64,000 nucleotides of DNA from Candidatus Bathyarchaeota archaeon (lineage in GTDB: Archaea > Thermoproteota > Bathyarchaeia > Bathyarchaeales > Bathycorpusculaceae). Every line of letters starts with the position of its first letter. Within the stretch, counting starts at the first letter, position 1. This document shows, one piece after another, positions 1 to 64,000 of the stretch. The stretch lies in the NCBI GenBank assembly GCA_022865455.1, contig JALHSY010000055.1, positions 3,965 to 67,964 of the forward strand, written 5' to 3'. Both the position numbers and the translations under genes were made by a program. A model generated the notes under the pieces. The model made no database searches, had not been told where the DNA came from, and saw only the letters and a list, made by a program, of their open reading frames with translations.

Positions 1-837
1 GCCCATGTTCATGTCCGAAGGGTTTGGATACTCAATCGGACAGGCGTCTCGACATTCGCCGCAACCGGTGCAGTTCTTGGCGATGACGTAACGCGGGTTT
101 TTCCTGATTTTCACTTTGAAATTGCCCACATAGCCTTCGACTTTCAGAATGTCAGCAAAAGAGAGTATCTCGATGTTCGGATGCCTGCCAACATCCACCA
201 TTTTCGGACCCTCGATGCATATGCTGCAGTCAAGAGTTGGGAATGTCTTGTCCAGCAACGCCATGTAGCCGCCGATGCTCTCAGTCTTCTCCACGACGTA
301 AACCTTGTACCCCATGTCAGCCAAATCCAGCGCAGCGTTTATGCCGGCGATTCCGCCGCCGATGATCATTACCTTTTTTGTCATCGGTAGTTCAATGGGC
401 TGTAAAGGTTCGAGAAGCTTTGCCTTGGCTACGGCCATCCTGACAGTTTCTTTCGCCTTTTCCGTTGCCTCCTTAGGCGTGCTTGGGTGGCACCAAGACG
501 AGAACTCGCGAATGTTCGCCATCTCAAAGAGCCACGGGTTCAAGTCTGCCTGAGAAACACACCGCTGAAAAGTCGGCTCATAAAGCCTAGGTGAGCATCC
601 AGCGACGACTACACGGGTGAGGTTCTTCTTCTTTATCGCATCTTTGATTTCTTCTTGACCTTGGCGACTGCAGGGATAGTTCATGTTCTCAGCGTGAACA
701 ACGTTCGGCAACGTCTTCGCGTAGGTCGTCAAGTCTTCAACGTCAATCACAGAAGAGATGTTTGAACCGCATTGGCACACGAAGACGCCTATTCGAACCT
801 TCCTAGGTTCTCTCTTCTTCCTTTCTTTCCTCACCAT
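1..837 (-). CDS. hdrA: Heterodisulfide reductase subunit A-like FAD/Fe-S oxidoreductase, partial (C-terminus lies beyond window start)
   Basis: Not in the ORF track because it runs off the edge. My own translation of the minus strand from the ATG at 837 stays open to position 1 (279 codons): MVRKERKK...VFVCQCGSNI...KKVMIIGGGIAGINAALDLA (GxGxxG)...LDKTFPTLDCSICI...CTGCGECRDACP. The stop of the polyferredoxin gene abuts its start. Confidence 0.75.
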   Translation of the reverse strand, partial: MVRKERKKREPRKVRIGVFVCQCGSNISSVIDVEDLTTYAKTLPNVVHAENMNYPCSRQGQEEIKDAIKKKNLTRVVVAGCSPRLYEPTFQRCVSQADLNPWLFEMANIREFSSWCHPSTPKEATEKAKETVRMAVAKAKLLEPLQPIELPMTKKVMIIGGGIAGINAALDLADMGYKVYVVEKTESIGGYMALLDKTFPTLDCSICIEGPKMVDVGRHPNIEILSFADILKVEGYVGNFKVKIRKNPRYVIAKNCTGCGECRDACPIEYPNPSDMNMG

Positions 838-838
838 C

Positions 839-1768
839 TCACATCGCCTTCCATCCCAGCCGTTTCTCCACAGAGTCCCGTGCCCGTTGAGAACCTTTAG
901 CCTTCAACTCCTTCGTAACTTCCACTGGCGATGTCAGCCTTTCCAAAGCCTTATTCCAAGCTCCTGAACGAAGCGACGCATGGGTTATGCTGGTTCGCTT
1001 AAGCTCCAAGGCGTCGTCAACAGGACAAACAGCCTTACATGCCCCGCAATAAACGCAAAACACCTCATTCGGATACACTTTCTTAGCATCATCTGAAAGG
1101 TACAGAGCACCCGGTATCGGGCAAACGTCCAAACAGTCCGTGCAGCCTTTGGGACACTTTTCCGGGTGAATGAGGATTTTTCCGTTGATGAACTTTCGCA
1201 CCTGTAATACGCCGTCAGGGCACTTGAATTCGCAGATTCTGCAGCACGGGCAGCGGTCCTTTTCAATGTCAATCTTGACCTTAAGTCCTTTCCTCTCCTC
1301 ATCAGTCAGTAGATCAATGTCTTCTACAGGTTTCCCGTCAGCCGTCTGCCAGGTCACTTTGATCAGGTCCAGAGGACATATTTCCCGGCATTCCACACCG
1401 CGCGGAAGCTTGCTTGCATCTGCCTGGATGTCTCGGATCAACTGGGGGAAGCTTTCTTTTTCGACCACCGAGAGCGCATGCTTGCCGTTCACGGTCACTT
1501 TCATTGCTCCGTACGGGCAGAGCACGTCGCAGATTCCGCAGAAATTGCATTTCGCCAAATCCATGTCCACTTTGGCCTTTTTGGCCTTTTCCCCGTCGGT
1601 TTTTGGCTGTTTCTCGAGTTTGATGGCTTCTTTCGGACAGGCGAGGGTGCAGATTTGGCATCCTACACAATGATTCTTGTCAAGAGTGAGCCTGTAATTC
1701 TTTACGTGTAAAACCCATTCTAACGTTAGGGCGTCAGCTTTATCGGTTTTCAGTTTCTTTAGAGGCAT
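839..1768 (-). CDS. Polyferredoxin-like 4Fe-4S cluster protein
   Basis: 309-aa ORF with five Cys-cluster motifs (CVGCQICTLACP, CNFCGICDVLCP, CPCCRICEFKCP, CTDCLDVCP, CVYCGACKAVCP). It sits immediately upstream of the hdrA-like gene. Confidence 0.85.
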   Translation of the reverse strand: MPLKKLKTDKADALTLEWVLHVKNYRLTLDKNHCVGCQICTLACPKEAIKLEKQPKTDGEKAKKAKVDMDLAKCNFCGICDVLCPYGAMKVTVNGKHALSVVEKESFPQLIRDIQADASKLPRGVECREICPLDLIKVTWQTADGKPVEDIDLLTDEERKGLKVKIDIEKDRCPCCRICEFKCPDGVLQVRKFINGKILIHPEKCPKGCTDCLDVCPIPGALYLSDDAKKVYPNEVFCVYCGACKAVCPVDDALELKRTSITHASLRSGAWNKALERLTSPVEVTKELKAKGSQRARDSVEKRLGWKAM

Positions 1769-1868
1769 TCACTGACCCACCAAGTCACATCTTTGCGACG
1801 TGAAACCATGGTCAAAAGGTAGGCTACACTTACTTTCATATATAGTTTGGTTTGAAGTCCATTGTTTT

Positions 1869-2429
1869 TTAATGAGCAAGTTTAATGCAAATTGCCACAT
1901 GGCATTGCAAGCCCTCGTCTTCCAACGCAACAATGCTCAGATTTGCAGCCTGTAGCAGTTCTCCAAAATTATTTAGCGTGAAAGACTTCTTCAAACCGGT
2001 GACAACTATGACAGCCTCTTTTTTTGCGACTCGATTAAGCTCGTTAAGTGTCGTGGCGGGATTCGGCGTGTTTTGTACGAGCGTAAGGGCAAAGACATTG
2101 CTGAATGTGTTTCTCCTTAGAGGCATGTAGTCCGCATCGGCCAAGATCAAGTGCACATTCGAGTAATCTTTGGCGCGCGTTTTGGCTTGCTGCAAAGTCT
2201 TCCTAGAAATGTCCAGTCCGACAGTTGCCCTTGCTCGGTTAGCAACATGTTTGAACAGCAGTCCAGTCCCGCAGCCAACATCCAGAGCCATGCCACTTCT
2301 GACGATTTTCGCAGTTTTCAAGGCTGCATCGATCTTTGCAGACTGCTCTTCAGCATATCGCATATCATACAGGTGCGCCGTCGTGTCGTAGCGCCGCATT
2401 ATCGCACGTTTCTTGTTCCAGCTGCTCAT
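1869..2429 (-). CDS. Class I SAM-dependent methyltransferase
   Basis: 186 aa with motif I LDVGCGTGLL and a downstream acidic loop GLDIS. The size is typical of small-molecule methyltransferases. Confidence 0.8.
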   Translation of the reverse strand: MSSWNKKRAIMRRYDTTAHLYDMRYAEEQSAKIDAALKTAKIVRSGMALDVGCGTGLLFKHVANRARATVGLDISRKTLQQAKTRAKDYSNVHLILADADYMPLRRNTFSNVFALTLVQNTPNPATTLNELNRVAKKEAVIVVTGLKKSFTLNNFGELLQAANLSIVALEDEGLQCHVAICIKLAH

Positions 2430-2490
2430 GGTACGCCTTCAGAAATCTTATGTATGCACAAGTCCTCATAAACTATTGGCGGACAACACC

Positions 2491-3276
2491 GTGCCTGATT
2501 CCAAACCTTTAACAGTTCTAGTCAATCCGAACGTTGCAGAAGCGGAAAAGACAGCTAGAGAGGCTGTTTCTCAACATAAGACGCTGATTGTCATCGGCAA
2601 TTGCTGGGTGCATTATCAGGGCAGGGCAAGGTCGGAACTTGAACCTGGAGAGCGCATCTTGGTAATCAAGCAGGACGGTTCTCTCCTTGTCCATCGTTCA
2701 GTCGGCTATGAGCCGGTTAACTGGCAGCCTCCAGGCTGTGTTTTTCACACTCAAATGCGGGGCAACTTTCTGGAAGTTCACGCTGTAAGACAGAAGCCAG
2801 CTGAATCTGTTAAGGTGTCTTTTGACCGAATCCAGATGGTTTCTGCTCTAAGCCTCCAAGACTCGGGTGAGTTCTCCCTTTATGCAAGTGAGGAGGACAT
2901 GCAGAAAGCCATTTTGTGCAGGCCTTCACTGTTGGAAGAGGGATTCAAGCCTATCAGTTATGAGAAAAGGGTTCAGCCGGGTTTTGTGGACGTCTACGGC
3001 GTGGACAAGGATGGGAAACTCGTAGTTGTGGAGATTAAGCGGAAGAAGGCTGGAAAGGAGGCGGCGATACAACTTGCAAAGTACGTTGACGCGGTAAAGA
3101 GCAGGGCAGATCGTGAAGTGCGAGGGATCCTTGCAGCTCCGAGCATTGCGAAGGAAGTTCAGAGAACATTAGAGACGCTTGGCCTAGAGTTCAAATCCTT
3201 AGACCCGAAAAAATGCGCGGAAACGCTTCGTCGCTCGGAGACTGCAAAGCTGACTGAGTTTTTTGTGGAAAAATAA
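2491..3276 (+). CDS. nucS: Endonuclease NucS (mismatch/branched-DNA nuclease)
   Basis: Contains LIVIGNCWVHYQGRARSELEPGERILVIKQDGSLLVHR...PVNWQPPG and a C-terminal RecB-like VDVYGVDKDGKLVVVEIKRKKA. The track ORF starts at 2413 and overlaps the divergent gene. An in-frame GTG at 2491 gives the usual ~260-aa length. Confidence 0.85.
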   Translation: MPDSKPLTVLVNPNVAEAEKTAREAVSQHKTLIVIGNCWVHYQGRARSELEPGERILVIKQDGSLLVHRSVGYEPVNWQPPGCVFHTQMRGNFLEVHAVRQKPAESVKVSFDRIQMVSALSLQDSGEFSLYASEEDMQKAILCRPSLLEEGFKPISYEKRVQPGFVDVYGVDKDGKLVVVEIKRKKAGKEAAIQLAKYVDAVKSRADREVRGILAAPSIAKEVQRTLETLGLEFKSLDPKKCAETLRRSETAKLTEFFVEK

Positions 3277-3315
3277 ATTAGTAGGTTTGGAGTTGGCTTT
3301 GAAGGGTTGAAAATT

Positions 3316-3855
3316 ATGAATGTTTGGAAGGACATTCCAGCAGGCGACAAGCCGCCTCAATTGTTGAATGTGGTCATTGAAGTCATAAGCGGTTCCAGAG
3401 ACAAGTACGAGCATCATTCCGAATGGGAAGCCTTCGTTCTAGACCGTGTGATCCCTTCGTCAGTGGTTTTTCCAGTCGAGTACGATTTTGTTCCGCAGAC
3501 CTGGTTTGACGATGGCGACCCCCTTGACATAATGGTGATGAGCTACGAACCGCTTGAGGTCGGCTGCATAGTGAAAGCCCGAGTTATTGGAGCGCTGATT
3601 GTTGAGGATGAGGCTGGGGAGGACGCGAAGATACTATCCGTGCCCGTGAATGATGCGAGATTCGACGGTTACCATGACATGACAGATGTGCACCCGCACG
3701 AGATTAAGGAGATACAAGAGTTTTTCGAAACGTACAAGCGGCTTGAGCCCCACAAGTGGGTGAGATTCAAAGAATGGAAAAACGCTGAGGACGCTTGGAA
3801 GATAGTCACCTACTCCATGGACAAGTACAAGGAATTGATGAAACAGAAAAAGTAA
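3316..3855 (+). CDS. ppa: Inorganic pyrophosphatase, family I
   Basis: Contains VIEVISGSRDKYE...LDRV...YDFVPQTWFDDGDPLDIMV...DEAGEDAKILSVP, the typical soluble PPase signature. The ATG at 3316 gives MNVWKDIPAG. The track start at 3307 is a TTG. Confidence 0.9.
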   Translation: MNVWKDIPAGDKPPQLLNVVIEVISGSRDKYEHHSEWEAFVLDRVIPSSVVFPVEYDFVPQTWFDDGDPLDIMVMSYEPLEVGCIVKARVIGALIVEDEAGEDAKILSVPVNDARFDGYHDMTDVHPHEIKEIQEFFETYKRLEPHKWVRFKEWKNAEDAWKIVTYSMDKYKELMKQKK

Positions 3856-3879
3856 GCCGCGGTTCTTGCTTGCAGTTGG

Positions 3880-5502
3880 CTAGGGCAGTATCTTCGAGAA
3901 AGCTTCGTATTCCTTGTCCGAGAACCAGCCTTCAGCCCTAAGTTGCCTCAGTCCGCTCTCAATCTGCTCACGAGCGACACTGGCTTTCAACAGGTCCGTC
4001 TTTTCGCCTGCCTCGTTTGTCTCTCTCTCAAACACGGCGTTCTTCTCCATTAGGGATGGAAACTTGCTCAGAAATGAGCCTATTGCAGGCGAGCGAGGAT
4101 TGAACAACTGTTTTATTCTTGCCTTGCCTAAGGCGCCTTTGAGTTTTACGAGAAGCTTGACGCTGTTCACGGTTGACGGCGGAATGGCCATGTAGCGTTT
4201 TCTCGAAGCGGACTGGAAGCACACCAGATAGAATGGCATGTAGATGATTGACAGTTTCTTTTGTTTCGGTTGTATGCCTAGCTTGTCAGGCACTGTTATC
4301 GATGCTTCTCTGAGTTTTGCCGTGTTGTCCATCTGTTTGATTATTGTCGATGTCAGTTCTTCCATCTTGCCGATTTCCTGTTTGAGGATTTGGGTTTTCG
4401 CGTCTCTTGAAGATTCGATTTCAACCAGTTCTCTGTTTGCTTCTTGGGCTTTGGAGTCGCAATTCGACTTGATTGTGAGGATTTCCCCTGTTTTCTTGTC
4501 CTCAGTCTCCTTCAGATCCTTCTCGAATCTCTTGATCTCAGATTCGACGATGGAAAGCTCTTTTTTCAGCTTTTCCCGCTCTTCTTTCCATTTTCTTTCG
4601 CCAACGGCGTTCTTGCTTTTCGCACTTGTCTTTATTTCCGCCTCGCAGTGTTCAACCCGTCTGTTCAGCTGGTCTTTCGTTTTTTCTCGTTTGACCTTTT
4701 CCTTTTGCAGGCGAAGAAGCTCTTTCTCAAACTTCTTGGAAATCACAGTTATTTCTGCATCGTATTTGCTGCGTATTTCTTTGACCTTTTCTTCGACTGG
4801 ACCTCGGTGTTTCTTCAGTTCTTCGTTGAATGAGTCTCTTGTCTCCCTGATTTGGTCGAGTAAGTTTTTTGCAAACTCTTTGGTAGTCGCATTCAGAAGC
4901 TTCATGCCTTTGCCTAGGTCTCGGACTTCCTCTGCAAACTTGGCTTTCAAGCTTTCCAGTTCGTTTATTGCTGACGAGATCACCGTTCCATCTATTGTCG
5001 AGGGAAGAACCGTCACGTTGCGCGATGCTTCAAAAAGCCCTGCTTCAGCAACATAAGTGTCAAATTCTTGGAGAAAAACAGGTTCAGCCAACAGTCCGTC
5101 TAGGACGGTTTTCTCTTGTCGGTCTGACACCTGAAAATAGTTTTGGTTGTCTGAGAGGAAAGCAGCGTAAGCTTGTCTGGAGCTGGAGCTTCTTTCGGCG
5201 CTGCCGATGAAAGTTGGGATTTCTTGGATTTCCGGGTGCAGTAGCGCATGAGAGTGTGCCTTCAATCCGTCGAAGATTAAGTTTGCTTCGTGGAACGGAG
5301 CGACCCATAAAGGGTAGTACGTTTTTGCTATGAAGCTGATTTTTTCTGGGGGCTGTTTTATGACGATTCCGCCGCCTTTTCTTTTTTCCATTTGAGCCAA
5401 ACAGAAGACTGCGGCTTTTTCCGTTTCTTCTGGGAACTGTTCGCGGCGGTTCTGCGATAAGACGGAAAACGGGAGAACCAGTTCGGGTGTTTCTTGAGGC
5501 AA
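3880..5502 (-). CDS. Hypothetical coiled-coil protein
   Basis: Long uninterrupted 540-aa ORF. The central ~250 aa are K/E-rich heptad-like sequence. No recognisable catalytic motif. Confidence 0.6.
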   Translation of the reverse strand: MPQETPELVLPFSVLSQNRREQFPEETEKAAVFCLAQMEKRKGGGIVIKQPPEKISFIAKTYYPLWVAPFHEANLIFDGLKAHSHALLHPEIQEIPTFIGSAERSSSSRQAYAAFLSDNQNYFQVSDRQEKTVLDGLLAEPVFLQEFDTYVAEAGLFEASRNVTVLPSTIDGTVISSAINELESLKAKFAEEVRDLGKGMKLLNATTKEFAKNLLDQIRETRDSFNEELKKHRGPVEEKVKEIRSKYDAEITVISKKFEKELLRLQKEKVKREKTKDQLNRRVEHCEAEIKTSAKSKNAVGERKWKEEREKLKKELSIVESEIKRFEKDLKETEDKKTGEILTIKSNCDSKAQEANRELVEIESSRDAKTQILKQEIGKMEELTSTIIKQMDNTAKLREASITVPDKLGIQPKQKKLSIIYMPFYLVCFQSASRKRYMAIPPSTVNSVKLLVKLKGALGKARIKQLFNPRSPAIGSFLSKFPSLMEKNAVFERETNEAGEKTDLLKASVAREQIESGLRQLRAEGWFSDKEYEAFSKILP

Positions 5503-5547
5503 GTATTCACCGTTTTTGATACTATTGATAGACTCAGTTTAAATGCG

Positions 5548-6930
5548 TTATGAAAGCTGCAGTTTCTCCATCTGCGAAACCTGTTTTTCCGGAGCAAAGA
5601 AATCGGTTATTCTCTTCTGGAATAGCGCGCTTTTTAACAGGTCACTTCTCCTTATCCATTGTTCCAGCGGAATTTGGAGTCGGGCTGCAATCCATTTCAA
5701 CGCCATTTCCAAGGTGTTGAAGATGTACGGCTTCTGCCTCATGGCGTTTCTCACGTTCTCCCTCACTTGCCACACTCCGACAGGCATTATGTAGCCTGGG
5801 CGAGCCTCGCGCAGCACAATCACGGTGGCCTGTCTTCTTTCCTTCACAAGCTGGTCGCAGACGGCCAAACGTGCGGCATAGTAACAGCCGCCTATTTCTG
5901 CGTAGGTTGTTCTTCCATCGTGGCCTTCCCAGTCCGAATACATGACGGCTTCACTGCCGCCAGGATTCCAGACGGTGCCCGGGTACCATGCTTCCATGGC
6001 TTCGTAGCTCCAAGCGCTTGGGATCATTAGAATTTCGAAGATGTTGTCCAAGTACCGAGATTCGTACACGCGGTGTTCGTTTATTTCGGGGAATTGTTTT
6101 ACTTGGGCCATGAGGTTCTTTGAGACGATGTCGTCCACTGCGGTTATGCTCCAGCGTGTTGGCACGAGGCGCCTGTTGTCTTTCAGGCCGAATGCGCCGA
6201 CGCTGAAGGCTCTTTGAATCTTCGTAACGGAAACGCCTTCTTCGTAAAGTTCAAGCACGGCTGGCACGGCTTTCAGGTCGGTGTCGCTGTAGGCTTTCTC
6301 CACATGCTGGTCCCATCGGGTGTTGCTCAGGAGCAAGTCGCGGATTGGTGCTGAAGGCCCGAAGGGTTGGACTTCGTCGTCGAGGAATATGGAGCCATGC
6401 GGTCTCTTGGTCAACAGCAACTCGACATCCACTGGTTTGACGGCCAGTGCCAGTTCACGGGTCTTGTCAATTATTTTCCCCGCTTCCTCGAACCTTCTCA
6501 CGTGGACTCGGTGTTTGCCGCGGATGAGCATTGAGCGGAAGCCGACGATCTCGTCCATAGACCTTCCAAACCACAGCTCTGGCAGGTCGTAGAGGCTTGT
6601 GTCTTCCTGCACGGGCGGGACAAGTGGGCCAGCATAGACGTTTGGGTAGCCGATTCTGCCGACGAAAACGCTCGGTGGCGACGCGCCGGCTATGTCTTCG
6701 CTGCTCATTAAGGGCACGCTCCTGAGGTAGTATTTCACTTTGACCATTATGGGGCAGCGGTCTTTTCCGCAGAGAAGTCTTGAGCCTTTGCAGATTACGC
6801 ATAGACCGCTTTTCGAATCTTTGCCGGTAATGGTCAGAACGCCTTCTTGGTCGAGGTTCGTGCTTCTTAGAAGATCGTGCACCCAAGTGTTTGAGTAGGC
6901 TTTGCTGACTTGTTTTGGTGAAAAGGTCAA
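5548..6930 (-). CDS. Nre-family archaeal DNA repair protein (DUF650/DUF651-like)
   Basis: 460 aa with an N-terminal Cys cluster CVICKGSRLLCGKDRCP. Length and overall pattern match my memory of archaeal Nre proteins. Assigned by recall only. Confidence 0.65.
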   Translation of the reverse strand: MTFSPKQVSKAYSNTWVHDLLRSTNLDQEGVLTITGKDSKSGLCVICKGSRLLCGKDRCPIMVKVKYYLRSVPLMSSEDIAGASPPSVFVGRIGYPNVYAGPLVPPVQEDTSLYDLPELWFGRSMDEIVGFRSMLIRGKHRVHVRRFEEAGKIIDKTRELALAVKPVDVELLLTKRPHGSIFLDDEVQPFGPSAPIRDLLLSNTRWDQHVEKAYSDTDLKAVPAVLELYEEGVSVTKIQRAFSVGAFGLKDNRRLVPTRWSITAVDDIVSKNLMAQVKQFPEINEHRVYESRYLDNIFEILMIPSAWSYEAMEAWYPGTVWNPGGSEAVMYSDWEGHDGRTTYAEIGGCYYAARLAVCDQLVKERRQATVIVLREARPGYIMPVGVWQVRENVRNAMRQKPYIFNTLEMALKWIAARLQIPLEQWIRRSDLLKSALFQKRITDFFAPEKQVSQMEKLQLS

Positions 6931-7061
6931 CGCTTATCATCCAGAATGATGGTTGAAAGTGGCTCTTATCTTTTCTGAGATCAGTTCACTGTCCTGTCAG
7001 TATTTACGTTTTCCGTGTGTTTTATATCGGCTCCCACGTGAGCATTATGGTGTGAGCTGCC

Positions 7062-7343
7062 ATGAGCGAAAATGTGCGTTACTACAAGGGAAAGTACAAA
7101 GTTAAGGTTTTGACTGAGAGCAAGGGAAGCTGGATTGTTGAGGCTTTAGAGTCGTTTGAAGATGACGTTCAAGGCACAAAGACGGAAGTCAAGGCCGGTG
7201 AACGACGCATCGTAGCTCCGAACCTGCTTCTCAAGAAAGAAAGCCTGCCGCCTCCGATAAAAGAGCACGTCTACGAGTTGAAAATAGAGAAGAAGCTCAA
7301 GCATTTGATTGAAGAAAAAGAGAAAGGACAGAAACAAGTCTAG
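7062..7343 (+). CDS. Hypothetical small protein
   Basis: 93-aa ORF in an otherwise empty intergenic space with a plausible K/E-rich composition. No homology recognised. Confidence 0.4.
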   Translation: MSENVRYYKGKYKVKVLTESKGSWIVEALESFEDDVQGTKTEVKAGERRIVAPNLLLKKESLPPPIKEHVYELKIEKKLKHLIEEKEKGQKQV

Positions 7344-8182
7344 GAGATAGGCTTCTTTCCGTACACTTTTACGCTTGACACTATGCCAACCATTTGCTTC
7401 AATTCATCATGGGAAACGCCTAGTTTCTCGGCTTGAGTTTTCACGTTTGGATCGTCAAGCATGAATTCAGCTGGAAAGCGTGTCTCATCAATCACTTTGA
7501 CTTCTTTGAATCCTGCTTTCTCTATCATTTTCAAGTATTCCCTTTTCTTCACAGCACCTGCCACGCAGCCTACGTAGGCTCTGACGTTTTCCTTCACAGA
7601 CTCAGGAAGCTTCTTGTCTAGAACAATGTCCGAAATCATCAATCTGCCGCCAGGTTTCAGAACTCTGAAAGCTTCTTCGAAGACTCTTTGCTTGTTTGGC
7701 GAAAGGTTGATCACGCAGTTGGAAATAACAGCGTCAACCGTGTTGTCGGCAACAGGTAGATTCTCTATTTCTCCAAGTCTGAACTCGACATTCTTACGTC
7801 TGCTTTTGCGAGCATTTTCTCTCGCTTTGTCAAGCATCTCAGGAGTCATGTCCACGCCGATCACCTTTCCAGTTTCCCCCACTTTCTTTGCAGCGAGAAA
7901 ACAGTCAAAACCTCCGCCTGAACCAAGATCAAGAACGGTTTCGCCTTCCCTCAGGGAAGCGATAGCAATGGGGTTTCCGCAGCCGAGACTCAGATCGGCG
8001 CCTGCAGGGATAGAATCGAGCTCTTCGTCAGAATAACCGATTTTCTTGCTGTACTCTCTTTGCGTATCGCTTTTGTCGCAGCACACATCTGAAGAACCAC
8101 AGGAACAAGCCTGTTCTTTTGCGACTTTTGCGTAGCCTTCACGCACCATCTTCCTCACCTTATCTTCTCTCACACTGTTCAC
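7340..8182 (-). CDS. arsM: Arsenite S-adenosylmethionine methyltransferase-like
   Basis: Contains an N-terminal Cys pair CSCGSSDVCC, then SLGCGNPIAIASL, VLDLGSGGGFD, VIGVDMTPEML, VISNCVINLSPNK, FRVLKPGGRLMISD and YVGCVAGA. This is the canonical ArsM pattern. Confidence 0.8.
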   Translation of the reverse strand: MNSVREDKVRKMVREGYAKVAKEQACSCGSSDVCCDKSDTQREYSKKIGYSDEELDSIPAGADLSLGCGNPIAIASLREGETVLDLGSGGGFDCFLAAKKVGETGKVIGVDMTPEMLDKARENARKSRRKNVEFRLGEIENLPVADNTVDAVISNCVINLSPNKQRVFEEAFRVLKPGGRLMISDIVLDKKLPESVKENVRAYVGCVAGAVKKREYLKMIEKAGFKEVKVIDETRFPAEFMLDDPNVKTQAEKLGVSHDELKQMVGIVSSVKVYGKKPIS

Positions 8183-8436
8183 CTCCTTACTTGAGAATCG
8201 CTAAGCATGGGACCAAGCATCGATTTTATTTGGTCACTAAGGTTGTCGGCTTTAATCATTATTATGCAGCATATCTCGCCCTTATGCTCATAGCCGATGA
8301 CTGCCAACTTGTCGTCTGGCTTCAGTCCAGCCTTTTCTCTCACGTCTTTGGGCAAGACTATCTGACCCCTCGCATCCATCGACACAACTGCATCAACCCT
8401 GAAACATCCCTCTTGGTCCTTCACACACATCACCAC
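8179..8436 (-). CDS. AbrB/SpoVT-type DNA-binding protein
   Basis: 85 aa with the swapped-hairpin motif MDARGQIVLPKDVREKAGLKPDDKLAV. It overlaps the arsM start by 4 nt, which suggests an operon. Confidence 0.65.
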   Translation of the reverse strand: MVMCVKDQEGCFRVDAVVSMDARGQIVLPKDVREKAGLKPDDKLAVIGYEHKGEICCIIMIKADNLSDQIKSMLGPMLSDSQVRR

Positions 8437-8600
8437 AGAAAAGCAAATCGCTTCGGAATATTAAAACTTATCTGAGAATTCTGATAAATCCGAAATAACT
8501 GAGGGTTGGCGCCCTGGCCGAGATTTTGCCCAATTTCCAAATCTCGCTTCTTGCATGATGCATAAAAAATGATTGATCTCCTGTTCAAATATATCGTTTG

Positions 8601-8620
8601 CGTTTTATTTGCATAAAACG
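8601..8620. promoter_or_regulatory. Palindrome CGTTTTAT-TTGC-ATAAAACG (copy 1 of 3)
   Basis: Perfect 8-bp inverted repeat with a 4-nt spacer, 165 nt upstream of the abrB-arsM operon. The same palindrome occurs at 31779-31798 and 34631-34650. Confidence 0.6.
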
Positions 8621-8910
8621 AAAACAACAGTTTCCGACTTGGCAGATTCTCCGCTCTTATGGCAGAATCAACAACTTGGATTCTTGACATCATTATTCTG
8701 AAGCCTATTCATTCAATTGCCAAAAAAGTCTGAAAAGTTACTCTTGGTCTTTGATAGAGGGGCAAAGGAACTTGAGCAATCTGTTTCATTGGCTTCAATA
8801 CTGAATGCTTTTCTTATTTCGCCGGTCTCTAGACCGCCTTCTTCCGGTAGAACTTGGCAAAGTCGACAGTATGAACAACTGGGGTTTTATGGATCGTTGT
8901 GGTGGGGTCG

Positions 8911-8935
8911 CTTAGGTCAAAGCCCACGTTTGAAC
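8911..8935 (+). repeat. 25-nt direct repeat, left copy (CTTAGGTCAAAGCCCACGTTTGAAC)
   Basis: 23/25 identical to 12718-12742 in the same orientation. The two copies bracket the 1162-aa fusion gene. Confidence 0.7.
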
Positions 8936-9129
8936 CCTGAGGTTTGATTGTGCCTTGTTTAGGCAAGCAAAAGAGAAGGGATTCAGACAGAGCAGGACGG
9001 TTGGATTAATCTATTGACGAGTTCTTGGATGTCATTCAGTTCCGCCGTAGACTCGCCGATACACCAAACTTGGCTGTTTGAGTGCATTTTATTGTCATGC
9101 AAATGAAATAGATGACTAGTTCAAAAGGA

Positions 9130-12100
9130 TTAAGTTGCATCTATTTCGCCGGTAAAGAGCCTTGGTCTAAGATTCGGGTCTCTGATCATCTCCGCATATT
9201 TTTGATATATTTTTTCTGAAGTGGTTCGAGGCACTAGCTGAAGTGAGGTTTTGAAATGCTCTGGCGTCAAAACCATTCCCTCCGCCATTTCAACTACAGT
9301 TTCCCATAGTTTCTTTAAGTCGCTCATCGAATAATGCTCTGTTAGTCTTGCGATCTCTGTCAACAAGAGTTTGCTGGAACAACTCATTCCTCTAGCTAGT
9401 GTCTGCAAATATCTCAGCCTTGTTTCAAAGTCTGGAAGCGGGAAGTATGCAGTTTTTAGTCTTCTTGCGGCAGATTGAAAAATCTTGTACGGATCATTCT
9501 CTGCCGTTATGAAAACAATTCTGGCTTTTTCGTCTTTCATGATTCTATTGTATTCATCGTTAAGCACGCCGAGAATACCCTTTTGCTTTTCTTCCAGCAA
9601 AGAGTCCGCCTCGTCTATGAAGATGACTGCGGGCATTGCCTTCCAAGCGTTGTCGACAATCAAAGCAAATTCCTTTTCAGGCTTTTCAAGCTTGAGAATA
9701 TCTTTTGCATGAATTGTGACATAGCTCTTAATGATCTTCTTCCTCTTCAAATCCTCCAGGAGACGTGAAACTACGTAGCTTTTCCCTGCGCCAGCTATAC
9801 TGAAGAGATTCAGACCAGCATAACTGGCCAGATCACGTGGTTTTCTAATGCCAACAAAGTCTTGAATGATTTGAGCTAATTTTGCCCTAATTTTCACGTG
9901 ATTTCCAATATGTACGTTTACACCTTCGAGCAACGCTTTTAGATGAGAGGCCGCAAGTTCCACATCCCTTTCGTTGTTGAAGTGGTGAACACAGATTCTA
10001 ATACATGGAGGCTTACGCAAAGATCTTACAATGATATTTGACTTTCCCAACAAGGCTACTATCTTTTCATAAGTAGCATTTTCCTCGTTTCCTTGAATCT
10101 GAAGAATTAGCATTCCAGTCTTGGCCGCATCAGTCGGGTTTAATACTCTCCATTTTGTGTTCTTGATAGCGTCCTGAAATCTTTTAACAAGCTTTTCTTT
10201 CCATTTTGAGATTTCTGAGAAACGCAGTTTTGACACTGTCCCAATCGCTTCGCCTAAGCCGATAATTTTGGCAACATCTGCAGTGCCCAATTCATAAATT
10301 TGCCCATCACTCTTTTTGGGGGCATGTTTGGGGGAAACCGTGTAAGCCGTTGAGATTGGTAAATGGACTCCAAATGGGTTATCAGCTTCAAGGTTTTCTT
10401 CCTTAGAGTATAACAGACCTGTTCCTTCTGGTCCCAACAACCATTTATGCCCATCAAAAGCGTAAAAGTCGCACCCAAGATCTTTGACATTAACGCTAAT
10501 ATTGCCAACTGCGTGGGCTCCATCTACGAGAACAAACATCTTTCTACGCAAGCCTTTCGAAGCTTGCTGGCATTTCTTCACGATCTCTTTGATAGGCAAT
10601 TGCTTACAAGCACTGAACAGTATATGGCTTAGTATTATCAACCTTGTATGGGGGCCAATTCGGCTAATGAGTTTAGGAAGCCATTCCTTTCCTTCCAAAA
10701 TCTCTTTTTTGATTGAGGCAACGTCAAAGGTTTGGCCTAAGTGGTCTTCGTAGTACTCTTTGAGACGATAGACCACATTGTGTTCGAGATCTGTTGTCAG
10801 TACTTCGTCTCCTTGTTTGAGCACTCCTCTTAAAACCAAGTCAATACTTGAAGTCGTGTTATTGGTAAATATGATAGAGTCGCTACTCTCAGCTCCGATG
10901 AATTTCGCCACGAGACTTCTAGTTTGCTCGATTTTCTCCCCGAGTTCCTTTTCTAATTCTGTCCCTATTGGTCCTTCTTCGTTTCGACGCGCCAACCATC
11001 TTTCTTGTTCGTTCAAAACTGACTTATATGTAGAAGTCAGGCCCCCACTGTTCAAGAATATTCTGTAAGATTTCAGATTAAGGTGAGCGCGAGTCCCAAA
11101 TTTATCATAAGAAAACTCCTCTGACAGACGCACTCGCAGTCGATTTGCAATGCCCACATACTCCATAAGCTCTCCTATGTCTATCAAGTCTCTCTGCAAT
11201 TCCTTCTTCAAGCCCTTGCCTAATCGCAGGTTTTTTTCCTTGAGCTCCCCAAAAAGTGACTGCAAATCCTCAACAATCAAGTCAAAAGTTCTGGAAAAAC
11301 TCACCACTATCTCCTTGTAGTCTTTTGTGTCCAAGTCTATGATTCCATTCTCAACGAGCCAATCTTTCAAATCCTGTTCGTCATCAAACAGAAGCCGTAT
11401 GCAGGGAATAAGCTTGTGTTTTATCAGGAATTTGACGTCTTTCACTCGGTACATTAGCAGAAGTAGTGATCTCACCAACTCCTTGGATGAAGGAAATTGC
11501 TTCCCACAACTGGACAATATGTTGAAAAACGAACGGACTAGTTCGTCTCCCTCTTCAGTAATGGTCTGGAACTTTGATTTCAGTCCAGCAATTGCTCGTA
11601 TCTTGCTATAAAGAACTACTTCAAAAGTCGTGCATCTAGCGTAGAACTCGACTATCAAGCGTTGTATGTCTTCATTCGGCTCAAGCATGCCAAGCCTGTA
11701 CGGTTCAATCAGCTCTCCCACATATTCATCTTCATATTTTTTGCAGTCCATTAGAATATCAAAATATTTCTCTCCAATAGTTCTAGCTGTCTTTTGAACG
11801 TCAATCTCACTACTACTTTTCTTTGTGACCGCTGAAGATATGGCGCTTCTCAATTCAGCAAGTGCAAAGTCATACTTAGTCTTAAGGAGTGGGGGCAAGT
11901 GGTTTTCCAATTCGAGCAGAGAGTTGAGCAAGTACAGTGAATTTCCGAGAGTTGACAACTCATTTGCTAGTCTCTCTACAAGCTCAACGATATCGAAGAA
12001 TTCGTCTGGCGAAACTCCGTAATTCTTAACTTGTTTAAGGATAGATTCCGAAAAGGTGTCAGGATTGCAATCTTTTCTCAATCCTGGCTCGATTATATAT

Positions 12101-12618
12101 TCATAGAAGTCTAGGAGATCTGGTTCATTCCACTCGCTAATGAAACGTTCGGGATTTTCAACCTTGTAGTCAGATTCTCTCAGCCGTTTCAGGAATTTCT
12201 CTCTTTCGCCATTCTCTAGTTTCTGAAAGACAATTTGTCCTACGTATAAATATCCGATAACCTCGTCTGGCCATATCATTATTGGAAACAGAAGATTCGG
12301 AAATCCTCTCCCCTGGTGACACCTGTAGAAATACCCTTTCTTATGCGTTCTAGCCATGTGTGCGCCTTCAGTGTCTGAAAGCAAGCACTTGAGCTGAGCT
12401 TTTTCGTTCAAAGGGCAGTCAATCATGCTTTGGCAGACGTTTCCACCCAATTCTTCGGCTCTTCTCGCAAATACTCGTGTTTTTGGAAACTTTCCAGTTA
12501 TTGGTCTTGACTGAAGATCCTCAAAAACTACAGAAACTTTTCCCTTGAATAATCTCGCAAGTCTTTCTTGCAAGAACTCCAAAAAAGACCTGTCAAGAAT
12601 TGTTGTCAGATCAGTCAT
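9130..12618 (-). CDS. Multidomain protein: PocR-like sensor domain, helical region, class-V aminotransferase/cysteine desulfurase-like PLP domain, and C-terminal AAA+ ATPase
   Basis: Uninterrupted 1162-aa ORF. The N-terminus has YRCHQG..FPIMI..VIGYLYVGQI (PocR-like). The middle has IIFTNNTTSSIDLV, VDGAHAVG and FDGHKWLLGPEGTGLLY (PLP lysine). The C-terminus has Walker A SIAGAGKSY, Walker B VIFIDEADSL and AAA-type YFPLPDFETR. Confidence 0.85.
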   Translation of the reverse strand: MTDLTTILDRSFLEFLQERLARLFKGKVSVVFEDLQSRPITGKFPKTRVFARRAEELGGNVCQSMIDCPLNEKAQLKCLLSDTEGAHMARTHKKGYFYRCHQGRGFPNLLFPIMIWPDEVIGYLYVGQIVFQKLENGEREKFLKRLRESDYKVENPERFISEWNEPDLLDFYEYIIEPGLRKDCNPDTFSESILKQVKNYGVSPDEFFDIVELVERLANELSTLGNSLYLLNSLLELENHLPPLLKTKYDFALAELRSAISSAVTKKSSSEIDVQKTARTIGEKYFDILMDCKKYEDEYVGELIEPYRLGMLEPNEDIQRLIVEFYARCTTFEVVLYSKIRAIAGLKSKFQTITEEGDELVRSFFNILSSCGKQFPSSKELVRSLLLLMYRVKDVKFLIKHKLIPCIRLLFDDEQDLKDWLVENGIIDLDTKDYKEIVVSFSRTFDLIVEDLQSLFGELKEKNLRLGKGLKKELQRDLIDIGELMEYVGIANRLRVRLSEEFSYDKFGTRAHLNLKSYRIFLNSGGLTSTYKSVLNEQERWLARRNEEGPIGTELEKELGEKIEQTRSLVAKFIGAESSDSIIFTNNTTSSIDLVLRGVLKQGDEVLTTDLEHNVVYRLKEYYEDHLGQTFDVASIKKEILEGKEWLPKLISRIGPHTRLIILSHILFSACKQLPIKEIVKKCQQASKGLRRKMFVLVDGAHAVGNISVNVKDLGCDFYAFDGHKWLLGPEGTGLLYSKEENLEADNPFGVHLPISTAYTVSPKHAPKKSDGQIYELGTADVAKIIGLGEAIGTVSKLRFSEISKWKEKLVKRFQDAIKNTKWRVLNPTDAAKTGMLILQIQGNEENATYEKIVALLGKSNIIVRSLRKPPCIRICVHHFNNERDVELAASHLKALLEGVNVHIGNHVKIRAKLAQIIQDFVGIRKPRDLASYAGLNLFSIAGAGKSYVVSRLLEDLKRKKIIKSYVTIHAKDILKLEKPEKEFALIVDNAWKAMPAVIFIDEADSLLEEKQKGILGVLNDEYNRIMKDEKARIVFITAENDPYKIFQSAARRLKTAYFPLPDFETRLRYLQTLARGMSCSSKLLLTEIARLTEHYSMSDLKKLWETVVEMAEGMVLTPEHFKTSLQLVPRTTSEKIYQKYAEMIRDPNLRPRLFTGEIDAT

Positions 12619-12717
12619 CTGCAGTCACCTAGTAGGCTATAGATAGCTCCTGCTATTCCCAGTATAAGTCTTACGTGTAGTAAAGGCGAAAGTTGGAAGG
12701 CTCGTTGGATACTAAAA

Positions 12718-12742
12718 CTTAGGTCAATGCCCACGCTTGAAC
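12718..12742 (+). repeat. 25-nt direct repeat, right copy (CTTAGGTCAATGCCCACGCTTGAAC)
   Basis: See 8911-8935. It lies 100 nt upstream of the fusion-gene start, in the divergent promoter region. Confidence 0.7.
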
Positions 12743-12943
12743 ACACGCATCTGGCTAGGTCTAGCAAATTCCCAAAAGTTATCTCTCAGAACACTCATTA
12801 CTCATGTTTCATCTTCCAAACAGACGCAAGTGTCTTGCGCATTAGAAAGAGCAATCTCCCAACATAGTTGTTCCAGAAGTTGAGGATAATCAGCAAGAGT
12901 GAATTCTTTTAAATCAATTAGAGCATAGTATCGTCGGGTTGAC

Positions 12944-14011
12944 ATGACAAGAAGTTACGTGGTTCCCGATCCGCCAGAATTGATTTCCCAGATCAGTGAA
13001 ATTGTTGCCAGAATTCAGCCGTTATGGGACGCAAGAGACTTCAGAGCCACTGAACCCTTGTTCAGGCAATACTATGAGACAATGAGAGCTTGCGAAGAGA
13101 CTCTGCCCGAAGGCAAGAGGCTCCACAAGGGCGCACCTTTGCATAACTGGGGCATTTCAATATTGTTGCAGGAAGAACCCACAAGGATTCAGGAAGCTGT
13201 CGAGAAAATCTTCCTCGCTTACATAGAAGATTTGTTAGACTTTGATACTATTGACCAGGTTCACTCATCCTCTGCTTACAAAACGCTGTACACCAGTCCA
13301 ATTGGCGTGGATGCTTTATCCTCTGCTCAGACCATAGTGGAAGAACTAAGAAACGCTGGAAGAATTCCAAAAAACCCTGAAGAAGTCTTCACTGAAAGCT
13401 TGCGCAGAGAAACTCAACTGGGACTTCGACAAACAAATACCAAGAAACTCAAGACAGTCTTTGTAGTACATGGCAGGAACTTGAAAGCCCGAGACTCCAT
13501 GTACTCTTTCTTAAGGTCACTCGATATGAACCCGATAAACTTGGCGGAAACCATGCTTCAAAGTGGACTAGTAACTCCATATATAGGTGAGGTGTTAGAT
13601 TACGCCTTTTCCCTTGCTCAAGCCGTCGTGGTTCTCATGACGCCTGATGATGTTGGTTGCTTGCGAGAACCATTTAGAAAAGCTGGTGATCCGATTCATG
13701 ACACAAAATTCACACCTCAAGCTCGACTAAATGTGATTTTTGAAGCAGGTATGGCGATGGAGGGAAAGTTCCGTAAGAGAACGATATTAGTTGAATTGGG
13801 TCAACTTCGGCAATTGACTGACTTGGGTGGCCTTTTCATGGTGCGACTAGATAATTCAATTGAAAAACGTCAAGACCTTATAGCGCGACTGAAGAACTGC
13901 GGGTGTACGGTTAATGACACAGGTGACGGTTGGCGCCGAGCAGGGGATTTCGAAACGACTATAGTCCATAAGGAGAATTTCCTACGTCGATTCATGCTTT
14001 CGCACCTTTAG
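12944..14011 (+). CDS. CAP12/PCTIR-type TIR-like domain protein with N-terminal helical domain
   Basis: The C-terminal half has VFVVHGRNLKARDSMYSFLRSLDMNPINL...AQAVVVLMTPDD...ARLNVIFEAGMAMEGKFRKRTILV...LTDLGG. This matches the pattern of the predicted nucleotide-binding TIR-like family (PF10137-type). The N-terminal ~170 aa are helical and of unknown function. Confidence 0.75.
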   Translation: MTRSYVVPDPPELISQISEIVARIQPLWDARDFRATEPLFRQYYETMRACEETLPEGKRLHKGAPLHNWGISILLQEEPTRIQEAVEKIFLAYIEDLLDFDTIDQVHSSSAYKTLYTSPIGVDALSSAQTIVEELRNAGRIPKNPEEVFTESLRRETQLGLRQTNTKKLKTVFVVHGRNLKARDSMYSFLRSLDMNPINLAETMLQSGLVTPYIGEVLDYAFSLAQAVVVLMTPDDVGCLREPFRKAGDPIHDTKFTPQARLNVIFEAGMAMEGKFRKRTILVELGQLRQLTDLGGLFMVRLDNSIEKRQDLIARLKNCGCTVNDTGDGWRRAGDFETTIVHKENFLRRFMLSHL

Positions 14012-14236
14012 TTTATGCCATCACTACTGCATTTAACAGGCTGCAAAACGCACTCGCAGAGGGAGAGACAACGATGGACGAAATGGTTCTGTAAAGTCTT
14101 CGGTGAAAATCCGTGACTTCTCTTCCTTGTAAAAATTCGGTGAAACAAGCCCTATGCAAGTTTTCGGTTGATTTATATAAAGAGAAAAATAATAATGATT
14201 CTTGACAATTCTGATTGTCGAAGGACTTGAGAGATA

Positions 14237-14893
14237 ATGAGCAAACCAAAAAGAAACGATAGAAAGGTCGAGGTTACTGGCATTTCCTCAAGCGACTCCA
14301 TTAAGAGATACAAGACACTTCTTGAAAACGAGTTTGGTGCTTTTGACGTTGAGGATAAGGGAGAATATGTCTTACTGCATAAGAGAATCAAACTTCCCGA
14401 CAGGAAATTCATCAATATCATCGTATACTCTACTGATAGAATATGCGTTTCTGGTTCGGCATCCATAGATACTGGCGAATTTGGACAAAAAGCAACGAGA
14501 ATCGTTGAACTAGCTCAACAAGCCAACACACCTATTGAGGATGTAAGACCAATCTCCGTTCAAAGTGCCAAAGACATTCTGGGTTTTGCTAAAAACCTCA
14601 ACTTAGACAAGGACTATGAACGAATGATAGCGATTATTCTGTCAGATACTTCCAATGAAATTGTTCTTAGGGAGAAAATGAAGGCTTTCCAAATTGGGGG
14701 TACTGCTCTTGATGACAGCATTCCTGAGAAAATAAGAAGATTAAAAGAAAAAGGTTGCCAGATTGTTGAAGAAGCTGCAATAAAAAACCTTAGAGAGACA
14801 CGAAATAGGATTGTACACTACGGAGAAATACCCCATAAAGGGCAAGCAGAAGAGTGTTTGAAAGTAGCAGATCATGTGCTTCAATCGGTGTAA
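14237..14893 (+). CDS. Two-domain protein: RNase HIII N-domain-like (TBP-like) plus C-terminal HEPN (R-x4-H) domain
   Basis: The C-terminus has LRETRNRIVHYG, which fits the RNxxxH(Y) HepT/DUF86-style HEPN motif. The N-terminus has KVEVTG...IIVYSTDRICVSG, which resembles the RNase HIII N-terminal domain pattern. The stop lies 3 nt before the next gene. Confidence 0.55.
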   Translation: MSKPKRNDRKVEVTGISSSDSIKRYKTLLENEFGAFDVEDKGEYVLLHKRIKLPDRKFINIIVYSTDRICVSGSASIDTGEFGQKATRIVELAQQANTPIEDVRPISVQSAKDILGFAKNLNLDKDYERMIAIILSDTSNEIVLREKMKAFQIGGTALDDSIPEKIRRLKEKGCQIVEEAAIKNLRETRNRIVHYGEIPHKGQAEECLKVADHVLQSV

Positions 14894-14896
14894 AAC

Positions 14897-15550
14897 ATGG
14901 TTCTTGAAGGATTGAATGAATACGTTGCCTACATTGGGTCTGATGAAGCAGGCAAAGGTGAGTGGCTTGGTCCTCTTGTCGTGACGGCGGTTGCGTTATC
15001 AAAGCAACAACGTTCATATCTTGTTACTCAAGGAGTAATGGATAGTAAAGAACTTAGGCTTGATGTTATTGCTGAACTTGCGAAAATAATACAGAAGTCA
15101 TGCCTGTCTTACCATGTCGTCACTATTTCCCCACTTTCATTCAACGGTTTGATGAAAGAGGTAAAAGGTGAGGGACGGAGTCTAAACGACATTTTGGCAT
15201 GGGGGCACTCACAAGCAATCGGCGACGTTTTTGAAGAATTGACTAGAAACGGAATATCTGGTAAGATCAAGCTTTCAATCGATATGTTTGATAGGATAAA
15301 AACGGAAGACAGATTGAAAAGAATCATTGATTTGAGAAAATTCGATTTGGATCACCGACCCAAAGCAGAAAGCGAAACCTCTGTAGCAGCAGCAAGCATA
15401 GTCGCTCGGGCTGTGAGGGAACTTTGGATTGATGAAAAATCGAAGGAACTCCGTCTAGATTTGCGAAGGCTCTCGGTTAATGAAGCAATATCGCATTCTG
15501 ATGCTAATTCCTTTGCGAAGCTGAGTTTCTTGAAGCGCAGAAGACCCTAA
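14897..15550 (+). CDS. RNase HIII-type ribonuclease H catalytic domain protein (no N-terminal domain)
   Basis: Contains GSDEAGKGEWLGPLVVTAV, GVMDSKEL, AWGHSQAI and KAESETSVAAASIVAR. These match RNase HII/HIII catalytic motifs with the HIII-like KAES..AAASI.AR tail. Confidence 0.7.
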   Translation: MVLEGLNEYVAYIGSDEAGKGEWLGPLVVTAVALSKQQRSYLVTQGVMDSKELRLDVIAELAKIIQKSCLSYHVVTISPLSFNGLMKEVKGEGRSLNDILAWGHSQAIGDVFEELTRNGISGKIKLSIDMFDRIKTEDRLKRIIDLRKFDLDHRPKAESETSVAAASIVARAVRELWIDEKSKELRLDLRRLSVNEAISHSDANSFAKLSFLKRRRP

Positions 15551-15891
15551 TTTTGTTTGCTCGCATTTTGAATCAGAGTTATCCACTTGTTTTGACCTCC
15601 AATTTTTATTCCACAAGCTTCCGCTGGAGTCTTACCGTCTAAGCCTTCATGTGGTCTTATGAAGTTATGAAACATTTGGTAGCCCTTTAGAATTGGTGTG
15701 TCTTCTTTCTTCAAACCCCTCATGACTTTCTCTCTATCTCTCACTTCTCCATTAAACCGTTCCATTTTGTTGTTGTTTCTGTCTCCCTGAATAGTTATGT
15801 GCCTTACATGTTCTGTCCTTGTATCCTTCCTGAGATTCCAAAACTCCTTCTTGTAAGCATCGTGATAAGCTGGCAAACCATCCGTTATCAA
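15547..15891 (-). pseudogene. Truncated IS6-like DDE transposase (C-terminal half only)
   Basis: The 114 aa ITDGLPAYHDA...NNNKMERFNGEVRDREKVMRGLK...FIRPHEGLDGKTPAEA align with residues ~180-300 of the intact transposase at 18638-19579. It lacks the Zn finger and the first catalytic Asp. Confidence 0.7.
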
Positions 15892-16157
15892 GGTCCCTTG
15901 AAATAGAACTCGGCTGTGACCTTCTCCAATCTGCTAAACTTCTCTTTCAATTCAACCGTCTTACGCTCAATATCCGTTAATAGAGCATCATATTCATTAT
16001 CGGTTGATGCAAATTCATTTAGAGCCTGAAGTCTTCCTCGTGAGACTTTAGCCCCTGATTGAAGTTTTTCTTCTAACACTTTTTCTCTCTGTTCAAGTAA
16101 CTCAAATTCCTTCTTCAAGAATCCATATCTGCTCTCATAACGCTGTCTGGTTGACAT
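15888..16157 (-). CDS. Hypothetical coiled-coil protein fused or abutting the transposase fragment
   Basis: 89-aa ORF whose TGA overlaps the TTG of the transposase fragment. It does not resemble a transposase N-terminus. Confidence 0.35.
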   Translation of the reverse strand: MSTRQRYESRYGFLKKEFELLEQREKVLEEKLQSGAKVSRGRLQALNEFASTDNEYDALLTDIERKTVELKEKFSRLEKVTAEFYFKGP

Positions 16158-16202
16158 GACAACCTGTATTATGGAATAGACATAAAAAGTCTAGCCATCA
16201 CC

Positions 16203-16223
16203 GATACTGTTAAGTTATTTGTG
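16203..16223 (+). repeat. 21-nt repeat GATACTGTTAAGTTATTTGTG (copy A)
   Basis: Identical to 37044-37064. It is the reverse complement, with 1 mismatch, of 22161-22181. Confidence 0.75.
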
Positions 16224-16285
16224 GTGACCAAAAAGAGCCCTACATGCGACCAGAGTTTTCTAATGAGAGTCTTGTGAAACGTTGG

Positions 16286-18004
16286 CTATTTTGGAGATAG
16301 TGACCATGTATTGACTGCTAAATCAGCAAGTTTCTTCTGCCTTTCATTTATCTCGATTGGACTCCACAGAGTTTGTTCATTTGTGAGTTCGCAAATAAGC
16401 TGAGTTATTGCTAGTGGGCTTTTCTTGTATACAAGTCGTTTGGTCTGGAACGGAGCATTTCCAAAATCAGCGTTAGTTGTTGCGTTTAGTAAAGTCATAT
16501 TTCCGATTCTTTTGGTGTATGCATCTGCCGTTTCAGAATCAATATGTGGCCAATTGTTTGATCGTTCATACGGTAGGATATGTTCTAAGTTGAGAAAATC
16601 CGTATCTCGTTCTGGAACTAATTCTGGTTGAACATCCTTTCTCACGCAACGTTCTATTGCACGTAGATAGTATCGAGCAAGATTATGTTGTGATACTCTC
16701 GCAGTTGTAAAGGCTGTTCTAAATTCTTCGTCAGAAGGAATTACAGTCACTAAACTGTCTAGTAGTTCCTTTGTAGTCTTGATTTTGCCCATAGAGACGC
16801 TTAGAGCTTGATCTCCGTATGCATCTTCCAATTGTCCCCCCCTCATGCCACCAGAAATCAAGAATCTAACAGTCCAGCATATGAAGGAACGAAATGAAGT
16901 CAACGCTTCTGATGGCTCAAAATGCTTCGCAACAGCGAGCATTAATGGACGTATTTGTTGCACTTTCAATTCCCTAAGATTTGCAATACTTTCGCCGATT
17001 TGAGCTGGATAGCTATTCCACTTTTCATGAGTTGGAGTGAGTATTGCAGCATAACTATTTGCATAATCGGCAAGCTTGTCCAGAAAGCTAATTGCTTGAC
17101 CTCTACCTTGTACTTCTTTCTGAATCTTCTCGAATATTTCTTTTTCACGTGTTGGACCATACAACGTAATCATCAAGTGCCTCAGGTAAGTCATTACTAT
17201 GTCCTCAATGCCCAAAGTTTCCAGTATAGCAATCATTCTAGACCATTTTTGCTGTGCTTCTTGTATACGGTCACCTGCTTCATGGAAAAGAAAATTCTTA
17301 ACCAAATCAGCTTGAGAAGTCTTAAGACCACGATCATTTAGCGTTTCAAACATCATGAAGGCATTCACTTCATCAGGAACGGTCAGGTGAATGATAGTGG
17401 CTTTGTTGTCTATGAATTCTAACCATTCATTCAGGATGTCTTTAATGTTCCTGAAATCAGTCTGATTCTTCACTAAGTCTTGAACTAGACTTTCTGCTTT
17501 GTTTGCTGCAAAGTCGATTCGCTTGTGTGATTCTTTCTTTGGCTCAACAGACTGTCGTTCTTTAGCATTTGGTAGAGCAATTATGCGATTCTTAAAGTAT
17601 TCATTATCATCTGTGTTCAACGCCAGCTTAGGCACAGTTTCTACTTGTTCTCGATCAATTTTATACAGGTACTCTGTGTCAATGGAAGCTTGCAATGTTT
17701 CCTGTTTGTTCAAGTAAAAATAGTCCCTGATTGCTGCTAGTAGTATTGTCGTAGTTGCCAATCTTTGTTGTCCGTCCACTACTTCTGGAACGTTTTTTGA
17801 GCCCTTTGAAATCACGATTGTGCCGAGAAAATAGATAGATTGCTTATTTCTTATTGCATTCTGGAAATCTCGGAATAGATCGCCAATATGCTTGTCTTCC
17901 CATGAATATTCACGTTGATTAGGGGGAACTTTCAAGCGACCAGCTTTTAGCAATGTTCCAATCCCTTTAAACTCAAAAACTGAACTAGTCGTTATTTTCT
18001 GCAT
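16286..18004 (-). CDS. GmrSD-like DUF262/DUF1524 protein (type IV restriction-like nuclease)
   Basis: The N-terminus has PNQREYSW and VVDGQQRL (DGQQR ParB-like NTPase motif). The C-terminus has LNLEHILP...NMTLL (His-Me/HNH-like DUF1524). Confidence 0.85.
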   Translation of the reverse strand: MQKITTSSVFEFKGIGTLLKAGRLKVPPNQREYSWEDKHIGDLFRDFQNAIRNKQSIYFLGTIVISKGSKNVPEVVDGQQRLATTTILLAAIRDYFYLNKQETLQASIDTEYLYKIDREQVETVPKLALNTDDNEYFKNRIIALPNAKERQSVEPKKESHKRIDFAANKAESLVQDLVKNQTDFRNIKDILNEWLEFIDNKATIIHLTVPDEVNAFMMFETLNDRGLKTSQADLVKNFLFHEAGDRIQEAQQKWSRMIAILETLGIEDIVMTYLRHLMITLYGPTREKEIFEKIQKEVQGRGQAISFLDKLADYANSYAAILTPTHEKWNSYPAQIGESIANLRELKVQQIRPLMLAVAKHFEPSEALTSFRSFICWTVRFLISGGMRGGQLEDAYGDQALSVSMGKIKTTKELLDSLVTVIPSDEEFRTAFTTARVSQHNLARYYLRAIERCVRKDVQPELVPERDTDFLNLEHILPYERSNNWPHIDSETADAYTKRIGNMTLLNATTNADFGNAPFQTKRLVYKKSPLAITQLICELTNEQTLWSPIEINERQKKLADLAVNTWSLSPK

Positions 18005-18007
18005 ATA

Positions 18008-18235
18008 TCATTCCCACTTTATTTTTTTGAAAAACTCTATCTGGTGTCCTACTGCTTCTAATTCTTTGATGGCTGCTTGCCTTAGTCGTTCTCGAACCCA
18101 AACGGAAAGAGGGGCCCCAGAAATCTTGGCGGCATCTTGGAATGCTTGCTTTTCAGCCTGTTCGAGTCGGATAAATAGCGATTCGACCTTTTTGTCTTCG
18201 GCTTTCTTGCTTGGTCTTCCGCGTCCAGCCATCAC
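18008..18235 (-). CDS. Ribbon-helix-helix-like small protein
   Basis: 75 aa with FIRLEQAEKQAFQDAAKISGAPLSVWVRERL, typical of RHH antitoxin or regulator folds. Its stop lies 3 nt from the GmrSD-like start. Confidence 0.55.
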   Translation of the reverse strand: MMAGRGRPSKKAEDKKVESLFIRLEQAEKQAFQDAAKISGAPLSVWVRERLRQAAIKELEAVGHQIEFFKKIKWE

Positions 18236-18334
18236 AATCCACAGAGCTATTTTTTGTATATCTTATTAATATACTTTTTCTGAAAAACGGAATTAATGTA
18301 TAATTATGGTATAGACAAAAATCGAGATTTCGGG

Positions 18335-18487
18335 CTACTTTATCCTGATTCTTTGTTTGATCCGATTTTCCCATTCCGCTTGTGTTACTATGCCCTTTTC
18401 TTCAAGCAATTCAACTAGGCTCGTAAGCATGGTATCTAACAAGTCAACTTCCTCTGAGAGTTCTCGTTTCGGTTTATTCTTTGCCAT
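18335..18487 (-). CDS. Small hypothetical protein (50 aa)
   Basis: My own translation gives MAKNKPKRELSEEVDLLDTMLTSLVELLEEKGIVTQAEWENRIKQRIRIK. Its start overlaps the stop region of the preceding small ORF. It is below the ORF-track size cut-off. Confidence 0.35.
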   Translation of the reverse strand: MAKNKPKRELSEEVDLLDTMLTSLVELLEEKGIVTQAEWENRIKQRIRIK

Positions 18488-18641
18488 GTTTTCCACCCTT
18501 CGTTAAATATCCCTTCTCTGAGAGCCAACTCATTATTATTGTTCGCAGCGTGTCTGAACACGTTTCGCCTATCGTTCCAACTAACTCTTTGTTCAGGAGA
18601 TCAGCAACATTTTCAGGAAGTGCTACTAGGACTTTTCTCAT
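18474..18641 (-). CDS. Small RHH/CopG-like protein (55 aa)
   Basis: My own translation gives MRKVLVALPENVADLLNKELVGTIGETCSDTLRTIIMSWLSEKGYLTKGGKHGKE. Its ATG overlaps the transposase TGA (ATGA). Confidence 0.4.
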   Translation of the reverse strand: MRKVLVALPENVADLLNKELVGTIGETCSDTLRTIIMSWLSEKGYLTKGGKHGKE

Positions 18642-19579
18642 TTCACAATCGCCTCCATTTCTCTTTTCTCTACCTTCTCAGGACTTGTTGCTTTGGCTAG
18701 AAGTTGTGCTTCATATTTTGTTGCTTCGTCTATCAATCCTTTCCATGTGCAAGGTGCTTCTGTTCTAGCTGCTTGTGCTGGCGTTTTACCGTTTAGGCTT
18801 TGGTGAGGTCTAACATAGTTGTAATGAATTGTGAAACCTTCCAGAAGTGCTTTTGTAGACTCAAAGCTTTTGAGTCCTCTCATCACTCTTGTGCGGTCTT
18901 TGACTGTTCCATGCATTCTTTCAACGATATTGTTTGTCTCTCTAGCTCGTATTCCGACTCTCTGTACTAATTCAGGTCTTGTGTCTTTTCGCATAGTATA
19001 GAAGACCTTGTTGAAAGCGGTTTCATATACAAAGCTACCGTCTACGAATACGGCTCTAGGTCTAACCTTGCTCTGTTCATATCCTTGCTTGAATACTGCT
19101 ATTGTGTCTTCTAGGGTTCTTGTTCCTGAGACGTGAGACGCAACCAGAAACTTCGTATCTTCGTCTATCATTTCCCAGAACCACACATTCCGCCCTTCAC
19201 ATGATAGCATTGTTTCGTCTTCATGCCATAAACCCGAAAGTTGAGGCGTGAGAGTAACCACGAAATCCTTAACCAACTTTGAGTATTTCTTTATCCAATT
19301 CAGGATTGTTACTTGACTGAAGGTTTCTCCGAATATCTGCTCTAGGTTTCTCTGAGTCTTGCGTAGCGATAGACCGTCATAATATAGGTTTAATGCGGTG
19401 ATTATGAGGTTCTTATCTGCCTTCATTTTGGCGAATCGTGCGTTCTCGTAGAAGCGGTGTCTACAGTCTTTGCACTTGTAGACTTGCTTGCCTTTGACTT
19501 TGCCGTCTTTCACGACTTTTTCAGAGCCACAATATTTGCATGGCATACGTCTCACAGGTATACTATAAGATACCTTCAC
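18638..19579 (-). CDS. IS6-family-like DDE transposase with N-terminal zinc finger
   Basis: 313 aa with CKYCGSEKV...YKCKDCRHRF, the DDE residues (WHEDETM, VFVDGS, NNIVERMHGTVKDRTRVMRGLKSF) and C-terminal YVRPHQSLNGKTPAQAA. Confidence 0.85.
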   Translation of the reverse strand: MKVSYSIPVRRMPCKYCGSEKVVKDGKVKGKQVYKCKDCRHRFYENARFAKMKADKNLIITALNLYYDGLSLRKTQRNLEQIFGETFSQVTILNWIKKYSKLVKDFVVTLTPQLSGLWHEDETMLSCEGRNVWFWEMIDEDTKFLVASHVSGTRTLEDTIAVFKQGYEQSKVRPRAVFVDGSFVYETAFNKVFYTMRKDTRPELVQRVGIRARETNNIVERMHGTVKDRTRVMRGLKSFESTKALLEGFTIHYNYVRPHQSLNGKTPAQAARTEAPCTWKGLIDEATKYEAQLLAKATSPEKVEKREMEAIVK

Positions 19580-19712
19580 TCATATATGTCTTGTGGTATG
19601 TCCACAAGATACCCAACTTGATAGTAGAAAATGTTTATTAGTAAGCATAAAGAAATACTTACTGTATTTAGTACTCAAAAATACTACAAGCATGTATGAT
19701 TGAGGGAAATGA

Positions 19713-19868
19713 ATGACAAAAAACCACATAACCGTTCGTTTGCCCCCAGAATACATAGAATGGCTTGAGAAAAAAGTTGAAGCCCACGATTATGGTTCAG
19801 TCAGTCATGGCATAACCCAACTTATCCGTGACGAAATTAGACGAGAAGAAGGCAAGAAAAATGAATGA
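19713..19868 (+). CDS. Small RHH (CopG-like) protein (51 aa)
   Basis: My own translation gives MTKNHITVRLPPEYIEWLEKKVEAHDYGSVSHGITQLIRDEIRREEGKKNE. Its stop overlaps the ATG of the next gene (ATGAATGA). Confidence 0.5.
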   Translation: MTKNHITVRLPPEYIEWLEKKVEAHDYGSVSHGITQLIRDEIRREEGKKNE

Positions 19869-20445
19869 AAAAAGGCGCATTGAAGACGACCTTTCGATTA
19901 CTCAGAAGGTATCTATCCTGCTTATTGGAGCCAACAGTTTTCAACCAATAAGAGGCAAACTTTGGTTCCAAAAAGAACTGTTTCTGATTGCACGAAATAT
20001 CGGAGAACTAGCCGAAGAAGCAGATTTTGAAAGTGACTTTATCGGACCATACTCTGAAATAGCCGACGAAGAGCTAGACCAACTTAAAAGGGAAGGCATC
20101 GTTTCCAAAGAAAAAGTTGAGTTGACCCCTCTTGGTCGTGATGTAGCTAATCGACTTAGAGTACAAAGCCCGCCTGCGATACTTAAATTAGTTTCAGAAA
20201 TGAAACGTTTCCTTAACAATCTGACAAAAGAGGAATTGCTTGGCTTCATATATTATTCATATCCAGAAATGCGAGTGGACTCTGTTGAGTTTGCAGAAAT
20301 CGACAAAAACAGAGTACAGATAGCTATTAGTTTGTTTGGAAAGCGCAAAGTAAGTCTGGGCAAAGCCGCACTGATTGCTGGGATGAGCCAAGATGATTTT
20401 ATTAGTGAATTGAAAGCAACAGGCGTCAGAGTTTTCGCGGAGTAG
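19861..20445 (+). CDS. Putative antitoxin: Panacea (DUF4065)-like N-domain plus UPF0175-like C-terminal HTH
   Basis: Contains GKLWFQKELFLIA...DFIGPYSEIADEEL (Panacea-like pattern) and C-terminal VSLGKAALIAGMSQDDFISELKATGVRVF (UPF0175-like). The track ORF starts at a GTG at 19828. The ATG at 19861 is coupled to the upstream RHH. Confidence 0.55.
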   Translation: MNEKRRIEDDLSITQKVSILLIGANSFQPIRGKLWFQKELFLIARNIGELAEEADFESDFIGPYSEIADEELDQLKREGIVSKEKVELTPLGRDVANRLRVQSPPAILKLVSEMKRFLNNLTKEELLGFIYYSYPEMRVDSVEFAEIDKNRVQIAISLFGKRKVSLGKAALIAGMSQDDFISELKATGVRVFAE

Positions 20446-20452
20446 ATACTTT

Positions 20453-20953
20453 TTGAAACTGGTTTTGGATGCATCTGTCATTATTGCATTCTTTAGAGAG
20501 CTAGATGATGGACAATTCCTTTATGCTCTAACCAAAAAGGGTTTTGAAATCTATGTTACAGATGGAGTCATAGTTGAGGTTAAGAAGGAACCAGAACTCA
20601 GTAGACTAAGACAAGCAATACGCGAAGGATGGATTGGAAGTAAGTCTGTTGAGAAGCACGAATTTGACAGGTTAAAGAACGTATATCCAATGTTGGATTA
20701 TGCAGAGGTTGAAGTCTTGATATGTTGTTTACGCTTTAGGTCTTATGACGAAGAATATTGTTGTGTTCTCGACGAAGGCCCTGGAAGGAAAATAGCAGAT
20801 TCACTGAACTTGGCAAAAACGGGCACGTTGGGTTTGCTCAAAATCTTGGAAGATAACAAAATCATTGATACTGAGTGTACGGAAAAGCTTTTGAACAAAC
20901 TGGAACAATCAACATTTAGATTGAGGAAACACAATCAGGGCATTACCCAATGA
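20453..20953 (+). CDS. PIN-like (DUF3368-type) nuclease, putative toxin
   Basis: N-terminal LVLDASVIIAF with acidic residues spaced as in PIN domains. UPF0175/DUF3368 is a known gene pairing. Confidence 0.6.
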   Translation: MKLVLDASVIIAFFRELDDGQFLYALTKKGFEIYVTDGVIVEVKKEPELSRLRQAIREGWIGSKSVEKHEFDRLKNVYPMLDYAEVEVLICCLRFRSYDEEYCCVLDEGPGRKIADSLNLAKTGTLGLLKILEDNKIIDTECTEKLLNKLEQSTFRLRKHNQGITQ

Positions 20954-22155
20954 CCCATCTGTATATAGACCCGATTTTTGTGGACAAGGAAGATGAGACA
21001 CTTTACAAGAGCAAGAGAATACGCGTTGATGGTAAATCATTTGACACTCCAATAATCTCGTATGATATGACTGTATTTAGAAGCAACGATAGGGTTGCTC
21101 CCCCGACAAAAGGATTAAATGAGATCTACCAGTTGATGGGAACAGAAAAGGTTCCTATAGGAAAACTAATGTCTAACATGAAGGCAGAAAAGGATTTTGA
21201 TGTTAGACTTCAGACCAAGTTTGGTCGAACTGATTCCGCTCATGAGGTAAACATCGGGATCTTGGAAAGCGAATCAGCATCGTATCCTTCGGGGACAGAA
21301 CTAGATTATGTTTTGAAAACAGCATCTATAATTTCGGACATTGTTCCAATTCCTAACTTTCATAGCATAACGGCAAACATTGACTCTGATTCTCAGTTCT
21401 TGGAATACACCAAGTTCTTGGAAAATGTGATTTCCAACGTCGAATCTTACAAAGATAGAAAACCCATCATGGGTGTGATTCCTAAACTATCATACACAAA
21501 CACTGAGAAACTGGTCGAGTTCTATATTGACAAAGGGCTTAACGCGTTTTATGTGGATTTTGCAGCGAGAAACTCGATTACTGCGCAGAGAGACTTCTTG
21601 CATGTCTTTAGTGTTTTGCATGAACACGACTTGATTGAGAAGAGTTTTGTTTACGCGTTCAATGTGGATGCTGGTAGACTGTCAAAGAATGCTACAGTTG
21701 TGAATGCAAGAGATATTCTGTCTTATGGATTTGGCTTTGACGCAATAGGCAGAAAACACAGACGAGTTAAGGCTAGTTCTGAGACATGGCGAAGAATCAA
21801 CACGTTGCCTAACAGAGTTCGATTATTCAATAGATACGATTATGGGTATCACAAAATTCTGGAAGCTGAGAAAATCAAGGAGATTTATCCTAGTGATTCA
21901 TGCATATCTCTTGAGAAGCTTTTGAGCAACTTCTATACAAATGTCCAAGAATTAAGAAGATGCGAGAACATGCTAAACAGTGAGCAACTTGGGCTTGAAG
22001 CTAATAACCTAAAATATGTTATTAAGAACGACAAACCAACCGAGTATTTGGCCGACAAGACATACGTAAAACCAATCGACCTCAAAACAATAACCAGATT
22101 CAGAAAATCATTATCTACCTCTGCCAAACCTAACTGGGAAAATTGGCTCAAATAG
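20950..22155 (+). CDS. Hypothetical protein (401 aa)
   Basis: Uninterrupted ORF overlapping the PIN-like stop by 4 nt. No motif recognised. Confidence 0.6.
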   Translation: MTHLYIDPIFVDKEDETLYKSKRIRVDGKSFDTPIISYDMTVFRSNDRVAPPTKGLNEIYQLMGTEKVPIGKLMSNMKAEKDFDVRLQTKFGRTDSAHEVNIGILESESASYPSGTELDYVLKTASIISDIVPIPNFHSITANIDSDSQFLEYTKFLENVISNVESYKDRKPIMGVIPKLSYTNTEKLVEFYIDKGLNAFYVDFAARNSITAQRDFLHVFSVLHEHDLIEKSFVYAFNVDAGRLSKNATVVNARDILSYGFGFDAIGRKHRRVKASSETWRRINTLPNRVRLFNRYDYGYHKILEAEKIKEIYPSDSCISLEKLLSNFYTNVQELRRCENMLNSEQLGLEANNLKYVIKNDKPTEYLADKTYVKPIDLKTITRFRKSLSTSAKPNWENWLK

Positions 22156-22160
22156 GCCAT

Positions 22161-22181
22161 CACAAATGACTTAACAGTATC
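22161..22181 (-). repeat. 21-nt repeat, inverted copy C (CACAAATGACTTAACAGTATC on + strand)
   Basis: Reverse complement GATACTGTTAAGTCATTTGTG matches copies A and B at 20/21 positions. It lies between the TA-like operon and the cassette array. Confidence 0.75.
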
Positions 22182-22325
22182 GCCATCACCCGACTGTTAA
22201 CACGGAGACGAATCACCCATCAAGTTAACATAACCTCGTTTTGGCTTCTGTCACGTCTTAGGGTCATGTAGCAGTGCAAAAATGCCTAGTATTGCACGTT
22301 TCGCCCCGGGAAAGAAGAGGGAGGG

Positions 22326-22532
22326 TTAAAAGTCGAACGTGAAGTCTTTGCCGTGTTTTTCGAGCCACTCTTCTAGTGCTTTTCTACCAATTTTGGTTTT
22401 CATTGCAGAGGGCATTTTGCCCTTGTGATTGGCCCATTTTACACAGTAATCATTGAGGTTTTTGGCTATTTCTGGTGTGAGGGTCAGGTTGAGACGTTCG
22501 CTTTCTTCAGCCTGTTCCTTCTTGCTTGGCAT
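22326..22532 (-). CDS. RHH (CopG-like) protein, last gene of cassette array
   Basis: 68 aa with LNLTLTPEIAKNLNDYC, which fits an RHH strand-helix. A variant leader copy lies at 22540-22570. Confidence 0.55.
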   Translation of the reverse strand: MPSKKEQAEESERLNLTLTPEIAKNLNDYCVKWANHKGKMPSAMKTKIGRKALEEWLEKHGKDFTFDF

Positions 22533-22579
22533 TTTGTATCACCCCACATTTGCACAAGGAGAAAAAGGGAAAGGAGTAT

Positions 22580-22924
22580 TTATACAGATTGGAGAAGGGT
22601 TTTGAGAGTGAATTCTTGTGGCTGAATGGACTTCATGTTTCTGAGCGAGAACTCTTGTGTTGATTGAGGTACGGGCCCGACTTCTTCAGATTTGTTGCTG
22701 CCGTCTTTCATGCAGAACATGTAGTACCACAGGAAATGGTTCGAAAGGTACTCCTCTTCAGCCGAATCCCATTCGTCCAGTCGGAATTCCGGGTTGAAGT
22801 CTGGGATTTGTGATTTAAGGTAGTCTTTGTTTTCGCTGTAGGTCAAAGTATCATCGATGAGGTGTTCGTCCAACTCATGTTTTCTGCAGAATATTTTCAG
22901 TTGTCTAAGTTGAAGGTTATTCAT
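22580..22924 (-). CDS. Hypothetical protein (cassette array)
   Basis: 114-aa ORF. The leader GGGGTGAAAATGA lies just upstream of the ATG at 22924. Confidence 0.55.
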   Translation of the reverse strand: MNNLQLRQLKIFCRKHELDEHLIDDTLTYSENKDYLKSQIPDFNPEFRLDEWDSAEEEYLSNHFLWYYMFCMKDGSNKSEEVGPVPQSTQEFSLRNMKSIQPQEFTLKTLLQSV

Positions 22925-22966
22925 TCATTTTCACCCCAAACAGAAAAAGGAGGAAAGTTTGTCGCT

Positions 22967-23425
22967 TCACGCTATTGGTCCTGCTTTCAACGAGAACCTT
23001 GGCACTGGCTTCATCGAGTTCTCATCCATAAGCTTATTGAGGAACTCGAGGATTTCCTTTTCTCTCTGCTTTTCTTTCTCTCTGCGGCCTAGCTCTTCAT
23101 AGCGTTGTGTCTTTTCGTTGTATACATCTGGAACCGAAACTACGAAGGATATTTTGGTGCGGTGACTGCTTGTATTGTAGAGTTTTTCTTCGATGTCGAA
23201 TCCCCAGTATTCATTCGCCTTTCGCTTCATGAAACTTATATGGGAAGGTGAGAATCGGACCGTGTACTCTCCAGTGTCAAGATATCTGAATCCACAGCTT
23301 CCAATCTCTATACGGACGCCAGAATGCGGCAGGTTCGTCACGATGTCTATAGCCACTTTGTGTACCAATTTTTGCAGGACGGTTTCGAACTGGTCAAAGC
23401 CATATTCACTTCTTATCGTTGGCAT
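22967..23425 (-). CDS. Hypothetical protein (cassette array)
   Basis: 152-aa ORF. The leader GGGGTGATAAAAG precedes the ATG. Confidence 0.55.
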   Translation of the reverse strand: MPTIRSEYGFDQFETVLQKLVHKVAIDIVTNLPHSGVRIEIGSCGFRYLDTGEYTVRFSPSHISFMKRKANEYWGFDIEEKLYNTSSHRTKISFVVSVPDVYNEKTQRYEELGRREKEKQREKEILEFLNKLMDENSMKPVPRFSLKAGPIA

Positions 23426-23440
23426 CTTTTATCACCCCAA

Positions 23441-23463
23441 CAGAAAAAGAGCCCTTACGGGCT
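23441..23463 (-). terminator. Hairpin AGCCC-GTAA-GGGCT followed by CTTTTTCTG
   Basis: The stop codon of 23455..24006 lies in the hairpin loop. The T-run is the T5 part of the conserved leader. Confidence 0.4.
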
Positions 23464-24006
23464 TTTTCGAGCTTTCATGTAACTTTCTAGAGGATAGAGC
23501 TGTATCTCGATTGCTTCAACTATGCGTTTCGCGTCAGTCTCCCAGCAAGGTATATCGTCTAGAACTCTGTGACCGGACTCGTTCTTTCTAAAGAAGTCTT
23601 TCAGATGACGAAGCGTTGGATACTGAGCCACCCATCCGCAGATGTTATAGTGTGCGATGCTGCCACAGCATAGATGAAGAAACTCGTAGAAGTATTTTGA
23701 CAGTACAGGGTCCGTGTCGACCGGGAGCCAGAGGACACCAGCAACAAGGTGACGGCCAGGCTTCTTCTCGCCGTACAGTCTGCCATGCTCCATGATTCTC
23801 TTGAGGTTCTGGAGTATCCGTTTCTTGCTCCATACACTATTTCCGTTGACCATGATTGTGGCTTTTACGTTGTTTTCGTCTATGAGGTCCTGAAGTTTCA
23901 GTCTAGCTGCAGGTTCAATCATATCTTCCAGGCGTTCTATTGTTTTCAGAAGTTCCTCGGCCTTGACTACAGTTTTTTTCTGTCCATGAACTTCTATTTT
24001 CAACAT
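23455..24006 (-). CDS. Hypothetical protein (cassette array)
   Basis: The track ORF starts at a GTG at 24018. The ATG at 24006 sits 9 nt after GGGGTG and gives MLKIEVHG... Confidence 0.55.
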   Translation of the reverse strand: MLKIEVHGQKKTVVKAEELLKTIERLEDMIEPAARLKLQDLIDENNVKATIMVNGNSVWSKKRILQNLKRIMEHGRLYGEKKPGRHLVAGVLWLPVDTDPVLSKYFYEFLHLCCGSIAHYNICGWVAQYPTLRHLKDFFRKNESGHRVLDDIPCWETDAKRIVEAIEIQLYPLESYMKARKSP

Positions 24007-24038
24007 TAGTATTTTCACCCCGAAGAAAAAAGGAGGAG

Positions 24039-24992
24039 TTATTGTTTCTTTTTTGCCTTCACCATCTCTGCTAGTGAGAATGTAGTTGGCGCCACAATCA
24101 TTGGCTGTTCTGGTTGCGGCTGTTCCTTCTGTTCTTTTGCCAAGTTCGCCAGTGAAAATTTGAATGGCGGCGGCATCTTGAAATAGTATTCTTGAAGGTC
24201 AGCGGGATCCCAAAGGTTGCCCAAGTTCCACACCGGGCCCGACGGCGTTGAAGCGTCCAGGTTAAGCATTAACGTGTCAGCTCGGATGATGCTGTAAGGA
24301 TGGTTGCTGAAGAGGGCCATGTTCACTAGGCATGCCCGGTAAAGCGTGACGTCTATTTCAATACCGAACAGGATTAAGGGTTTTTGAGGTTCTAGAAGAG
24401 TGGCTTCTATCAGAAATCGCCCGGTCCCGACACAGGGATCCATGTATGTTATCGGTTCATTCGGCTTCTTTTTCTTCGCAGTTTTCTCATTCTCCGTGAG
24501 AACGCATTTTATCATGAAGTCAACGATCTGTTTGGGCGTCAGCATCTGTCCAAGAGAGTTCTTCCGTCCTGCCAGCTCCAGTTCACAGAATAAGTCGCCT
24601 AAATGGTCCCACGGCTTTGCTCTGGCTGCCACGACATACTGTTCTAGCATGTCTGTCTTTTCAATGTGGTCTAGAATATCCTTCGCGTTAGATGAGAGTT
24701 CAGCCGCAGGATGTATCCATTGGAGCCTCTCGCTTTTCGTGAAAATTGCTCGGTTCTTCCACATTGGAAAGGGGTAAGGGCGTATCATGTTGCTACATTC
24801 TTCTTTGACCATTCGAACATCCATTGTGGGTTTTGAGTAGATCCAGGGATTCGACAGCAAACCCAGATGATAGGCTAACAGTTCAATCAGGACCTCCCAG
24901 CTCCTTCTATAACCAAAGTGGCTTTTCAGGTCGATTTCATGCAGCATCTCGTACAGTATGTCCTTAGGGTTTCCTGTGGCGTAGCGTTTCAC
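24039..24992 (-). CDS. N6-adenine DNA methyltransferase-like protein, apparently truncated or degenerate
   Basis: Contains motif X-like MLTPKQIVDFM, motif I DPCVGTGRFLIEA and LFGIEIDVTLYRACLVNM. PPPF sits at the position of motif IV (D/N)PP(F/Y), and only ~35 aa follow it. The GTG start lies 45 nt downstream of the leader. Confidence 0.7.
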   Translation of the reverse strand: MKRYATGNPKDILYEMLHEIDLKSHFGYRRSWEVLIELLAYHLGLLSNPWIYSKPTMDVRMVKEECSNMIRPYPFPMWKNRAIFTKSERLQWIHPAAELSSNAKDILDHIEKTDMLEQYVVAARAKPWDHLGDLFCELELAGRKNSLGQMLTPKQIVDFMIKCVLTENEKTAKKKKPNEPITYMDPCVGTGRFLIEATLLEPQKPLILFGIEIDVTLYRACLVNMALFSNHPYSIIRADTLMLNLDASTPSGPVWNLGNLWDPADLQEYYFKMPPPFKFSLANLAKEQKEQPQPEQPMIVAPTTFSLAEMVKAKKKQ

Positions 24993-25086
24993 GTTGATGG
25001 TGTGTATTAGTTTCTGAAGTTTCTCGCTCGTATTTTCACCCCAAAGAAAAAGAAAAAGAGGGGTTATGGAAGGTCTAAGAATCGGT

Positions 25087-25287
25087 TCACCTGTAGGTCT
25101 GTGAAGCCTTCACGTTTGGCGTTCTCTCGGAAAACTTCTTCCCAGCTCTTTCCAAACTGGGGAAAGCTGTTGTTCCAGATTTGCTGTATTCTGTCACTCT
25201 CTTGACTCCGTGTACCATTCTGACAAATGCGTCGTTTTCTGCCTGCTCGTCCCTGCATCTCTTCTGGTGTTTACTTCTTATCACCAT
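25087..25287 (-). CDS. Hypothetical small basic protein (cassette array)
   Basis: I prefer the ATG at 25287, preceded by GGGGTGAAGAA, over the overlapping 25064..25258 frame. Confidence 0.45.
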   Translation of the reverse strand: MVIRSKHQKRCRDEQAENDAFVRMVHGVKRVTEYSKSGTTAFPSLERAGKKFSERTPNVKASQTYR

Positions 25288-25299
25288 TTCTTCACCCCG

Positions 25300-25809
25300 T
25301 TAGAAAAAGGAGGGATTGGCTATTTCGTACATTCCAAGCTCATCATATATTCTGTTGTAGCCTTCGATGTTTTGGTCGCTGAAACTCCATGCTCTTACCA
25401 GTCTGAGCAACTGCCGGCTTAATCTGATCTGTTTGCCAGCTATCTTGTACGCCCATTTTGCCCGGTCCAGTATGTAGGATATCGTGTTTACTTCAGGGGA
25501 CTCTGTTGTGCCGGTCTTTCTGTACCGTTCTACTTTTGCCCAATAATTGTCGATGGTGTAATTTTCTTCTCTAGGACAGTCAGGATAAGTCTCTTCTAGG
25601 TACTCATTGTTCTCCAGGCAGAGATACCATGTTGAGTTGTTACCGTTATAGCGTTCCACGTCCAGCTGTAGTAGTAATTGGCAATCTCGGCAATGTGGTA
25701 GATGCTCAATGAATTTGACTTCACCTCTCAGAAAGGTAATGGCTTCCATCAGCTGTCCTTCAACAATGAGCAGCCACTCACGAGTGTTCAATCGGTTCAG
25801 AAGCATCAA
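25300..25809 (-). CDS. Hypothetical protein (cassette array)
   Basis: 169-aa ORF. The reading frame stays open for a further 90 nt up to the leader at 25899 without an ATG. Confidence 0.55.
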   Translation of the reverse strand: MMLLNRLNTREWLLIVEGQLMEAITFLRGEVKFIEHLPHCRDCQLLLQLDVERYNGNNSTWYLCLENNEYLEETYPDCPREENYTIDNYWAKVERYRKTGTTESPEVNTISYILDRAKWAYKIAGKQIRLSRQLLRLVRAWSFSDQNIEGYNRIYDELGMYEIANPSFF

Positions 25810-25933
25810 GAGTTTCTTGCTTGTCTTCGGCGGCGCCTTCGGTTTCTCCTCAGGTCGTTGAATCCGCTGTAAAAGTAGATGTATTTTGCTCGTAAGGACA
25901 CCCCAAACAGAAAAAAGGGAAAAGGAAGTTGAC

Positions 25934-26137
25934 TTATACGATTCTCAGCACTAGCCAGATTACGCCCGCTATTATCGCCAATGCCAGGAAGAACAGGAAG
26001 CCTAGGAAGAACAGGATTGTAAGGATCGGCCTAAGCAATATGGCCATGACTACGGCGCCCAGAAGACTTAGGACAGACAGTGCCAACAGCAGCGCGGCTA
26101 TGCCAAGAAATATTCTTTTTCCAATCATTGACATCAC
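25934..26137 (-). CDS. Small membrane protein, two predicted TM helices
   Basis: Contains IFLGIAALLLALSVLSLLGAVVMAILL and ILFFLGFLFFLALAIIAGVIWLVL. The leader abuts the start. Confidence 0.5.
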   Translation of the reverse strand: MMSMIGKRIFLGIAALLLALSVLSLLGAVVMAILLRPILTILFFLGFLFFLALAIIAGVIWLVLRIV

Positions 26138-26168
26138 CCCGAACAGAAAAAAAAGGGAAGGCTATGGG

Positions 26169-26507
26169 CTATATTGCTGAAACTACTCTGAACTTGTTTC
26201 CGCATGACTCGCATTCTACGGTATAGTTGGCGTCGGGTTCGACTGTCCGAGTCTCGCCGCAGCGTGGACATTCAACATCAACAATGTCATCAAGCGTCAA
26301 GGGAAGGTGTACGACTGGAATTTGGTCAGTTTTGGCTGCCGCAATCTTGACTCTTTCTTCAAGCTGAGTTGTCGGTTCACATCCTAGGCTTTGGTAATGT
26401 TCTTCACAGAGGTATGCATGTGGTCCGAACTGTGTTTTGCTGTCATATTTTGCAGGTCTATCTCTTCCTGACTGTTTGCATACGTCACAGTTGGGAAGTT
26501 TCTCCAT
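26169..26507 (-). CDS. Zinc-ribbon protein
   Basis: Contains CDVC...CEEH and CPRCG...CESCG Cys pairs. Confidence 0.55.
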   Translation of the reverse strand: MEKLPNCDVCKQSGRDRPAKYDSKTQFGPHAYLCEEHYQSLGCEPTTQLEERVKIAAAKTDQIPVVHLPLTLDDIVDVECPRCGETRTVEPDANYTVECESCGNKFRVVSAI

Positions 26508-26554
26508 CTGTATTGTTCTCGTCTGGTTTCACCCCAAACAGAAAAAAAGAGAAA

Positions 26555-26821
26555 CTATCTTCTGATTTCAACAAAAGCTTTCAGGGAGAATCGCTTGTTG
26601 GTTATGGGTTCCGGCGGAAACTTGATAGCTTCCTGAATGTAGAAGTCAGCAAAGTAATATGTGTCACACTGTCTCCAAGCATCTGCAACTATATGTGCCG
26701 CTATGCTCTCTGGATTCTCCGGGTTCGTTTCCTCTTTTGGGATAACTCTGGACTTCAAAAGGTTCTCCCTAACGTAGTTTCTAAGTTTCTCGAAGGCCTC
26801 GCTTGAACAATCGTCCAACAT
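26555..26821 (-). CDS. Hypothetical protein (cassette array)
   Basis: 88-aa ORF directly after leader copy 26828. Confidence 0.5.
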   Translation of the reverse strand: MLDDCSSEAFEKLRNYVRENLLKSRVIPKEETNPENPESIAAHIVADAWRQCDTYYFADFYIQEAIKFPPEPITNKRFSLKAFVEIRR

Positions 26822-26902
26822 TTAGTACACCCCGAACAGAAAAAGGAGAAACTAATGTAAGTTTTCTTCACCCCAATAGAAAAAGGGGAAGCTAGTTGGA
26901 AG

Positions 26903-27938
26903 TTAAGTTATGAATATTGGCATCCGCATTACGTTTTTTGCTGTTGTCTGGTAGTATTTGACTAGCACTTGAAGGTTTGTTGAGATGGCCCTGTAGGGTT
27001 CGCCTACTTGTTCGTAGCTGAATGACGCTTTCAGAGGCTTAGGTGAGTCTGACAGCTGGTCTTTTGTTTTTCTGAGCTCCCACTCGTTAAACCCGCTGCC
27101 AACGCATCCACGATATCTTCCGTTTTCATCTGCTAAAACCAGGCTGCCGAAGAATGAGTTTCTAGCGTTCTCTCCAGCTGTGTATCCAACTACGTTGCAG
27201 ACCTCGAAAAGCCAGTTCTTCACTTTTAGCCAGCTGTAGGACCTCTCATGCTCGTATGGGCTCTCAATTTGTTTTGCTATTAAGCCTTCGCGGTTCATGC
27301 TGATGGTCTCTTCCCATGCACTTAAGAGGTCTTTCTGGAAAGGAACGAATTGTACAGTGGCATCTTTGACCTTGGAGAGAAGTTGCTGCAGCAGCTCTTT
27401 TCTTTTCCAGTAAGGTATCTTCTCAGTATTGCCGCTCTTGACCTTGAGAACATCGAAAGCTTCGAATGTTATGGGAAAACTGTCTCTTAACATGTAGTCT
27501 GGGAACTGGGTTGCACATCTTCGTTGTGCCGACGTAAACTCTTCCTCGCCCGTTTTAGGGTTTATGTAGACGACTTCGCCGTCTAGCGTCCACATGCCAG
27601 GAATCTGTTTGAGAGCCTTAACTATCTCTGGCAGGCGTATTTTCTACGCATACGACAATGACGATACTGTCTAATTGCGTTATGCTGTGTAGATTACGCC
27701 GTGCCTGTTCTGCAATGTTACATTACCGTCGCCTATAGCGATGACACGTGTACCGTCCCATTTACGGGCTATTTTAGGAGGTAGCTTTCCGTTCGGCGAC
27801 GAAACCGCGTATCATCAGTTTCTTTAGTTGTTCTACAATGGCTTTCCTGTACGCTACGGTTGCAGCAGGCCCGTCTAAGCCGTTTTGTCTGACTAGTGAC
27901 ATGTCTACTTCGACTTCATGGCATAGCATTGGCATCAT
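26903..27938 (-). pseudogene. ATP-dependent DNA ligase, disrupted near motif I
   Basis: The ORF 26903..27595 carries WTLDGEVV, EGLIAKQIESPYE, SWLKVK and GSLVLAD..GRYRGCVGSGF. My own translation upstream finds MMPMLCHEV...GFVAERK, stop at 27774. A +1 frame then gives ARKWDGTRVIAIGDGNVTLQNRHG (KxDGxR), stop at 27680. A third frame gives RLPEIVKALKQIPGMWTLDG. Confidence 0.7.
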
Positions 27939-27939
27939 T

Positions 27940-28125
27940 CTAGATTCTTCCTTCCTCGCTGAGTTTGGTGTTGAACGCTTTAATGTTGTCTGCTAACCAT
28001 TGGCCAGCATCCCGATCTAGAAATTCCTTGAACTCTTGCAGCTCTGCTTCTGTCGGTTCCCGTCCAAAAACATTGTCTTTCAGCTGTTCCTTCAGTTCCT
28101 CATCTGTCCACTTCACTTGATACAT
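27940..28125 (-). CDS. Hypothetical small acidic protein (cassette array)
   Basis: 61 aa. Its stop abuts the ligase ATG, and the leader lies upstream at 28131. Confidence 0.5.
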   Translation of the reverse strand: MYQVKWTDEELKEQLKDNVFGREPTEAELQEFKEFLDRDAGQWLADNIKAFNTKLSEEGRI

Positions 28126-28168
28126 TTTTACACCCCGTAGAAAAAAGGGGGATTTGAACCCACAGGGG

Positions 28169-28960
28169 TTACTTCTTCTTTGCAGACGGGATAATGAGAA
28201 GGGCCTGGATCGGGGGCAGTGTCTCGAGGGTCTTCACTGGCCGTATTGGGATCTTCACGCCTGGCACGTCTCGCAGGCAGCGGTATTCGACTTTCTTGTT
28301 GCTGATTCGGAGCAGCCATACGAATTGGCCGTCTTTCACTATGGGTACGAGGAACGCGTAGTACTGTGTGAAGCCGCCGTTGGAATAGGTGGTTATCGCT
28401 ATTTCGTCGCGTTTGATTGCGGCGTCAGCTTCATTCCAGAGTTTTAGGTCGTTGCGTGGATCCGCTGCGGGCAGCTCGTATTCTTCATGTATCAAGAAAC
28501 CCTCAAGCATTGTTGAAGAGACCCAATAGGCATCTCCCTGGTCCTGCACTTCCGTTGGTGTTTCTTTGACTTCGATGCGTTCGGTCGGAGGGTAAGGTGC
28601 AACAGGATCTCCGATGCTGCTGTCAGGGTTCACTAGGTAATACTCGATCTTTTTCTTGTCAACCGTTTCGCCTTTCTTGTTGACGGCAAGATTCTTTGTG
28701 TGCTCGAGTATGCATCTAGCCTTAGCTACAGGTATCAGGTTGCCTTTCGAGTCCTTCAGTATGGTTTCGACCTGCAACTCTTCGCCTGTACCGACAATCT
28801 CCCAATGGCTCGTGTCGACTACTCGACACTCCCTCACTGGTTCGCCGTCTACCAGCTCCGTAAGCTGCGGGTCTTGGATCAGTAGTGCGTTGCCGACTCT
28901 CTGCTTGCACACTCTCACGTCTGCATTGCCTATTTTCAGCCAAATCGTCGATGTGGGCAT
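28169..28960 (-). CDS. Hypothetical protein, weak Ku-like pattern
   Basis: 263 aa with N-terminal TIWLKIGNADVRV and C-terminal YELPAAD...EIAITTYSNGGFTQYYAFLVP...LLRISNKKVEYR. These are loosely reminiscent of prokaryotic Ku. It lies next to the ligase. Confidence 0.5.
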   Translation of the reverse strand: MPTSTIWLKIGNADVRVCKQRVGNALLIQDPQLTELVDGEPVRECRVVDTSHWEIVGTGEELQVETILKDSKGNLIPVAKARCILEHTKNLAVNKKGETVDKKKIEYYLVNPDSSIGDPVAPYPPTERIEVKETPTEVQDQGDAYWVSSTMLEGFLIHEEYELPAADPRNDLKLWNEADAAIKRDEIAITTYSNGGFTQYYAFLVPIVKDGQFVWLLRISNKKVEYRCLRDVPGVKIPIRPVKTLETLPPIQALLIIPSAKKK

Positions 28961-28995
28961 TTTCTACACCCCAAAACAGAAAAAGGAGGGAAAGT

Positions 28996-29229
28996 CTAGT
29001 CTACTATCTTCGGGAACTTGTTCACGAACAAGTATATGCTGTCAGAGATTGAGCATTGATGTTTCTCAAGCAGTTCCTCAAACTTCGCTTTAGTGATAAC
29101 ATGGTCGTTCGGATCAATTTGATGGTCTAGTCTTTCAATATCGATTGCTGGAGTTGAATTCAGGAAGCACTCTTTTAAGCAAGCAACTACTCGGTCATAG
29201 ACTTTCTTCTTTTCATCCATAAGAAACAC
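28996..29229 (-). CDS. Hypothetical protein (cassette array)
   Basis: 77 aa, with the leader upstream at 29227. Confidence 0.5.
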   Translation of the reverse strand: MFLMDEKKKVYDRVVACLKECFLNSTPAIDIERLDHQIDPNDHVITKAKFEELLEKHQCSISDSIYLFVNKFPKIVD

Positions 29230-29259
29230 CCCAATAGAAAAAAGAGAGGGATTTTTAGA

Positions 29260-29487
29260 CTACCGTTTCTTCCTCAAGCGAGCTGCCACTATTGTTCTCA
29301 ATGTGAATCTGGGTTCACCTAGAAACTTGGAGCATGCGTACTTGACTAGACAGTCGTTACAGTCTCCGTCCCGCTGCAGCTTGCGGCACTTCAGAACCTT
29401 CACTTGGCAGCCGACAGCCACTCTGTTTGGAATGACTATGGTCACCAGTTTTCCTTCGTTCTCGCAGAATACTGACGTGAACATCAC
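29260..29487 (-). CDS. Hypothetical Cys-rich small protein (cassette array)
   Basis: 75 aa, with the leader upstream at 29485. Confidence 0.5.
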   Translation of the reverse strand: MMFTSVFCENEGKLVTIVIPNRVAVGCQVKVLKCRKLQRDGDCNDCLVKYACSKFLGEPRFTLRTIVAARLRKKR

Positions 29488-29508
29488 CCCGACAGAAAAA
29501 AGGAGAGT

Positions 29509-29793
29509 TTAGAAGCTGTCTTTCAGCCGACGCATAATCTCTTCTTCATTGAAATTTTCAGCTTCGATAATCTCCGTTGGGATAACAATCGGATGAAGAG
29601 CATTGCGAGCGGTTCTTATCTCCGATGAACCTACTATGTTTTTGACTGCCTCTATAATGGCTTCGCCTTCTCCTACAGCTTCTAGAATCTGCACACTCAC
29701 CAGAACAACAGCTATTTTAGGCAAAACTTTCACCCCAGAAAGCATTGTAGCGTCTACGCTAACCCTGCCCCTTTTCCTTACCGTGCAAATCAC
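29509..29793 (-). CDS. Hypothetical protein, first gene of cassette array
   Basis: The track start at 29793 is a GTG. An internal ATG at 29745 (MLSGVKVL) is an alternative. No full leader copy lies upstream. Confidence 0.4.
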   Translation of the reverse strand: MICTVRKRGRVSVDATMLSGVKVLPKIAVVLVSVQILEAVGEGEAIIEAVKNIVGSSEIRTARNALHPIVIPTEIIEAENFNEEEIMRRLKDSF

Positions 29794-30436
29794 TTCGCAT
29801 GGCTGCCTGCGTTTGCCTACTCAAAAATTGAGAGCTTGCAAGACAATGAATTTGGGGGTGGCTCTTACAAGCATGTGGCAAAACGTAAAGAGGCTTCTGT
29901 TTTGTGTTTCAACAGGCTATCCCTCTTATGTCACTGGCTTCCCCGCCAATCACCTCTAAAAGAGAGCCCTACCATCACCTTAAAACATTAGCTTTAAGGT
30001 CGGTTGGTGTCCTAGTCGGTTACCTGTCCAGTGTTCTACATTGGGGTGGTGCCTGTTTCCCATACAGGCGGCGGTCATAACACTAGACAGACCTTTAGGG
30101 CGAACAGCATAGACGCTTCTCCATTTGTCGTGGGCTTTTCTCCAGCCGAGCTTACGCTGGCGAAAGTTTCACATTTTCAAGCAATAAAAAATGCTGGCTC
30201 TCCTTTCGCTTTCCTCACGTCTCCTTTCTAATTAAACTCCAAGAAGGGCTACGCCTTCTGTTTAACCTAGGTGACGCATTACGAGGACGACTTTTAGAGT
30301 GCCCACGTGTTAGTGCCTTTATTCTGTCCTACGGGCTTTTAGCTCTGGGGGGTGATCTTTCCATACCGTCGTCGGGCTAGCCGAACGACTATAGTACAGA
30401 CAAAAGGGGAGGGTTGGTGCGATAAGACTAGGTGTC

Positions 30437-30925
30437 TTACAGCTTTTTCTTCTGCTTGCTCTGCTCTAGCGCCTTCTGCATCCATTCGGACAGGCTGAAG
30501 CGGGGTGCGACGGGGTGTCCTAGCTCTTTCAAAGAGTCAGGAATAGCCACAGCATCGCAGTATTTCTGAGCTTGGACTAGAGGCTTCACTTTGTCTTGGA
30601 ATGGCTTGCGGGCTGTGGCAGCCGTCTTTCTGAGGTCTGTCAAGTCCTTCTGGTTGGCTTTGATTGCGGCTCTCAGGTCATCAGTAGCGTCTTCTATGTA
30701 AGAGTCGATGTTCTCAGAGAGTTGTTTACCCTTCTCTCTGACAGCCTTAGTCTCGTCTTTGGTCTTCTCAGCCATGTCCTGCTGAGTCAGTCGGCGAGCC
30801 ATGAAATAGCCGTATCTTTCAGCTACAAGCTCAGTAAAAGCCTCTAGCATGTCCATCTTGGATGGAACTGCCTCGGCTGGAACAGCCTGAGCAGTTTGAG
30901 CAGATTGGGCATTACGTCTTGGCAA
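30437..30925 (-). CDS. Hypothetical helical protein
   Basis: 162-aa ORF with a TTG start. An internal ATG giving MDMLEAF is possible. Confidence 0.45.
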   Translation of the reverse strand: MPRRNAQSAQTAQAVPAEAVPSKMDMLEAFTELVAERYGYFMARRLTQQDMAEKTKDETKAVREKGKQLSENIDSYIEDATDDLRAAIKANQKDLTDLRKTAATARKPFQDKVKPLVQAQKYCDAVAIPDSLKELGHPVAPRFSLSEWMQKALEQSKQKKKL

Positions 30926-30998
30926 GGTTTATTTTCTCCCTAATTTGAGGAAACTAACCCCTTGCGCTATTTTGCCGTAGAGGATTTCAGAAAGGCTT

Positions 30999-31292
30999 TT
31001 ACTCCCTGTCGCCCAATCCAGAAAAAGGGATATTTTGGAGACTTGGAAACTTGCGTATAGCTTTCCAAAACCCCACGTTATTGATTACACGTTCCAGAGT
31101 GCCGACTGTCTCCTTATCGCTGAACCGCACAATACTAAAATTGTCGAAGTCATGCAGAGGTATCCTTATCACAAAAACCCAACATTCCTTATGCGACTTG
31201 TTTCTGTGTTTTGCCATGCAGTCCTTAAACGTGGAAACGTCTTGACTCTTGACTATGTAACCGCAGTCTTTACACTTGCCCACGTACAACAT
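30999..31292 (-). CDS. Hypothetical zinc-finger-like protein
   Basis: 97 aa with a CKDCG...C..H..SH pattern. Confidence 0.45.
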   Translation of the reverse strand: MLYVGKCKDCGYIVKSQDVSTFKDCMAKHRNKSHKECWVFVIRIPLHDFDNFSIVRFSDKETVGTLERVINNVGFWKAIRKFPSLQNIPFSGLGDRE

Positions 31293-31715
31293 ACCAAAAC
31301 CCCTGTTTATTTGTGGGCGACAGTTTAGAGAAGCCTTAGTAATCCTCAGTAATCAAATCTTAAAGGCTTTATTCTGCTTCAAAAGTGTTTTATTCCGCCT
31401 TTTTGAATATTCGCCTAAGATTTAGGCGTTTACTCACTTATGCGTCTTATTTAAGACGTGAAACGCTATTCTAAAGGTTTTTTGCGTTTCGCCCTTCCAG
31501 AGCTACACTTTTTAACCTTCTCCGAAGGCACAGCCAAAAACTCACTAAATAGGCGCAATAGCCTTTTTAGGACAGCCTAAGGCTTGTTTGGTAAATTGTG
31601 GCGTTTTTGTTCACTCTGAAACACCTAACAGCTCAACAGAGTTGCACAGCTTTAGCGGTCTTGCGTTTATCTCTAGGCTTCTAAGTTTGCCGTTTAGCTT
31701 GTTCTTGCCCATGTT

Positions 31716-31744
31716 GGTTATCGTTGCACTTTAGCACGATAACC
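31716..31744. promoter_or_regulatory. Perfect 9-bp inverted repeat GGTTATCGT-N11-ACGATAACC
   Basis: Read directly. It lies in the 900-nt non-coding region 31293-32186. Confidence 0.5.
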
Positions 31745-31778
31745 AAAAGCACTTCGTGCAAACAACTATTTAAACATG

Positions 31779-31798
31779 CGTTTTATTCACATAAAACG
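31779..31798. promoter_or_regulatory. Palindrome CGTTTTAT-TCAC-ATAAAACG (copy 2 of 3)
   Basis: Same 8+4+8 structure and the same GAA 3' flank as the copies at 8601 and 34631. Confidence 0.6.
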
Positions 31799-32136
31799 AA
31801 CATGACAAAGACATATCTTTGTCCAAATCTGAATAATCTTGCCATATTTCCATTATTCCGACATTATTTAACCTTAGAAGCTAGAACGGATAAGGTAAGC
31901 TAGGCTATGGAAGCTTAAGGACTCTATTCTAAGGCTTAATATGCGACAGGAACCCAAATCTAAGGATAAGTATCCACCTGAAAGCTCCTTTCAAGGATAT
32001 GTTCAACAGAGAAGATTCTAAGAGAAGTTACCTTGGAAGCGACCGTGTAGTCTGGGATTTTCATTTTGGCCTGTTTTAGCAAGAGGGAGGAGACGCCGCC
32101 TGCGCACTTACGTCTAGGGAGTTGTCTTTTCTCAGA

Positions 32137-32916
32137 ATCTCGAGAGCTGTTCCAAGTCCAGATATGCTTCCTCCTATAATTGAGATTTGTCTGGCAGACA
32201 AGTTGTTCGCCTCGAGATGATTTATTTTCACATTCTGTCTATTTGTGCTTTTAGTTCCAGATACTTCTCGAGATATTGCCAGTTGAAGGGATTATCTCGA
32301 GATGGTAAAATATTTGTACTCGAGACTGAAGAAGAGGACAGTCTCGAGAAGAAGGCGCCAGATGAGCCAGATGAGCTTAAAGGGTTATTCGAGAAGCCTC
32401 GAGATGAAGGAAAAGAGGATGAGGAGATACTCAGAGAGGTATTCGAGTCAAATCCTAATGCCGACATAAAGAAGCTTGTGGAAGCAACTGGGCTTCCTGC
32501 CCTGACACTTGGCAGGATCAAAGGACTAATCTCGATACGACGTAAGCGAGACTCGAGAGCATCTGGGAAGCATCTGGAAGAGGGCGAGGTAAGTGAACCG
32601 GACGCCAGGCAGCTTGTGGCTCAGTTCGGTCGGGATGGACTGAACAAGCTCAAACGCGGGTTCCTGAAGAAAACTTTGGCTCTTGCGCCTGGAATGGCTG
32701 ACAAGACAGCCGAGTGGATCCTTCACAAGTGGGACATAAACCCGAGAGTTCAGGACGATCCGAACACATTCTATGAGATGCTTCACAACGATGCTGGGTT
32801 GAAACCGAACATCGCCATTTCGATTGCCAAGGATGTTTTCAGTTTGGAGGAGCAGTACGCTGATATTCTCGAGGACAAGGGCGAGAAACCTATTTTCATC
32901 TCAGGCAGTCCTCGAG
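32137..32916. repeat. Cluster of ten CTCGAG(A) iterons
   Basis: CTCGAG occurs at 32139, 32211, 32267, 32296, 32319, 32343, 32398, 32552, 32868 and 32911, plus TTCGAG, CTCGAT and CTCAGAG variants. The sites fall in all three phases of the overlapping ORF. Confidence 0.75.
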
Positions 32917-33176
32917 TCTCTGGCTCGCCTACTGGAGAACCTATTCTGTACCGAAGAGACCAGTATTCACAGAGCACGGGGCCTTTCGAAGTGTCTGGGA
33001 GAGGAGGTCGCGGAAATTATCCTGACCAGCCAGGACAGTTTCTGACTATGGAAGCATATCTGAAACTTGAGCGTGAAAAAGAGGAAAAACGACGGATAGA
33101 GAAGATTGAAGACAAAATGGAGAAAATGACCCAGGAAATCGATTCTTTCAAGAAAGGCTTCGATATATGGGTCTGA
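32187..33176 (+). CDS. Hypothetical protein (5' third doubtful)
   Basis: 329-aa ORF with a TTG start. The C-terminal two-thirds look protein-like. The first ~130 codons coincide with the iteron cluster and may be non-coding. Confidence 0.45.
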   Translation: MSGRQVVRLEMIYFHILSICAFSSRYFSRYCQLKGLSRDGKIFVLETEEEDSLEKKAPDEPDELKGLFEKPRDEGKEDEEILREVFESNPNADIKKLVEATGLPALTLGRIKGLISIRRKRDSRASGKHLEEGEVSEPDARQLVAQFGRDGLNKLKRGFLKKTLALAPGMADKTAEWILHKWDINPRVQDDPNTFYEMLHNDAGLKPNIAISIAKDVFSLEEQYADILEDKGEKPIFISGSPRVSGSPTGEPILYRRDQYSQSTGPFEVSGRGGRGNYPDQPGQFLTMEAYLKLEREKEEKRRIEKIEDKMEKMTQEIDSFKKGFDIWV

Positions 33177-33220
33177 GTGGAGAAGACTACATAGAGTCTC
33201 TTGTTTTTCATTGGCTTTTC

Positions 33221-34207
33221 CTAGGAGCGTTTCTTTGCACCGAATTCGCCGTTTCTAATTGCTTGGAAAACTTGACTAACACTCCTAAAGAAGTGTGAAG
33301 GAATGGTCACCAATGCTCTAGTCAAAGCAAGAGCGAAATCGGTGTGTTCAGCCGTTCCACCCTGCAAGACGTCTGCCCAAAGATATGGACGGTATCTTGC
33401 AAGGCTGGAAGCCGCGAAAACAAGGATATAGTCTTTGAAAAAATTGGATGGAGAGTAGGTAAGGTCAATAAAATCGGTAGAAAAACGCTTTCCAATTAAC
33501 TCCATATTTGCTGTTTCATCAAAAGCCTTCGCATCAAAAGCTAGGAGCTGCTTTAGCGAAATGCATTCAGAGCCTTTGAATAGAAAGTGGTTGTTCGCAA
33601 CAAAAGCGATTTCTTCTTTCTCCATTATCGGTAGGAAAGGAGAAAAGGCCAAACAGGCGCCCAGAAGTACTCCAGTATCAATGAATCTCTGAAAGATCGT
33701 TCCGTTGCTCTTAATTACTTTAATCTCCATGTCCAGAAGTTTATCCGACCATTTGGAAATTTTTACTCCATGAGAAGTGGCATGTTCAGGAGTCCACTTG
33801 AAAAACGTATAGTTGAAGAATGAAATGAAGCAGTGTATAGAGTAATGGTACAGGACAGGAGCCACCATGTCACTTGTCCGAGAAGCTATCTTCCACAGTT
33901 CAATGGCATTTTTCAAAAGCGCAACATTCTGCGAAGCCACTTCAGGGTGCTTTCCCGAATACTCAGTCGTTACAACGTCGACGCGGTTTCCGCTCATCTC
34001 TGAATATCGTTTTACCACATCGTCAAGAGGAACAAACGTCTTGTTAATCTGACCCTGTAGGGTCTTATAGGGGTGCAGAAGAGTGAGAGTTTCGAAGAGC
34101 CTCCAATATTCATCACTTATGAATGAACGCAGCACTGCCAATCCCATCATGAGCTTCTTGTGGCTACTCTTAAGCTTTGCACAAGGGTGTGATATCGAGA
34201 GTGCCAT
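33221..34207 (-). CDS. Hypothetical protein, possibly YaaC-like
   Basis: 328 aa. PVLYHYSIHCFISFF and FAASSLARYRPYLWADVLQG resemble my recollection of the YaaC-like family. Unverified. Confidence 0.5.
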   Translation of the reverse strand: MALSISHPCAKLKSSHKKLMMGLAVLRSFISDEYWRLFETLTLLHPYKTLQGQINKTFVPLDDVVKRYSEMSGNRVDVVTTEYSGKHPEVASQNVALLKNAIELWKIASRTSDMVAPVLYHYSIHCFISFFNYTFFKWTPEHATSHGVKISKWSDKLLDMEIKVIKSNGTIFQRFIDTGVLLGACLAFSPFLPIMEKEEIAFVANNHFLFKGSECISLKQLLAFDAKAFDETANMELIGKRFSTDFIDLTYSPSNFFKDYILVFAASSLARYRPYLWADVLQGGTAEHTDFALALTRALVTIPSHFFRSVSQVFQAIRNGEFGAKKRS

Positions 34208-34221
34208 ATCTCATCCATGTT

Positions 34222-34494
34222 TCACAACAATCTGAAGTAGGCCACCTTCTCAAGATCTTTCTCTCCCTTCTTTTCTCTGACTAGTGGGTGACGTTCGACA
34301 GTCTTCAGAGCCGACTTCACATTTTCCTCTTTGAGATCAGTTGCTCTAGCGATGTCTGCAGGTGAGCGCCAAACATTGGGATTTTGTCTCAAATACAAGA
34401 AGACTCTAGCCCGCGAACCAAAAGGGAGTTCTTCTGTTCTTTCATCGTCCGCTACTGGCTTTCCGTCTCTAATTCCGATTTCTATCCTTTTCAC
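34222..34494 (-). CDS. Small winged-helix DNA-binding protein (paralog of 62234..62503)
   Basis: RVFLYLRQNPNVWRSPADIARATDLKEENVKSALKTVERHPLV...YFRLL aligns at roughly 45 percent identity with the ORF at 62234. Confidence 0.6.
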   Translation of the reverse strand: MKRIEIGIRDGKPVADDERTEELPFGSRARVFLYLRQNPNVWRSPADIARATDLKEENVKSALKTVERHPLVREKKGEKDLEKVAYFRLL

Positions 34495-34630
34495 CTCCTA
34501 TGCCCTATAGAAAGGCCAAACCTGACCCCAATTAGAGTTCTTGAGCTCCTTTTATTTTAGTTTTGCGCCTCATTTTCGGCGCTTCATTTGTCCACAGCGG
34601 CATTGCACAGCGCATTTCAATGCATCTTTC

Positions 34631-34650
34631 CGTTTTATGCCTATAAAACG
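34631..34650. promoter_or_regulatory. Palindrome CGTTTTAT-GCCT-ATAAAACG (copy 3 of 3)
   Basis: Lies 137 nt upstream of the wHTH gene start at 34494. Confidence 0.6.
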
Positions 34651-34702
34651 AAAATGACGGCAAATCTTATTATAAAAATCCTTGATGCAGTTAGCAGAAG
34701 GT

Positions 34703-34745
34703 GAAGGCGGGGTGGCCATCACCTGCTAGGAGGCCAACCCCCTTC
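34703..34745. other. GC-rich stem-loop (13 bp with one bulge and one mismatch, 14-nt loop)
   Basis: GAAGGCGGGGTGGCC-loop-GGCCAACCCCCTTC, paired by hand. It contains the 8-mer GCCATCAC. Confidence 0.5.
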
Positions 34746-35248
34746 ATAGTCTCACTTTAAACAATGAACTGGACGAAATCCACACTTCAAGAGCTTTTTC
34801 TTTTGTTCCAAAAAAGAGATGTTGAAACTCCCGACAAGTCCTGCCTTTCTTGAGGAAGAAGCTGCATGGAAGACGCAGAATCTGGAGGCATGAGGAGGCG
34901 CGACTGCATTAGATTTTTTGACTATCGAAAGAGGGCGTAATTCTCTGATTGTATGTGCCAATCTTGCTCGACGTCGTCTCAAGTCAGTTTCGAAACTCTT
35001 AGTAGAATACTGCCCTTTTCATCTTCAACAAAGACGATGAGGTTTCCTATTTTGGCATTTAGCTTTTCTTGCACGGATTTGACGAGGGTTACTCTATATT
35101 TTGGGCCGACCTTGCTAGTTCCTAAAACTTTCTCCACTTGTGTCACCCTCGCCTGTTTCTACTCTGCATAGACTGTTAAAAGTAGGTGAGTAAAGTAGCA
35201 CAAGTGTTAAATGTCGCACGAAGCAACGTCAAATGGGGACCGACTAAA

Positions 35249-36016
35249 ATGAGGAGAGAAATCCCTTTAGTGGTGTTGGTTTTATTTTTTCAGACCATAC
35301 TATTAGCACAGTTTGCAACACCAGTTGAAGCAAACACAACTCTAAATGTCTTGAGTCAAACGGGATACCTAGCCTCTGCTGGACAATATCTTGTTGTAGG
35401 AGAAACACAAAATGTTGGAAATCAAGCGGTCCATATGGTGAATATGACAGTATCATTCTATAATGCAAGTGACAATCTGATATGGATTGGCCACGGCGGC
35501 TTCATGCTGGATACAATTAATCCTGGCTGTAAGTCTCCTTTCATGTGTCTTATAAATAGCGAGATTTTGGCAAGCCAAGTGAACCACTATTCAGTGGAGA
35601 TATCGTCATTTGAACCTACAAACCCAAAGCCTGTAGGTCTCAGGATTGTGACGAATAGTTCCTACATCGATGAATACGGGGATATGGTCATAAATGGAAC
35701 CATCAAGAACACCGGGACCACGACTGCGTCTATGCTCACAATATGGGCAACCTACTATGATACACATGGAAATGTCACGGACGTCAGAGAAGAAGCTTTG
35801 ACAGTTTCACTGTACCCTAACCTGACTTTCCCTTTTGAGATAAAGCTATATGAGCCAAATAGAGTGCCTAGCATCACTAGCTATGAACTAACTGCAGAAT
35901 CATACGAATATGCATCGATCCCTGAATTTCCATCAGCCGCACTTTGGTTGCTAGTAATGGTTTGCGCTCTAGTCGCAGTTGCTAAGAAGAAAAACGCACA
36001 TCATGTTCTTGCGTGA
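35249..36016 (+). CDS. Secreted PEF-CTERM (archaeosortase-sorted) surface protein
   Basis: The ATG at 35249 gives the signal peptide MRREIPLVVLVLFFQTILLAQFATPVEA. The C-terminus has IPEFPSAALWLLVMVCALVAVAKKK. There are multiple N-x-S/T sequons. Confidence 0.75.
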   Translation: MRREIPLVVLVLFFQTILLAQFATPVEANTTLNVLSQTGYLASAGQYLVVGETQNVGNQAVHMVNMTVSFYNASDNLIWIGHGGFMLDTINPGCKSPFMCLINSEILASQVNHYSVEISSFEPTNPKPVGLRIVTNSSYIDEYGDMVINGTIKNTGTTTASMLTIWATYYDTHGNVTDVREEALTVSLYPNLTFPFEIKLYEPNRVPSITSYELTAESYEYASIPEFPSAALWLLVMVCALVAVAKKKNAHHVLA

Positions 36017-36078
36017 ATGGCAGAACAAATGCAAAACTCAAAAACAAGGAGACTCAAAGGATAAAAAAGAAGGTCCAA

Positions 36079-36723
36079 ATGCGAAAAGTATTGGCAATAG
36101 GCATCTCGATCTTAGTTGCAGCTATAAGTCTCAATTGCCTAGGCGCACAGTTTCACGTGGCATATGCCTCGCCAAGCTTCAGTTTTAGAGTTCGATTTCC
36201 CAGCTTTGTTCCCGACAGCTGGATACAAAATGACTACATCTTGGCTGTTGAATTGGAAATTCCTTCCGTGAGTTATTATGACGAAAAGAGGACTGACTGT
36301 AGCAGGTATCTTTCTCAACTTCCCCCCTTAGAATTTTCTATTGACGACTCTTGGATAGGGCTAAACGCAAAGATTACAATTGTTGCTCGATGGCATCTTG
36401 ATGATGTCATCATCGACATCAACCCTAACCCCGCTGATGGACGCTGGGGTCCTCTTTACAAACAAGCATCAGCTCTCGTCCTTTCGTATGTCATAGGTGC
36501 TAGCCCCGTGCAAGGGTCTGCAGACGGAAAGGATGACGGATACCTCTTAGATTATCCGCATGACGCCCATTTCAGTTACACATTAGAAACTTTGCAGGAT
36601 GGAAACGTCATCCCTGAATTTCCAGCCTGGACATTATTTCTAGCCGCCACAGGAATCTCCACACTTACAGTTGTCTCAGTTACAAGAAAGGCAAAACGCT
36701 ACCTCCATAACGTTGCCACTTAA
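36079..36723 (+). CDS. Secreted PEF-CTERM (archaeosortase-sorted) surface protein
   Basis: The ATG at 36079 gives the signal peptide MRKVLAIGISILVAAISLNCLGAQ. The C-terminus has IPEFPAWTLFLAATGISTLTVVSVTRKAKR. Confidence 0.75.
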   Translation: MRKVLAIGISILVAAISLNCLGAQFHVAYASPSFSFRVRFPSFVPDSWIQNDYILAVELEIPSVSYYDEKRTDCSRYLSQLPPLEFSIDDSWIGLNAKITIVARWHLDDVIIDINPNPADGRWGPLYKQASALVLSYVIGASPVQGSADGKDDGYLLDYPHDAHFSYTLETLQDGNVIPEFPAWTLFLAATGISTLTVVSVTRKAKRYLHNVAT

Positions 36724-37024
36724 GAAGCCCTATCTCTTTCCATGAAACTGCTATCTGTGTTGAGAGCGCTTGCAATTTCGACAAGGAGCCGCAGAACAAG
36801 TCCGCCTGTTCTGCTGTTACATTTTGCCTCGGGATCAGCGACGGCACCTCGTCAATCGCTACCAGCTTCTTCAGCGCTCCACATTTCACAACTCTAACGG
36901 TGTTTTCAAGTGCGTTCTCTGCAGTTGTTCTTTGGTCAAAACGTGCGTCAATGAGAATTGCTAAAACTCTTTCGAAGTTATTATCAAAAAATTGCTCAGC
37001 ATCCTTGTGCCTAAACCAAATCAT
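36680..37024 (-). CDS. Hypothetical protein
   Basis: 114-aa ORF whose start lies 20 nt downstream of 21-mer copy B. It overlaps the convergent PEF-CTERM gene end by 44 nt. Confidence 0.35.
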   Translation of the reverse strand: MIWFRHKDAEQFFDNNFERVLAILIDARFDQRTTAENALENTVRVVKCGALKKLVAIDEVPSLIPRQNVTAEQADLFCGSLSKLQALSTQIAVSWKEIGLLKWQRYGGSVLPFL

Positions 37025-37043
37025 AAATGGATCTGGTGCTCGG

Positions 37044-37064
37044 GATACTGTTAAGTTATTTGTG
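37044..37064 (+). repeat. 21-nt repeat GATACTGTTAAGTTATTTGTG (copy B)
   Basis: Identical to 16203-16223. It sits between the GHKL gene stop and the next minus-strand ORF. Confidence 0.75.
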
Positions 37065-37069
37065 ATAGT

Positions 37070-38434
37070 CTAATTAAGTTCGCCTTGTTGCCTGAGGAAG
37101 TAGCAAGTAGCTTTGTCCACTTCAAGGTTTGTTTGCTCATGGCTCCACTTTCTGGATTCTGGATTGATACTTACCGCAACTCTTGAGAGATACGGCAAAA
37201 GTCTTAGCCATTTTGGACCAAGTGAGGGTTTATTTTTCAACGCAAACCTATAGAGCGCGTTAGTTCTGTTCTTTACGATAATATTCGGTTCGACATAAAA
37301 TAGGGGTTCTTTTTCACTTCCATAATCTTGATCAACCCACATAATGCCGTAGTTTGTTTGAGTCGTTCTCCTAATTGGTTTGCTTGTCTTAGTCAAGGTA
37401 TGTAACTTCACGTAATCTGGTGGTTGTACATCCTTTTCTATTGTTGACCTCTTACTTTTCTTGCGTTCTCTGGTGTTCAGCGCAGTAAGCGTACTTTCCG
37501 TCCCTTTCCCGAACGGGATTCCTCCTTTGGGGAGCAGTTTCATGTCTTTGAGATAATTTTTCATTAGCTTAGAGAGCTCATTCCCCATACGTATCTCGTC
37601 TCTGCCCATCTCTTCTTCTCTTTTCGGGAATCGCGTTACATATTCTTTCAAATGTTCAAAAAAATCGCTATATGTCTTATCTTTGACCAATTCATTTCTT
37701 GACGTGGTGGGAATTAGCTCGTTGCAGTTGACCCAGCCTCCAAAGTTCCTCTCAGGGTCGACTAGGACTGAATTGACAAAGACATGCTTGACGTAAAGAT
37801 CCAAGGAGCCATGACCTTTTCTCTCTTGTTTGACATTTCCTGCGACACCAATTCCACCCTTGATTCTAAACAAGAATCTTTCATTCTTGTCTACTTTTGA
37901 TGTAAGACATGTTCCATTGAGATTGATCTCTACACCATCTGCAATACGGAGACCAAAAGCCCGTTTCAGATACTCTGATAACTCATCATTTGACGGAACA
38001 TCTACAGGATTGAGGATACTTACTCGTGTTCCTTGATGCTCTAAGTATTCCTCCTTAGCACCTATGTTAGCGTCAAGAAATTCGGGCGTCATAACGATGT
38101 CAATACCAAACTTTCCGTTATTTGTTTTGAAATTGACATTCTTGCCCATGCGCAAAAGTGACAGTTTTCCCAATCCTTTCATTCCTATGGTTTCACCGCC
38201 TCGCTTTGCTTTTGTATAATCGCCGAATGTTCTGAACTTCTCTAGATCTTGAACGCCCTCACCCCAATCTTCGACAATAATCTCACTCCGTGAGGCTTGT
38301 ATCTCTACTTTCTTGCTACCTTCATCTAACGAATTGGAAATTGCCTCACGAAAAGACTCAAGACTTGAAGGGTAAAGCCTTAAGGCAAGTTCATAGATTA
38401 TGTCGATTCCAGCCTTATGTTCAAGTCTCATCAA
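37070..38434 (-). CDS. GHKL-superfamily (HATPase_c_3 / MORC-like) ATPase
   Basis: Bergerat-fold motifs: FREAISNSLDEG (N box), VEDWGEGV (G1) and IGMKGLGKLS (G2). Confidence 0.75.
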   Translation of the reverse strand: MMRLEHKAGIDIIYELALRLYPSSLESFREAISNSLDEGSKKVEIQASRSEIIVEDWGEGVQDLEKFRTFGDYTKAKRGGETIGMKGLGKLSLLRMGKNVNFKTNNGKFGIDIVMTPEFLDANIGAKEEYLEHQGTRVSILNPVDVPSNDELSEYLKRAFGLRIADGVEINLNGTCLTSKVDKNERFLFRIKGGIGVAGNVKQERKGHGSLDLYVKHVFVNSVLVDPERNFGGWVNCNELIPTTSRNELVKDKTYSDFFEHLKEYVTRFPKREEEMGRDEIRMGNELSKLMKNYLKDMKLLPKGGIPFGKGTESTLTALNTRERKKSKRSTIEKDVQPPDYVKLHTLTKTSKPIRRTTQTNYGIMWVDQDYGSEKEPLFYVEPNIIVKNRTNALYRFALKNKPSLGPKWLRLLPYLSRVAVSINPESRKWSHEQTNLEVDKATCYFLRQQGELN

Positions 38435-38524
38435 GTCTGCTTCTCCTGAATATTACCTTCCCCAATTAATTGTCAGGCAAATCCTTATATTAGGTTTATT
38501 ATACTACCAAAAAAGGTTTTATAG

Positions 38525-38548
38525 GGTTTCGAACAATAGTTCGAAACC
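38525..38548. promoter_or_regulatory. Perfect 10-bp inverted repeat GGTTTCGAAC-AATA-GTTCGAAACC abutting an ATG
   Basis: Ends one nucleotide before the start codon at 38549. Confidence 0.55.
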
Positions 38549-38881
38549 ATGGCACTAGTCAAATCCACATGTCCCAAGTGTGGCGAAGAAGGAACACAAT
38601 CGATTACCTATAAGCCCTCAAAACGAAATCCAAAATATCAATACCTAACTTATGTTCACAGCAAGGATAGGAGATGTTTCATCGGTAGAATAAAAAACAC
38701 TGATGAAGTCATGGGTGAACTAAACAGACCAGAAGCAAAGGAAGAATACGAAAAGGCTTTCAAAGAGATAATTAGGGAATTGAAGGAATTGGTCGATCAC
38801 TATAGGCATATGAGTGGCGGCGGTTCTTTCAATGCGCTAGTCAGACGTTTGCAGGACTTAGTTAAGAAGTATGGTTACTGA
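38549..38881 (+). CDS. Zinc-ribbon plus helical small protein
   Basis: 110 aa with CPKCG...HSKDRRC. It is divergent from the GHKL gene. Confidence 0.5.
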   Translation: MALVKSTCPKCGEEGTQSITYKPSKRNPKYQYLTYVHSKDRRCFIGRIKNTDEVMGELNRPEAKEEYEKAFKEIIRELKELVDHYRHMSGGGSFNALVRRLQDLVKKYGY

Positions 38882-38893
38882 TCGATCGATCGA

Positions 38894-41029
38894 CTATTTC
38901 TTAAGTCTACTCTTCACGAGTTCCAGTATCTTTGCCGACTTCTTCCCTGTTCCGACTCCTTTGATATACCGTAATTCTTCTTTGAATTTCGCTTCGCCAA
39001 GTCTCTCGTACATCTCTGCGAAAATATCCATTATAGAACCTTTATAGTTCAGAGGGGGCTTGCGAAAGATGGTTTCGCAACGATTTCTAATTTTCCTAGT
39101 AGTTTCTCTACCAATACCTCTGAGTCTAATAAGCGGAAGTTCCTCTTCGGTCACTCCAAATCGGATTCTATCTCGAAAGTCTCGGAACTCCTTAGGAACA
39201 GGTATGTTCTTCTTTTGTGCTAACTTTTCGTATAATAATAGGAGTTTCCCCATCTCACTTGCGACTTGGGGAAGTTGACTCGTATAGACCTTGTAGTTTT
39301 CTTCAATGTCGCTCAAGTCATTGTTCTCCATCCATCCGAAAAACATTGCATATGCTGAGTATTCTGGACTGTCAAGGTCAGATACTGGCACTCCGATTTT
39401 TTCATAGAAGCTGATTATTTCTTCCGACTTTTCCCGAGGAACCTTACTAAGGCATGCGCCCTCAAACAGAGAAGATATCATGTGAATGATATTGTGATCC
39501 ATTCTCAATTTCCTCTCCGTTTCCAAGATCCTGTTCAGTGTTATGAATGGTGTTAGTTCATAAAAGGAAAATGTTCGGAACAAGAAATCAATAGTGACTT
39601 CTCCTAAATCTGTAAGCTTGTTTCCAGGAGCACCTAATGGAACAATGAACCCAGCATCGTACAAATACTGGGCATGAGATTTTAGAATTGAAAAGAGATC
39701 AAATGGCACCAATTGGTTTTCTTCTTTCCTAGATTGGAAATTGTAGAAGGTATTCTCAAAGAATTTCACTATCTCTTTGTCTTTGGATCTTCCAGAGTAT
39801 ATCAACTCCAGAATGGTTTTCCTGAAATAATCATCTCGTCCAACATGAGAAATGGCTGTTTCTATCTTTCCATCAAGATACTTCTCCACATTGTCCCTCT
39901 TCTTCTTCTTTACGATGAAGGCATATCCTTCTTTCTCGAAGTCTGGTCTACCAGCACGACCTGCCATCTGAATATACATGTATATTGGGATGTCTGTTCT
40001 TTTGCTCGGAACGGAAGGGTCATAGAAAGATGTATCAGCAACTATCACACTTTTTGCTGGGAGATTTACTCCGTAAGCAAGTCCAGTTGTTGCGAATAAG
40101 TAGTAGATTTTTCTTTCAACGAACAATTCTTGAACAAGATTCTTCAGTCTTTGATCAAGACCTGAGTGATGAAATCCGACTCCCTTCAGCAAGCATCTGC
40201 GAAGCTCTTCCTCGAGACTTGTTAACTTGTCACGAGATAGGGCTTTGCCGAATGCAAGGTCAAGATCTCCTTCTTTGAAGACATTTTTTCCCAAGAGTGA
40301 GCACATTGTTTGAGCTCTGGATTTCGTGGACTCCTTTGTGGTGCAGAAGACCAGATATGGCCCCTTTGCCATCTCAAGAAGCCTTTTGCAGAGTTCCTTG
40401 TTCTGCACCGCTTGACCAGTGTTGCTTAAATCAATGATTGCATGATTGATCTTGACCTTTCTCGCCTCTTCTGGCACTACGACTACATTGGCTCTTAGCC
40501 ACTCCCCAATCTCACCTTTGTCCTCAAACGTTGCGGAAAGACAAATGACTCGGATGCCGAGTTCCTTGAGAATTGTGATGACCTTTTCCAGATTGAATCC
40601 TCTCATAGGATCGTACAAGATGTGAAATTCGTCAATAATAGCTAAACCAAATCCCTCAGCTCTATGTCGTGAGACCAGTGCTGTCTTGTAAAAAGATTCG
40701 AAAGTAGTGATAACTATATCAGAACCGTTCCAATCTGCTGGAGAAGATTTTGCTCCAGCGATCTTTGCTGGCAAAACTTCAAAATCCTTCTCTTTCTCAG
40801 AAATGAGCGAAGTCATGGGCACCAAATAGGCGACTCTTTCACCAGAATTTAGGGCCTGTAACATCGCGAGTTGAGCTACGCCAGTCTTTCCTGAAGCAGT
40901 AGGAGCGATAACAACAAAATTACCTTCAGATTCGAGAAGACCATCTTCTACTGCCCTTGTTTGAGTGATATTGAGTTCCTTCCAACCTTTCAACTCCAGA
41001 AGCTTAGCAATTGTTTCATTTACTGCCAT
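38894..41029 (-). CDS. Ski2/Hel308-like DEAD/DEAH superfamily-2 helicase
   Basis: Contains VIAPTASGKTGVA (motif I), IIDEFHIL (II), LSATFED (III), VGFHHSGL, QMAGRAGRP (VI), and C-terminal HhH-like RLRGIGRETTRKI and IKGVGTGKKSAKI. Confidence 0.85.
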   Translation of the reverse strand: MAVNETIAKLLELKGWKELNITQTRAVEDGLLESEGNFVVIAPTASGKTGVAQLAMLQALNSGERVAYLVPMTSLISEKEKDFEVLPAKIAGAKSSPADWNGSDIVITTFESFYKTALVSRHRAEGFGLAIIDEFHILYDPMRGFNLEKVITILKELGIRVICLSATFEDKGEIGEWLRANVVVVPEEARKVKINHAIIDLSNTGQAVQNKELCKRLLEMAKGPYLVFCTTKESTKSRAQTMCSLLGKNVFKEGDLDLAFGKALSRDKLTSLEEELRRCLLKGVGFHHSGLDQRLKNLVQELFVERKIYYLFATTGLAYGVNLPAKSVIVADTSFYDPSVPSKRTDIPIYMYIQMAGRAGRPDFEKEGYAFIVKKKKRDNVEKYLDGKIETAISHVGRDDYFRKTILELIYSGRSKDKEIVKFFENTFYNFQSRKEENQLVPFDLFSILKSHAQYLYDAGFIVPLGAPGNKLTDLGEVTIDFLFRTFSFYELTPFITLNRILETERKLRMDHNIIHMISSLFEGACLSKVPREKSEEIISFYEKIGVPVSDLDSPEYSAYAMFFGWMENNDLSDIEENYKVYTSQLPQVASEMGKLLLLYEKLAQKKNIPVPKEFRDFRDRIRFGVTEEELPLIRLRGIGRETTRKIRNRCETIFRKPPLNYKGSIMDIFAEMYERLGEAKFKEELRYIKGVGTGKKSAKILELVKSRLKK

Positions 41030-41144
41030 CAGATGAATTCCTCTATACTTAGTGAGTGTATCGAAAATAAAACTATCTCAATGTTATTGAAACAGGGATC
41101 GATCGATTGCAAGTAGCGACGAAACATACATTGCCAAGGCCAAA

Positions 41145-41474
41145 TTGGACGAGGCTTTCAAGAAGCTGAGCAAATACCTCAGCGTGACCGGTGTAGAAGA
41201 AGATAAGAAACCGCTGCAAGAAATAGTAGTCCAACAGGAAACTGAGATTACGAACCTTCGCAATCGGTTGGACGTTGTCGTCAAGGCAGGGGAAAAGAGT
41301 AGGGAAGAACTTGACGAGATGCGACAACAGCTGAGCTCGCTAGCTTCTGAGGTCGGCCAGCTGGCGAGTAGGTTGAGCATGATGCGAGCACCAATCCCGA
41401 CGAAGGAAAACAGGAAAGCCAGCTCAAAAGCTGCAAAGACCTTGGAAAAAGAAGGATTCGTCATCGAGAAGTGA
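41145..41474 (+). CDS. Hypothetical coiled-coil protein
   Basis: 109-aa ORF with a TTG start. Its composition looks more protein-like than that of the overlapping antisense ORFs. Confidence 0.35.
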   Translation: MDEAFKKLSKYLSVTGVEEDKKPLQEIVVQQETEITNLRNRLDVVVKAGEKSREELDEMRQQLSSLASEVGQLASRLSMMRAPIPTKENRKASSKAAKTLEKEGFVIEK

Positions 41475-41544
41475 TTATTCAAGACACTTTTTACATAGCG
41501 CACGCGCTAAATTGTTTGATCTTTCTGTGTGCAGGGGCTTCAAC

Positions 41545-42750
41545 TTAATAATCTGCACCCAATTTGCCGCTAAGGTAGTGAAGAAGATCGGCTCTGAACC
41601 CGTAAAAAGGTTTTCCCACAGATGTTGGAAAATATTCTCGTGCTAGTTTCTCGTCGTATGTGGCATCCTCACGTTTCTTCACTTTTTCTACTACTATCTG
41701 GTCTTTGGATCCGTGTACATAGATCGCAGCTATATGACCGCCAGTAACTCTTCCTTCAATAGGACCATCAATAAAGTAGCGAACAATCACTTGAACAGGT
41801 TGAAGCCAATTCTGGAACATCTCCTTGAGGAACGGAAATCTCGCCGCCAATTCTCTTCTTTTGCTTATCTCTTTGTATGTCCAATTGAATGCAAATGAAT
41901 CCGAAATCTTGTATGCATCAAAAAGGATTCCCCTTTGAGCACGATTGAAATTCTTTATTTCTTTCTTCAGTTCATCTACTCCGGAAAAGAACGGGTGCTC
42001 CCAATTCAAATAGATTTTTTCGCTTTCTACATCAAATCGAATACCCTCAGAAAGTGCATCCCCAATAGGCGGTAAAGAGAAGACCTTGGAAAAAACTTCA
42101 GTTTTAGATCCTAATGACTCAGATGTTTTATTCACGATAACTTGGTCCTCTCTTTTCGTGCTTCGGTAGTACCTTGTCGCTATTGTTCGATCTTTTTCAT
42201 TATATAAGACGAAAACTTCAAGCTTGCTAATCCATGATGGCACTGCTGGTTCAAGCTGCGGAAACTCAACAGCTACCAATTCTCGTCTATATCCAAGTAA
42301 ATCCTTGTACCATTTTTCAAGAGCCTCTGCATCATCTTTAAAACTTCCCCAATATTGCTTGGCAAGTTTCTTTCTAATTTCTGTCCCTTCACTATCAAGA
42401 ATTGCAAAAAAGGGGAATAGAGGTATCCTGTCTAATGGAAGTTTCAATATAGTAAGTACCTCGACGCCCTCTTTTTGGAGTTTTGGAGGTATCGTTAATA
42501 ACATTTCTCGGGTCTCATTCTCTTCCATTGCTTGGATTATTCCGGAATGTACAATACCATTTATGGAGAATCTCAAGAAAACACCGTTGGGCTTTTCGTA
42601 TTCCTTTTGTTCGATCTTCTTCACTTGCCAAAGTTGCAGTTTAAGTCTTCTCAACTCCTGCTGCAATGAAGTTACCCCAGCGGCACCGCTTACGAAAACG
42701 GCGTTTTTCTTGGGAAACAACTCGCTAATTATCTCGTTAATGCTTTTCAA
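41545..42750 (-). CDS. Hypothetical protein, partner of the HD-domain gene
   Basis: 401-aa ORF. Its start overlaps the stop of 42747..43901 by 4 nt. No motif recognised. Confidence 0.6.
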   Translation of the reverse strand: MKSINEIISELFPKKNAVFVSGAAGVTSLQQELRRLKLQLWQVKKIEQKEYEKPNGVFLRFSINGIVHSGIIQAMEENETREMLLTIPPKLQKEGVEVLTILKLPLDRIPLFPFFAILDSEGTEIRKKLAKQYWGSFKDDAEALEKWYKDLLGYRRELVAVEFPQLEPAVPSWISKLEVFVLYNEKDRTIATRYYRSTKREDQVIVNKTSESLGSKTEVFSKVFSLPPIGDALSEGIRFDVESEKIYLNWEHPFFSGVDELKKEIKNFNRAQRGILFDAYKISDSFAFNWTYKEISKRRELAARFPFLKEMFQNWLQPVQVIVRYFIDGPIEGRVTGGHIAAIYVHGSKDQIVVEKVKKREDATYDEKLAREYFPTSVGKPFYGFRADLLHYLSGKLGADY

Positions 42751-43901
42751 CCAACTATCCCTCTTCTAATTATGATTTTCTCGAATGCTTGGCTTTCAAA
42801 ACCGCGGAGATCATTCCCTATCATTTCTTTGAGTTGCGACTGCATAAAGTCTAATCTATTAACATCTATCCTTGTACCAGTATCGGCAAACAACGGGCCC
42901 TCAACGGGTCTAAATTCGATTACCAAAGGCACTGCCTCCAGAGAGATAGAAACAAGCGGAGTAACAACATTAACCAGATCATCGATTTTTTCAGATTTTG
43001 AGCACAAAATAACTGTGGCAGCGTTTTCAAATGCAGGAGGTGATGAAAGTTCAATCAAGTTATGCGTATCAAAATCCCTAATGTCCACATTAACGACGGG
43101 AATGTTATAGTTCTGAAAAACCTCTTCAACGCTTTTGAGTTCGCTTTCGAGTTTCCTTTTCAGCAAATTGCTAATCCGGTACTTTTCAACTCGCTCGCGT
43201 ATACCTCCTGAGAAATCGATGGATACAACGATAGATGCCCTCCTCCTCTCAAACGTAACATCGGTAACTGGAAAGTGCGCTTTCCAATACTCTTTCGAGC
43301 ATTCAGGTATGTAATCATAGAACAGGTCGAAAATTGCCTTTGGTGCTCTTGATCGGTCGCAATCACAAGAATCTGCGATTCTAAGAAATGCACCCAAAAG
43401 TGGAGTTCTAATTTCGAAACCAACAATTCTCTGACTCGGTGGCAAATCTGACAAAGCAATTTGCCTGTGGGCTTTAATGACCTTCTTTATTATATCTAAT
43501 TCGTGTGTGTTTATGTTTAGATGATGTTCGTCATTTAGCATCTGGACTATTTCAGCACTTCGAATATGATGCTCTTCTCTTACTTGTTCTGGGTTTTCAT
43601 TTCCTTGTCTTCCAATAAGCATACTGATATCATGGTAATACGCTGCTACCGCAAGAATGAAGGTTTCAGCAATGTTGATTGGGTCAGCAAGTAAGGAAGT
43701 CAAAGCATTAAGTTTATCGATAATTCTTCTAACATGGTCAATTCCATGGTCTACGAAATAGCCTTTCTCTGTCGCTATAACTTGGACTGCAGCTGGCGGT
43801 GCGTTTCGCAAAACTAATTCAGCGAAATCTCTTGCTACTTTGAATTGTGTTTCATATGGATTGGGTTCAGCAAGCCTTTCAATAAGCCCATTAGGTGGCA
43901 T
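42747..43901 (-). CDS. HD-domain phosphohydrolase-like protein with unknown C-terminal domain
   Basis: Contains HGIDHVRRII and VAAYYHDISM (H...HD), then later KAHRQ and LRIADSCD. Confidence 0.7.
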   Translation of the reverse strand: MPPNGLIERLAEPNPYETQFKVARDFAELVLRNAPPAAVQVIATEKGYFVDHGIDHVRRIIDKLNALTSLLADPINIAETFILAVAAYYHDISMLIGRQGNENPEQVREEHHIRSAEIVQMLNDEHHLNINTHELDIIKKVIKAHRQIALSDLPPSQRIVGFEIRTPLLGAFLRIADSCDCDRSRAPKAIFDLFYDYIPECSKEYWKAHFPVTDVTFERRRASIVVSIDFSGGIRERVEKYRISNLLKRKLESELKSVEEVFQNYNIPVVNVDIRDFDTHNLIELSSPPAFENAATVILCSKSEKIDDLVNVVTPLVSISLEAVPLVIEFRPVEGPLFADTGTRIDVNRLDFMQSQLKEMIGNDLRGFESQAFEKIIIRRGIVG

Positions 43902-44113
43902 TGTATTCCAACGTTTGAATTAGAAGCCTTCCAAGTAACTCAAATGTGAACATTACGTATAATAAACTTGCCGCAAAACATAATTCACTGCCATGAAACG
44001 GAAAAGCTTAGCCCACGGGGGACGCGCACTCTGTGAGAGACAATGTCAAGGCCAAAAATTGAAGTTAACGCGCTGGTAAGCCGCGCTCACTCTTACCCTG
44101 TCACGTCCATAGC

Positions 44114-45271
44114 TTGGCGCTAAACAGGCTTCTTCTTTTCAACCAGCACGCGCCGGTAGGAATCATAATAAGTCTCGCTGATGACCTTCGACTCATGGAA
44201 AATGGAATGGTTACAAGGGCCTTCACTGTTCCTACAAAAACCATCATTTATCCGGCGATGTTTGTCGCACCGGCTTGGGCCCCAGGTTATGTATGCCCGA
44301 AAGGTTTGTGTGGTTTATGCTGTTTGACACAGTCACCTACTGGTGTTTCATCCTCCCACAATGCAAATCTGGACAAGGCCGTCTGCAGATCCTACAACTC
44401 TGAAATAAGGACATGTCGGAAATATCTCGATAGACCTACAGTCTGCAGAAAATACCCTTTTGCTTTCGGAGTCGAAAATGATCGGATTCTGATCTCAGTG
44501 TCTTTGGAATGCCCCGGAACCAACTCAAAAACGGATATTGATACAGATGCTGTGTCAAGTATGCTTTGCGAAGAACCTACAAATGCGATAATAACTTTCA
44601 TGGACAGTCAATATCGAAGTGCAGTTTCTACTCCTGGTATTTGGAGAGATGCTGGCCAAGTTTGGACTGAACTCTCGCGTAGGGTGCAGGAATACTTCAG
44701 CAAAAAAACATCCTTGCCTTGTCTGCAAGAAGTTCAACAGTTGACCGTTGACACGGTTTGGGGAGTAGCTGGGGAAGAACCTCCGGAGGTTCCGCCTTGT
44801 TCCGTCGGTACAGTGACGAAGAACACTCAAGGATTGTACATAGCTACGCGATTTGAGACGCACGCTCTCGGCTTGGTCAAAGTGATAGGCTCCAAGACCA
44901 AGATTAGTCTTCTGGACGAAAAATGGCGAGAGATCAACAAGATAACCATTAAGACACCGACAGAGTTTCTCAGCTTAGAAATGGACAAGGACGCTCAAAG
45001 CATGATAAGGGACTACGTTTCTTTCCTATGCAATCGGCCATTCTTATCATTAGCTTCCATCAGATCAGTCTCCGAACATGTTCCTGTCCCGATTATTCTG
45101 CAGAGAGCTTTTGCTGGTGTCTTTGCGCCTTTGGAAGCTGGAGCGACCCTAGTCGCACATAGAGACCACTTAGAGAGTCTAGACAGTAACGCAATGAGAG
45201 AGATAATTAGCTTCGCTGAGGGAAACAATCATAGCATTTTTGCAGGATCAGGCCGAGTTCACACACTATGA
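44114..45271 (+). CDS. YkgJ-type (UPF0153) cysteine-cluster protein with C-terminal extension
   Basis: Contains CPKGLCGLCC...CRSYNSEIRTCRKYLDRPTVCRKYPF. The start is a TTG, and the ATG at 44196 is an alternative. Confidence 0.6.
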   Translation: MALNRLLLFNQHAPVGIIISLADDLRLMENGMVTRAFTVPTKTIIYPAMFVAPAWAPGYVCPKGLCGLCCLTQSPTGVSSSHNANLDKAVCRSYNSEIRTCRKYLDRPTVCRKYPFAFGVENDRILISVSLECPGTNSKTDIDTDAVSSMLCEEPTNAIITFMDSQYRSAVSTPGIWRDAGQVWTELSRRVQEYFSKKTSLPCLQEVQQLTVDTVWGVAGEEPPEVPPCSVGTVTKNTQGLYIATRFETHALGLVKVIGSKTKISLLDEKWREINKITIKTPTEFLSLEMDKDAQSMIRDYVSFLCNRPFLSLASIRSVSEHVPVPIILQRAFAGVFAPLEAGATLVAHRDHLESLDSNAMREIISFAEGNNHSIFAGSGRVHTL

Positions 45272-45784
45272 GTGAAAGCACATGCAAAAGTAAGCAGTTG
45301 AGCCTGCCCTGGCAACGCAGAAATGCCTAGTCATCCATTAACAAATATGAGCGCAAGCTGGCAAAGCAGCTGTGAAAAGAAGGGCTTGTCGTCCAGAAAT
45401 AGAGTCAACTCCCCCCGAGCTAGGGTATCTTGTTCACAATATATTCTGTCTGCTGAAGGCTCAAGAGAAGGTTTTGGTGAACCTATACGCAAGAAAGGCG
45501 GAAATAATCTTTCCTACGTTGCAGATAGATGACAGGGTGGCCGAATATCTCAGAGAAACAATTCTGAATTATTACCTGTGAGCGTGGTTTGGGCGTAGCA
45601 TTATGATGGCTTGGACTTGTGACCTTCCTTGCATTGAAAGAGTCTGTTGAAGGGCGCACCAATCTACTCGTTTCCAGAATGTGGAATATTACGTCAATCA
45701 GTTGTTGGTGCGCATCTCGGGTTGCGAAATCGTTAAGTAGTTTACACCAGAGCAATCTAAATACAGACTAAGAACGGCGAGACG

Positions 45785-47557
45785 ATGCGAATTACTAAAC
45801 CTGAAATCGATGAAATCTACAAAAGAGTGCAATCGAAATATGGAGGAATTAAGGAAGACTATTTCGCCTTATTGTACTTAACCAAGGAATTCAGGTTAAA
45901 CCTCGAGGAAACAGCAAACAACCAAGTTGCGTTTGGTGGAACGGACTACGGAATAGACGCCTTTCACTTCGACGAATTGCGAAGGAATCTTTACCTTTAC
46001 CAGTTCAAATGGTCTGTTGACCCGATGTTGTTTAAGGACTCATTCCAGAGGTTAATCAAAGACGGCATGGAAAGAATTTTCGGAAATCCAAGACAGGATC
46101 CGAATCAGAATCAAGTCTTGATAAAACTGAAAACTTGTCTCGCAGAAAATCGGTCGATAATTGATAAAATACTCATTCATTTCGTGTTCAATGGCGACGT
46201 AGAAACTGCAGAAAGGAGCCGCGTTCTGGATAGATTGCGTGAAGACCTTTACGATAAGAAATTCCTCGTGGAGCAGTATTTTGAAGGACAAAAAGTGCAG
46301 TTGATAATTCAATACATTTCAAATGCTAGACAAGAACGTACCAACATAGTCCAGGTCTCGGCAGCAGCTCACAAGTACGAGTTTGAAATTGCTGGCAGGA
46401 TTGGCTTGGATTCTCCCGACAAGAAGCTGTATGTCTTTTTTATTCCTCTCCACAAGCTCCTTGATATGTATAACGACCTTGGTCCGATGTTCTTTTCAAA
46501 GAATATCAGGTCTGGCTTGCCTGAAGACAAGAATACTAACCGAGAGATAAGGCGGTCACTCAGAAGGATAGTGCTTGAAGGAGAAGCAGTTGATGACTTC
46601 ACATTCTACCATAACGGCATCGCGTTAACTGCAGAAAAAGTGGAAGAAAAACAGAATTCAAGTATTATTTCTTTGGTGGAACCAAGAATCTTGAACGGCG
46701 CACAGACTGTCACAAGTTTAAAAGAATTTTCTGAGAAGAACCGCGGGAATAATAGTTTCAATCAGAACATAGAACGCTTTCATGAAATCAAAGTATTAGC
46801 AAAAGTGGTTCATTCAACAAACGATGACTTCATCAGGAGTGTGACCATAAATAACAATAGGCAGAACCCTGTCATGCCATGGAATCTGAGGGCAAATGAC
46901 ATGGTACAATTGCAATTTGAGGACAAATTCCGTAATGAACTCAAAATCTACTACGAGAGACAAGAAAATGCATTTAGGAATCTAACAGACCTGGACAAAG
47001 AGCAAATTGGTATAGTCGATTCCAAAAGCATAGAGATACGAAAGTTAGCACAGACATTTCTTGCTATACAAGGACAAATCGAGAAATTCTCTTCAATCCC
47101 TGAAGTTTTCGAAAATCAGAATTATTATGAAGATGCGTTTAAGGAGAGATACCTTCGAGTAGATGCAAGAAAGCTAGTACTATTCTACAAAGTCCAATTC
47201 AAGTTGTCCAGCATAATTAACGAGTTCGAGGAAAAATGGGCAAAATACTGGTACCTCGAAAAGGCGAGGTATTTGTTGTGGTCACTACTTATTCAAGGCC
47301 TCTTGAACAATGACAGGTTTGGCACATATGTGAATGACTATGGAAATTCGCTTGTAATCGAAGGCGATTTTACTGCCCTTCTAAAAGACATTGCATTGAA
47401 GCAAATACGTCACATTATCAGCAAAGCACTTGAAGACAGGAGATATGCAAAGTATCTTGCTGACAACCGATATTCGTTCCTCAGGTCAAGGGCTACATAC
47501 AATCACTGCATGGAAGTGGCGCACAAACTGTACAAATGGGAAAAGCTCAATCCCTGA
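45785..47557 (+). CDS. AIPR-family abortive-infection protein
   Basis: The N-terminus has GGTDYGIDAFHFD...LYLYQFKWS (PD-(D/E)xK-like). The centre has FYHNGIALTAEKV...ILNGAQTV, the hallmark NGxQT of AIPR. Confidence 0.75.
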   Translation: MRITKPEIDEIYKRVQSKYGGIKEDYFALLYLTKEFRLNLEETANNQVAFGGTDYGIDAFHFDELRRNLYLYQFKWSVDPMLFKDSFQRLIKDGMERIFGNPRQDPNQNQVLIKLKTCLAENRSIIDKILIHFVFNGDVETAERSRVLDRLREDLYDKKFLVEQYFEGQKVQLIIQYISNARQERTNIVQVSAAAHKYEFEIAGRIGLDSPDKKLYVFFIPLHKLLDMYNDLGPMFFSKNIRSGLPEDKNTNREIRRSLRRIVLEGEAVDDFTFYHNGIALTAEKVEEKQNSSIISLVEPRILNGAQTVTSLKEFSEKNRGNNSFNQNIERFHEIKVLAKVVHSTNDDFIRSVTINNNRQNPVMPWNLRANDMVQLQFEDKFRNELKIYYERQENAFRNLTDLDKEQIGIVDSKSIEIRKLAQTFLAIQGQIEKFSSIPEVFENQNYYEDAFKERYLRVDARKLVLFYKVQFKLSSIINEFEEKWAKYWYLEKARYLLWSLLIQGLLNNDRFGTYVNDYGNSLVIEGDFTALLKDIALKQIRHIISKALEDRRYAKYLADNRYSFLRSRATYNHCMEVAHKLYKWEKLNP

Positions 47558-47580
47558 TTTCTCAATTTTCTGGGCATATC

Positions 47581-48156
47581 CTAAAGGAGCTTATAGTAAG
47601 TCTTTTCATTGCACGCATCTATCTCCTTTAGGCTGAACCCTCGCTTTTTCTCCAAAATGTGTTCGAGCTTGTCATTCAAGACTTGTTCCATCTCCAATTC
47701 CTTGAATCCTCTCGTACGTGCGTATGTCTCCCAGAGCTCAATGAATTTTGTACCATGCCCTTTATCCTCAATGAAGACTTCTATCAGCACTATCGAACAT
47801 TGGCTTCCATGAGCTGCTCCTATCTGTTTTCCGTCATATTGAAGCACAAAAACAGGTGGTTCCTCTGGATTTGTCCAACCGCTTGCTGATTTGTCGCCAA
47901 TCCTGCCTGATCTGAAAACATATTTTCCGCAACAAATCATAGAATACCTTCCAAGTTGTCGACTTCTTGATATTTTTGTATGACATGTGCTTTCTAATCT
48001 TTTCGGGATATGCATTTCAATCGCTGACGAAGCATGGAAAAAGGTAGATGGCTCTCTAACGCGCACGCATAAAGATAAGCGTAGTTGCTGAAACCGTGCC
48101 TGGAAACTGTAACCGTCCAAACGTTTGAAGAACAGGTCAATAAAGTCCGTCATCAT
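47581..48156 (-). CDS. Possible GNAT-like acetyltransferase
   Basis: Only the C-terminal half (IEVFIEDKGHGTKFIELWETYARTRGFKELEME) looks GNAT-like. The true start may be internal. Confidence 0.35.
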   Translation of the reverse strand: MMTDFIDLFFKRLDGYSFQARFQQLRLSLCVRVREPSTFFHASSAIEMHIPKRLESTCHTKISRSRQLGRYSMICCGKYVFRSGRIGDKSASGWTNPEEPPVFVLQYDGKQIGAAHGSQCSIVLIEVFIEDKGHGTKFIELWETYARTRGFKELEMEQVLNDKLEHILEKKRGFSLKEIDACNEKTYYKLL

Positions 48157-48432
48157 CTCTTCAATGTAAGCGTCTTTTGTGCCAAACGGCGCTCGCGTGA
48201 TAATTGAGCATAATATTCTCCTGCAGAAAATAAAAACGTGCTGTACACATTAGAAATAAACCGAAGCTATTAGGAAAAACGATGTTGCTGGTCGACAGCA
48301 TCTTGCAGACGGTGTGACCTTGTCCACATATGCAAGCAGAATTGGAGGAACGCTGCATCATAAATCAACGGTTGTTGCTATGACCTTCGGTCTTGCCAAG
48401 AAAGAAAGGAGACGAGCAATTGTAAGCTCTAG

Positions 48433-51400
48433 TCAGCCAAAGGCTCTTCTGAGTTTCGCAAATCCCTCGTCCAAGTTGGCGTGGTGTATCACATAGACTC
48501 TATATCCTAGGGCTTTGAGTTTCTTCCTTTTTTCTTCGTCGTCTTTTTTGACGTAGTCTTCGTCGTGGGCTGGGCCATCGACAAACACAGTGATTTTCTC
48601 TTTCTTGTAGTAGAAGTCTGGTTTTGCTATTCGCACGTCGCCGTCATAGATGATTTGTTGTCCTTTGTCGGGTAGTGGGAGTCCTTCAGTTGCGATTCCT
48701 TTCAGAACGTTTCGTTCTAGTTCTGATTCGCATGTTTTCAGTAATTCCGCGAGTTTCTGTTCCTGATTGACGGCTGGGACTTGGGTTGGCTGCGCTGATT
48801 CCAGTTTTCTAAGTGTGGGTAGGACGAGGTTTCTGTCTAGTTTTTCGTGTTCTCTTTGGTTGTAGTAGTTGAGTAGGCATTCGTAGCATGCTTTGTTGCA
48901 TCCTGCTTGCGGATCGTTTTCGTGGAGGAGTTCTCTTGCTCTTGCGACAACGCCTGCGAGGCCTTGTGGGGTGGTTAGTGCTTTTATTGCTCCTGTTCCT
49001 CCTTCGGCTGTTTCGTAGAGGATTATGTCGCATTTGGAGGGGTCTGCTTGTTCTTTGGAGACAAAACCGTCAACTTCGCTTTCATCTAGATTTAGTGCTA
49101 TCTGTAGGCCTTGGAGGAGGGCTTCTTTGAGTGTTAGGTAGTAGGCTTCTGTTTGTGATTGTTTCAGGTCTTTTGGTGGGGATATTTTGAGGGTGGCAAC
49201 GTCGTGTGTGCCGACTGTGAAGAGTATGATGCTGTGGATTATGTCGTCTTTTTGGGCGTTTTTGGGGCAGTGCGAGTTGGATTCTGGGTCGATGTGTTGG
49301 TCTATTCGGTCTTCGCCAAATAACCATCGGTTACAGGCTGAACAAAGTACGAATCCAGCATCTTGGCCGTCTTCTTGGTTTCTGTTTGTTCCTTTGTTTA
49401 TATGTATGATTCGTCCGTTGTGTTCGTATTGGATTATGAGGGATAGGTCGTTTTCGCTGGTTACCGTGTATTCCTGGGTTTGGTCGCCAGCTTCGTAGTG
49501 GGTTGATGATTGGTAGCCTAGTCTCATGCGTTCTTCTTCGTCGCTGGTGATTCTGAGTTTGCGTATCGCGTACATGTCTGGTAGTTGCATGGCATTGGGG
49601 TTTGGGTGCTCGCCCGTTAGCGGTTTTTTGCATTTGGGACATGCCGCTGCGGTTTTTGCTGGTTCACCTCTGAGGACGTTTGAACAGTTGGGGCATATGA
49701 GCAGGTGTTCTCTGACTGGTTTTTGGTCTCTTACTTTGGGTCTTGCGTAGTTGACGGAGTATTTGGCGCCTTGATAGTAAACGGTGTTTCCGGGAGCGAA
49801 TTCTGAGAGAGCGATTACGTTGGCGCGTTGGATTTCGTTGTCTGATTCGCTCAGAGAGAGGACTATGTTGCTGCTTGGGAAGCCATAGTTCGGTAGGAAG
49901 CCTCTGGCGGCTAAATATCGGTATATGTAGAAGTCTTTTTCGCCTTCGCGCATGTTTTTAAGTTTCTGTTCTATGGCTGTAGTTCTGTTTTTGTCTTGGG
50001 AGGAGGGGCCTTCTTTTCTGTTTTTGGCACTTAGGTCTTGATGTTCTCGGTCCAGGGCAGCGTATTCTTTTCTCCAATATTCGAGGGCATTTTCCAGGTT
50101 TTCTGGGAAAGAGTCAATGGTGTTGTTGATGAAGGCTTCTGTGAACCAGGGGTAGTTTACCATTTCTAGTGAGAATGCGCTTTTAGCTGACTCCAAAATC
50201 CGGGTTTTTGACTCCGTAATTTTTCTTGTTAGGTCATTTTTATAGTCTGGTAAGATGGGGTAGCCTGGTTCGTCAAGGTTGAGGAATTCGCCGATGCCGG
50301 TTTTTAGTTTTGTTTCCATCGTTTCAAGAATCAAGGAGTGGAGGTGTGTTGTAATGAGTTGTTTGTTATCGAGCATGAATCTGGGGGAGGTGATTTTTCC
50401 TGAGACGATTTTTTCCGGGAACCGATAGAAGTATTGATCGTGAGGGCCTCTCGATATGCCGCTTCCGCAGAATGTGGTTATTATTGATGGTTGGCTTTTT
50501 CTTCCTGCCCGTCCTGCTCTTTGGGCGTAGTTGCTTGGGCTTGGGGGAACGTTTCTCATGTAGATGGCTGAGAGCTCCCCTATGTCTATGCCTAGTTCCA
50601 TAGTTGGTGTGCAGACTAGCACGTTTAGGGGGTCTGCGGGGTTTCGGAATTTTGCTTCGATTTTCTTTCTTTCGTCGCCGTCGAGTTGGCCGCTGTGTTC
50701 TTGGGCTTGTATGCTAACTGTTTCTTTGAATGGTTGCGAGTATGCTATTCTGAAGTAGTTTTTTTCAAAGTCTCTTTCTTGGAGTAACCCACAATCTGAT
50801 CCAGTGCATAGATCTAATGTTGTTTGGTGTTGAATGAGGCCGCATTTTGGGCAGACTTTGTGTTTTGTCCTTTTGAGAGCTTGAAGTTGGATGTACTCGG
50901 AGTCTATCATGTAAACCTGCCCAAGCAGTATACCTCTGTAACCTTTCACTCCATGCTGAACTAGGATCGGCGCGAGTTCTTTATCTGACAGGATTTCGAC
51001 GACTTGATTGAGCACGTTAGCAGCAGTGTCATGGTCAACTCCCAGAACTCTCTGTGTCCATATCATATGCCTGCTCTTTGTGCGAGTTAGCCTGTAAACC
51101 AATGTCGATCTTGCTTTTTTTGCAGTATCGGAATATCCAATCACTGTTCTGGGTGATTCAGCTCCAATGTCAAACTGGCATTCTTCGGAGAGTTTTGATA
51201 TTATCTCTGTTTGGAATTCTCGTTGCTTGATTAGGTCATTCTGATAAATTGCCCGTTTACTTCTGAAAATATCCAAGATACCAGTTAAGAAATCATGTCT
51301 TTCGACTGATGTGAGCTTGTCAAGTGGTTTGACATTTTTCCATACAGCATCGTCTATGGCTAAGAGGTCTAGTCCGTTATACGTTACTTTGACAAGACCC

Positions 51401-53688
51401 ACTTCTTCGAGGTTGCGTTGGTTTTTTCTAGTGGATGCTGCAAGGTCTAGGACTACGTTATATTCTAAGTATCGCTGGTATGCTTCGTCGGCATCTGTGG
51501 TCTTGACATATTTGCCTTTTGCTCGGGAGTAGTCTGGGATTACGCCGTTTTTCTCCATCGTTTTGAAGATTCTTGTGCCCGTATGGTTAAGACCAAGTTC
51601 TTTATCTGTTCCTTCGACGAAACCTCCATCAATGAGTGCGTAGTAGAGCGCTTGTCTAAAGCGGATTCTTTTTTGCAGGTTATTCATGTGCGCCGCCTGC
51701 AAAGCAGTGTCTTGTCTGCTGTCTGAGAAGGCGATTAGTTTTCTTTCGTTAATTCCCAGTTTAGAAACGATACTTGAGACAAGAACGTCTGTTCCTGTGC
51801 TTCTGCCGATTGAGCCGAAGGTGAAGAGTTTGCTAAACTCACGTGGTTTTCTGTCGTAATATACTCCACAAGTGGGGCAGAAAAGAAATGGGGCTGAAAC
51901 GAGGATTACTTCTAGCTTGTCTTTACAGTTGCAGGCCGCGTCTATTTTGTTGCAGTCCGGGCAATAGGCAGTTTTGTAGGGTTTGGCTTCTTCATGGCTT
52001 TCTCTGAGTTCTTTTTCGCTGTCGAACCATTCTGTTGGAAACGGCACGGCGTTTTCGTCATAGGTTCCAATAAGTATGTAGGCGTTTTTGCCTTGTGTTT
52101 CTACCATGTCGATGTCTCTGGGGTAGAGAGTGTTGTCTTCGGCTATCGTTACGCCGTAGAATTCTTGGCCACATGAACGGCAGAAGTTAAGGGGAAAAGT
52201 GACTCTTGTTTTGGAGGCTTTGGCGCACGTTGGGCAGGTGCTTTCTCCTCTTTCGTTGAGATGTGGTCCTTCTTTTGTTAGGCAGGTTGTGATTGTTTTG
52301 CCTTGGGAGAAGAATGTGTGAATTTTCGGAACGAATTTGGGTTGTTGGGTGCCGAGGATTTCTACGGTTCCGACTGAGCCTGCGAGGAGTGCTGCTTTGA
52401 GTTCTTTTGTGCAGTCTTCCATGGAGGAGGTTGGTCGGTGTTTTTCCTTGTATTCCTTGAGTATTGTTCCTAGCGATAGGGAGTTTTCTGAGAGTTTGTC
52501 TTCGAGGAATTGGACTGTTTGTTGGGAGGATAAAATTGTGCCTAGCGCTTCTGGTGTTTTGTCTTTGTTAGCTATTTCCGTGCCTGTTAGTGATTCTGCT
52601 AGGGTGATGGCTTTTTCGAGGCTCCCATCGAATTCTTCTACCATGGCGTTTGCAACTTGGATTGTTGACGGGAGTGGTTCTGGGTTGGATCTGGGTGTTT
52701 TGAGGTAGTGTTCTCCGATTACGTGGGTTGGTTGGAATTCTTCGCTGAATAGGTTTTTTGCAAATTGAGCGATTAGCTCTTCGCCTTTTTCTCCTTTTTC
52801 ACTTTGGACAGTTGCGCTTGTGCCAATGCATCTGAGCGTGCCTATGGTCCCTGTGCGTTGTTTAAGTCGTCTGATTAGGCAGGCTACATCTGCGCCTTTC
52901 TTGCCTGAATAGGTGTGAATTTCGTCCAAGACGAGGAATTTGAGGCGGCCCTTGTGTTCTTTGGGAAAGAGTTTTCTGTCTTCAAAACGTGTTAGAAGCA
53001 GTTCAAGCATGACGTAGTTGGTCATGAGTATGTCCGGTGGGTTTGCTTGTATTTCGTCTCTGGACAGAAGTTCGCTGTCATAGGGTTCGTCTCTGCCTGT
53101 GGCTGTTTTAAGTGCTGCTCTTGCTTCTTCGGGACTGTTTTTTGTGTCGCCTGTATAGAGACCTATTTTTAGTCCTGTGCCATGTAGCCTTTGTGAGAAG
53201 TCTTCGTATTGGCTGTTTGCCAACGCGTTCATTGGGTAGACTATTATTGCTTTTATCCCGCTTAGCCCTTGGTCTCGCATTCTGAGGCATTCATTGATAA
53301 TTGGTATGCCAAAGCAGAAGCTTTTACCTGAACTCGTTCCTGTCGTGACAAGAGTGTTTGCGTTGTCCCTTAGAATCGAGAGAACGGCTTCACTTTGATG
53401 TTTGTAAGGAGTTATTGGCACATTTGCTAGTTTTCCATATGGATCTTTTCTGGCGAATATTTTGAGGGCATTCCTGTGAAGAATGTTATCGTCCACTAAT
53501 TTTTGGAGACTATCACCTTGCTCAAATCGGCGATTAAGCTGAATATAGGGATCTTTCCAAAGAAGAGTACCCTCAGCAATCTTCTCCTGAATCCACTCTT
53601 GAATGATCGGATTTCTAATTCTCTGGAATGTATTCACATATGTTTTGTAGGATTCCTGTACGTGCGCTAAAGCTTCAAAGGGGTTCAT
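48433..53688 (-). CDS. DEAD/DEAH helicase-DUF1998-PD-(D/E)xK (DUF559-like) fusion; DrmA+DrmB-like (or DruE-like)
   Basis: 1751 aa with TTGTSSGKSF (Walker A), LVLDEIHTYSG, YAQRAGRAGR and several CxxC pairs. CNKACYECLLNYYNQREH is typical of the DUF1998/MrfA Zn domain. The C-terminus has KPDFYY..ITVFVDGPAHD...LGYRVYVI. Confidence 0.9.
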   Translation of the reverse strand: MNPFEALAHVQESYKTYVNTFQRIRNPIIQEWIQEKIAEGTLLWKDPYIQLNRRFEQGDSLQKLVDDNILHRNALKIFARKDPYGKLANVPITPYKHQSEAVLSILRDNANTLVTTGTSSGKSFCFGIPIINECLRMRDQGLSGIKAIIVYPMNALANSQYEDFSQRLHGTGLKIGLYTGDTKNSPEEARAALKTATGRDEPYDSELLSRDEIQANPPDILMTNYVMLELLLTRFEDRKLFPKEHKGRLKFLVLDEIHTYSGKKGADVACLIRRLKQRTGTIGTLRCIGTSATVQSEKGEKGEELIAQFAKNLFSEEFQPTHVIGEHYLKTPRSNPEPLPSTIQVANAMVEEFDGSLEKAITLAESLTGTEIANKDKTPEALGTILSSQQTVQFLEDKLSENSLSLGTILKEYKEKHRPTSSMEDCTKELKAALLAGSVGTVEILGTQQPKFVPKIHTFFSQGKTITTCLTKEGPHLNERGESTCPTCAKASKTRVTFPLNFCRSCGQEFYGVTIAEDNTLYPRDIDMVETQGKNAYILIGTYDENAVPFPTEWFDSEKELRESHEEAKPYKTAYCPDCNKIDAACNCKDKLEVILVSAPFLFCPTCGVYYDRKPREFSKLFTFGSIGRSTGTDVLVSSIVSKLGINERKLIAFSDSRQDTALQAAHMNNLQKRIRFRQALYYALIDGGFVEGTDKELGLNHTGTRIFKTMEKNGVIPDYSRAKGKYVKTTDADEAYQRYLEYNVVLDLAASTRKNQRNLEEVGLVKVTYNGLDLLAIDDAVWKNVKPLDKLTSVERHDFLTGILDIFRSKRAIYQNDLIKQREFQTEIISKLSEECQFDIGAESPRTVIGYSDTAKKARSTLVYRLTRTKSRHMIWTQRVLGVDHDTAANVLNQVVEILSDKELAPILVQHGVKGYRGILLGQVYMIDSEYIQLQALKRTKHKVCPKCGLIQHQTTLDLCTGSDCGLLQERDFEKNYFRIAYSQPFKETVSIQAQEHSGQLDGDERKKIEAKFRNPADPLNVLVCTPTMELGIDIGELSAIYMRNVPPSPSNYAQRAGRAGRKSQPSIITTFCGSGISRGPHDQYFYRFPEKIVSGKITSPRFMLDNKQLITTHLHSLILETMETKLKTGIGEFLNLDEPGYPILPDYKNDLTRKITESKTRILESAKSAFSLEMVNYPWFTEAFINNTIDSFPENLENALEYWRKEYAALDREHQDLSAKNRKEGPSSQDKNRTTAIEQKLKNMREGEKDFYIYRYLAARGFLPNYGFPSSNIVLSLSESDNEIQRANVIALSEFAPGNTVYYQGAKYSVNYARPKVRDQKPVREHLLICPNCSNVLRGEPAKTAAACPKCKKPLTGEHPNPNAMQLPDMYAIRKLRITSDEEERMRLGYQSSTHYEAGDQTQEYTVTSENDLSLIIQYEHNGRIIHINKGTNRNQEDGQDAGFVLCSACNRWLFGEDRIDQHIDPESNSHCPKNAQKDDIIHSIILFTVGTHDVATLKISPPKDLKQSQTEAYYLTLKEALLQGLQIALNLDESEVDGFVSKEQADPSKCDIILYETAEGGTGAIKALTTPQGLAGVVARARELLHENDPQAGCNKACYECLLNYYNQREHEKLDRNLVLPTLRKLESAQPTQVPAVNQEQKLAELLKTCESELERNVLKGIATEGLPLPDKGQQIIYDGDVRIAKPDFYYKKEKITVFVDGPAHDEDYVKKDDEEKRKKLKALGYRVYVIHHANLDEGFAKLRRAFG

Positions 53689-53691
53689 TCA

Positions 53692-56600
53692 TCATTCACC
53701 TTGTCTTTCTTCAGTTAAACTAATTCTATCATATTCTTTTAATAACTCATCTTTAGTTACAAATGATCCGTGAACTGAGACATCTTTGTCTCGAAGAATT
53801 CTGAATGAATCTATAATGTGCGCAAAATCTTCTTTAGATACCCCATATATCTTGGCAATTGTGGCATCGATTTCTATCCTTAGCTTAAATCTTTCTGGTT
53901 CATCCCAAACAAATGGTCCACCAACAAAACCGGCTTCGGTGGCAAATGCGTCAAGACTTTTTGAAGTCCAGACGAGTTTTATTAAACGATTTTCCAGGTA
54001 TGTCGCTGCACATTGCGTATATCCATCCTTCGCAATGTTCATTAGACGCAAGTCGCTTGCAGTCGGAGCAGGTAATTGCTTTAAAATAAATGAATTGAGG
54101 TTTGTTCCGCCCATTTTTTGGCGAAGAATATAATCGAAAATTATTGACGTGAATACTCCAGTGAAAAGCAACGCGTCATTAACAGGGACCTCACCTCGAA
54201 ACAGCAGAATGGATGCACTATTTCCCATAGGCATCCAGGGTATTATTGTTCCCATAGCCGATCGAGTATCGGTAGTCATGCGTGTTATATTCCTGAACGC
54301 AAATGCCCATTTATGATTCCACGAATGCTTATTGGAAACTAACTTGAAGTCCCTTTCCGAGACCCAATAACGAGAAACGATTTCGTAATCTGCATTTTTC
54401 TTCTGTTCGATTGTTGGCTGATCCGTTCCTGCTCTCCTTCTTAAGCGGTTTTCCGCATCCACTTCTTCGAATGTTGCAAATCTGTGATCCAATTGATTGA
54501 AGAGTTTTGCTTCTAGTAGCGGAAGATATCTTTCGATTTCTTTTACGAAAATGCCGTTCGGCAACAAGGTGAAACCTCTTTCTAGAAGAGCTTCTTTGGT
54601 GTTCCCTTGAAATAGTTCCGCATCTGCCGTCATATGATAAATCTGCAAATATTCAATATTCCAAGGATTCGTATTATTGTTTTCATCAATTAACACTGGA
54701 TGTTTCCTGTACAAATTCTTAACTATCTCTGCATCCCTTCGGCTTTGAAAAGTAGCCAATGTTTTTGTGTTTGGATTTATCAAAGCTATCTCTTCAGGCG
54801 TCAGAATGATTCTTCTCTCCTGATCAGATAGTTGCTCTGTATTTGAGAGTAGGAAAGCGAAATCACTCTTGGTTTGAGGATTGCTTTTACTGGCAATTGT
54901 AAGAAGACAAAAGCGTTCCACTGGAGCAACGTCAGGAAAGAGCAGCTCTCTGTTTTCAAAATCATATAAAGAACAGATTGCTTTCGAATCAACTAGACTT
55001 CCGAAGAATTCTTTCCATGTGTCATCGGTCGCTATTCCTGTCTTTACAACTATTCCGGCTCTACCTTTCCTGCCAAGAATCGACCACCCATGCTCGGAGA
55101 ACAAACCAAAAGTGTTAGTGTCGCCAACAGCAGTTAAAGGAAATCTTCCGCTTTGTCGAATAAAGGAAGCTTTTTTCTGACTTTCGATTTGCGCATGAAC
55201 CCAAAGAGAAAACAAACTTGGGTTCCTCTTTTCCAAGGAGTCAATAAGCTGTGTTCTCTTAACCTTTGATTCAGTGTTGGCAATTTCGTCATCCCTTCCT
55301 ATGAACCACTCGCGCTCTTCGATCTTGATCTTTTCCCAAGGTGGGTTTCCGAGTATACAATCAAATCCTATTTCTTCTCTTTCAAAGATGTCAGGAAACT
55401 CGAGGTACCAATGGAAGAAGGAATAGTGCTTAACCAGTTTTTCGATCATTGTACAAGTTTCTGAGTATAACTTGCTGTTTCCTTCTTTTGATACCAGTCT
55501 CAGAACCGCTTGTGTTGGAGGCGTTGGACTGTCCTCCTGGAGTGGCCAGAAGAAGGCAGCCGTCCATGCATCGGCAAGCAGAGCTTGTTGCCTCAAATCT
55601 GGTAGATTCAGTAATGCATTATATTTCCGTTTTTTCTCTTCAACATCACTTGGTGATTTTTCGGCAAACTCGTCCAACAAGGCGTGCTCTTTGGAATGAG
55701 TTGAATATTCGGTTAGATTAAATTCAACCATTAGTTTTTGGTTCTGTTCTAAGACATTAATGGCTCTGATCTTCTTTGAAAAAATCTTATCATCGCCTAA
55801 GACTGACGTAAATGCTTCTGCAGGTAAGCCTTTCTCAAGCAGCATAGGCGTAGCGCCAACTAGCGAATTGCCGCATTTTATGTGATGGTCTAAGAAGTTT
55901 AGAGGCATATCTTCTACACAAGAATTGATCCACAAAGAAACCTTTGCCAGCTCCACTGCCATCGGATTCAGATCTACTCCGTATATGCAGTGCTGGAGTA
56001 TCGTTCTTGTTGCCTTCTTGATTTCCCTATCTGGTGGCTCTGTCTGACTAGTATAGAGTTTAGCGAGTTCTCTTGCAAGATAATTGTTGGCAGCGATTAA
56101 GAAAGCGCCGCTGCCACACGCAGGATCACATACTTTGATAGATAGTATCGCTTCTTCTTTGTTCTTAGCTCCTGCAAGTTTTTCCTCTACAACAGGCTTC
56201 AAAGCAGTTCTGATTAATTCATCGATTAAGTGAAGTGGTGTGTAGTAACTTCCTGTCGTCTTCCGATTCATTCCTCTAGGGTCCAAAAAGAAAGTATTGG
56301 CAGCAACCTGTTCCCCTTGAACTTCTTGCGCTCTATCGAACACTCTAGGTACAAAATCTAACAAACTCTCATAAATCGAACCAATTTCCTCAACGCCAAG
56401 GTCTAAGTAGTTAATGCGTTTCAAAACCCGCTCTTCTTCTATCATTGTGAGTTGCCTGACTGCTTCAATTAGATCTTCGTTCTTGCAAGTCAAACCAGAC
56501 AAGACCGGAATTTGGGCGTCGTCAAACAAACTACCATTATGACCAAAAACCTTCAACTCTGGACAGCCATTCTTCAACATTTGAAAAGTAACCTTCAGGC

Positions 56601-57681
56601 CTTCCCACAAGTCTAAATGATCGTCTTTTCCCCGCTTAGTCTCAGAAATTTCTCGAAGACGAGTTACACTGTACTCCTCAGCATACAATGAATCCCTTGT
56701 CGGTAACATCGCTCGCTGCTCAGCAAACAATAAAAACAAAAGTCTATAAACAACATGCAAAAGTTCTGAATAGTACGCCCTGCAGAACTCCTCATCTGCA
56801 ATCATTTTTTTGGATATATCGGGCGTCAAGAAGCCATTGCCTAATGCTTCAATTGCTTTTTTCACATTCAGCCGAAGATTCTTGCCAACCGTTACTCCTG
56901 CTGCTCGGCTCTCCTTGTAGAATTGTTCAAGAATACAGTTACCATCTTTTTGAAGAACAAACCTGCTAGCATGTGCCATTCTGTACATTGCTCTGAAATC
57001 AGTGAAGCTCCTCTCTCGGAAGATATTCTCGATGTCAAACTCAACGTAGCCTTTAGTTGTGGTATGGTAATATTCGCGGAGAATGCGAAGTAAAATGCCG
57101 TTGGTGACAATTCCCCATTTAGAACTTTTGTTTACATTCAGATAAGCCTGCAACTCATCATGAGGACTGCGGCTTCGTCCCCTCCCAATGACTTCTCCCT
57201 CGGTTCTGTTGTTGGCTTCCTCCAAATCTTGAGAAGGGGCTACCATATGCAACATTGGCGCTCCAGCGCTAATCCAACCTCTGTGAGAGAGCCTGAACCT
57301 AAGCTTATCATCACCGTCGACAACAATTTCTTCTTTGATGAAGCCTGGATCAAAACCTAACTCCTTGAAAAGCGGAACTATCCACTTACTTCTGGCGTCA
57401 GACACATTCATCTTGAGGTAGCGATTTGACAAGGAATCCCAACGTTCACGAAGGCGATCCCAAGAATCAACAATCCACTGATCAAGTTCTGCCTTGTTCC
57501 TAGGCGCTTCTGCACTGAATGTTTCAAAGGATTCTGGCTGAACCTTTGGATTAGCCACTTTTTCTCCGCAAATAATCTCAAGAAACTCTGAGGTAATTAT
57601 GCCGCCATGAGCTGACATGTTAGAAAGCGGATTCTTCCTCAACTCAGTTCCCTCCCAACGCTGGATAGTAAACAGTAACAC
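53692..57681 (-). CDS. Large N6-adenine DNA methyltransferase (Eco57I/PglX/DrmMI-like)
   Basis: 1329 aa with TGSYYTPLHLI, VCDPACGSGAFL (motif I), IYGVDLNPMAVELAKVSLW and ILGNPPWEKIK (motif IV NPPW). The likely true start is the ATG at 57618 (MSAHGG), which removes the 38-nt overlap with the SNF2 gene. Confidence 0.9.
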   Translation of the reverse strand: MLLFTIQRWEGTELRKNPLSNMSAHGGIITSEFLEIICGEKVANPKVQPESFETFSAEAPRNKAELDQWIVDSWDRLRERWDSLSNRYLKMNVSDARSKWIVPLFKELGFDPGFIKEEIVVDGDDKLRFRLSHRGWISAGAPMLHMVAPSQDLEEANNRTEGEVIGRGRSRSPHDELQAYLNVNKSSKWGIVTNGILLRILREYYHTTTKGYVEFDIENIFRERSFTDFRAMYRMAHASRFVLQKDGNCILEQFYKESRAAGVTVGKNLRLNVKKAIEALGNGFLTPDISKKMIADEEFCRAYYSELLHVVYRLLFLLFAEQRAMLPTRDSLYAEEYSVTRLREISETKRGKDDHLDLWEGLKVTFQMLKNGCPELKVFGHNGSLFDDAQIPVLSGLTCKNEDLIEAVRQLTMIEEERVLKRINYLDLGVEEIGSIYESLLDFVPRVFDRAQEVQGEQVAANTFFLDPRGMNRKTTGSYYTPLHLIDELIRTALKPVVEEKLAGAKNKEEAILSIKVCDPACGSGAFLIAANNYLARELAKLYTSQTEPPDREIKKATRTILQHCIYGVDLNPMAVELAKVSLWINSCVEDMPLNFLDHHIKCGNSLVGATPMLLEKGLPAEAFTSVLGDDKIFSKKIRAINVLEQNQKLMVEFNLTEYSTHSKEHALLDEFAEKSPSDVEEKKRKYNALLNLPDLRQQALLADAWTAAFFWPLQEDSPTPPTQAVLRLVSKEGNSKLYSETCTMIEKLVKHYSFFHWYLEFPDIFEREEIGFDCILGNPPWEKIKIEEREWFIGRDDEIANTESKVKRTQLIDSLEKRNPSLFSLWVHAQIESQKKASFIRQSGRFPLTAVGDTNTFGLFSEHGWSILGRKGRAGIVVKTGIATDDTWKEFFGSLVDSKAICSLYDFENRELLFPDVAPVERFCLLTIASKSNPQTKSDFAFLLSNTEQLSDQERRIILTPEEIALINPNTKTLATFQSRRDAEIVKNLYRKHPVLIDENNNTNPWNIEYLQIYHMTADAELFQGNTKEALLERGFTLLPNGIFVKEIERYLPLLEAKLFNQLDHRFATFEEVDAENRLRRRAGTDQPTIEQKKNADYEIVSRYWVSERDFKLVSNKHSWNHKWAFAFRNITRMTTDTRSAMGTIIPWMPMGNSASILLFRGEVPVNDALLFTGVFTSIIFDYILRQKMGGTNLNSFILKQLPAPTASDLRLMNIAKDGYTQCAATYLENRLIKLVWTSKSLDAFATEAGFVGGPFVWDEPERFKLRIEIDATIAKIYGVSKEDFAHIIDSFRILRDKDVSVHGSFVTKDELLKEYDRISLTEERQGE

Positions 57682-60589
57682 ATAACAAATCTACTGAAGC
57701 AACAGACAAATTATCGATGCCTTCGAGCCACTGTTGCTCCCCGCGACCTTCCAAGCTCTTCTTAACCTGCCCCCTTTCGATGGCAAGCTCGGCACAACGC
57801 TCTTCAGCCCTCTTCCGCAACGCCGTTTCTAGATTCAACTTAGATAAAGCTGCACTCAAGTCCTCCTTCATTTCAGCCTCAGTTCTCGTATGAACAACAG
57901 GGATCGAACAGGAAAGCGCATTAACATCAGCCTGAGAAAATATATCACCACCATGAACTTCAAAACCAACTCTCAAAAGCTCTTCAACTATAGACACAGG
58001 ATCCGTATGAACAGCATATCTTGCAAGAAACGTGTAAACTGCAGAGACCTTAGTCGCATTTCTTGTCGCTATGCAAGCAGTACGCCCATAAATGTCCGAC
58101 TCTTTTGAGGAAAAAGTAAGCTGCTTAACGAGGTCTATCAAATTCCTAACCAGCCTATGACCCAAATCAATGACCTCAAGCTCTGGATCATCTCTGCCCC
58201 TTAATGGATCGAACGTAGCACTCTGCAATACATTCTTTTCCAGGCCTTGTGATAGGCGGCTGTCTAAAACTTCAATCCTGAAAGTGTCGTCATCACTGCC
58301 CGTGATTCGGCAGCCAAATCTGTTCAACCCACTCTTCACAAAGTTTTGGATCTGCTCTTTGCTGCCAATCAGGTTCTCTGTTTCAGTCAACCTCTTCTGA
58401 ACTTCAGACAAATCAATGCTGGACTGACCATAAAAGTTGTCATTCTTCATCCGCTGAATTGACTCATCCGAAAACGGATTAATCACCTGCTCCGGTTCAG
58501 GCGACATATCCTTAAGAAAATCATCCAAACTACGCTGACCAATCTTAACATCGTAACCCTGCTCCCTGATCAGATCCAAGACAGAAATATCGTCACCAAA
58601 AAAAGGCGGCGAGAAACCGAAATCCTGCCTAATCTGAAAAGCCTTCTCCACCAAAACCTTCAGAATAGCAGCTTCCAACGAATCGTTAACGACCATGGTC
58701 CTTATGAAAACGGTGTCTTTAGGTTGCCCATAACGGTCAACACGCCCATTCCTTTGCTCAAGCCTATTCGGATTCCAAGGCAACTCGTAATGGATTATCT
58801 GTGAAGCAACATACTGAAGGTTAATCCCTTCAGAGACGCAATCAGTTGCGACCAAAATTGCTTGAGGTGCCTTTTCAAACTCATCGAATTTCTCAGCTCT
58901 CTGTACTTCGTTCAGTGAACCATCAAGCGTGAAAACTTTTGCTTCTTTGAAGTTTCTGTGTTCAGGAATATTCTTAGCAAGATAATCCAACGTGTCTCTA
59001 TACCTAGTGAAGATAATGACCTTGGGAATCCTTCTAACCATAATGCGCAACGTATTGTCCAGCAATTCCGTAAGCTTAGTGTCTTTTGCCGCAGTAACTT
59101 TTTGAGCTTCAAGAAGAGTTTGTTCCAAAAGCCCTTTTTCCTCAAACAGCGTGCCTTTGTCTCCAAACACATGGCGTTCCATTCTTGCATCTGTTTCTGC
59201 ATCATCAATACGTTCACCCGTGTCGTTGTCCAAAACCGCGGCGCGTGCTTCTTCTTCAGTTACAGATGTCTCCTCATCAAAACGCTCTTCTTGAGCTTCT
59301 ATTCTCCTCTCAACGGTTTTCAAACGATTCTTTAATGAACAAACAAGAGAATTCGGGGAACTCAACGCACGCTTATGAAAATGAGTCACAGTCCACTTGG
59401 CTAATCTCATTCTGTAAGTGTGCTCACCACCCGCAGTAGCAAGAATGTGCCTTCCAAGCTTCTCAACCTCATTCATTACATTAGATTCCAGAGGCGAAAG
59501 CTTCACAAAAACCTCATCGGCATCCCTCTTAGGAAACGGGCTTTTGTCGCCAGTTTTGCTCATTTCTGCTTCAACATCGGATCGCCGTCGCTGACAAACG
59601 TACAACTTGGCTATATCACGATCAATCACTGGATCACTGTCGGAACCAGTTACAGCTCCAACCTCCAACATCTTAAGCAAGCTAGCGAAAGTGTCAGTAT
59701 AGCCGTTATGCGGTGTCGCAGTTAGCATGATCAGGTGTCGCGTCTTCTTGGAGAGGTCACGCATTAGTTCCCAGCGTTCCATTTTCACCTTCTGCTTAGG
59801 ATCTATTTGGTGAGGCTTTGCAACATTATGAGCTTCGTCGACCAAAATAATGTCCCAGTTTTGTTCAAGAACCTGAGCTTTTACCTCAGCCATCTTGGCG
59901 TAATCCATCGAAGCAATAAGATACGGGTAATACTCCCACGGATTAGTGCCTGGAGGCAAGCCCCGCTCCAGTGTGCGTCGATGAGATGAAGAGATTATCT
60001 CTGAATCAATATGGAAGAAATAGTCTAAAGCTTCTTTCCACTGTTCTCTAAGCATTGCTGGGCAAATTACCAAGAGACGAGAAGCTCTCTGTCTCGCGAA
60101 AAGCTCAACAACTGTCAAGCCTGCCTCTATGGTTTTGCCCAAGCCAACGTCATCAGCGATAAGCAAACGAACTCGAGGCATCTCCAACGACATGACAACA
60201 GGAACCATCTGAAACAAAACGGGAACAACTCTGCTCCGCTGAAGACTCATAAGAGGAGCAGCACCATGAATCATACTGAGGCGATAAGCCCTCAGAAGTA
60301 GATCCTGCGCAGAAAAGTTCCCCACAATCTCACTAGAAGGCGGCTCAATCCTGCCTGGAAGAACCGTTTCAAAAGGCAAATAGAACTTCCTTCGCTCGAT
60401 TGGCGTACCATCAATGCTTGTGGCAACCAGCACATCTCCCTGCACGTCATCAACACGCCACAGCCTCGACCTGAGCTCAACAATCGAGCCGAGCGACAGC
60501 TTGACCTCTTTGTTCGCGCCGCTGTCTTCTTCTTCAAACCCCTTTTTCGGCTCCAAAGCTTCGTCACCAATACCGTTCATGCACATCAA
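57644..60589 (-). CDS. SNF2-family helicase (DrmD-like)
   Basis: 981 aa with LIADDVGLGKTIEAG, ILVDEAHNVAKP, LMLTATPHNG, ILVATDCVSEGINLQ and QRNGRVDRYGQ. Confidence 0.9.
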   Translation of the reverse strand: MMCMNGIGDEALEPKKGFEEEDSGANKEVKLSLGSIVELRSRLWRVDDVQGDVLVATSIDGTPIERRKFYLPFETVLPGRIEPPSSEIVGNFSAQDLLLRAYRLSMIHGAAPLMSLQRSRVVPVLFQMVPVVMSLEMPRVRLLIADDVGLGKTIEAGLTVVELFARQRASRLLVICPAMLREQWKEALDYFFHIDSEIISSSHRRTLERGLPPGTNPWEYYPYLIASMDYAKMAEVKAQVLEQNWDIILVDEAHNVAKPHQIDPKQKVKMERWELMRDLSKKTRHLIMLTATPHNGYTDTFASLLKMLEVGAVTGSDSDPVIDRDIAKLYVCQRRRSDVEAEMSKTGDKSPFPKRDADEVFVKLSPLESNVMNEVEKLGRHILATAGGEHTYRMRLAKWTVTHFHKRALSSPNSLVCSLKNRLKTVERRIEAQEERFDEETSVTEEEARAAVLDNDTGERIDDAETDARMERHVFGDKGTLFEEKGLLEQTLLEAQKVTAAKDTKLTELLDNTLRIMVRRIPKVIIFTRYRDTLDYLAKNIPEHRNFKEAKVFTLDGSLNEVQRAEKFDEFEKAPQAILVATDCVSEGINLQYVASQIIHYELPWNPNRLEQRNGRVDRYGQPKDTVFIRTMVVNDSLEAAILKVLVEKAFQIRQDFGFSPPFFGDDISVLDLIREQGYDVKIGQRSLDDFLKDMSPEPEQVINPFSDESIQRMKNDNFYGQSSIDLSEVQKRLTETENLIGSKEQIQNFVKSGLNRFGCRITGSDDDTFRIEVLDSRLSQGLEKNVLQSATFDPLRGRDDPELEVIDLGHRLVRNLIDLVKQLTFSSKESDIYGRTACIATRNATKVSAVYTFLARYAVHTDPVSIVEELLRVGFEVHGGDIFSQADVNALSCSIPVVHTRTEAEMKEDLSAALSKLNLETALRKRAEERCAELAIERGQVKKSLEGRGEQQWLEGIDNLSVASVDLLCVTVYYPALGGN

Positions 60590-60776
60590 ACACCATATGT
60601 TTCAATTCTAGTGTGGTGTGATCTCAACGTATGACAAACAAAGATTATACGCACTTGAGCCTAAAGAAGCTTAGGTGACCTATCAAAAGAAGCGCCTCAA
60701 ACGAAGACATGAATCAAGCCCCCGTAGAAACAAAAACCCTTCTAAACACAACTGAGAGAACCACCAGTGACCAAGA

Positions 60777-60911
60777 ATGCCCACATGTCCAAAGTGTAAG
60801 AAAGAAAACACCAAGTCAGTCAAAACATGGAAATACGGCCAATTCGCAGTTCATGCGTGCACATGCGATCGAGCGATCAACTTTCGTAGAGGCGCTGCAA
60901 CTCTCGATTGA
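60777..60911 (+). CDS. Possible small zinc-ribbon protein (44 aa)
   Basis: My own translation gives MPTCPKCKKENTKSVKTWKYGQFAVHACTCDRAINFRRGAATLD. It overlaps the 3' end of the convergent gene and is speculative. Confidence 0.25.
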   Translation: MPTCPKCKKENTKSVKTWKYGQFAVHACTCDRAINFRRGAATLD

Positions 60912-61767
60912 ATGGTTTTGGCTTCTGATTCAGCAACTCGTTGAGAGCAGCGACTTGCGCACTCAACCTCTTCTGGTTCTCTAGCATGGGGTCCATTTTC
61001 TTGAGGCTTTCAACAACCATAGGGAAGTTCTGAACCATGAAAAGGTAGTCTTCAAGAAGTTTCTTATCTCTCGACTCTAGTTCGGGTTTACCTTTACTGC
61101 AGTCCACCCAGACATCGCCAACGCTGACAGTCTTCTTGAAGAGCGGCGCTAAGGGATCATTTAGAATAGCCAAATGAAATTTGCCTGCCGGTCTCGGACA
61201 CCCAAACCTTACCTTCAACGCATCTTCCAAATAGCGACTGAACTCGACAGTTCGCAAAAGACTCTGCCGTTCCAAATCATCCGCGTCGCTACCCCTAAGA
61301 CCAAAATCATAGACCTCGACAGCATTGGATGATGGTAGATACCTGAACGCAACACCCAAGGCACGTCCATAGAAGCAATCCCACCCGGCCATGTGAACGG
61401 TCTTCCAGCGCACAGTCGCCTTAGAAATGTCTACCACACCCCTAACAACGGGAAACGCCCAACGGCAGTTATGCAACCGTAACAGAGGCTGCCAACGAAC
61501 AGTCTCAACCTCGTAGGTATCGAGAAAACTTTGCCTTCCTCTATCAGTGACTTCAAAAAACCACGGTTTCTTCCGCGTAGTTCGCTCAATATAGCCACCG
61601 CGCTCAAACCTAACAAGGTAATAATGAACAAACTGACGACTACGACCTACTTTGTGGGCTATCGCTGCTTCATTGCTGACCCCCTCAGAAATCAGGGTGA
61701 CAATGCCTTTGGCAAAACAGAATTTTGCCTTCCTCTTTGCGCTATCAAGCCCTGCGGGTTCACCCAA
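60877..61767 (-). CDS. wHTH-containing protein, possibly a replication or regulatory protein of an integrated element
   Basis: 296 aa. The N-terminus has AAIAHKVGRSRQFVHYYLVRFERGGYIE (wHTH-like). The rest is unrecognised. Confidence 0.55.
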   Translation of the reverse strand: MGEPAGLDSAKRKAKFCFAKGIVTLISEGVSNEAAIAHKVGRSRQFVHYYLVRFERGGYIERTTRKKPWFFEVTDRGRQSFLDTYEVETVRWQPLLRLHNCRWAFPVVRGVVDISKATVRWKTVHMAGWDCFYGRALGVAFRYLPSSNAVEVYDFGLRGSDADDLERQSLLRTVEFSRYLEDALKVRFGCPRPAGKFHLAILNDPLAPLFKKTVSVGDVWVDCSKGKPELESRDKKLLEDYLFMVQNFPMVVESLKKMDPMLENQKRLSAQVAALNELLNQKPKPFNRELQRLYES

Positions 61768-61911
61768 GTTGTCACCACCTTCGGAGGAAATTTACTGTGT
61801 TCAATCCTGACATAGTGGAGACAAGACACGCGGTTTTTTCTGCTGGTATGTGTCCTGTAATTATATTATAAATCATACGAAAAGCTAAATATATGTTTTG
61901 TCATATCATTA

Positions 61912-62229
61912 GTGTGGTCGAGAGTGTCCCAGACTCCACTAGTAGACCTCCTGTCAACTATACCCGGGGGGCCACGGTTAGCATTGAGGTTATTGTTAAG
62001 CTACCCGGAAAGGAAGACAGCTGAAGAACTCTCAAGCAAAATGCCCTTCATGTCTTCCGTGCGTATCAAGCAAGTCCTTAGAACTTTGACTGAAACCAAA
62101 TTGATTGATAGAAGGGAGAGACGCACAGGTCAGCGAGGGGTTCAGCCATTTGAATATAGGCTTTCAATTCCACTGTTTATGGAACTTCGGAGAAATCTGA
62201 GGAGTCAGAACATGGACAATAACGTATGA
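61912..62229 (+). CDS. MarR/wHTH-like small protein
   Basis: 105 aa with TAEELSSKMPFMSSVRIKQVLRTLTETKLIDRRE. Confidence 0.45.
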   Translation: MWSRVSQTPLVDLLSTIPGGPRLALRLLLSYPERKTAEELSSKMPFMSSVRIKQVLRTLTETKLIDRRERRTGQRGVQPFEYRLSIPLFMELRRNLRSQNMDNNV

Positions 62230-62233
62230 GGAG

Positions 62234-62503
62234 GTGAAAGAGACGGAAAAGACTGTTAGTAACAAAGGCTCGAAAAAAGAACTGCCATACTTGACGATTG
62301 GGGATGATCTGCGAGTGTTTCTTTTTTTGAGAAGGAGAAGCGGCAGTTGGTATACGCATGAAGACCTAGCTAGAGACGCTGGACTTGAGATGGAAGCAGT
62401 GAAGTCAGCCGTCAAAACGATTCGACATCATCCACTTATTGAAACGGAAAAAGATGAGGAAGGTCGTGAAAAGGTGGGTTTCTTCAGACTGCTCAGGACA
62501 TAG
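62234..62503 (+). CDS. Small winged-helix DNA-binding protein (paralog of 34222..34494)
   Basis: Contains LRVFLFLRRRSGSWYTHEDLARDAGLEMEAVKSAVKTIRHHPLI...FFRLL. Confidence 0.6.
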   Translation: MKETEKTVSNKGSKKELPYLTIGDDLRVFLFLRRRSGSWYTHEDLARDAGLEMEAVKSAVKTIRHHPLIETEKDEEGREKVGFFRLLRT

Positions 62504-62984
62504 CAGAGTAAAACAGGTGCCCGCGCTAGGGTTCTTAGCTTTTCAGACGATTCTGAGAGAAAAGTCTGGCAACTTGTAGAGAACCTCGTTAGGCGAGAAA
62601 TGAATCCACGCTGGCTGATTCTTTCCCGGATTTGGAAAAGCGGTTCATTTCTAGTGCCATCAATGGCAGTTGATTTAGGCTTCTTTTCGCCGTTGGCGAC
62701 CTGTGTTCCGAGATGCAACTCTCAGGTTGAGCAAGAGCTTCATGCTTTCGGTATTCTATTCCTCGAATTGGCATCTTATAACTTGCGGCAAGGTGTTTTG
62801 TCGCTCCAGTGGTGTCTACTGCACAATTCCCACTTCCGCCTGCAATGGATTTTGGCATCAAGATTCTTTATTCAGAGAAGCTGAAGCAAAACACACTCGT
62901 TCTTCCAGACATGTCGAGACGTCTTGAAGGTCACTCTAGGCATCAGGAGGACTTGACGAGGTCTCCTGCAATAGGTCTGCAGAA

Positions 62985-63400
62985 TTCTCGAAGCAAAAAA
63001 GGCTCGGGAACACCCTTGGGTCAAAGGGTATTCGGAACTCGACGCTCTCGAAATATGTGAGAATCATCTCGAGATGTCTCGGGGCGTTCGCAAGTCCTCG
63101 AGACTCTGAAGACCCCGAGATATTAGGGACCCTTGACCCTTTCGCGAGATAGCCGGGTCTTCTCCAGAGCCTGGCTAATGCAACCAAACGCTCTTCAGAA
63201 TAGAAAGAGAGAACTCGAGAAGCACTTCAACTGACTGGGCCCGTCTAAGGCCTGATTTCGCCAGTCATACTCCCAGACACCAGAAAGACCCAAGAAGAGC
63301 TTGTCCAGAGCACCTCCACGCTTCTCGAGATTCCAAAGTCCAAGCATACCAGCAGTACTCGGAGTTTCGAGAAATGCCAGTTTCGTCGAGGAATCTCGCT
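62985..63400. repeat. Second cluster of CTCGAG(A) iterons
   Basis: CTCGAG occurs at 63068, 63097, 63214 and 63324, plus CTCGAA, CTCGAC, CCCGAG and TTCGAG variants. The region has only weak overlapping ORFs. Confidence 0.65.
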
Positions 63401-63671
63401 GAGACTGGCTACTTGCAATTCGCGCGGGGGGAAGGTTTATGTGCACTCGTCCAAAGATGCTGTCCTGCAGATAAAACATGTGCTCAGAAAGGGATCCGTC
63501 AAGACTTAGGATCAATGAAGAAGCTGTAGGAATTCTGAGGGCAGCGGCAAAGGTAGCTGAAGAGAGGATCCGCAAACGGTTCCCAGAGGAAAGAAGGGTG
63601 CAGTGAGCAGGCCTCATGGAGACACCTGGCAACTCTGAGCGGAAAAGCCTAGGCTAAACCCTTTAGAAATG

Positions 63672-64000
63672 CTACTTCTTTCCAACGACGGTGATCGGGA
63701 CGCCGCGCTTTTTGGCATACTCGATGAAGGCTTTCTTCCCCTCTGCTAGTCTCTTAACCTCTTCAAAGGTCATTCTCTTAGTCGGATATCCGGTCTGCAA
63801 TCCCATCGCAACACCCAGCATAGATTTGAGCGTGTCAATCTCCGCCACGATCCCATTAATCGAGATAGCATCCTGGATTTTCAAAACACCCTTGCATTTC
63901 ACGCATAGACTTGCACCGGGTTGGTTAGGGTTTCCGCAGCGAGGGCACATGATGACTGCCGGCTCCTCCTTGGTTTTCTGCTTCAGGCCGGCTTTCTCGA
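63672..64000 (-). CDS. Zinc-ribbon protein, possibly extending beyond window end
   Basis: The track ORF 63672..63950 has MCPRCGNPN...CVKCKG. The frame stays open upstream to position 64000, so the N-terminus is uncertain. Confidence 0.45.
   Translation of the reverse strand, partial: EKAGLKQKTKEEPAVIMCPRCGNPNQPGASLCVKCKGVLKIQDAISINGIVAEIDTLKSMLGVAMGLQTGYPTKRMTFEEVKRLAEGKKAFIEYAKKRGVPITVVGKK

Follow-up and report, generated by a model that had tools for sequence, protein, structure and literature searches.

A three-gene archaeal operon in a Bathyarchaeota defence island that very probably represents ARMADA Type I

ARMADA Type I, including its archaeal gene order, was defined in a recent survey of anti-virus systems (PMC12458937; Bell et al., 2025, bioRxiv 10.1101/2025.09.15.676423). 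According to this survey, YprA-family helicases normally come fused to OB-CON-DUF1998, DISARM being the lineage with a split arrangement, and the helicases of ARMADA and Druantia form sister lineages. ARMADA Type II was not found in archaea, and the C-terminal Vsr domain of Type I is described as "predicted active" in one place of the paper and as "active?" in another. The experimental validation of ARMADA that we found in the literature concerns only Type II, from E. coli, and none was found for Type I or for archaeal systems. In E. coli, Type II defence is non-abortive and requires all genes of the system, the ATPase motifs of ArmA and ArmC, and the NPPW motif of ArmB. For Druantia, DruE is a 3'-to-5' ssDNA-dependent helicase, and the nuclease (PLD) domains of Druantia III-A are dispensable for defence.

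Here, we report an operon of three genes from a Bathyarchaeota defence island that is very probably an intact ARMADA Type I anti-virus operon with the archaeal/cyanobacterial order armA-armB-armC. The window, i.e., the whole stretch of DNA that was analysed, comprises 64 kb; its archaeal origin is supported by an archaeal Nre gene that it carries and by the name Candidatus Bathyarchaeota archaeon that NCBI attaches to a protein identical to the helicase. Three tightly packed ORFs on the minus strand encode, in this order, an SNF2 protein, a methylase, and a helicase (Table 1); the ORF list places them at exactly the coordinates, and gives them exactly the lengths, of an earlier sequence-only reading of the locus. 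The SNF2 ORF has a TTG start, with residues 2 and 4 encoded by ATG codons, and overlaps the methylase ORF by 38 nt; the GTG start of the latter lies inside this overlap. The methylase stop codon is followed by the helicase ATG after a gap of 3 nt. The E-values of 1e-90 to 1e-139 obtained with defence-protein models exclude chance. Scans of the window for tRNAs and Rfam families were empty, and a repeat search in the stretch without large ORFs (60.5–64 kb) revealed nothing notable.

Table 1. Positions of the three genes, of the helicase domains, and of neighbouring genes in the window
Feature	Position	Strand	Description
armA-like gene	57644..60589	-	SNF2/RapA-type (BrxHII/DrmD-like) ATPase, 981 aa as listed
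armB-like gene	53692..57681	-	PglX/DrmMI-like N6-adenine DNA methyltransferase, 1329 aa
armC-like gene	48433..53688	-	YprA-family DExH helicase-nuclease, 1751 aa
ArmC RecA1 lobe	52801..53403	-	residues 96-296, Pfam DEAD 2.3e-22
ArmC insert region	50719..52791	-	residues ~300-990, RecA1 to C-terminal half of RecA2
ArmC RecA2 core	50497..50727	-	residues 988-1064, Pfam Helicase_C 2.8e-14
ArmC MZB/DUF1998 zinc-binding domain	48874..49131	-	residues 1520-1605, Pfam MZB 35.5 bits (cutoff 24.2)
ArmC Vsr/DUF559-type PD-(D/E)xK nuclease domain	48436..48771	-	residues ~1640-1751
191-aa ORF	47581-48156		downstream of operon, matches no family
HTH protein	60877-61767		flanking gene
HamB-like DEAD helicase	38894-41029		

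The domain content named in the sequence-only reading (SNF2, N6-adenine methylase with NPPW, DEAD, and DUF1998) is borne out by Pfam matches and motifs. The SNF2 protein contains the SNF2-rel_dom and Helicase_C domains, with the Walker A motif GLGKT at residue 149 and DEAH at residue 251. Its best PADLOC match is DrmD (1.3e-118), followed by BrxHII (1e-74); of the NCBIfam models, RapA matches at 1e-44, and DISARM_DrmD scores 428 bits, below its cutoff of 610. ArmA from E. coli ATCC 8739, the strain whose operon served as the Type II reference, is 29% identical to this protein (E=4e-55).

The methylase matches the Pfam families Eco57I, N6_Mtase, and MmeI_Mtase and contains the SAM motif VCDPACGSG at residue 517 and NPPW at residue 779. 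Its best PADLOC match is DrmMI (1.7e-92), the NCBIfam matches to BREX PglX are weak (49 bits against a cutoff of 500), and E. coli ArmB is recognized at E=2e-38. The poorly conserved C-terminal third of the protein is probably its target-recognition domain. Matches to PADLOC Type IIG models ("REase_MTase_IIG", 1e-62), the Eco57I and MmeI_Mtase families, and a large N-terminal domain of approximately 460 residues in front of the catalytic core would fit a Type IIG/ISP-like restriction-modification system, in which the nuclease for restriction would reside in the methylase and the two helicases would play an accessory part. However, when 31 orthologues are profiled, this N-terminal domain lacks a conserved D...(D/E)xK triad, the only conserved nuclease signature of the trio is the Vsr domain of the ArmC-like protein, and the three genes are conserved together, all of them being essential in Type II. 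We regard such a restriction-modification system as highly improbable.

The third protein unites DEAD, Helicase_C, and MZB/DUF1998 in a single ORF. The RecA1 lobe contains the Walker A motif TGTSSGKS (residues 116–123) and DEIH (residues 255–258), both invariant in 20 relatives; the RecA2 core, which includes motif VI (QRAGRAGR) at residue 1056, likewise has invariant residues. In the AlphaFold2 model (pLDDT 83.6), the region between RecA1 and the C-terminal half of RecA2 begins with a helical bundle, continues with a beta-rich module in which four CxxC pairs occur (at residues 485, 503, 576, and 604), and ends in helical or winged-helix-like segments with a further cysteine cluster (946–966); these cysteines are invariant. 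For this region, PMC12458937 describes BrxA-like, zinc beta-barrel, and MarR-like inserts, with which the succession seen in the model is consistent. A Foldseek search with the 701-residue model of the inserts found no significant PDB match, probably because the model is multi-domain and its parts only weakly resemble known folds. The number of CxxC pairs in the OB region does not vary among the sequences compared, E. coli ArmC and DruE among them, and fails to distinguish Type I, with one zinc insert, from either Type II or Druantia, with two. Six more invariant cysteines (C1449, C1452, C1474, C1597, C1601, and C1604) lie within the MZB/DUF1998 domain and just upstream of it.

The sequence-only reading had interpreted this protein as a DrmA-DrmB fusion within a compact variant of class 1 DISARM, with a PD-(D/E)xK domain in place of the PLD nuclease DrmC, and had offered a relation to DruE as an alternative. 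Several observations speak for DISARM: the best PADLOC matches of the SNF2 protein and the methylase are DISARM components, the helicase carries DUF1998 as DrmB does, and the very name of ARMADA means "disARM-related." The absence of a PLD gene, also claimed and likewise in favour of this variant, holds beyond the operon and its immediate surroundings, as the PLD motif HxKxxxxD is absent from every ORF of at least 100 aa in the whole window, and no PLD family match was found among the flanking ORFs scanned. The helicase itself points elsewhere. PADLOC assigns it to DruE1 (5e-139) and DruE3 (1e-137), compared with 3e-27 for DpdJ and 5e-15 for DrmA, the DrmA match being confined to approximately 70 residues of Helicase_C; thus, the E-values favour the DruE models over DrmA by about 120 orders of magnitude. 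With the NCBIfam model DISARM_DrmAL the helicase scores 17.3 bits where the cutoff is 999, and the SNF2 protein stays below the cutoff of DISARM_DrmD as well. The nearest PDB sequences are the ~2000-aa helicases 9tu7 and 9wae and YprA/MrfA (6znp), with no DrmA-named entry among the 24 PDB sequence matches. Finally, the fused layout is the default of the YprA family, DISARM being the split one, and the helicase has been catalogued in the ARMADA clade. The DISARM variant is thereby largely refuted, and we consider it very unlikely. What survives of the DISARM likeness is the kinship of two components: judged by their model scores, the SNF2 protein and the methylase are homologues, but apparently not equivalogs, of DrmD and DrmMI. 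The fusion of DrmA with DrmB does not stand, and DruE proved the better of the two proposed relations.

Should the locus then be seen as a Druantia system, with a DruE helicase and unusual partner genes? DruE1 and DruE3 are its top PADLOC matches, its closest sequence relatives of known structure are ~2000-aa helicases, and the helicase lineages of ARMADA and Druantia are sisters. However, PADLOC 2.0 (2023) predates ARMADA and has no model for it, so that DruE is simply the nearest match on offer. No Druantia partner gene is present: tblastn with DruH found nothing in the window, the flanking genes are unrelated, and no conserved homologues of druA-D, druM/F/G, or druH were seen beside helicase orthologues in 77 loci; the conserved partners are an SNF2 protein and a methylase. 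Moreover, DruE carries either a PLD or an inactivated Vsr domain (PMC12458937), whereas the Vsr signature in the window is invariant. A Druantia system in this place therefore seems extremely unlikely to us.

Direct comparison agrees with an ARMADA helicase. E. coli ArmC matches the protein with 166+139 bits (E=7e-44), the alignment extending to residue 1741, compared with 140+115 bits for DruE; the respective identities of ~24% for E. coli ArmC and ~22.5% for E. coli DruE barely differ. In a distance-based, bootstrapped tree, built without the full reference set of PMC12458937 (among others WP_108720193.1 for Type I and WP_000937974.1 for Type II), the helicase groups with those of archaeal three-gene loci (97–100% bootstrap). 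When the tree is rooted on DruE, the whole related set forms a clade with 100% bootstrap, apart from the Type II ArmC of E. coli.

The C-terminal DUF559/Vsr-like fold was recognized correctly in the sequence-only reading, and all of the strings quoted there (CNKACYECLLNYYNQREH, PDFYY, VFVDGPAHD, and GYRVYVI) are present in the helicase translation. In the full-length protein, Pfam DUF559 matches residues 1691–1732 with 18.0 bits, below the cutoff of 20.6; when the C-terminal 112 residues are scanned alone, the score rises to 23.4 bits, above the same cutoff. Of 20 relatives, 17 match DUF559 and 14 match REase_MTES_1575. Residues E1658, D1691, D1704, G1705, and H1708 are invariant and include residues of catalytic type. 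A profile search matches the domain to PDB 3r3p (E=9e-4). Its structural model (pLDDT 87) likewise has 3r3p_B, the catalytic domain of I-Bth0305I, as the top Foldseek match (probability 1.00, TM 0.64/0.72, E=0.015), while the weaker matches are mostly other PD-(D/E)xK nucleases. Only one such domain is present, and the protein terminates after it. BLASTP found no similarity between this domain and the C-terminus of E. coli ArmC, although the latter gives weak matches to the Vsr profile at the expected FxDG..H positions. On the basis of the conserved residues and the fold, the domain is predicted to be an active nuclease.

The trio is conserved far beyond this genome. Among 39 related loci with enough flanking sequence, from both Archaea and Bacteria, 31 have the SNF2, methylase, and helicase genes in this order on one strand, and in 14 of the 31 the gap between methylase and helicase does not exceed 73 nt. 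Haloarchaea and Methanosarcina are among the groups with orthologues. The idea of a compact, methylase-linked defence operon is upheld; that of an unusual archaeal variant is not, as the same genes in the same order recur in most of the informative loci, across Archaea and Bacteria.

The operon is flanked by an HTH protein and, downstream, by a 191-aa ORF that is not conserved and an AIPR/AbiU gene on the opposite strand. The 191-aa ORF and the HTH protein were considered as additional parts of the system and rejected, as they have no homologue in the 77 related loci and match no defence model. The fourth gene of Type II was sought as well: tblastn of the window with two ArmD proteins (from locus L078 and from E. 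coli) found nothing, and ArmD-like UvrD helicases occur beside some bacterial relatives only, never in archaeal loci or in the window. The HamB-like DEAD helicase of the same island was considered as a displaced ArmD and rejected, since it is not of the UvrD type and has no ArmD match, and since the AIPR gene on the opposite strand lies between it and the operon.

A homologue search combined with a cluster look-up established that the 1751-aa helicase is identical to NCBI entry MCJ7430178.1, which Table S1 of PMC12458937 lists as "ARMADA Type I helicase," as it does the relatives OPY50649.1 and PQJ33609.1. Since this very protein is listed and the trio matches ARMADA Type I, the locus falls into an already named subtype, contrary to the novelty first ascribed to it. 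The trio is an ordinary member of that class, and both the class and this helicase were already known.

By analogy with homologues, ArmB, with its variable C-terminal recognition domain, would probably mark a specific sequence motif throughout the host's own DNA, and ArmA would act as an SNF2-type dsDNA translocase. ArmC would probably load where invading or replicating viral DNA is single-stranded, translocate along or unwind it, and nick or cleave it with the C-terminal Vsr-type nuclease. The outcome would probably be direct, non-abortive clearance of the invader, as measured for the four-gene Type II system of E. coli. As armD is essential in Type II and absent here, applying the Type II mechanism to the trio is an extrapolation. 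Likewise, since Druantia III-A can defend without its PLD domains, the effector is not necessarily the nuclease at the C-terminus. Conceivably, though we think it rather unlikely, Type I has a materially different triggering or licensing logic than Type II and works without ArmD. In that case, the Vsr nuclease of ArmC might be licensed directly by the reading of methylation by ArmA and ArmB, or a neighbouring helicase of the island might act in trans. If Type I did follow a logic of its own, the operon would offer a tractable minimal model, and the first archaeal one, of the ARMADA/Druantia helicase-nuclease family.

The value of the locus as a discovery is small, the class having been named and surveyed in 2025 with this helicase in the survey. 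It remains useful as an intact and clean representative of ARMADA Type I from archaea. Three genes without ArmD would provide a simpler setting for studying the role of the Vsr nuclease, the DNA feature that triggers the helicase, and the reading of methylation. A practical caution also follows: PADLOC 2.0 and NCBIfam r20, having no ARMADA models, mislead on such a trio by making it appear a DISARM/Druantia chimera. Current DefenseFinder models do call ARMADA, according to PMC13463889.

Compared with known systems, the locus resembles BREX in having a methylase of the PglX kind and an SNF2 helicase of the BrxHII kind, but it lacks PglZ, BrxC, BrxA, BrxB, and BrxL. With class 1 DISARM (DrmA, DrmB, DrmC, DrmD, and DrmMI) it shares a defence logic linked to a methylase, a helicase of the YprA family that carries DUF1998, and two partners, a DrmD-like SNF2 protein and a DrmMI-like methylase. 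In DISARM, however, the helicase is split into DrmA and DrmB, to which the PLD nuclease DrmC is added, as opposed to one ORF and no PLD here, and DrmA is EVE-like at its N-terminus and also contains a trigger loop (PMC12458937). DruE of Druantia types I–III, the best PADLOC match, comes from the sister lineage of helicases and arranges its domains in the same overall order. It works with different partners (DruA-D, DruM/F/G, or DruH) in place of an SNF2 protein paired with a PglX-like methylase, and it ends in a PLD domain in type III and in an inactivated Vsr domain in types I and II (PMC12458937), unlike the domain with invariant residues in the window.

Closer still is ARMADA Type II (armABCD of E. 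coli NCTC 12900, ATCC 8739, and EDL933), which has armA, armB, and armC in the same order, with all three proteins homologous to those of the trio and, as far as weak profile matches indicate, the FxDG..H Vsr motif in common with the helicase. It differs in its own fourth essential gene directly downstream of armC, armD, which encodes a RelE-like domain fused to a GajB-like UvrD helicase, and in an ArmC that often has additional EEP-like or second Vsr domains, as does the 2113-aa ArmC of E. coli with both; the sequence P0104, with 1942 aa, has a second, degenerate copy. From ARMADA Type I, no difference was found in the features compared. The two have in common the BrxHII/RapA-like SNF2 helicase, the PglX-like methylase, and the YprA-like helicase that includes DUF1998 in the same chain and ends in one Vsr-type nuclease domain predicted to be active, all encoded in the archaeal/cyanobacterial gene order without ArmD.

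The operon armA-armB-armC of the window is an ordinary member of ARMADA Type I that is already known and catalogued. ARMADA was defined in a survey of approximately 52,000 YprA-family helicases as the combination of a YprA-like helicase, nearest to DruE of Druantia, with a BrxHII/RapA-like SNF2 helicase and a PglX-like methylase (Bell et al., 2025; PMC12458937). According to the same study, the phyletic range of Type I is broad and extends to archaea, its order in "many archaea and cyanobacteria" is SNF2, methylase, helicase, and its ArmC ends in a "predicted active Vsr-type nuclease". Type II, described there as missing from archaea, has an additional protein, ArmD, in which a RelE-like domain is joined to a GajB-like UvrD helicase. 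The window helicase is identical to NCBI protein MCJ7430178.1 from Candidatus Bathyarchaeota archaeon (contig JALHSY010000055.1, locus MUO83_03030), which is an "ARMADA Type I helicase" in Table S1 of PMC12458937. The same table contains its relatives OPY50649.1, PQJ33609.1, and entries from Halorubrum sp. 48-1-W and Halobacteriales QS_8_69_73. The trio thus falls cleanly into a named subtype and is not the unusual archaeal variant proposed by the sequence-only reading, which was nonetheless correct in the coordinates and lengths of the three ORFs and in all peptide strings that it quoted, as found in the translation.

The three minus-strand ORFs are arranged head-to-tail, with a 38-nt overlap of armA and armB and only 3 nt between the methylase stop and the helicase ATG. 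In Pfam terms, ArmA consists of SNF2-rel_dom and Helicase_C (motifs GLGKT at 149 and DEAH at 251), and ArmB matches Eco57I, N6_Mtase, and MmeI_Mtase (VCDPACGSG at 517, NPPW at 779). ArmC contains DEAD (96–296), Helicase_C (988–1064), MZB/DUF1998 (1520–1605), and a weak DUF559 match (1691–1732), with motifs TGTSSGKS at 116–123, DEIH at 255, and QRAGRAGR at 1056. The methylase is least conserved in its C-terminal third, as would fit a variable recognition domain. The armC region (48000–54000) differs from armA and armB in its plus-strand skews, which are strongly negative for AT (about -0.30) and positive for GC (+0.13 to +0.19); A and C are unusually frequent on the ArmC coding strand.

Features of the operon and its surroundings in the window
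Feature	Position	Strand	Remark
Nre_N/Nre_C, archaeal marker	5548-6930	minus	
PocR-aminotransferase-AAA fusion	9130-12618	minus	
CAP12/Pycsar-type TIR protein	12944-14011	plus	
GmrSD	16286-18004	minus	
IS240-type DDE transposase	18638-19579	minus	
Second N6_Mtase	24039-24992	minus	
Run of four same-strand genes	37070-43901	minus	next four rows
HATPase_c_3 protein	37070-38434	minus	454 aa
HamB-like DEAD helicase	38894-41029	minus	711 aa; PADLOC HamB 2e-29, PDC-M23B 6e-30
Protein without assigned family	41545-42750	minus	401 aa
HD-CE	42747-43901	minus	384 aa
AIPR/AbiU	45785-47557	plus	
ORF without family match	47581-48156	minus	191 aa; 276 nt downstream of operon
Helicase (armC)	48433-53688	minus	ORF, 1751 aa
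Methylase (armB)	53692-57681	minus	ORF, 1329 aa
SNF2 protein (armA)	57644-60589	minus	ORF, 981 aa
HTH/TrmB-like protein	60877-61767	minus	296 aa; 287 nt upstream of operon, same strand

As a reference, we used the experimentally validated armABCD and druHE locus of E. coli ATCC 8739, whose ArmC Walker A lysine (K110) and Walker B aspartate (D234) agree with the mutants in PMC12458937. The window proteins match its ArmA (4e-55) and ArmB (2e-38), and the helicase scores higher with ArmC (166+139 bits, aligned to residue 1741) than with DruE (140+115 bits). ArmD and DruH had no match anywhere in the window. A scan of species-representative genomes yielded 567 confirmed relatives, of which 77 loci were retained, and synteny was counted in the 39 loci whose 5' end was intact and whose upstream sequence measured 7.2 kb or more. 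The SNF2 and methylase genes precede the helicase on the same strand and in the same order in 31 of these; four others have at least the methylase upstream, and the four with neither are all from Chloroflexota. The methylase-helicase gap is at most 73 nt in 14 loci. In neighbor-joining trees, the window groups with Bathyarchaeia, Methanogaster, Methanoperedens, and other archaeal three-gene loci (97–100% bootstrap), and, with DruE as the root, the scanned loci all fall into one clade (100% support) that excludes the Type II ArmC of E. coli.

The helicase had been read as a DrmA-DrmB fusion of a DISARM-like system. Among PADLOC models, it matches DruE1 (5e-139), DruE3 (1e-137), and DpdJ (3e-27), versus only 5e-15 for DrmA, a match confined to about 70 residues of Helicase_C. 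The NCBIfam DISARM DrmA model scores 17 bits (cutoff 999), and the DrmD equivalog reaches 428 bits on the SNF2 protein (cutoff 610). The solved structures nearest by sequence are two helicases of about 2000 aa (9tu7, 9wae) and YprA/MrfA (6znp), and no entry named DrmA occurs among these matches. In the YprA family, the helicase is normally joined to OB-CON-DUF1998 in one protein, DISARM being the lineage where it is split (PMC12458937). The DrmA-DrmB fusion is therefore unsupported; the relation to DruE, initially offered as an alternative, is closer, and the trio does contain DISARM-related parts.

The proposed Vsr-type domain and the absence of a PLD nuclease fared better. The DUF559 match is below the Pfam cutoff in the full-length helicase and reaches 23.4 bits (cutoff 20.6) when the last 112 residues are scanned alone; among 20 diverse relatives, 17 match DUF559 and 14 match REase_MTES_1575. 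Since residues E1658, D1691, F1692, Y1694, D1704, G1705, H1708, D1717, and R1721 are invariant in these 20 relatives (down to 46% identity), the predicted nuclease keeps its catalytic-type residues. No HxKxxxxD motif is present in any ORF of at least 100 aa in the whole window, and none of the flanking ORFs scanned matches a PLD family, in agreement with the proposed absence of PLD. In the N-terminal domain of the methylase, no D...(D/E)xK triad is conserved, and hence the sole conserved nuclease signature of the trio is in ArmC. Altogether, the trio carries intact motifs for two ATPases, one methylase, and one Vsr-type nuclease.

The operon is part of a dense archaeal defence island. Island genes in the window also include GmrSD, a TIR-domain protein, AIPR/AbiU, a HamB-like helicase, HD-CE, a second methylase, and an IS element. 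The four-gene run may constitute a defence module of its own, either Hachiman-like or a candidate one. The adjacent 191-aa ORF and HTH/TrmB-like protein are conserved in none of the 77 related loci and hence are probably outside the system; the latter could be a local regulator.

ArmC-like helicases also occur in other contexts. Six loci of Chloroflexota (Anaerolineae), L077 (3069–10785), L013, L020, L028, L037, and L059, have no SNF2 or methylase partner; in this two-gene, methylase-less arrangement, a ParE/RelE-toxin and UvrD helicase (ArmD-like) gene directly precedes the ArmC-like gene. At another methylase-less locus (L058:2517–15031, Chloroflexi), a 1908-aa Sacsin (SACS) and NOV_C protein and a 572-aa NERD and UvrD-like helicase precede it; the NERD domain recalls TALON, whose TPR-CSD and TBP genes were not found among the few flanking ORFs scanned. 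In eight loci of Deinococcota, Chloroflexota, and Armatimonadota (L006, L010, L041, L060, L061, L066, L067, and L078), an ArmD-like UvrD helicase follows the ArmC-like gene. Such downstream helicases are restricted to some bacterial relatives, with none in archaeal loci. The tree covers six of the eight (all but L061 and L067), and their helicases belong to the window's 100%-bootstrap clade, to which the Type II ArmC of E. coli does not belong; hence the ArmD association may extend beyond the E. coli-type clade. In L078, ArmC also contains a second Vsr copy, which is degenerate, and an additional hydrophobic ORF of 249 aa lies between methylase and helicase.

Protection by E. coli ARMADA II is direct and does not involve cell death; it requires every gene, the Walker motifs of ArmA and ArmC, and the NPPW motif of ArmB (PMC12458937). 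A preprint describes DruE as a 3'-to-5' ssDNA-dependent DNA helicase and gives dsDNA with a 5' overhang as the substrate recognized by DISARM DrmAB; the PLD domains of DruE III-A are dispensable for defence (preprint). By analogy, the window operon most likely follows a three-part model, in which ArmB would mark self DNA, ArmA would translocate on duplex DNA, and ArmC would engage single-stranded parts of foreign DNA and then cut it with its Vsr domain. The trio differs from ARMADA Type II in having no ArmD, which is essential there.
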